In this document: one piece after another, positions 1 through 17,123 of the stretch
Layout of the letters: the number at the start of each line of letters is the position of its first letter
How positions within the stretch are numbered: position 1 is the first letter of the stretch
Source of the DNA: Candidatus Eiseniibacteriota bacterium
Lineage (GTDB): Bacteria; Eisenbacteria; RBG-16-71-46
Direction: 5' to 3'
DNA length: 17,123 nucleotides
Assembly (NCBI GenBank): GCA_044222065.1
Contig: JBGAOA010000081.1
Coordinates: 1-17,123, forward strand
Made by a program: the position numbers and the translations under genes
The notes under the pieces: model-generated
Seen by the model: the letters and a program-made list of their open reading frames with translations, nothing else
Told to the model about the DNA's origin: nothing
Database searches by the model: none

Positions 1-1000
1 CGGCGCCGAGCGCGCGTTCGAACTCGGCGGCGCTCGCGAAGCGCTGGGCGGGATCGGGATCGAGCGCGCGCTCGATCGCTTCGACGAGCGGGCGCGGCAG
101 CTCGGGACGCGCTTCGCGCAGTGCGAGGCGTTCGCCGCGCGCGAGCCGCGCGCGCACGTCGGCGAGCGAGGCCCCCTCGACCGGATACCGCGCGGTCAGC
201 AGGCGGAACAGCACGACGCCGAGCGAATAGACGTCGGCGCGCGCCGTCGGTTCGTCGCCCGCGAGCACCTCGGGCGCCGCGAAGAGCGGCGTGCCGAACG
301 CCGCGAGTCCCGCGCCGCGCGCTTCGGTGGCGGAGCCGAAGTCCATGAGCACGATGCGCCCCGAGCGGTCCGCGGCGCCCGCGGTGCCCTCGCGCATGAC
401 GTTTTTCGTCGTGACGTCGCCGTGCACGAGCCCCGCGGCGTGCACCGCCGCGAGCGCGCCGCACAGGTCGAGCCCGAGCCCCGCGGCTTCGCGCGCGCCG
501 AGCGGACCGGACTCGCGCAGCGCGTCTTCGAGCGTGCGGCCGCGTACGAGCTCGGTCCAGATGCCGGCGCGGCCGTCGTGCTCGTCGGCGCCGAGTACGG
601 ACAGCACGTTCGGGTGACGGACGCGCGCGAGCCGCCGCGCCTCGTCGAGCCAGCGGCGTGCGCCGAGCGGCGACGACTCCGCGTCCTCGCGTCGCAGCTT
701 GAGCGCGACCTCGCGCTTGAGCTGCGGGTCGCGGGCGCGGAACACCTCGGCGAACGAGCCCTCGCCGATCTTCTCGAGCGCCTCGAGCGCGCCCCAGCGG
801 AACCGCACGTCCGCCGGAGCGTCGTCGCGGACGCGGGCGATCGCGGCCTCGAACGCCGCGATCTCGCGCAGGCGTTCGAGCGCTGGCGAACGGTCGGGCG
901 TGCGCTCGCGCTCGCGTTCCCAGTCCACGGGCGTGCGGTCGGCGATCGCCTCCGCCAGCGTTTCGATCGCGTCTTTCGCGCGCGGCTCACGCTCGCTCAT
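1..1000 (-). CDS. Hanks-type (Ser/Thr) protein kinase, 3' end truncated by window edge
   Basis: Not in the ORF track (no stop in window); translated by hand. ATG at 1000 preceded by GGAGGAG; begins MSEREPRAKDAIETLAEAIADRTPVDWE. Motifs: KIGEGSFAEVF (Gly loop), EVALK, VHGDVTTKNVM, VLMDFG, GTPLFAAPE, ADVYSLGVVLF. Overlaps the end of the sigma gene by 14 nt. Confidence 0.95.
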   Translation of the reverse strand, partial: MSEREPRAKDAIETLAEAIADRTPVDWERERERTPDRSPALERLREIAAFEAAIARVRDDAPADVRFRWGALEALEKIGEGSFAEVFRARDPQLKREVALKLRREDAESSPLGARRWLDEARRLARVRHPNVLSVLGADEHDGRAGIWTELVRGRTLEDALRESGPLGAREAAGLGLDLCGALAAVHAAGLVHGDVTTKNVMREGTAGAADRSGRIVLMDFGSATEARGAGLAAFGTPLFAAPEVLAGDEPTARADVYSLGVVLFRLLTARYPVEGASLADVRARLARGERLALREARPELPRPLVEAIERALDPDPAQRFASAAEFERALGA

Positions 1001-1568
1001 CCGGCTCCTCCATGGCTTCCGCGAGACGCGCGATCGCGCGCGAGACCGTCATGCGGGCGGTGTTCGCCGAGTTCTTGCCGAGCGCCTCGGCGATCTCGTC
1101 GTAACCGAGTCCCATTTCGATCCGCATGAAGACGGCCTCCTGCTGTTCCTCGCCGAGGCGCGAGAACGCCTCGTCGTAGCGTTCGACGAGGTCGCGGCCG
1201 AGCGCGGATTCCAGCGGCGACGGCCGTGGGTCCACGAGCGCGTCGCCCGGTTCTTCCTGCACGCCGCGAGTCGCCGAACGCGCGATCTCGTCCCGCATGA
1301 CGTTGATGAGAATGCGTCGCAGATAGGCGAGGAACGCCCCCGGGTGCCGGGGTTCGAACCTCTCCATCTGCTTCAACACCCGGATCATCGTGATCTGCAC
1401 AAGATCGTCGGTGTCGGCGAGGCCCCGTGAACGGGCGGGCATGCGGCCCTGGGCCCAGCGGCGCAGGAGCGGCAGGTAGCGCGCGAGCAGGCGGTCGCGG
1501 GCGGCATCGTCGCCCGCGCGAACGCGCTCGAGCAGCAGGGCGGTGGACTCGGGGGCGGGCGAGGACAT
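987..1568 (-). CDS. ECF (sigma-70 group 4) RNA polymerase sigma factor, kinase-associated type
   Basis: 193 aa; region 2 (GDDAARDRLLARYLPLL..DTDDLVQ..FLAYLRRILINVMRD) and region 4 (RLGEEQQEAVFMR..GLGYDEIAEALG..TARMTVSRA). Confidence 0.93.
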   Translation of the reverse strand: MSSPAPESTALLLERVRAGDDAARDRLLARYLPLLRRWAQGRMPARSRGLADTDDLVQITMIRVLKQMERFEPRHPGAFLAYLRRILINVMRDEIARSATRGVQEEPGDALVDPRPSPLESALGRDLVERYDEAFSRLGEEQQEAVFMRIEMGLGYDEIAEALGKNSANTARMTVSRAIARLAEAMEEPDERA

Positions 1569-1672
1569 GCGCGCGAAGTGTAGGAAGCGGAAGCGGCAGC
1601 GACAACCGGGAGTTCTGACGTCGCCGGAACCCGCTCAGTCCGGCGGGCGGGCCGGCCGATACCTCCCGGGTC

Positions 1673-2491
1673 ATGGCAGGCGGACTCGAACTCCTTCCGA
1701 CCCCCGCGGGGCTCGCGGTGGCCGCGACGTGCGTCGCGGCCGGCATTCCGTGCGCGCTCGAAGGCTGGCGCGTGTGGCGGCTGTCGCGCGCGCTCGGCGG
1801 CATCCGGCGCGTCGCGGTCGCGGACGCGCACGAGGGCTTCGCCCATCTCGCGGGCAAGGTCGTGCTCGAGAGCCCGCTGTTCGCGCCGCTCTCGGGGGCC
1901 GCGTGCGCCGCGTACCGGCTCGAGTTCGTGGATCCGCACGGCGTGACCGTCGCGTCGCACTCCGAGTGCCGCCCGTTCGGCGTGCTCGACGGCGACGCCG
2001 TCGCCCACGTCGAACCCGGACGCGCGCAGCTCGACTTCGCGGTCACGACGACGCGCGAGGCGCTCGAGCGCGAGGCGCTGAGCGAGAACGTCGAGGCGAT
2101 CCTCGCGCGCTCGCCCGAGGCGCAGTGGCTGCGGCGGAACGGTTCGGTGCGGCTCGTCGAGACGTCGCTCGTGGCCGGCGGCTTCTGCCACGTCGTGGGG
2201 CGCGTGCGGCACCGCGAGGAAGCGGTGCGGGTCGAGCAGGAGTGGCTGCGCACCGGCACCGACGACGTTGCCATCGGCGGCGAGACGACGCTGAGCGGCG
2301 CGGAGGTGTGGGTGGACGAGGGCGGCGCCGACGGCTTCCTGCTCGTGTCGGACCGCAGTCCCGAGGAGCGCGCGCTGCGGCTGCCACGCTGGCGCGCGCT
2401 CGGCCTCGTCGCCGGTCCCGCGCTCACGATCGCCGGGCTCGTGTACCTCGCGCACCTCGCCGAGCAGCTGCGCGGCGCGCGCGGGTTCTAG
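1673..2491 (+). CDS. GIDE/BAM-domain-like membrane protein (N- and C-terminal TM helices)
   Basis: Hydrophobic ends; core LFAPLSGAACAAY..PFGVLDG..AHVEP..ETSLVAGGFCHVVG..LLVSDRSPEE aligns by eye with the next ORF and the GIDE pattern. The start has no clear RBS. Confidence 0.65.
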   Translation: MAGGLELLPTPAGLAVAATCVAAGIPCALEGWRVWRLSRALGGIRRVAVADAHEGFAHLAGKVVLESPLFAPLSGAACAAYRLEFVDPHGVTVASHSECRPFGVLDGDAVAHVEPGRAQLDFAVTTTREALEREALSENVEAILARSPEAQWLRRNGSVRLVETSLVAGGFCHVVGRVRHREEAVRVEQEWLRTGTDDVAIGGETTLSGAEVWVDEGGADGFLLVSDRSPEERALRLPRWRALGLVAGPALTIAGLVYLAHLAEQLRGARGF

Positions 2492-2500
2492 GGAGGAGCG

Positions 2501-3313
2501 ATGGACGACCTTCGGTGGCAGTTCATCGCGGGCTGTTGCGTGATCGGCGGGCCGATCGCGTTCTACCGCGGCTTCCGCGACCTGCACGTGCGGCGCCTGA
2601 TCGACAACACGCCGACGTCGAACATCGCCTCGATGGCGATCGGCATGGTCGAGGTGAACGGCTCGACGATCGGCCGCAGCCGCACCGTCGCGCCGTTCTC
2701 GGGCCGCGAGTGCGTGTACTGGCAGATCGAGGTCGCCACGCGCGGACGCCCTCGCGACGGCTGGCGGACCGTGCACAAGAACGCGTCGGGCAATCCGTTC
2801 TTCCTGCGCGACCCGAGCGGCGTGGCGATGGTCTATCCGCGCGGCGCCGAGTGCCGGCTGCAGCACGGCGTCGAGGAGGACTGCCTCGGCATCAGCCTGC
2901 CGCCCGTGTACGCGGACTACTTGAACGAGGTCGTCGGGGCGCAGTCGAAGCTGTGGCGGCTCGGGCACATGCGCTTCCGCGAGCGCCTGCTCGAGGAGGG
3001 GCAGCGGATCTACGTGATGGGCTACGCGGCCCCGAAGGCCAACGCGCTCACGATTTCCGAGCCCGAGGAGGACCTCGAGGCCACCGGAACGGAGAACTAT
3101 TCCGCGCGCCGCATCCGGCCGATACAAGACGAGGTCTCGGCGGTGATCCGCCAGGGACAGAACGAGAAGACGTTCATCATCAGCCAGGACTCGGAGAAGA
3201 CGGTGTCGCTGATGTACGGCCTCAAGGCGAGCGGGAAGCTCGTCGGCGGACCGATCGCGACGCTCGCGGGACTGGCGTACTGGCTCGATTTCCTGAGGCG
3301 GATGAGCCACTGA
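2501..3313 (+). CDS. GIDE/BAM-domain membrane protein
   Basis: GGAGGAG RBS; RLIDNTPTSNIAS..GMVEVNG..APFSGRECVYW..PFFLRDPSG..RFRERLLEEGQRIYVMG..FIISQDSEK; TM helix at each end. Confidence 0.85.
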   Translation: MDDLRWQFIAGCCVIGGPIAFYRGFRDLHVRRLIDNTPTSNIASMAIGMVEVNGSTIGRSRTVAPFSGRECVYWQIEVATRGRPRDGWRTVHKNASGNPFFLRDPSGVAMVYPRGAECRLQHGVEEDCLGISLPPVYADYLNEVVGAQSKLWRLGHMRFRERLLEEGQRIYVMGYAAPKANALTISEPEEDLEATGTENYSARRIRPIQDEVSAVIRQGQNEKTFIISQDSEKTVSLMYGLKASGKLVGGPIATLAGLAYWLDFLRRMSH

Positions 3314-3356
3314 CGGCGCATCCGCGATTTCCGGCCGCAACGCACGGGGGAACCCG

Positions 3357-3938
3357 ATGAATCATCCGGGAGAGATTCTGGTCACCGTCGCTCTGGGCTT
3401 CATGGTCGTGGGGCTCTTGGGCTACGCGATCTCGATCTACAACGGCCTCATCGCGCTGAGGAACAACATCGGCCGTGCGTGGGCGAACATCGACGTGCTC
3501 TTGAAGCAGCGGCACGACGAGCTGCCGAAGCTCGTGGCGACGTGCGAGGGCTACATGCAGCACGAGCGCGCCGTGTTCGACAAGCTGTCGGAGGCGCGGG
3601 CGGCGCTCGCCGGCGCGCGCGGCGTCGCGCAGCGGGCCGAGATCGAGAACCAGATCACGCGCGCGATCGGCCAGATCTTCGCCGTCGCCGAGCAGTACCC
3701 CGTGCTCAAGGCCGACCAGGCGTTCCTCGCGCTGCAGAGCCGCATCAGCCAGCTCGAGAACCAGATCGCGGACCGCCGCGAGTTCTACAACGACACCGTG
3801 ACGACCTTCAACACGCGCATCCAGCAGGTGCCGGACATCATCGTGGCGAACTGGCTGTCGTTCCAGCCGAGCGAACTGTTCAAGGTCGCCGAGTCCGACC
3901 GCGAGGACGTGAAGATCCAGTTCAAGATGGCGGGGTGA
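3357..3938 (+). CDS. lemA: LemA family protein
   Basis: N-terminal TM, then YNGLIALRNNIGRAWANIDVLLKQRHDELPKLV..AVAEQYPVLKAD..LENQIADRREFYNDTVTTFNTRIQQVP, the typical LemA signature. Confidence 0.95.
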   Translation: MNHPGEILVTVALGFMVVGLLGYAISIYNGLIALRNNIGRAWANIDVLLKQRHDELPKLVATCEGYMQHERAVFDKLSEARAALAGARGVAQRAEIENQITRAIGQIFAVAEQYPVLKADQAFLALQSRISQLENQIADRREFYNDTVTTFNTRIQQVPDIIVANWLSFQPSELFKVAESDREDVKIQFKMAG

Positions 3939-3960
3939 CGCAGTAGCATCGCCCCCATCC

Positions 3961-3986
3961 GCGGCGCGCCCCTCGGCGTCCGCCGC
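3961..3986 (+). terminator. Imperfect GC hairpin after lemA, possible terminator
   Basis: GCGGCG-CGCC cctc GGCG-tc-CGCCGC; only a weak pyrimidine tail (gccttctc). Confidence 0.3.
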
Positions 3987-4012
3987 GCCTTCTCAGGGAT
4001 GGAGGGCGGAGC

Positions 4013-6895
4013 ATGAACGGAATCGAATCGAGACGGGCACCGTGTGAAGCGGTGCCCGTTGGTGCCTCCAGATCACTGGCGAAGAGCGGCGCGCGATGCC
4101 GCTGGCGGTCAGCAGCGCTCGTGCTGGCCTCGATCGTTTTCGTGAGTCCCATCTGCCTCGCGTCGAGCCGCTTCCTGGCCCCCGCGCACTACACTTATGC
4201 GGGATACGGAGATCCCTTCGTTCGCTCCGGCGGCTTCGCCCTGGGGGACTTTGACGAAGACGGAGTGGTGGACGCGGTCTCGCTATCGCTCGTCGGCGAC
4301 GGGGTGGCCGTCCTGCTCGGCCGCGGGGACGGGACCTTTTCGCTCGAGCACGGATTCGGAGTGGGTCGCCCGCGCTGCTTCGCCGTCGCCGACTTCGATC
4401 GGGACGGCCATGAGGACGTGGCAGCGTTGGACGATCGAAGCTGCCGCGTCTACTTCGGAAGTGGGCCCTCACTTGATTGGCAGGAGGTCGCGATCGACCT
4501 TCCCTTGGCCGCCCAGCAGATGGCCGCGGCGGATTTCGATGGGGACGGGCAACCGGACCTCGCTCTCGCGAGTTGGTCAAATGAGCTCCGCGTGCTGATG
4601 AGCCGACCGAGTCGCGCCTTCTCCCAGATTGCCAGCCCAGAGGACAGCATCGATGGCACGCCGATCGACCTTCTCTCGGCCGATCTCAATCGAGACGGCC
4701 TCGCGGATCTCGTGCTGAGAAGCTCCCCGATTCAGGCTCTGTTACTCACCTCTCGCGGCGATGGGACGTTTCATCGGCGCACGATGGAGTCCCAACTCCT
4801 CGGCAATGACCTCGTCGTCACGGATGCGACTGGAGATGGGATTCCCGACCTCGTGACGGCCGGCTGGTTCTCGGTCGCGGTTCTTCCCGGGCTCGGTGAC
4901 GGGACCCTTGGGCAGCCGACGACGACGAGTTCGTACTTCTGGCTGCACGAAGAGCCGCAAGGGGTCGCCGTTGGAGACGTGACGGGCGACGGGATCGATG
5001 ACGTGCTGGTCACGCTTCAGTCCAGGGTCGCCACGTTCGCCGGGCTTGGGGGAGGCGTCTATGAAGCCCGGTCGGACGTCTGGGGTACACCGACACTGGG
5101 GGAACCGCTGTTGACGGATCTCAACGGTGACGAGCGACTCGACCTGATCTCCACTGAGCTGGAGAACTCGGGCATCAGCAGCATGCTTGGAGATGGGGCC
5201 GGCAGATTCGGCGAGCGAACATCTCCGGCCTGTTGGGCCGGACCGAACGCACTGCCCGTCGCGATTGCAGATGTCGATGAAGATGGACGACGCGATCTCA
5301 TCGCGTTGAACTTCTCGAACGATGGCCTGCAGTACTGGACGGGTGTAGCACTCTCCCGTGGGGTCCGAGGATTCGAATACGTGGGAAGTCCCGCATTCCC
5401 GCCTCATTTGAATCGCATGCAAGTCGAGGATTTCGATCAGGACGGACATCTCGACTTGATCGGTTGGGGGCAGGGCAGCTTCGGCTATTTGCCTGGCGAT
5501 GGCGCCGGGAGCTTCGGAGAGCATCGCACGCTCCCGTCGGCCCTCGACTCGCGAGTCGCCGATGTCAACGGGGATTCGCGTCCGGACATCGTGAGCGCCT
5601 CCGGGAATTCGATTCGGGTCAGGTTGAATCTCGGGTATGGCGAAGTCTCGAGCGAGATACTCACGGCCCTTCCCCCCGGGGTCCGCTTCCACCACTTCCT
5701 CGTCGGTGACCTGAATGGCGACTCACGGTCCGATCTGGCAGCAGCCGCTTACTCCACGGGTGAACCAGTCGCCTGGACTACGAGCCTGTTGGCCTATTCG
5801 ACGGGAGACGGGCACTTTGAATTGCAGGAGCGGATCTGGACAGGACAACCGAACGAGCCCGCGATCTTCGACGCGAATGAGGACGGGCGATTGGATTTCG
5901 GGGTCTTGGAGCGAATGCAGACCGCGGTTGGGTACTCGAGCGTAGAGGACCTTTGGCACATCCGAATTCAAGACTCCAACGGCAACCTGGGTCCGGAAGT
6001 TCTCGAAGAGTGGCCCGCTCGGTCGACCCCGGGCGGCAGCCGAATGTCGCTTGGTCCTGGTGAGGTGCCGACCTGGTTCCTCCATCGCTCGGCGTTCGGT
6101 GTGAGGCGAGGGGACGAGTCGGGTCGAACGATCGAGTGGGATGAGTATTCCGGGCTCGATCCCTATCCGCCTGATCCGGTGTTCGGGGACCTCGACGGAG
6201 ACGGACGCTCGGAATTCACCATCCGCCGTTTGGAGGGCGGGCCCCAAGGCGACAGCTTGCGCATCTTCTGGGGCCGCGACCCCGAGCCTCCGACCGGCAT
6301 CGTGTACGAGCCGCCGGGCGGGCTCGTGATGGCGGCTGGGCACGTGAAGACCCTGCGCTGGAAGGCGCAGGACAACCGCGGGCTCACGACGACGGACCTG
6401 TTCTTGTCCCGGCACGGCCGCCGCGGACCGTACGAGCGCATCGCCCTCGAGCTGCAGGACGCGACGTCGTACGACTGGAATGTGACGGGGCCGCTGTCGG
6501 ATAGCGTCGCGATCAAGCTCGTGATGCACGACGTGGATCGGAACGTCGGACTCGCGATCACGAGCGAGATGGGGCGGATCGTCGAGACGCTCGATGCGAG
6601 CGACGAGGGTTCGCGCCCGCGCGCGCTCGCGATCCGCGGCGTGACGCCGAACCCGGCGCGCGAGTCCGTGTCGTTCGACCTCGACGTGCCGGCGGAGTCG
6701 GCGGTGACGCTCGACCTGATGGACCTGCAAGGGCGGCGCGTGGCGCGGCTGTGGAGTGCGGAGCGGGAGCCCGCGGAAACGCGGCGGCTGACGTTCACGC
6801 GCTCACAGCTTCGTGGCGCGAGCGCGGGGATCTACTTCGTGCGGGCGCAGGCCGGCGGCGCGACGGCCGTCCGGCGCGTGGCGCTGCTCGACTGA
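4013..6895 (+). CDS. Secreted FG-GAP/VCBS repeat protein with an Ig-like domain and a C-terminal FlgD/T9SS type A-like domain
   Basis: Signal-like RWRSAALVLASIVFVSPICLA; more than ten D-[FLV]-[DN]-x-D-G-x-x-D-type repeats (e.g. GDFDEDGVVD, ADFDGDGQPD, ADLNRDGLAD); Ig-like EPPGG..TLRWKAQD..SYDWNV; C-terminal GVTPNP..LDLMDLQGRRVARL..AGIYFVRAQAG..RRVALLD. Confidence 0.88.
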   Translation: MNGIESRRAPCEAVPVGASRSLAKSGARCRWRSAALVLASIVFVSPICLASSRFLAPAHYTYAGYGDPFVRSGGFALGDFDEDGVVDAVSLSLVGDGVAVLLGRGDGTFSLEHGFGVGRPRCFAVADFDRDGHEDVAALDDRSCRVYFGSGPSLDWQEVAIDLPLAAQQMAAADFDGDGQPDLALASWSNELRVLMSRPSRAFSQIASPEDSIDGTPIDLLSADLNRDGLADLVLRSSPIQALLLTSRGDGTFHRRTMESQLLGNDLVVTDATGDGIPDLVTAGWFSVAVLPGLGDGTLGQPTTTSSYFWLHEEPQGVAVGDVTGDGIDDVLVTLQSRVATFAGLGGGVYEARSDVWGTPTLGEPLLTDLNGDERLDLISTELENSGISSMLGDGAGRFGERTSPACWAGPNALPVAIADVDEDGRRDLIALNFSNDGLQYWTGVALSRGVRGFEYVGSPAFPPHLNRMQVEDFDQDGHLDLIGWGQGSFGYLPGDGAGSFGEHRTLPSALDSRVADVNGDSRPDIVSASGNSIRVRLNLGYGEVSSEILTALPPGVRFHHFLVGDLNGDSRSDLAAAAYSTGEPVAWTTSLLAYSTGDGHFELQERIWTGQPNEPAIFDANEDGRLDFGVLERMQTAVGYSSVEDLWHIRIQDSNGNLGPEVLEEWPARSTPGGSRMSLGPGEVPTWFLHRSAFGVRRGDESGRTIEWDEYSGLDPYPPDPVFGDLDGDGRSEFTIRRLEGGPQGDSLRIFWGRDPEPPTGIVYEPPGGLVMAAGHVKTLRWKAQDNRGLTTTDLFLSRHGRRGPYERIALELQDATSYDWNVTGPLSDSVAIKLVMHDVDRNVGLAITSEMGRIVETLDASDEGSRPRALAIRGVTPNPARESVSFDLDVPAESAVTLDLMDLQGRRVARLWSAEREPAETRRLTFTRSQLRGASAGIYFVRAQAGGATAVRRVALLD

Positions 6896-6936
6896 GCCGC
6901 GCGGCGCGAACTCCCGCACACACGAATGCCCCGGGC
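6894..6936 (+). repeat. Left copy of a degenerate direct repeat flanking the TA module
   Basis: GAGCCGCG...CACGAATGCCCCGGGC; 6921-6936 matches 7798-7813 at 15 of 16 positions. Confidence 0.55.
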
Positions 6937-7121
6937 GGTTGGCCTGCTCCGAGATTCAAAATGCTGGTGCGCCCGATCCGCCGTCACCTTCGAAGGACGA
7001 GAGGTCAGGGAACCCGTCCCTCTCCTTCGCCCCTCCTCTGCGGTGTATTCTCCGCCTCGGTCTGATCGCGAAACCGAGCCGTCGCGTGGAAGCGACGCGG
7101 TCGTTCGAACGGAGCAATTTC

Positions 7122-7424
7122 ATGTCTGAATTCATTGGCTACGACGCCATGGACCTCGCCCGTCTCTGCTCGCGCTGGAGAGTGCGGGAGCTGTCGTTCT
7201 TCGGCTCGCTGGCCGATGGCACGTTCGGCGAGTCGAGTGACGTGGACGTCCTCGTGACGTTCGACGCGAGCGCCGGCTGGAGCCTGGCGGACCTCGTCGA
7301 GATGCGAGAGGAACTGGTCGCGTTGTTTCGGCGCGAGGTCGATCTCGTCGAGGAAGCGGCGCTCCAGAATCCTTTCCGCCGTGCGGCGATCTTGAAATCG
7401 AAGCGAGTGGTTCATGCGGCCTGA
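7122..7424 (+). CDS. mntA: Minimal nucleotidyltransferase (MNT) antitoxin
   Basis: ATG at 7122 after GGAG (in frame with track ORF 6813..7424); 100 aa; FGSLADGTFGESSDVDVLV fits GS-x10-DxD; also REVDLVEE..LQNP. Confidence 0.9.
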   Translation: MSEFIGYDAMDLARLCSRWRVRELSFFGSLADGTFGESSDVDVLVTFDASAGWSLADLVEMREELVALFRREVDLVEEAALQNPFRRAAILKSKRVVHAA

Positions 7425-7779
7425 AGAACGGGACGCAGCTCACCTCTGGGACATGCTTCGCGCGGCCCGCGAAGCGCACCGCTTCGCTTCCGAGGTATCG
7501 GCACATTCGTTCGCAACCGACCGCATGCGACAGCTCGCCGTCGAGCGCGCGGTCGAGATCATCGGTGAGGCCGCGAATCGCGTCTCGGAAGCGTGTCGCT
7601 CGAGGCATCCGGAAATCCCGTGGCGCTCGATCATCGCTCAGCGAAACGTCCTCGCGCACGAGTACGGAGAGATCAGGCAGGAACGCATGCACGCGCTCGC
7701 GACAACGAGGCTTGTGGAACTCATCGCGCAGCTCGAGCGGGTCGTGCCGCCCGCTCCAGAGGCGCCTCCCGCGGGATAG
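7414..7779 (+). CDS. hepT: HEPN (DUF86/HepT-like) RNase toxin
   Basis: LAVERAVEIIGEAANRVS..HPEIPWRSIIAQRNVLAHEY contains the R-x4-H-x-Y motif; overlaps the MNT gene by 11 nt. Confidence 0.92.
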   Translation: MRPEERDAAHLWDMLRAAREAHRFASEVSAHSFATDRMRQLAVERAVEIIGEAANRVSEACRSRHPEIPWRSIIAQRNVLAHEYGEIRQERMHALATTRLVELIAQLERVVPPAPEAPPAG

Positions 7780-7813
7780 AGCCGCGACCGCGCTCCGCAC
7801 GAACGCCCCGGGC
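7779..7813 (+). repeat. Right copy of the degenerate direct repeat
   Basis: GAGCCGCG...CACGAACGCCCCGGGC; its 3' part forms the left arm of the hairpin. Confidence 0.55.
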
Positions 7814-7832
7814 TGCTTCGCCCGGGGCGTTC
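7801..7832. terminator. Perfect 13-bp hairpin between convergent genes, likely (bidirectional) terminator
   Basis: GAACGCCCCGGGC-TGCTTC-GCCCGGGGCGTTC, between the hepT stop (7779) and the cytochrome stop (7876); U-tract is weak. Confidence 0.7.
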
Positions 7833-7875
7833 CGTTTCGCGCGGGCCCTTGCCTTCCGCGCGATCCGTCTTCGCG

Positions 7876-8229
7876 CTACTTCGCCTGCGGCATCGCGTGG
7901 CCCTCGTCGAGCCAGCGCTTGAGATCTGTCATGTCCTTCGCGTTCTCGGCGAACTGCGCGCCGCGCTTCGTCAGCTTCGTCGAACCGGGCTTGCGCACGT
8001 GGCACGCGGTGCAGCGGCCGAACGACGAGCGGATCTGGTCGTAGCCGTCGAGCGTCTTGCGCGCCTCGAAGTACTTGCCGCGGTCCGTGAGCAGCTTGCT
8101 GCCCGGCTTGTCGTGACACGCGACGCACTGCTGCCCCGTGTCCTTCGCGAGCTTCTCGGACGCCGCGGCGAAGCTCGCGAGCGCGAGCGACGCGGCGACG
8201 GCGAGGACGACGATTCCCAGCGTCTTCAT
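7876..8229 (-). CDS. Small periplasmic dihaem c-type cytochrome
   Basis: ATG at 8229 after GAGAGG; Sec-type signal MKTLGIVVLAVAASLALASFAAA; two CxxCH motifs (CVACH, CTACH); 117 aa. Confidence 0.88.
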   Translation of the reverse strand: MKTLGIVVLAVAASLALASFAAASEKLAKDTGQQCVACHDKPGSKLLTDRGKYFEARKTLDGYDQIRSSFGRCTACHVRKPGSTKLTKRGAQFAENAKDMTDLKRWLDEGHAMPQAK

Positions 8230-8251
8230 CGAACGTTCCTCTCTCACCGGG

Positions 8252-9586
8252 TCACTTCCCGGAGAAGGCCTTGCTGAAGCCCACGGAGACGGTCCACTGC
8301 GAGTGGTCCACCGACGCACCGGGGCCGAACGGGTTCACGTTCTGGTTCGTGTTGTTGTTCGTCTGCGACGCCTCGAAGCCGCGCTCGAGCGCGAGGTTCA
8401 GCGTGTTCGCGCCCCACGTGTAGCCGAAGCCGAGCGCCGCGTGCTGTTCGACCGTGGCGGGGAACAGCGGGTTGAGCGTCTCGTCGGGCACCGGGCTCGC
8501 GCCGAAGTTGTAGCCGCCGCGCAACGTCAGCGCGTCGGTCGCGCGGTACTCGACGCCGCCGATCCACGTCCACTCGTCCTTCCACTCGAACGTGAATGGC
8601 ATCGTGACCGTGGACATCATCGCGGGCAGCGGCTGGTCGGGATTCGTGCCCTTCACCTTGATGAGGCTCACCGCGTCGCTCCACAGGTAGCGGCGCGCGT
8701 CCACCGCGACGCGCCAGCGCTCCGCGGGCTTGAGCTGCACGCCGAGTCCGACCTGGTCGGGCCACGTGAAGCCCTCGACGGTCGCGTCGTAGTGCACGAC
8801 GCCGGCGCCGATCGAGTTCATGTTCAGCGACAGCGTGCCGTTCTCGTAGTCGCCCTGCGTCTTCGTCTGGTAGATCGCGCCGAGCTGCAGCTCGGGCAGC
8901 GCGCTCCACATCAGGCCGACGCGGCCGCTGTAGTTGAGCGCGCTCGCGCGCTTGTTCAGGTTCGCGCCGAAGAACGCCATGTCGTCGGTCGGATCGAGCG
9001 GCGTGCCCATGTCGTTGTAGTAGCTGGTATTCGGATAGAAGCGGAACTTGAGGTCCGAGTAGCCGACGTTCGCCGACACGCCGATCGAGAAGTCCTCGAC
9101 GGGCGTGAACGCGACGGTGGGCGTGGCGGTGAGGAAGCGCACTTCGCTGTACGTGCCGTCCTTCGTGCCGAACGGCGTGCTGTAGCCCTCGAACTGCGCG
9201 CCCATGCCGCCCTGGCTCAGGAGGCCGAAGCCCCACGTCCACGGCGAGCGCGCGCCGCCGCGCACGTACGAGATCGACGGCATCGCGAAGATCGCGTCCT
9301 TCGCGTCGAGCGAATTGCCGAACGGATCGCCGCCGTAGTGGAGGCTCGGCGCGAGCAGCTGGAGGTCGGCGCTCAGGTGGCCGCCCTGGAGCTGCGCGAT
9401 GCCGGCCGGGTTCGCCTGCAGTCCGAGCGCGCGGTCGGCGACCGCGATGTTCGCGCCCGCGCGGCCGGCGGCTTCGCTGCCGTACGCCGCGAGGTACATG
9501 CCGTTCGTGGCGAGCGCGGGGCCCGCGGCGAGCGCGACGAGCGCGATCGCGGCGAGGGCGCGCGCGGGAATCGGGATTCGGGTCAT
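8252..9586 (-). CDS. OmpP1/FadL/TodX family outer-membrane channel
   Basis: ATG at 9586 after GAGGAGG; signal peptide, then ATNGMYLAAYGSEAAGRAGANIA..ANPAGI (hatch-domain NPA motif); amphipathic beta strands, EWKDEW, LTLRGGYNFG; 444 aa. Confidence 0.92.
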   Translation of the reverse strand: MTRIPIPARALAAIALVALAAGPALATNGMYLAAYGSEAAGRAGANIAVADRALGLQANPAGIAQLQGGHLSADLQLLAPSLHYGGDPFGNSLDAKDAIFAMPSISYVRGGARSPWTWGFGLLSQGGMGAQFEGYSTPFGTKDGTYSEVRFLTATPTVAFTPVEDFSIGVSANVGYSDLKFRFYPNTSYYNDMGTPLDPTDDMAFFGANLNKRASALNYSGRVGLMWSALPELQLGAIYQTKTQGDYENGTLSLNMNSIGAGVVHYDATVEGFTWPDQVGLGVQLKPAERWRVAVDARRYLWSDAVSLIKVKGTNPDQPLPAMMSTVTMPFTFEWKDEWTWIGGVEYRATDALTLRGGYNFGASPVPDETLNPLFPATVEQHAALGFGYTWGANTLNLALERGFEASQTNNNTNQNVNPFGPGASVDHSQWTVSVGFSKAFSGK

Positions 9587-9915
9587 GGGTGAGTCCTCCT
9601 CACGGCCCGACCGGGGGCGATCGCGCCGTCCTTCGGCGGCGCGACGAAACCCGCGATGCGGGCGATCGAGACCTCGGCGTCTCCGGGAAACAACGTGGCG
9701 AGTTCGTCGCGGCCGAGATCGGTGAGCCGTTGCAGCGTCGCGAGGCCGGGCGCGCATCCCGTGCGCGCGGCTTCCTCGCGGTATCGAGCGATGACGTTCC
9801 AGTGCCGGTGCGTGAGTCGCGGGATGCCGAGCGCGCGCGCGGCGAGCGCGGCGCGGTCGGGCGTCCATTCGGAGGCGGCCGGCCGGAGGCCGCGCGGAGT
9901 CCGCGTGCGCGTCAC
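9583..9915 (-). CDS. DsrC/TusE-family fold protein lacking the C-terminal cysteines
   Basis: EWTPDRAALAA..GIPRLTHRHWNVIARYR..G.AP..LATLFPG..ARIAG matches the DsrC/TusE consensus. GTG start after GAGG; stop overlaps the fadL-like ATG (ATGA). Confidence 0.8.
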   Translation of the reverse strand: MTRTRTPRGLRPAASEWTPDRAALAARALGIPRLTHRHWNVIARYREEAARTGCAPGLATLQRLTDLGRDELATLFPGDAEVSIARIAGFVAPPKDGAIAPGRAVRRTHP

Positions 9916-9922
9916 GGCCGCC

Positions 9923-10609
9923 TCAGCAGCCTTCCTTCTGCTTCTTGCGCGCCGCGGGAGTGCCGACGGGACGCGGCGGCGCCTTCGGCGCGATCGTCGA
10001 GCCGCCCGCGTCGGTGGCGCCCGCGACCGGCAGCGCGAACGCAGCGCCGGCGGCGGCGGACGACGCCGCGCGCGGCGCGCCGCCGAACGAGCGCGCGACC
10101 TCGGCCGCGCGCGCGAACGCCGCGAGCGACTCGCGCGACGAGTCCGACGGCGCCGCCGGATAGAGCACGTCGTCCTTCCAGCCCTCGAGCCCGTCGTAGA
10201 GGATCTTCGCGCCGGCGAAGCGCTCGGCCTCGAGCAGGAACCACGCTTGCGCGGCGTGCACGCCGCCGTCCGAGTAGAGGACGATCGTCTCGTTGCGCTG
10301 AAGCCCCGCGTCCATGAGCCGCGCGACCGGGACGTTCTCGGCCGTCGGAATGTGGTACGCGGCGTACGCGCTGTCCGAGCGCAGGTCCACGAGCCGGTAG
10401 TCCGAGCGGGCCTGCAGGATCCAGTCGGCGAGTTCGCGGGCGGTGACGTGGTCCACCGCGCCGCCGACGATCGTCGCGAGTCGCCGCGAATCGAGCCGCA
10501 CCGCGTGACCGGTGTAGGGATCGCCCGCGAGCGCCAGCACGCCGAGCCCGAGCGCCGCCGCGGCGAGCGCGCGGTTGCGCGTCCAGAGGAAGCGGGGCGT
10601 CGCGTTCAC
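9923..10609 (-). CDS. Membrane-anchored or exported rhodanese-fold protein with a C-terminal EGC tail
   Basis: N-terminal hydrophobic helix; VTARELADWI..LVDLRS..YHIPTAENVP..IVLYSDGG..LYDGLEGW; Ala/Pro-rich linker ending KKQKEGC; GTGA overlap with the upstream gene and GGAGG RBS. Confidence 0.88.
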   Translation of the reverse strand: MNATPRFLWTRNRALAAAALGLGVLALAGDPYTGHAVRLDSRRLATIVGGAVDHVTARELADWILQARSDYRLVDLRSDSAYAAYHIPTAENVPVARLMDAGLQRNETIVLYSDGGVHAAQAWFLLEAERFAGAKILYDGLEGWKDDVLYPAAPSDSSRESLAAFARAAEVARSFGGAPRAASSAAAGAAFALPVAGATDAGGSTIAPKAPPRPVGTPAARKKQKEGC

Positions 10610-11214
10610 GGCCGCGCCTCCGCGCCTTCGCGTCTACCGAAGCGGCGCTCGACCCACTCGGCGCCCGCGAAGCCGCCGAGCGCCATGAGCACGACGAGCA
10701 GCACGACGAGCCCGTACGGGAGGTGGAACGCCTTCGGCAGCGTGAGCGTGCCCATGGCGCCGCTCTCGTAGAACGGCTTCACGAACGGGAACGACTCGCC
10801 GAACGCGAACACGCCCGCGAACACGCCGGCGACGAACACCATCGCGTCCACGCGGCCCGTCGCCATCGCGACCATCGAGGTGCCGGGGCAGTAGCCGCCG
10901 ATCACGAAGCCGAGCCCGAGCACGAGGCCGCCCGCGATCTGCGGCCACAGGAACGTCGGCGTGAGCGAGACGAGCGACAGGTCCACGACACCGGCCCACG
11001 ACAGGTAGAACACGCCGAGCATCGCGGTGACGATCGCCGTGAACATGACCTTGAACACCGCGAGATCGTTCAGATAGAACTGCGAGACGAGCTTCTTCGC
11101 GCTGCCGAAGCCCGCGCGCTCGAGGAAGAACCCGAACGCGATGCCGATCGCGAACGCCACGACGAGCGACGTCTCGCCGCCGAACGCGCCGAACTTGTAG
11201 AAGGGAGCGTTCAT
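10606..11214 (-). CDS. YeeE/YedE (sulfur transport) family membrane protein, second half-type
   Basis: ATG at 11214 (ATGA overlap, GAGGAGG RBS); GIAFGFFLERAGFG..KVMFTAI..GGLVLGLGFVIGGYCPGTS; 202 aa. Confidence 0.9.
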   Translation of the reverse strand: MNAPFYKFGAFGGETSLVVAFAIGIAFGFFLERAGFGSAKKLVSQFYLNDLAVFKVMFTAIVTAMLGVFYLSWAGVVDLSLVSLTPTFLWPQIAGGLVLGLGFVIGGYCPGTSMVAMATGRVDAMVFVAGVFAGVFAFGESFPFVKPFYESGAMGTLTLPKAFHLPYGLVVLLVVLMALGGFAGAEWVERRFGRREGAEARP

Positions 11215-11798
11215 CGCCACTGCCTCCTCACGACGGCGGCGAACGCGTAGGCGCCCGCGAACACCATCATCATGAAGGCCCAGCTGCCGGCGTTGAGCAG
11301 CGCGCCGCCGGTGAGCGCCTGGCCGCTCGTGCAGCCGCGCGCGAGCTTCGCGCCGACCCCCATGAGCGCGCCGCCGAGGAACGCGAGCGCGAGCCGTCCG
11401 GCGTTCGAGATGCGCGGGCCCTTCTCGATCGTGCGCTGCACGCGGCCGGCGAGCAGGCCCGACAGGAACCCGCCGACGATCACGCCGAGCACTTCGAACA
11501 CGAGCCACGCCTTGAGCGGATGTCCGAGGCCGCCCTCGGCGTACTCCTTCCAGAACGCGTTCGCCTGCACGTGTTCGGGGCTCGCGAGCCCGAGGAGCCA
11601 CGAGATCGTGGACGACACGGCGCCCGAGGCGCCGAGCCCGCGGCCCATGACGACGAACGCGGTCAGCAGCACGAGGCCGAGTCCGAGTCCGGCGAGGTAC
11701 GGATTGCTGTACGCCGCGGCGCGGGCGGGCGCCCGGTCGTGCGCGTGGTCGCGCGCGTCGGACCCGCTCGCGGCGTGGACGTTCGAAACGACGGTCAT
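11211..11798 (-). CDS. YeeE/YedE (sulfur transport) family membrane protein, first half-type
   Basis: GGAGGGAG RBS; NPYLAGLGLG..GLGASG..FLGGALMGVGAKLARGCTSGQALTG. Confidence 0.9.
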   Translation of the reverse strand: MTVVSNVHAASGSDARDHAHDRAPARAAAYSNPYLAGLGLGLVLLTAFVVMGRGLGASGAVSSTISWLLGLASPEHVQANAFWKEYAEGGLGHPLKAWLVFEVLGVIVGGFLSGLLAGRVQRTIEKGPRISNAGRLALAFLGGALMGVGAKLARGCTSGQALTGGALLNAGSWAFMMMVFAGAYAFAAVVRRQWR

Positions 11799-11814
11799 CG
11801 CAACTCCCTCCGCG

Positions 11815-12765
11815 TCACACCCGGCCCCAGTGGCTCGCCTGACCGGCGTAGACGATCACGATGCGCAGCAGCAGCCCGCCCGCGAGCACGAGCACGGGCG
11901 CCACCGGCGTGTGGCGCACGCGGTGACCGACCGCGAGCGTCTGGACGAACAGCGGTACGGCGATTCCGATCCCGACGACGCCGACCCAGAACACGCTCGT
12001 GTAGGGGCCGCCGAGCACGAGCCCGGCCGCTTCGGCGTGCACGCGCGTCGAGGTGACGAGGCCGATCAGGAACAGCGCGAGCAGCGCGAGTTCGGCTTGC
12101 AGGAAGCGGTTGTCGGCGCGCGCGAGGAACTCGCTCTCGGCGCGCTCCTTCGCGACCATGTGGACGAGCGCCGCCGCGCTCGAGAGGCCCGAGGCGAGGA
12201 ACAGCGGCCCGAGCAGCGCGCTGTTCCAGAGCGGCCGCGCGCCGAGCGTGCTGAGCAGGATGCCGGTGTAGATCCCGAGCGCGCCGCCGAGCACCATGTT
12301 CGTCGCGGCCACGGCGCGCACGAGCCGCGCGTCGCGGTTCCACGCCTCGGACCACGCGGCGAGCGCTGGCGCGCGGTCGCCGAGCCACGCGGGCAGCCGC
12401 AGCACGAGGTTCGCGAGCAGCGCGGGGTAGACGGCGACGAGGATCCACGCGCCCCACGACATCGGCGAGGCCGGCTGGAACGCGACGTAGAGCCGCCACA
12501 CGTAGAGCTTGTGCTCGAGGTCGAGGAACAGCGCGAGCATGCCGAGCGACAGCAGCACGATGCCGAGCCCCGGAAGCAGGTAGGCGACCGAGTCCGCGCG
12601 GCGGTGGCGGTCCGAGAACAGAAACCAGCCCGAGATCGCCATCATGCCGGCGACGAGTCCGCCGAGGAACAGGTACGCGGGGATCTGCCACGCCCACACG
12701 TGCAGCGTCGGGTCCACGAGGTGGTTCGCGCGCGTCGAGACGAGGTCGGTCATGGCGTCGCTCAC
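11815..12765 (-). CDS. psrC: Polysulfide reductase membrane subunit, NrfD/PsrC family
   Basis: GTG at 12765 overlaps the psrB stop (alternative ATG at 12753); WAWQIPAYLFLGGLVAG, LFLDLEH, SPMSWGAWIL, IYTGILLS..RPLWNS..PLFLASGLSS, GGLLLR; about eight TM segments. Confidence 0.92.
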   Translation of the reverse strand: MSDAMTDLVSTRANHLVDPTLHVWAWQIPAYLFLGGLVAGMMAISGWFLFSDRHRRADSVAYLLPGLGIVLLSLGMLALFLDLEHKLYVWRLYVAFQPASPMSWGAWILVAVYPALLANLVLRLPAWLGDRAPALAAWSEAWNRDARLVRAVAATNMVLGGALGIYTGILLSTLGARPLWNSALLGPLFLASGLSSAAALVHMVAKERAESEFLARADNRFLQAELALLALFLIGLVTSTRVHAEAAGLVLGGPYTSVFWVGVVGIGIAVPLFVQTLAVGHRVRHTPVAPVLVLAGGLLLRIVIVYAGQASHWGRV

Positions 12766-13301
12766 GTGAGGAAGTGGATGCGCGGGCCGGTGCCGGCCTC
12801 GCTCAGCAGCGCGTGAGAACGGCGCGACGCGAGCAGCCGGCTCACCTCGCTGTTCGGATCGTCGAGGTCGCCGAAGTGCATGCAGCGCGTCGGGCACACC
12901 GCGACGCACGCCGGCTCGAGGCCCTGCTTCACGCGGTGAAGGCAGAACGTGCACTTGTCCGCGTAGCCCTGCGGGTGGATGAAGCGCGCGTCGTACGGGC
13001 ACGAGGCGAGGCACGCCTTGCAGCCGATGCACAGCTCCTTCGCGACCTGCACCGTGGCGCCAAAGTCCTCGACGTGGCTCGCGCCGGTCGGGCAGCACGC
13101 GACGCACGGGGGACGGTCGCAGTGGTTGCAGCGCTCGCTGCGGATCTCGAGCCGCAGGTCCGGGAACTTGCCGCTCGTCTCCTGCACGATCCAGTCGCGG
13201 CAGTGGCCTTCGGGAACGCCGTTCTCGGTCTTGCAGGCCACGACGCAGTCCATGCAGCCGACGCAGCGCGCCGTGTCGATCACCATGCCGAAGCGGGCCA
13301 C
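12762..13301 (-). CDS. psrB: Four-cluster [4Fe-4S] electron-transfer subunit (PsrB/NrfC/DmsB type)
   Basis: CVGCMDCVVAC, CNHCDRPPCVACCP, CIGCKACLASCP, KCTFC..ACVAVCP; GTG start after GGAGG. Confidence 0.95.
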   Translation of the reverse strand: MARFGMVIDTARCVGCMDCVVACKTENGVPEGHCRDWIVQETSGKFPDLRLEIRSERCNHCDRPPCVACCPTGASHVEDFGATVQVAKELCIGCKACLASCPYDARFIHPQGYADKCTFCLHRVKQGLEPACVAVCPTRCMHFGDLDDPNSEVSRLLASRRSHALLSEAGTGPRIHFLT

Positions 13302-13302
13302 G

Positions 13303-15495
13303 TCAGACCTCCGGCTCGAGCGTGACGAAGTTGACGTTCATCGCGGTGCCGCCCATGAGCGGGTCCACGACGTAGCGCGTGACGAGCCCGGCGTCGCTCG
13401 CTCCGCGCTTCGAGCGCGGCGCGAGTCCGCGCGCCGAATGTCCGAAGCCGTGCACCAGGTAGACGCAGTCGCCGCGGATGCGCTCGGTCGCGCGCACCGC
13501 GACCGGCGCGCTCAGCGCGCCGTCCTGGTTGCGCAATCGCACGCGCGCGCCGTCGTCGAGGCCGAGCCGGCGCGCGACGTCGGCGTTCAGCCACACGACG
13601 TTCTCGGGCATCATCTCGAGCAGCAGCGGGTTCGTCTGCGTACGCCCGAACGAGTGCACGGGCGCGCGGCCGAACAGCAGGCGAAACGAGCCCGGGGGCG
13701 GCGCTTCGTGCGCGCGGAAGCGCGGCACCGGGTCGAATCCCGCGTCCGAGAGGCGCGTGGACCAGAACTCGATCTTGCGGCTCGGCGTCGCGAACTCGGC
13801 CGGCACGCCCTCTTCGAAGTACACCGGGCCGCGCGCGCCACGCACGATACCGGTGGTCTTCAGCTCGTCGAAGCTCAGCCCCGCGTTGCGAAGGCGCGTC
13901 TCGAGGTACTCCTCGATCGTCTTCCACGGGAAGTACGCGCCGAGCCCGGTGCGGTGCGCGAGTTCGCGCGCGATCCACCAGTTCGGCTTCTGGTCGTGCG
14001 GCGGCGGCACGACGGGCTGGCGCAGAGCCACGAACGGGTCGCGGAACAGCTCGACGTTCAGGTCGTCGTAGCGCTCGAGGTAAACGCTCTCGGGCAGTAC
14101 GACGTCGGCCCAGCCGGCGATCTCGCTCGGGACCACGTCCACGACGACGACGAGGTCGAGGTTCTGCAGCGCGCGGATCGTCTCGGCCTCGTTCGGCAGC
14201 GCCTGCAGGAGGTTCGTCGCGTACACGAACCAGCCCTTGATCGAGTACGGCTGGCCCGTGATCGTGGCTTCGCGCAGGCCGGTCGTCAGCACTTCGTCGG
14301 CGAATGGATGACGGTCGCCGGGATTGTCGGCGCGGCCGCGGTGAGGCTTCGCGTACGGCGGGTACGGGTAGGGTGGAACGCTCATGCGCTGCGGCACGAA
14401 GAAGCCGCCCTTGCGGCCCCAGCTGCCGAGCAGCGCGTTCAGCAGCGCGACCGCGCGGCTGCGCTGCGCGTCGTCGCCGTACCACGTCACGTGGCGGCCG
14501 GGGTGGACGAGGCTCGCGGGCCGGTGGCGCGCCATCTCGCGCGCGGTCTCGCGGATCAGCTCCGGCGCGAGCGACGTGCGCGGATAGGCCCACTCGGGCG
14601 TGTACGCCGCGATCTCGGCCGCGAACTCGGCGAAGCCGTAGCCGTGCGACTCGACGTACTCGCGATCGTACAGGCCCTCGGTGACGAGCACGTTCATCCA
14701 CGCGAGCAGCAGCGCGAGGTCGGTGCCGGGCGTGATCGGCAGGTAGTACTTCGCCTTGCTCGCGGCGGTCGAGAAGCGCGGATCGACGACGATCACGGTC
14801 GCGCCGCTGCCGACCGCGTCCGCGAACTCCTGCACCTGCGAGTTGTGCATGTTCTCGCCGAGGTGCGAGCCGATCAACGTCAGGCAGCGCGCGTTCGCGA
14901 TGTCCGTGCGCTCGGGCGAGCCGATGTCCTCGCCGAACGTGAGCTGGAAGCCGATGTCGCGCGGCCCGCGGCACTGCGCATAGGACGGCGCGCTGAGGTT
15001 CGGCGTGCCCCACGCCTTGAAGAAGTGCTTGAGGAAGTTGCCGCCGATGCCGTGGCTGAAGAGCGCCATGGACTCGGGGCCGTAGCGATCGCGGATCGCC
15101 TGCATCTTCGTCGCGATCGTGTCGAGCGCCTCGTCCCACGACACCGCGACCCACTCCTCGGCGCCGCGCTCGCCCTTGCGGACGAGCGGAGTCTTGAGCC
15201 GCTGCGAATCGAAGTGCGCGCCGACGCCGCCCGTGCCGCGCGGGCACAGCCGGCCGCGCGAGAGCGGATCGCGCGGATTGCCCTCGATCTTCCACAGCCG
15301 CTCGCCGCGGACGCTCGCGATCGCGCCGCACTTCCAGAAGCACACGTCGCAGAACGTCGGCACCGTCCGCACCGGCGCGTTCGGATCGTCCTGCGCCGCG
15401 AGTTCGTGCGCGGCGCGCGCGCCCGAGCCCGCGAGCGCGAGGCCCGTCGCGGCGGCCGAGATCTGGAGGAATCGTCTGCGTGAGAGTTCGGGCAT
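13303..15495 (-). CDS. psrA: Tat-exported Mo/W-bis-PGD oxidoreductase catalytic subunit, polysulfide/thiosulfate reductase (PsrA/PhsA) clade
   Basis: ATG at 15495 after GGAG; Tat motif LSRRRFLQ; FS0 motif CDVCFWKC..RLCPRG; FSHG; likely Mo-ligand Cys in PSYAQCRGPR; PGTDLALLLA, WADVVLPESVYLER, VHSFGRT, VHGFG; 730 aa. Exact substrate cannot be determined from sequence. Confidence 0.9.
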   Translation of the reverse strand: MPELSRRRFLQISAAATGLALAGSGARAAHELAAQDDPNAPVRTVPTFCDVCFWKCGAIASVRGERLWKIEGNPRDPLSRGRLCPRGTGGVGAHFDSQRLKTPLVRKGERGAEEWVAVSWDEALDTIATKMQAIRDRYGPESMALFSHGIGGNFLKHFFKAWGTPNLSAPSYAQCRGPRDIGFQLTFGEDIGSPERTDIANARCLTLIGSHLGENMHNSQVQEFADAVGSGATVIVVDPRFSTAASKAKYYLPITPGTDLALLLAWMNVLVTEGLYDREYVESHGYGFAEFAAEIAAYTPEWAYPRTSLAPELIRETAREMARHRPASLVHPGRHVTWYGDDAQRSRAVALLNALLGSWGRKGGFFVPQRMSVPPYPYPPYAKPHRGRADNPGDRHPFADEVLTTGLREATITGQPYSIKGWFVYATNLLQALPNEAETIRALQNLDLVVVVDVVPSEIAGWADVVLPESVYLERYDDLNVELFRDPFVALRQPVVPPPHDQKPNWWIARELAHRTGLGAYFPWKTIEEYLETRLRNAGLSFDELKTTGIVRGARGPVYFEEGVPAEFATPSRKIEFWSTRLSDAGFDPVPRFRAHEAPPPGSFRLLFGRAPVHSFGRTQTNPLLLEMMPENVVWLNADVARRLGLDDGARVRLRNQDGALSAPVAVRATERIRGDCVYLVHGFGHSARGLAPRSKRGASDAGLVTRYVVDPLMGGTAMNVNFVTLEPEV

Positions 15496-15539
15496 CGTCC
15501 GGCTCCATCCGAGGTCCAACGAGGCGACCACGGTCGTAG

Positions 15540-15555
15540 AGCAGCGCCGATGCCA
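15540..15555 (-). promoter_or_regulatory. Sigma-54 (RpoN) -24/-12 promoter of the psr operon
   Basis: Minus strand reads TGGCATCGGCGCTGCT: exact GG-N10-GC spacing, close to consensus TGGCAC-N5-TTGCW; about 45 nt upstream of the psrA ATG. Confidence 0.85.
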
Positions 15556-15611
15556 CGGGCTAACCCGTTGTCGTTCAAAGGTCGCGTTGACGCGCGCAGG
15601 CGGCCGAACAC

Positions 15612-15647
15612 GAAACGTCGCGACGCAACGTCGCGACGTGACGTTTC
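15612..15647. promoter_or_regulatory. Candidate upstream activator sequence (tandem palindromes)
   Basis: AACGTCGCGACG at 15614-15625 and 15627-15638, within the inverted repeat GAAACGTC...GACGTTTC; about 60-95 bp upstream of the -24 element. Confidence 0.65.
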
Positions 15648-15677
15648 AGTGGAGTGGCCGAGCGGAGGAGCTTGGCG

Positions 15678-17077
15678 TCAGCTCGCGAGGCCGAACTCGC
15701 GCATCTTCCGCCACAGCGTCGAGCGGCTGATGCCGAGCGAGCGCGCGGCGTCCACGCGATTCCAGCGGTGGCGCTCGAGCGCCGCGAGCAGCGCGTCGCG
15801 CTCGCCCGCGGCCGGCGCGGTGGGCGCGTGGGCCGACGCGGGGGCGGGCGCCGCGATCGCCGGCGCGCTCGCGCGCGCGGCGGCGGCCTCGAGGATCTCG
15901 GCCGGCAAGTCGCGTTCGTGGATCGTCTGTCCGTGGCACACGGCGACCCGTACTCGAGCGTGTTCTCGAGCTCGCGGACGTTGCCGGGCCACGCGTGCTC
16001 GAGCAGCGCGCGCAGCGCGTCGGGCGCGACGAGCAGCGCGCGGCCCTGGCGCGCCGAGACGCGCGAGCGGTGGCGCGCGAGCGGCTCGATGTCCTCGCGC
16101 CGCTCGCGCAGCGGCGGGATCGCGATCGGGAGCACGCGCAGGCGGTAGTAGAGGTCGCCGCGGAAGCGTCCGTCCATGACGTCGCGCTTCAGGTCGCGGT
16201 TCGTCGCGGCGACGATGCGCACGTCGGAACCGCGCGACTCGCTCTCGCCGACGCGCTCGAACGTGCGCTCCTGCAGCACGCGCAGCAGCTTCACCTGAAG
16301 CGCCAGCGGCAGGTCGCCGACCTCGTCGAGGAACAGCGTGCCGTGGTCGGCGAGTTCGAAGCGCCCGACGCGGTCGCGCACGGCGCCGGTGAACGCGCCG
16401 CGCACGTGGCCGAACAGCTCGGACTCGAGCAGTTCGCCCGGGAGCGCGCCGCAGTTGACCGCGACGAACGGTCCTTCGCGCCGCGGCGAGTGCGCGTGCA
16501 GCGCGCGCGCGACCAGCTCCTTGCCCGTGCCGCTCTCGCCCGTGAGCAGCACGGTCGAGTCGCTCTCGGCGAGGTCGAGGATCAGCCGGAAGATGCGCAG
16601 CATCGAAGGCGAGCGCCCGACGAGCCCGGCGAAGATCGTCGGCAGCGCGGTCTCGGGCACGCTCGCGTCCTCGGCCGAGCGGATCACGATCATGTAAGCG
16701 ACGCGCGGATCGCAGAGCGGCGACTCGATGCCCTTCACGGGCGCCGCCGAGAGCGACAGGAGCCGCGGCGCGCGGCCTTCGATCTCGAGCGTGGCGCCCC
16801 AGCCCTCGCGCCGCTCGCCCGCCGCGAGCGCTTCGCGCAGCGCGCCGCCCTCGCCGAACAGCTCGGCGCCGAGCGCGCGCTCGGCGGGCAGGCCGACGTG
16901 GGCGTTCGCGGCGCCGTCGCCGGCGATCGCATCCAACTCCTCGGACGCGTGGACGATCGTGAACGACGGATCGAGGCACACGAGCGCGCGGCCGAGGCAG
17001 CCGAACAGCCCGCTCACCGTGTGGACGAAGTGGCGGCTCAGCTCGGGATCGGGCGGACCGTGCGTCCCGTCGCTCAC
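15678..17077 (-). CDS. Sigma-54-dependent enhancer-binding protein (PAS-like, AAA+, Fis-type HTH), frameshifted near 15948
   Basis: GTG at 17077 after [50 protein letters not shown] in one frame; [27 protein letters not shown] in a second frame ending at 15678. No receiver domain is evident. Confidence 0.9.
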
Positions 17078-17084
17078 GCGCGCC

Positions 17085-17123
17085 TCAGCTCGGCGTCGCC
17101 GCCGCGGGGGCGGGCACCGCACG
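17085..17123 (-). other. Possible 3' end of an upstream co-directional gene
   Basis: One frame reads ..RAVPAPAAATPS-TGA with the stop overlapping the GAGG RBS of the regulator; too short to identify. Confidence 0.3.

Follow-up and report, generated by a model that had tools for sequence, protein, structure and literature searches.

The window, a stretch of 17,123 nucleotides, carries nine open reading frames on its minus strand, whose positions and family matches were borne out as originally predicted (Table 1). From psrA to the dihaem cytochrome gene, successive genes are spaced by 1, 8, 16, -4, -4, 7, -4 and 22 nt. The sigma-54 motif proposed upstream of psrA is real: its pattern, TGGCA-N7-TGC, occurs in all five loci with an enhancer-binding-protein gene directly upstream, and in 8/55 loci overall for which 200 nt of upstream DNA were available. 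In 13 loci, psrA is preceded by a MerR gene. Likely candidates for the role of the palindrome are an activator-binding site and the terminator of the regulator gene; a similar GAAAC..GTTGCA..GTTTC element was matched by pattern in loci L025 and L047 only, and visual inspection showed a similar palindrome in L031 and L052 as well. The enhancer-binding protein, 73% identical to the intact protein of L047, is broken across two frames (near 15950 and 16060). Single low-depth contigs from run X2 carry inserted bases at both breaks, which are likely assembly errors. At the other end, the hairpin that had been taken as the operon's own terminator exists (13 bp) and folds, but its T-rich tail lies on the plus strand, which makes the convergent toxin-antitoxin genes a better match for it than the operon. 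RNA contigs at the operon were short and shallow, and extended over neighbouring genes too.

Table 1. Genes and other features of the locus (positions in the window)
Feature	Position	Strand	Basis or remark
Hairpin (13 bp) between operon and convergent toxin-antitoxin genes	7801..7832	.	fold; T-rich tail on + strand only
Exported dihaem cytochrome c, 117 aa	7876..8229	-	two CXXCH in 99/99 homologues
FadL/TodX-family outer-membrane barrel	8252..9586	-	PF03349, E 3.3e-34
DsrC-fold protein without DsrC/TusE carrier cysteines	9583..9915	-	PF04358
Membrane-anchored pseudo-rhodanese, Pro/Ala tether ending KKQKEGC	9923..10609	-	sole Cys is the last residue
YeeE half 2 (PmpB/YedE-like), single Cys109, 5 hydrophobic segments	10606..11214	-	PF04143
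YeeE half 1 (PmpA/YedE-like), single Cys156	11211..11798	-	PF04143
psrC, NrfD-type membrane anchor, 312 aa	11815..12753	-	PF03916, E 2.6e-45
psrB, four-[4Fe-4S] subunit, 179 aa	12762..13301	-	Fer4_11
psrA, Tat-signal molybdopterin catalytic subunit, 730 aa	13303..15495	-	PF00384/PF04879/PF01568
Sigma-54 (-24/-12) promoter motif TGGCATCGGCGCTGCT	15540..15555	-	sequence; putative function
Palindromic element upstream of promoter	15611..15649	-	hairpin 15615-15639
Sigma-54 enhancer-binding protein (PAS-like, AAA+, HTH), directly upstream	15681..17122	-	PF00158

The predicted identity of PsrA was upheld by its closest solved structure, Thermus PsrA (PDB 2VPW_A, E 3.5e-221, over 723 residues). The N-terminal four-Cys [4Fe-4S] motif and the Mo ligand Cys175 are present and align to this chain, and the Fe-S cysteines 49/52/56/84, Cys175 and Arg334 are invariant among 55-58 homologues; the roles of Mo-ligand Cys and funnel Arg are presumably those of the aligned Thermus residues. 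A Tat signal (SRRRFLQ) is present, with a PF10518 match (E 9e-4) under the curated cut-off (19.5 against 22.7). PsrB conserves 16 cluster-type cysteines, as expected of a four-cluster B subunit. PsrC has eight hydrophobic segments by hydropathy, in keeping with an eight-helix NrfD-type anchor rather than the dihaem PhsC, the feature that distinguishes Psr from Phs (PMC12949373); its sequence matched no chain in the PDB, Thermus PsrC included. Phylogeny of the catalytic subunit cannot separate PsrA, PhsA and SrrA (PMC12949373); in a tree of 42 rows with Salmonella PhsA as the sole characterised reference, the latter fell outside the cassette clade. PsrA scored 472.6 against the cut-off of 694 for the PhsA equivalog NF012032 and was not assigned to it, and the ArrA profile scored far under that of PhsA (140 against 473 bits). 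A TorD-type chaperone (PF02613) was found neither in the host genome, which is 94% complete, nor among the nine genes, and the operon was thus not classed with those of srr type, which have the srrD chaperone.

The two YeeE genes encode adjacent halves, each with one conserved cysteine, as in the split transporters PmpAB and YedE1E2. Cys156 of half 1 (80/80 loci) aligns with StYeeE C293, which faces the periplasm (PMC7449682), and Cys109 of half 2 (83/83) with C91, while glycine occupies the C22 position. With two genes and two cysteines, the pair is not a full-length YeeE of the TsuA or SoxT kind, a single chain of 330-350 aa with three cysteines. Both cysteines are required in the YedE1E2 pair, which imports zero-valent sulfur (PMC10812762).

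The next protein had been called a rhodanese that carries sulfur to PsrA. As a fold the label stood (PF00581; Foldseek matches to rhodanese domains); as a carrier it did not, the family's carrier cysteines being missing. Sud of Wolinella, a carrier rhodanese, is soluble and has a Cys in its active site. Here the active-loop position is Ser in 118/120 close homologues, and Cys in 1 of 135 distant representatives, which speaks against a catalytic rhodanese or a Sud. A C-terminal Cys is instead found in 119/120 homologues, at the end of a tail that measures 36-54 aa after FGGxP in 51/57. All 77 complete ends read EGC, followed by TGA (47), TAG (18) or TAA (12); among these ends the TGA after the terminal GC is not conserved and no read-through pattern appears, and a selenoprotein with a GC-U tail was rejected. 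A structure model has a helix at 11-28, the rhodanese domain at 41-175 and a low-confidence tail; in 56/57 proteins the stretch preceding the helix has a higher net charge than the one following it.

This arm protein tracks the YeeE pair rather than PsrA. It is fused to YeeE half 2 in other genomes: YeeE-rhodanese fusions number six full and seven partial among 150 listed representatives, with four more in loci L136-L139, and the two are joined in-frame in 14/73 metagenome loci. Structure prediction gave weak support for a complex of both halves with the rhodanese (0.45, against 0.13 for the best control), with at least 87% of contacts shared between runs and partner pLDDT of at least 70; in calibration, a pass at ≤0.60 was reached by 18/157 solved complexes, and 2/215 mismatches passed, both at ≤0.60. 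Because it combines a Ser active site, a lone tail Cys and YeeE fusions, and because it stays with YeeE where Psr is absent, the pseudo-rhodanese is, from its sequence, better read as a putative channel subunit than as a PsrA carrier.

The core order psrA-psrB-psrC-yeeE-yeeE-rhodanese is, as the neighbourhood comparison confirmed, kept across many phyla. In the best 80 loci, expected positions were held by YeeE half 2 in 77/77, half 1 in 76/76, psrC in 65/66, psrB in 57/58 and psrA in 50 of the 51 informative loci; the arm protein is encoded in 224 GTDB genomes. The last three genes, found mainly in Ca. Eisenbacteria, are far rarer (DsrC-like 2/75, FadL 3/66, dihaem 2/64), and the claim that all nine form one conserved system gave way to a locus of two layers, a six-gene core and a lineage add-on trio. 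L048 has the full set of nine in order, and L152 has eight of them. The trio also adjoins a second psr type in L140, where psrA and the YeeE pair are present but neither an arm protein nor psrC was found in the locus; the arm is therefore not obligatory. Conversely, the module of YeeE pair and arm occurs without psr: in operons retrieved with a query biased toward that subfamily, psrA was found in 0/80, a tandem rhodanese lies upstream in 20/20 with enough DNA (in most with a signal-peptide-like start, judged by eye), and a class-V aminotransferase lies downstream in 38/39. In one locus, L153, an octahaem TIGR04315 cytochrome stands beside the module in place of Psr. Since the pair and arm thus also lie beside two unrelated sulfur enzymes, they likely constitute a plug-in relay. 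Cultured carriers of the module include Chondrinema litorale, with psr, and Gemmatirosa kalamazoonensis, without it.

Within the trio, the DsrC-like label held for the fold (PF04358) but not for a sulfur carrier: the alignment stops short of the Cys arm, no Cys is invariant among five homologues, and with the C-terminal arm cysteines missing and a TIGR03342 score of 21 against a cut-off of 53.5, DsrC/TusE was rejected. The protein is likely a scaffold or regulator, and optional. The barrel matches PF03349 over its full length (118.5 bits against 29.7), with CymD, TbuX and TodX as closest solved structures. As anticipated, FadL-type barrels recur beside the core, with several separate clades in 14/80 loci, and S8 may enter through them. 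In the cytochrome, Met100 (97/99 homologues) and His111 (99/99) are candidate distal haem ligands; the protein is likely an optional periplasmic electron shunt.

The core itself has already been noted in print. The accessible portions of two papers describe a phsABC-pmpAB-sulfurtransferase cluster in Ca. Electryonea clarkiae, Ca. Lernaella stagnicola and Caldithrix abyssi (PMC9324843) and a psrABC-DUF395-rhodanese cluster in Ca. Thermonerobacter thiotrophicus (PMC6338057), in both cases from genes alone. The former notes a Pmp-sulfurtransferase fusion and proposes Pmp uptake of an unspecified sulfur species; those portions of the two make no mention of a missing active-site Cys, of a tail tipped by Cys, of further enzymes as partners of the module, or of genes for DsrC-like, FadL and dihaem proteins. 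Growth by sulfur respiration fails in two cultured organisms with similar clusters. Neither S0 nor thiosulfate stimulated Melioribacter roseus (PMC3534657), which is linked to the cluster through the accessible part of PMC6338057 and a Melioribacter sp. locus (L100). C. abyssi does not grow by S0 or thiosulfate respiration, yet reduces both to sulfide while fermenting; its authors attributed sulfide formation to cytoplasmic enzymes and considered Psr maybe inactive, TorD being lacking (PMC5317091).

We propose that the operon encodes a Tat-exported PsrABC-type molybdoenzyme together with a three-part module serving as a sulfane-sulfur relay that links the periplasmic enzyme to the cytoplasm, a reading to which we give an even chance. 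It draws on cofactor motifs, one invariant Cys per module protein, gene order, fusions, and the module without Psr; the sulfur-relay idea of the original prediction accords with the Cys-tailed protein and Cys-lined YeeE pair. The arm would lie on the periplasmic side, its N-terminal helix packed against the channel, and would be loaded as a persulfide by polysulfide or thiosulfate-derived sulfur that enters partly by the FadL barrel. PsrA would then reduce the arm-loaded sulfur to sulfide with quinol electrons delivered via PsrC/PsrB, and this turnover would be a low-yield electron sink, not growth-supporting respiration. By an alternative route, the arm could load Cys156, from which the sulfur would go on to Cys109 and be imported.

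The same parts could run the other way, with PsrA oxidising sulfide to the benefit of quinone and placing sulfur on the arm Cys for import and then oxidation or assimilation in the cytoplasm. Transfer of electrons from sulfide to menaquinone is downhill by redox potentials, a point for this direction. In a gammaproteobacterial genome (G153), the core adjoins an sHdr-like oxidation cluster, being followed by genes for an ArsR/BigR-like repressor, lipoate-binding-type GcvH, hydrogenase, HdrC/B/A-like, DsrE-like and FadL proteins; LbpA-like genes occur in six loci and HdrA-like genes in four, sulfide raises psrABC expression in C. tepidum (bioRxiv 10.1101/172254), and the YeeE-type SoxT imports sulfur for sHdr (PMC11582611). 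However, the sHdr-linked loci all belong to closely related Proteobacteria and amount to about one event, queries with sHdrC/B/A and PF01077 found no match in the host genome, and C. abyssi makes sulfide rather than consuming it (PMC5317091); we regard oxidation as fairly unlikely. Export, in which the module would hand to the arm sulfane sulfur released in the cytoplasm, for instance when cysteine or methionine is broken down, and Psr would reduce it outside as an electron sink, would suit the peptide-fermenting C. abyssi (PMC5317091), the desulfurase-like nature of the class-V aminotransferase beside modules without psr, and a methionine gamma-lyase-like gene that follows the FadL and cytochrome genes in L153. 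It is quite unlikely, given that YedE1E2 promoted import (PMC10812762) and that outer-membrane barrels were recruited repeatedly, which speaks for a substrate from outside.

An enzyme that respires arsenate, selenite or a thio-oxyanion, with the thiol relay handling or removing the product, would account for the induction on arsenate of M. roseus psrA (adjusted p 0.03; PMC5492636), which has a MerR gene in front, and for the rhodanese-domain genes in the selenite reductase operon srr, as given in the accessible part of PMC12481199. Yet induction alone does not show catalysis, and M. roseus also induced ttrA (PMC5492636); this and the low ArrA score, the failure to find an srrD/TorD gene in the host genome and the other partners of the module, which are sulfur enzymes, make such a substrate unlikely. 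The tight junctions, single promoter, complete and near-complete gene sets of L048 and L152, and attachment of the trio to a second psr type would favour nine genes acting as one unit, in which respiration of S8 or polysulfide supports growth and the rhodanese, unanchored, carries sulfur to PsrA in the manner of Sud. We consider this very improbable in view of the scarcity of the add-on genes, a rhodanese that is anchored, devoid of its catalytic Cys and follows YeeE, and cultured hosts of similar clusters that do not grow this way (PMC3534657; PMC5317091).

Beyond the preferred relay reading, we tentatively suggest, as an idea somewhat more apt to fail than to hold, that the YeeE pair and Cys arm form a general three-subunit trans-membrane persulfide relay, a tethered counterpart of SoxY that serves unrelated periplasmic enzymes, the substrate of the Psr clade being arm-bound sulfur. 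If so, its plugged-in partners would be the Psr molybdoenzyme, an octahaem cytochrome and a secreted rhodanese; an arm-bound substrate would account for the failure of cultured hosts to respire free sulfur or thiosulfate, and the nine-gene form would add outer-membrane entry and thereby a path across the whole envelope. The clade is frequent in uncultured bacteria of sludge, soil and sediment, and annotations routinely assign it to sulfur or thiosulfate respiration, a growth mode that cultured hosts do not show. The proposal bears on how sulfane sulfur passes the inner membrane and is presented to Psr, and the three lone cysteines are a direct target for mutation.

Among known systems, the clusters in the accessible portions of PMC9324843 and PMC6338057 have a six-gene order identical to the core. 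The Psr enzymes of Thermus thermophilus (PDB 2VPW-2VPZ) and Wolinella succinogenes share the three-subunit plan and cofactor-free eight-helix anchor, whereas the operon described here adds a channel and an arm, and the sequence of its PsrC does not match that of Thermus. The srrABCDEF operon of Bacillus selenitireducens likewise combines a Psr-like trimer with rhodanese-domain genes, but has the SrrD chaperone missing here and, in the accessible part of its description, no YeeE pair is listed (PMC12481199). Chlorobaculum tepidum CT2230 is also a FadL barrel of a sulfur regulon, and hydrophobic sulfur chains have been proposed as its cargo (bioRxiv 10.1101/172254); it lies outside any psr operon, and the likeness is at the family level only. 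The Cys-bearing C-terminal swinging arm of SoxYZ, in the accessible part of PMC11237559, similarly moves sulfur between periplasmic enzymes, but the scaffold here is a rhodanese fold, membrane-anchored and tied to a channel, with no SoxY among the fold or family matches listed. Finally, YedE1E2/PmpAB and the full-length YeeE proteins TsuA and SoxT have the C293 and C91 positions in common with our halves, which lack C22 and are longer than those of YedE1E2/PmpAB (195-202 against about 130-140 aa); and where TsuB/YeeD is cytoplasmic, the third subunit here is an anchored Cys arm, predicted to lie on the periplasmic side.

The nine-gene operon on the minus strand (7876-15495) is real. All nine open reading frames are present with the family labels originally given to them, and their intergenic gaps, in gene order, are 1, 8, 16, -4, -4, 7, -4 and 22 nt. 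The proposed sigma-54 motif (15540-15555) is likewise present; it recurs in 5/5 loci with an enhancer-binding-protein gene directly upstream and in 8/55 of all loci examined, while a scan for sigma-70 promoters returned 0 sites. In the window, the enhancer-binding-protein gene upstream of the operon is frameshifted, likely an assembly error, because single low-depth contigs from one DNA run carry inserted bases at the frame breaks. The hairpin at the operon's end exists, but its T-rich side is turned toward the convergent genes, which it fits better than this operon. Contigs from four RNA runs were short and shallow, some spanning gene junctions and others lying on the adjoining toxin-antitoxin genes, and were not counted as evidence of co-transcription. 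The window is an entire contig of its genome (G000), and its closest relatives carry the title Ca. Eisenbacteria. Sludge, bioreactor and biofilm metagenomes contain near-identical DNA.

Features of the window outside the operon
Feature	Position	Strand	Remark
Ser/Thr kinase	2-1000	-	
ECF sigma factor	987-1568	-	
Two GIDE-like membrane proteins, then LemA	1673-3938	+	
FG-GAP repeat protein, 960 aa, C-terminal secretion-tail-like domain	4013-6895	+	GC below surroundings
Nucleotidyltransferase and HepT-like ribonuclease pair, likely an MNT-HEPN toxin-antitoxin module	7122-7779	+	convergent on operon

An alignment search with the rhodanese-like protein found 224 genomes and the best 80 loci were kept, each gene being counted over loci long enough to hold it. 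By their titles, these loci span Eisenbacteria, Bacteroidota, Ignavibacteria, Acidobacteriota, Gammaproteobacteria, Gemmatimonadota, Myxococcales, KSB1 and Calditrichaeota. Among these best 80, the other five core genes were nearly always found (YeeE2 77/77, YeeE1 76/76, psrC 65/66, psrB 57/58, psrA 50/51, with L085 the sole locus missing psrA); close orthologues of the add-on genes followed the core only rarely (DsrC-like 2/75, FadL 3/66, cytochrome 2/64). All nine genes stand in order at L048, and eight at L152. The nine genes are not one conserved system: the syntenic core is a gene set already noted, of predicted function, and the full set of nine is a variant confined mainly to one lineage. 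Neighbors among 83 clustered sequences included MobA-like (29 loci), CMD-family (14) and MerR (13) genes.

The dihaem cytochrome gene occurs in 10/206 genomes of the phylum, G000 included, and FadL lies directly upstream of it in 8/8 examined among the nine other carriers (G216 left out). At L140, the DsrC-like, FadL and cytochrome genes follow a different psr type in a locus with neither psrC nor the arm gene, so that the three genes accompany sulfur loci as one unit. A FadL gene of some kind was found in 14/80 loci (1.18 Mb), against six matches in five whole genomes, a background of Eisenbacteria only. The FadL proteins of the loci, among which related ones do not count as independent, make up three starred clades plus an open group, a pattern that suggests repeated recruitment. 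Neither carrier cysteine is present in the DsrC-fold protein, which is therefore ruled out as a persulfide carrier; a search for its homologues gave only a single near-identical copy. Two CXXCH motifs are present in 99/99 homologues of the cytochrome, and an Atlas search matched the protein only to small c7/c3-like clusters (0.91-0.93, <170 shared features), a likeness that is a lead only.

The rhodanese-fold "arm" protein ends in Cys in 119 of 120 homologues and has Ser at the active-loop position in 118 of 120. In the loci, 77/77 complete arms end in EGC (six ran off the contig), and their stop codons are mixed, ruling out selenocysteine read-through after the terminal GC, despite a tRNA-Sec in G000. 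Distant representatives keep a Cys within the last four residues in 115/135 and an active-loop Cys in 1/135. In the structure model, a helix at the N-terminus is followed by a rhodanese domain modelled with confidence and then by a tail of low confidence; this tail spans 36-54 residues, many of them Ala, Pro or Gly. In 56/57, the net charge ahead of the helix exceeds that behind it, which predicts a periplasmic domain. On a Chondrinema litorale plasmid (L124:13746-14782), the core is accompanied by two rhodanese-like genes, one product ending in KKKKKVQGGCS and the other lacking Cys.

The two YeeE halves carry a single invariant Cys apiece, matching C293 and C91 of StYeeE, while the C22 position is taken by Gly; in StYeeE, C293 is described as the periplasmic entry and C91 as the center (PMC7449682). 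YeeE2 is fused to the rhodanese in six full and seven partial cases among the 150 representatives listed, and in four further loci (L136-L139), which implies that the arm's anchor stays uncleaved. Structure prediction lends weak support to a putative YeeE1-YeeE2-arm complex: it scored 0.45 against 0.13 for the best control, with contact agreement of at least 87% and partner pLDDT of at least 70, in a calibration where passes at ≤0.60 comprised 18/157 solved complexes and both of the mismatches (2/215) that passed. The original prediction made the rhodanese the carrier for PsrA; in other genomes, it can be fused to YeeE2, and it is kept with the YeeE pair where psr is absent. Fusions, occurrence without psr and the predicted complex are our evidence that the arm belongs to the YeeE channel.

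The psr-less loci comprise a Gemmatirosa plasmid and 80 metagenome loci from a fusion-type query, many of them short; psrA had no match in the 80 (0/80). A tandem rhodanese precedes the channel and arm in 20/20 psr-less loci with enough DNA, a desulfurase-like class-V aminotransferase follows in 38/39, and 77/77 complete arms have Cys within the last three residues. The aminotransferase falls under every desulfurase cut-off. This conserved operon (L155-L234, e.g., L159, L161 and L203; L125:5856-9838) encodes a secreted-type tandem rhodanese, YeeE1, YeeE2 and the aminotransferase, YeeE2 often being fused to an RRRGC-tailed pseudo-rhodanese. A third setting, L153:4930-14010 (G063:C31), holds a Rrf2 regulator, an octahaem tetrathionate-reductase-family cytochrome, a multihaem/cytochrome b fusion (anchor), YeeE1 and a YeeE2-rhodanese fusion ending in GGCG, with divergent FadL, dihaem cytochrome and methionine gamma-lyase-like genes. 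The gene content of these settings is evidence for a module of channel and arm common to three unrelated enzymes. At L108, a psr-type locus, a class-V aminotransferase 50% identical to Gemmatirosa's lies upstream of psrA. Near a contig end, G000 itself encodes a signal-peptide tandem rhodanese (C73:4614-5396, minus strand) 43% identical to that of the psr-less operon, a possible donor in trans.

The window PsrA matches its Thermus counterpart along almost the full length (E 3.5e-221; next match 6.9e-59), and its invariant residues include the Fe-S cysteines, Cys175 and Arg334. We take Cys175 to be the Mo ligand and Arg334 a funnel residue. The protein scores 472.6 with the PhsA profile, below the cut-off of 694. 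PsrC is an NrfD protein of eight segments, and comparison with Thermus PsrC gave no sequence similarity; as an eight-segment NrfD anchor is described as the mark of Psr versus Phs, the enzyme would be a Psr, but the same source finds PsrA, PhsA and SrrA inseparable by phylogeny, so sequence does not settle the substrate (PMC12949373). A 42-row FastTree phylogeny, with Salmonella PhsA as its only characterized reference, groups the window's PsrA and those of 28 loci picked from 54 close ones in a single clade (support 1.0); the next branches are YeeE-linked proteins at a greater distance, with the Salmonella sequence outside. A second psr type (L140-L143) has a PsrB with a hydrophobic C-terminal extension and no psrC found in the locus; Rieske, cytochrome b and multihaem genes precede it at L140 and L141. 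PF02613 was not found in G000, although several molybdoenzymes are present.

For the window locus we infer every step of the scheme that we hold most likely, and to which we give an even chance. Periplasmic sulfane sulfur would load the arm, and the loaded arm would then reach PsrA, where the sulfur would be reduced with quinol electrons, or alternatively the channel cysteines, for import. Sulfur import has been shown for a YedE1E2 pair (PMC10812762) and for SoxT (PMC11582611). Oxidative operation feeding sHdr seems unlikely. In genome G153 (L054:10638-20564, L126), the core adjoins genes for a BigR-like repressor, a GcvH/LbpA-like protein and a hydrogenase with Isp-like subunits; the same stretch holds HdrC/B/A-like, lipoylation-type, DsrE-like and FadL genes. 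Oxyanion reduction we regard as rather improbable; psrA of M. roseus is reportedly induced on arsenate (PMC5492636), and the window PsrA scores far lower with ArrA, TtrA and other profiles than with PhsA. Export appears less probable again.

Least credible, and very improbable, is the integral nine-gene respiration of the original prediction. Neither S0 nor thiosulfate reportedly stimulated M. roseus (PMC3534657), and C. abyssi is described as not respiring them yet reducing both to sulfide during fermentation, which its authors credit to other enzymes (PMC5317091); the behavior of these organisms, with the arsenate induction of M. roseus psrA, counts against simple sulfur respiration. Sulfur assimilation was also considered as the operon's purpose. 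PF01507 and PF01077 had no match in G000; PF01507, however, occurs in 0/59 genomes of that genome's family, with or without the cassette, and two cassette-bearing genomes do have it, so no inference was drawn.

The original prediction knew of no characterized system with the full combination. The six-gene core is already in print. One account describes a rhodanese gene and two DUF395 transporter genes together with merR-psrABC, likened to psrABC of M. roseus and I. album (PMC6338057); another describes phsABC-pmpAB-sulfurtransferase, notes a single fusion, and suggests that some unknown sulfur species may be taken up (PMC9324843). Known systems are further treated in PMC12481199, PMC10045233, PMC13293266, PMC11237559, PMC13188914 and bioRxiv 10.1101/172254. 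The mostly open-access literature searched yielded no account of a Cys-tail arm or of swapped enzyme partners. What the present analysis adds to these systems is the evidence for a channel and arm shared, as a module, among three unrelated enzymes.

Follow-up and report, generated by a model that had tools for sequence, protein, structure and literature searches.

Introduction

The arm of SoxY bears the motif GGCGG, DsrC carries cysteines on its C-terminal tail, and the rhodanese Sud uses an active-site Cys. In CstB, a mobile Cys loop is reported to shuttle sulfur between sites (bioRxiv 10.64898/2026.02.20.707092). Among channels, the YeeE of S. thermophila has its N-terminus outside and its C-terminus inside, with H1-H6 ending outside and H7 returning inside to link the two halves; Cys22 and Cys91 point toward the cytoplasm, and Cys293, which is essential, lies on the periplasmic side (PMC7449682). 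In split channels, PmpB matches the N-half of YeeE and PmpA the C-half (PMC11582611), while YedE1E2 imports zero-valent sulfur by way of its two Cys (PMC10812762).

A phsABC-pmpA/B-sulfurtransferase cluster has been reported for Ca. Electryonea clarkiae, Caldithrix abyssi and Ca. Lernaella stagnicola, with the suggestion by its authors that an unknown sulfur compound formed when thiosulfate is reduced is taken up (PMC9324843). In the main text of that report, the word "cysteine" occurs in amino-acid lists only.

Here we analyze a 17,123-nt stretch of DNA (the window) from a Candidatus Eiseniibacteriota genome, in which a rhodanese-fold gene follows the genes of a Psr/Phs-type reductase and a split YeeE channel. 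Judging from sequence, we propose with a probability of roughly 0.6 that the rhodanese is a third, periplasm-facing, tethered carrier subunit of the channel, and that its tail would carry sulfane sulfur as SoxY does.

Results

A rhodanese fold with Ser at the catalytic position and a terminal Cys

The gene and the parts of its product map to the window as follows.

9923..10609, minus strand: Ser-type rhodanese-fold protein (Cys-less at the catalytic site), 228 aa, GTG start, TGA stop
10526..10579, minus strand: hydrophobic helix near the N-terminus (residues 11-28), predicted to be an N-in/C-out anchor; lies internally in natural fusions with YeeE
10160..10453, minus strand: rhodanese fold, about residues 53-150 (Pfam, AlphaFold, Foldseek)
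10271..10273, minus strand: Ser113 codon TCG at the catalytic-Cys position (sequence and alignments)
10079..10159, minus strand: family-specific extension past the fold, with Pro151, a helix at 159-174 and a conserved FGG at 175-177
9926..10078, minus strand: Ala/Pro/Gly-rich arm of 51 residues, then a basic patch and Glu-Gly-Cys228 (codon 9926-9928)

The preliminary description had read the active-site loop as one in which Ser replaces the catalytic Cys, and the last residue as the only Cys, placed after an Ala/Pro/Gly-rich linker. Both readings were borne out. Residues 110-118 are VLYSDGGVH. When the loop is aligned without gaps to solved rhodaneses, Ser113 falls at the position of the catalytic Cys in 3iwh and YgaP. 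Cys228 is both the sole Cys and the final residue, closing a stretch of 77 residues that holds 24 Ala, 8 Pro and 8 Gly. The Pfam Rhodanese model (PF00581) matches residues 62-146 (E 1e-13, 51.9 bits against a cut-off of 22.2) and Foldseek returns rhodanese folds for the 228-aa model with a probability of 1.00, which together place the protein in the rhodanese/Cdc25 fold superfamily; the catalytic Cys that opens the active-site loop in the GlpE, PspE, YgaP and Sud class is missing. No NCBIfam model scored above its cut-off for this protein, and its ESM Atlas matches were unnamed rhodanese clusters only. In the AlphaFold model, helices span residues 11-28 and 159-174, the rhodanese core is confidently placed (block pLDDT 94-98, residues 61-180) and the tail from about residue 187 to 228 lacks secondary structure (block pLDDT 50-74). 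The N-terminal helix is only moderately hydrophobic, with a best 19-residue mean of 1.3.

Contigs from two public DNA runs carry an identical Ser codon and list no difference at the Cys and stop codons; together with the homologue conservation described below, this rules out a sequencing artefact at Ser113 or Cys228. The public runs holding this stretch come from sludge, bioreactor, biofilm and wastewater samples. RNA-library contigs from two runs also span 9790-10219 with 1-2 differences, though their shares are small and such contigs cannot show transcription.

Conservation of the Ser site and the terminal Cys

Homologues almost always share both features: among the 120 listed of 230 found (self included), position 113 is Ser in 118 and Cys in none, and the last residue is Cys in 119, counts that include kin and hence are not independent. 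At the best 80 of 219 genome loci, which represent the operon type of this window (hereafter type A), a terminal Gly-Cys is present in 77/77 complete genes; the Ser count at these loci was set aside because the scan pattern itself contained the Ser. The closest named relatives are Ca. Eisenbacteria MAGs (58-64% identity), and the MAGs with this gene cluster belong to Eisenbacteria, Gammaproteobacteria, Bacteroidota, Ignavibacteria, Acidobacteriota, Gemmatimonadota, Myxococcota, Calditrichota and KSB1.

More distant representatives (n=140, being 147 new rows minus 7 multi-rhodanese proteins) have Ser at the catalytic site in 109 cases, Ala in 14, Gly in 13, Thr in 2, and Asp and Cys in 1 each. 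In this set 114 end in Cys, 3 have a Cys within the last three residues and 23 have none there, most of the last appearing to be frameshifted or cut; a clean change of the last residue was seen in two of them (P0140 and P0209) and likewise in one of the 120 listed homologues (P0019). Mean column conservation is 0.53 in the arm before the motif, the least conserved region, vs 0.80 in the last nine residues, which are conserved most of all. As a control, the commonest last residues listed for five other operon proteins in the same loci included no terminal Cys. Neither of two outcomes set down beforehand as counting against the preliminary description, a terminal Cys not kept by homologues and a catalytic Cys generally retained by them, appeared.

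Several other explanations of these residues were considered and dropped. A Ser-His hydrolase is disfavoured because His118 is kept in close members only and lost in many distant homologues. Selenocysteine encoded by the TGA after Cys228 is ruled out, since the terminal Cys is followed by TGA 45, TAG 18 or TAA 14 times in the 77 complete loci; the conserved in-frame TGA of C-terminal Cys-Sec selenoproteins is thus lacking. Lipoprotein or Tat export was also rejected, with a Cys in the first 40 residues in 5/68 sequences and a Tat-like motif in 0/68, in rows that begin near residue 7.

The operon and its surroundings

The rhodanese is the sixth gene of a minus-strand run that begins with psrA/phsA, psrB, psrC/nrfD and two YeeE halves, and it is followed by genes for a DsrC-like protein, an outer-membrane barrel and a small two-CxxCH protein.

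15540..15555, minus strand: sigma-54-type -24/-12 promoter match upstream of psrA (1 match vs 0.01 expected by chance)
13303..15498, minus strand: PsrA/PhsA molybdopterin subunit, Tat-like signal
12762..13301, minus strand: PsrB 4Fe-4S subunit
11815..12753, minus strand: PsrC/NrfD membrane subunit
11211..11798, minus strand: YeeE half a (C-half, PmpA-like); its single Cys, in GCTSG, equals Cys293 on the outer side of the channel
10606..11214, minus strand: YeeE half b, PmpB-like; matches the N-half of YeeE from S. thermophila and adds a final H7-like helix
9583..9915, minus strand: DsrC/TusE-like protein without C-terminal cysteines; accessory, rare
8252..9586, minus strand: FadL/TodX-type outer-membrane barrel; accessory
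7876..8286, minus strand: small exported protein in which CxxCH occurs twice; accessory and rare

Half b, the fusion partner of the rhodanese, has a single Cys, in GYCPGT (=Cys91), and no equivalent of Cys22. The closest solved relative of the PsrA is T. thermophilus PsrA (2VPW, 740 bits). The promoter match was scored against a sigma-54 -24/-12 consensus. Upstream of psrA lies a sigma-54 activator gene (15575-17122, minus strand), whose C-terminal helix-turn-helix is out of frame with its AAA domain near 15945; this frameshift is either an assembly error or the mark of a broken gene.

In the genome to which the window belongs (94% complete), YeeE and DsrC matches are confined to the window, and no match was found to TusA/YeeD, SoxY or DsrA. 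The C-terminal cysteines are missing from all five copies of the DsrC/TusE-like protein that we compared (window, L006, L018, L085 and L167); the four copies outside the window have a Cys in an internal CRE-like motif, and the window's copy has none. Past the end of the operon, a nucleotidyltransferase and HepT-like (DUF86) pair (6813-7779, plus strand) forms a typical MNT-HEPN toxin-antitoxin-like module. Three further spans (2-1568, minus; 1673-3938 and 4013-6895, plus) hold an ECF sigma factor with a Ser/Thr-kinase-like ORF behind it, a pair of membrane proteins with GIDE domains alongside LemA, and an FG-GAP repeat protein whose C-terminal domain is sorting-like.

Type A operons and natural fusions to YeeE

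Counting only loci with enough upstream DNA (best 80 of 219), type A genes adjoin yeeE_b in 76/76 cases and yeeE_a in 74/74, with psrC (64/65), psrB (58/59) and psrA (51/52) further upstream; the single locus without an adjoining psrA has PsrABC on another contig of its genome. Wider psrC-yeeE or psrB-psrC spacing at four loci (L026, L035, L064, L074) suggests inserted genes. Barrel, DsrC-like and cytochrome genes are accessory rather than core parts, because they occur in only 7/37, 0/37 and 0/37 well-flanked type A loci. The type A gene was present in only 4/61 relatives, of which 10 have a PsrA-like match.

All 15 of the longer type A homologues are YeeE_b-rhodanese fusions ending in EGC, and YeeE_b-rhodanese fusions are present in all three of the types described here. 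Apparent yeeE_a-yeeE_b fusions at L002 and L031 proved to be frameshifts. In a YeeE_b tree of 44 sampled rows, types B and C separate with full support and the type A fusions need two changes. Nested inside type A in this tree is the YeeE_b of locus L167 (L167:3108-11328, genome G001), where the order is psrA, psrB, a cytochrome b561 gene replacing NrfD, two yeeE halves, DsrC-like, barrel and cytochrome c, and where the arm gene is absent; the arm can therefore be lost. We also considered a split DsrC, in which the arm would supply the Cys missing from the DsrC-like protein, and found it unsupported: few loci carry the DsrC-like gene, and at L167 it occurs where no arm gene is present.

The preliminary description had envisaged a carrier shuttling among the barrel, PsrA and the YeeE pair. 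Its link to the YeeE pair emerges stronger than first claimed, given the natural fusions, and the barrel drops out as a general feature, the FadL/TodX gene being found in 7/37 well-flanked type A and 0/81 type B loci. The PsrA link stands for the operon type of this window and, as shown below, fails for the family.

Predicted topology

Half b aligns to the N-half of YeeE and then adds one extra hydrophobic helix with a basic tail, so its C-terminus should be inside. In the natural fusions, 3-7 K/R precede the rhodanese helix with almost no acidic residues ahead of it; since this basic linker lies inside, the helix must cross outward. We infer that the rhodanese domain and arm face the periplasm, where the GCTSG Cys also lies. 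In unfused members, Ala-x-Ala at residues 26-28 would allow possible signal-peptide cleavage.

The opposite orientation would make the domain a cytoplasmic substitute for YeeD/TusA, or for the Cys22 that half b lacks, with the arm Cys unloading the channel from within. YeeD is an essential cytoplasmic partner of YeeE (PMC11073785), and this arrangement would suit a 94%-complete genome with no TusA match, a half b without a Cys22 equivalent and an N-terminal helix of only moderate hydrophobicity. The helix count and charge of the fusions nevertheless place the linker inside and the domain outside, the charge bias ahead of the helix (K/R, almost no acidic residues) points the same way, and S. 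thermophila YeeE C22A still complements (PMC7449682), and we hold a cytoplasmic role to be unlikely.

Types B and C: a constant channel pair and an exchangeable enzyme

Type B proteins, with the tail RRRGC, were collected from 80 metagenome loci (best 80 of 355) and a Gemmatirosa plasmid. A search pattern without the Ser found Ser in 81/81 of them, and the terminal Cys is present in 80/80 complete genes. They adjoin yeeE_b (54/54) and yeeE_a (36/36) as type A genes do, and no reductase gene was found at loci with enough flank (psrA 0/19, psrB 0/25, psrC 0/28). Instead, the upstream gene encodes a tandem rhodanese whose N-terminus is signal-like and whose YCH[IVL]GQQA site is intact (28/28), and downstream in 56/56 metagenome loci lies a class V PLP, cysteine-desulfurase-like gene. 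The type B loci are L081, L086-L165 and L171-L190 (for example L100:5838-10015 and L107:547-4622). The PLP protein carries a GCFCNPG motif, and a response regulator lies upstream in 9/19 type B loci. On another contig of the window's own genome (G000:C73:4590-5552, minus strand), a secreted tandem rhodanese (YCHIGIQA) is 40% identical to the type B enzyme; a close counterpart of the PLP partner is lacking there (best 25%).

Among 251 genomes of one Gemmatimonadota order (Gemmatimonadales), with four candidates scored per genome, 20 matched the type B profile, 19 of them being type B by context or tail. Of the 19 short loci, 16 have the tandem rhodanese, and the PLP gene was seen in 10, or 11 if the cut is widened; it was not seen in five stretches of 8-12 kb and is thus not universal in type B. 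Some tails at these loci (L184-L187, L190) run past the Cys as GCGW, GCY or GCGF, closer to the SoxY arm, so the Cys does not have to stand at the extreme end. After one type B locus, a distant molybdopterin-oxidoreductase-like gene (L181:2119-2859, 27% to PsrA) takes the place of the PLP enzyme.

Type C proteins are always YeeE_b fusions among the 120 listed from a search limited to 215-686 residues. The catalytic site is Gly in 49, Ala in 43, Asp in 10 and Ser in 10, with no Cys among the residues listed (n=120), and 118/120 have a terminal Cys, mostly as GGC. Types A and C are about 28% identical (profile match 99.3%). In psr operons sampled from the Gemmatimonadales, the fusion ending in GGC was present in 8/8 complete ones, a ninth being cut by a contig end. 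Three Cys after residue 200 occur in 42/120 type C fusions (P0285-P0404), with extra Cys in some rhodanese domains; these may form a structural disulfide, as would be in keeping with placement in the periplasm. The median arm of the Psr-linked type C is 26 residues, vs 41 in type A and 38 in type B, and such short arms limit reach; the idea that arm length reflects reach to PsrA finds no support, since the type C arms are the shortest.

In the sequences compared, then, three subfamilies (types A, B and C) retain a terminal Cys without the catalytic Cys. By gene content, the split YeeE (PmpAB-like) pair is their constant partner and the periplasmic enzyme is exchangeable, because YeeE_b accompanies all three types while type B swaps out PsrABC.

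These patterns bear on the possibility that the protein is a Sud-like collector for the reductase, its arm gathering polysulfide for PsrA and the YeeE pair serving as an anchor or bystander. Sud presents polysulfide to Psr (PMC2628731), and the upstream psrA of 51/52 type A loci and the 8/8 sampled type C operons would fit such a role. Type B, however, retains Ser, arm and Cys without psr, as seen both at its loci (0/19) and in the Gemmatimonadales, where a PsrA match at E<=1e-100 was found in 3/20 type B-profile genomes and none in 17/20. The channel Cys motifs of the YeeE halves are, moreover, invariant in 68/68 aligned sequences, and the longer type A homologues are fused to YeeE and never to Psr (0/15). 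A collector serving PsrA is quite improbable in our estimation. Against a carrier subunit of the channel, in turn, count the loss of the arm at L167, the short arms of type C and the T. thermophilus control genome, the source of the closest solved PsrA, in which no YeeE match was found, so that Psr works without the YeeE/arm module.

A proposed route for arm-bound sulfur

If the rhodanese is a carrier subunit of the channel, its N-terminal helix would anchor it beside the channel with the domain outside, and its tip Cys would load sulfane sulfur (as persulfide, polysulfide or S-thiosulfonate) in the manner of SoxY, with the basic patch attracting the anionic substrate and the dead active-site loop parking the loaded arm tip. 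The arm would then carry sulfur between a periplasmic enzyme and the channel's outer Cys (GCTSG), the tip Cys being loaded by, or unloading to, that enzyme, which would be PsrA/PhsA in this window and the secreted, Cys-active tandem rhodanese in type B. Import would be the likelier direction by analogy, because the characterised YeeE and YedE1E2 import.

One Cys, a long tether and tight linkage to the channel would fit a redox gate or reductant equally well: the tip Cys might form a mixed disulfide with the outer channel Cys, or resolve stuck persulfides, with no bulk carriage of sulfur. The cysteines of YeeE are indeed disulfide-bonded in the crystal (PMC7449682). Such a role would leave the rhodanese fold unexplained, however, and both operon types neighbour sulfur-transfer or sulfur-redox enzymes, while the conserved neighbour clusters, judged cluster by cluster, include no recognised thioredoxin-like partner. 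We regard a gate of this kind as very improbable. To a module that handles selenium, tellurium or a soft metal, and in which the Cys serves as ligand, we attach the least credence, even though YedE relatives act in selenium transport (PMC11582611) and weak matches, all short of the cut-off, point to YedE models of selenium type and, in the case of the type B tandem rhodanese, to ExtH. Against it, the mixed stop codons after the Cys give no sign of selenocysteine, the PsrA is closest to the Thermus polysulfide reductase, and thiosulfate stimulates growth of C. abyssi, which has a homologous cluster (PMC9324843).

Discussion

Extending the proposed carrier subunit to the whole clade, we suggest, tentatively and with more doubt than conviction, that its split YeeE channels are three-subunit machines fed covalently bound sulfur by a tethered swinging arm, with an exchangeable periplasmic loading enzyme: PsrABC/PhsABC in types A and C, and in type B a secreted, active rhodanese together with a desulfurase-like PLP enzyme of the cytoplasm. 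If this is true, the Psr/Phs of types A and C would act on protein-bound sulfur, for example cleaving arm-bound thiosulfate and leaving a persulfide for import, and these types would amount to a Sox-like cycle run with a reductase. Such Psr/Phs operons may then serve sulfur import besides respiration. A single-Cys arm built into the channel also bears on the way in which YeeE-family channels are offered their sulfur and on the chemical form of the sulfur that passes through them (PMC11582611). Caution is warranted in annotation, where such proteins are named sulfurtransferases despite the missing catalytic Cys.

The proposed likeness to SoxY is one of function. SoxY, in SoxYZ, is periplasmic and has its sulfur-binding Cys on a flexible C-terminal arm, as proposed here (PMC11237559), and the conserved Cys on such an arm is the feature that the two share. 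The type C tails (GGC) and some type B tails (GCGW, GCGF) come close to the SoxY motif. Unlike SoxY, the present protein has a rhodanese fold, a membrane tether, a much longer arm and a channel as its partner, and no match to the SoxY family (PF13501), with its own fold and SoxZ partner, was found in the protein or in the genome. Sud of Wolinella succinogenes is likewise a periplasmic rhodanese fold linked to a Psr-type reductase (PMC2628731), but our protein has Ser at the active site and its Cys on the tail, and is found also without Psr. As for DsrC/TusE (PF04358), the rhodanese has no DsrC match, and the neighbouring DsrC-like gene has the fold and lacks the tail Cys in 5/5 copies.

Among channel systems, YeeE-YeeD (TsuAB) and PmpAB/YedE1E2 share with the halves described here the equivalents of Cys91 and Cys293, and in them too a Cys-bearing partner can be fused to the channel (PMC7449682, PMC11073785, PMC11582611, PMC10812762). 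The halves here are about 200 aa vs about 130 aa in PmpAB, and half b seems to contain H7, the helix that links the halves. YeeD has a cytoplasmic TusA fold, in contrast to the predicted periplasmic rhodanese fold of our protein, and neither the protein nor the genome matches YeeD/TusA (PF01206; TusA fold with CPxP). Rhodanese folds without a catalytic Cys are known from the pseudorhodanese domain of S. aureus CstB (bioRxiv 10.64898/2026.02.20.707092) and from Anabaena Alr3790; among known inactive rhodanese domains, we found none that combines a membrane anchor with a terminal Cys arm and a YeeE partner.

In the literature searched, which lies largely outside subscription journals and sets supplements aside, neither the Ser/terminal-Cys anatomy nor the type B operon was found described, and the available text of four further papers (PMC13047784, PMC9163753, PMC13188914, PMC13609358) does not describe a Ser-type rhodanese arm protein. 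The reported phsABC-pmpA/B cluster has the gene order of the window's core six genes, with a PmpA/B-sulfurtransferase fusion in Lernaella (PMC9324843). Its main text calls the last gene a sulfurtransferase of unclear function and leaves the lost catalytic Cys and the Cys-tipped arm undescribed; from gene order, we infer that this sulfurtransferase belongs to the present rhodanese family. A tethered carrier subunit would, if correct, explain that cluster. The phsABC-pmpAB-sulfurtransferase cluster is thus already known (PMC9324843), and the Ser/terminal-Cys anatomy and the reductase-free operon of type B appear to be new.
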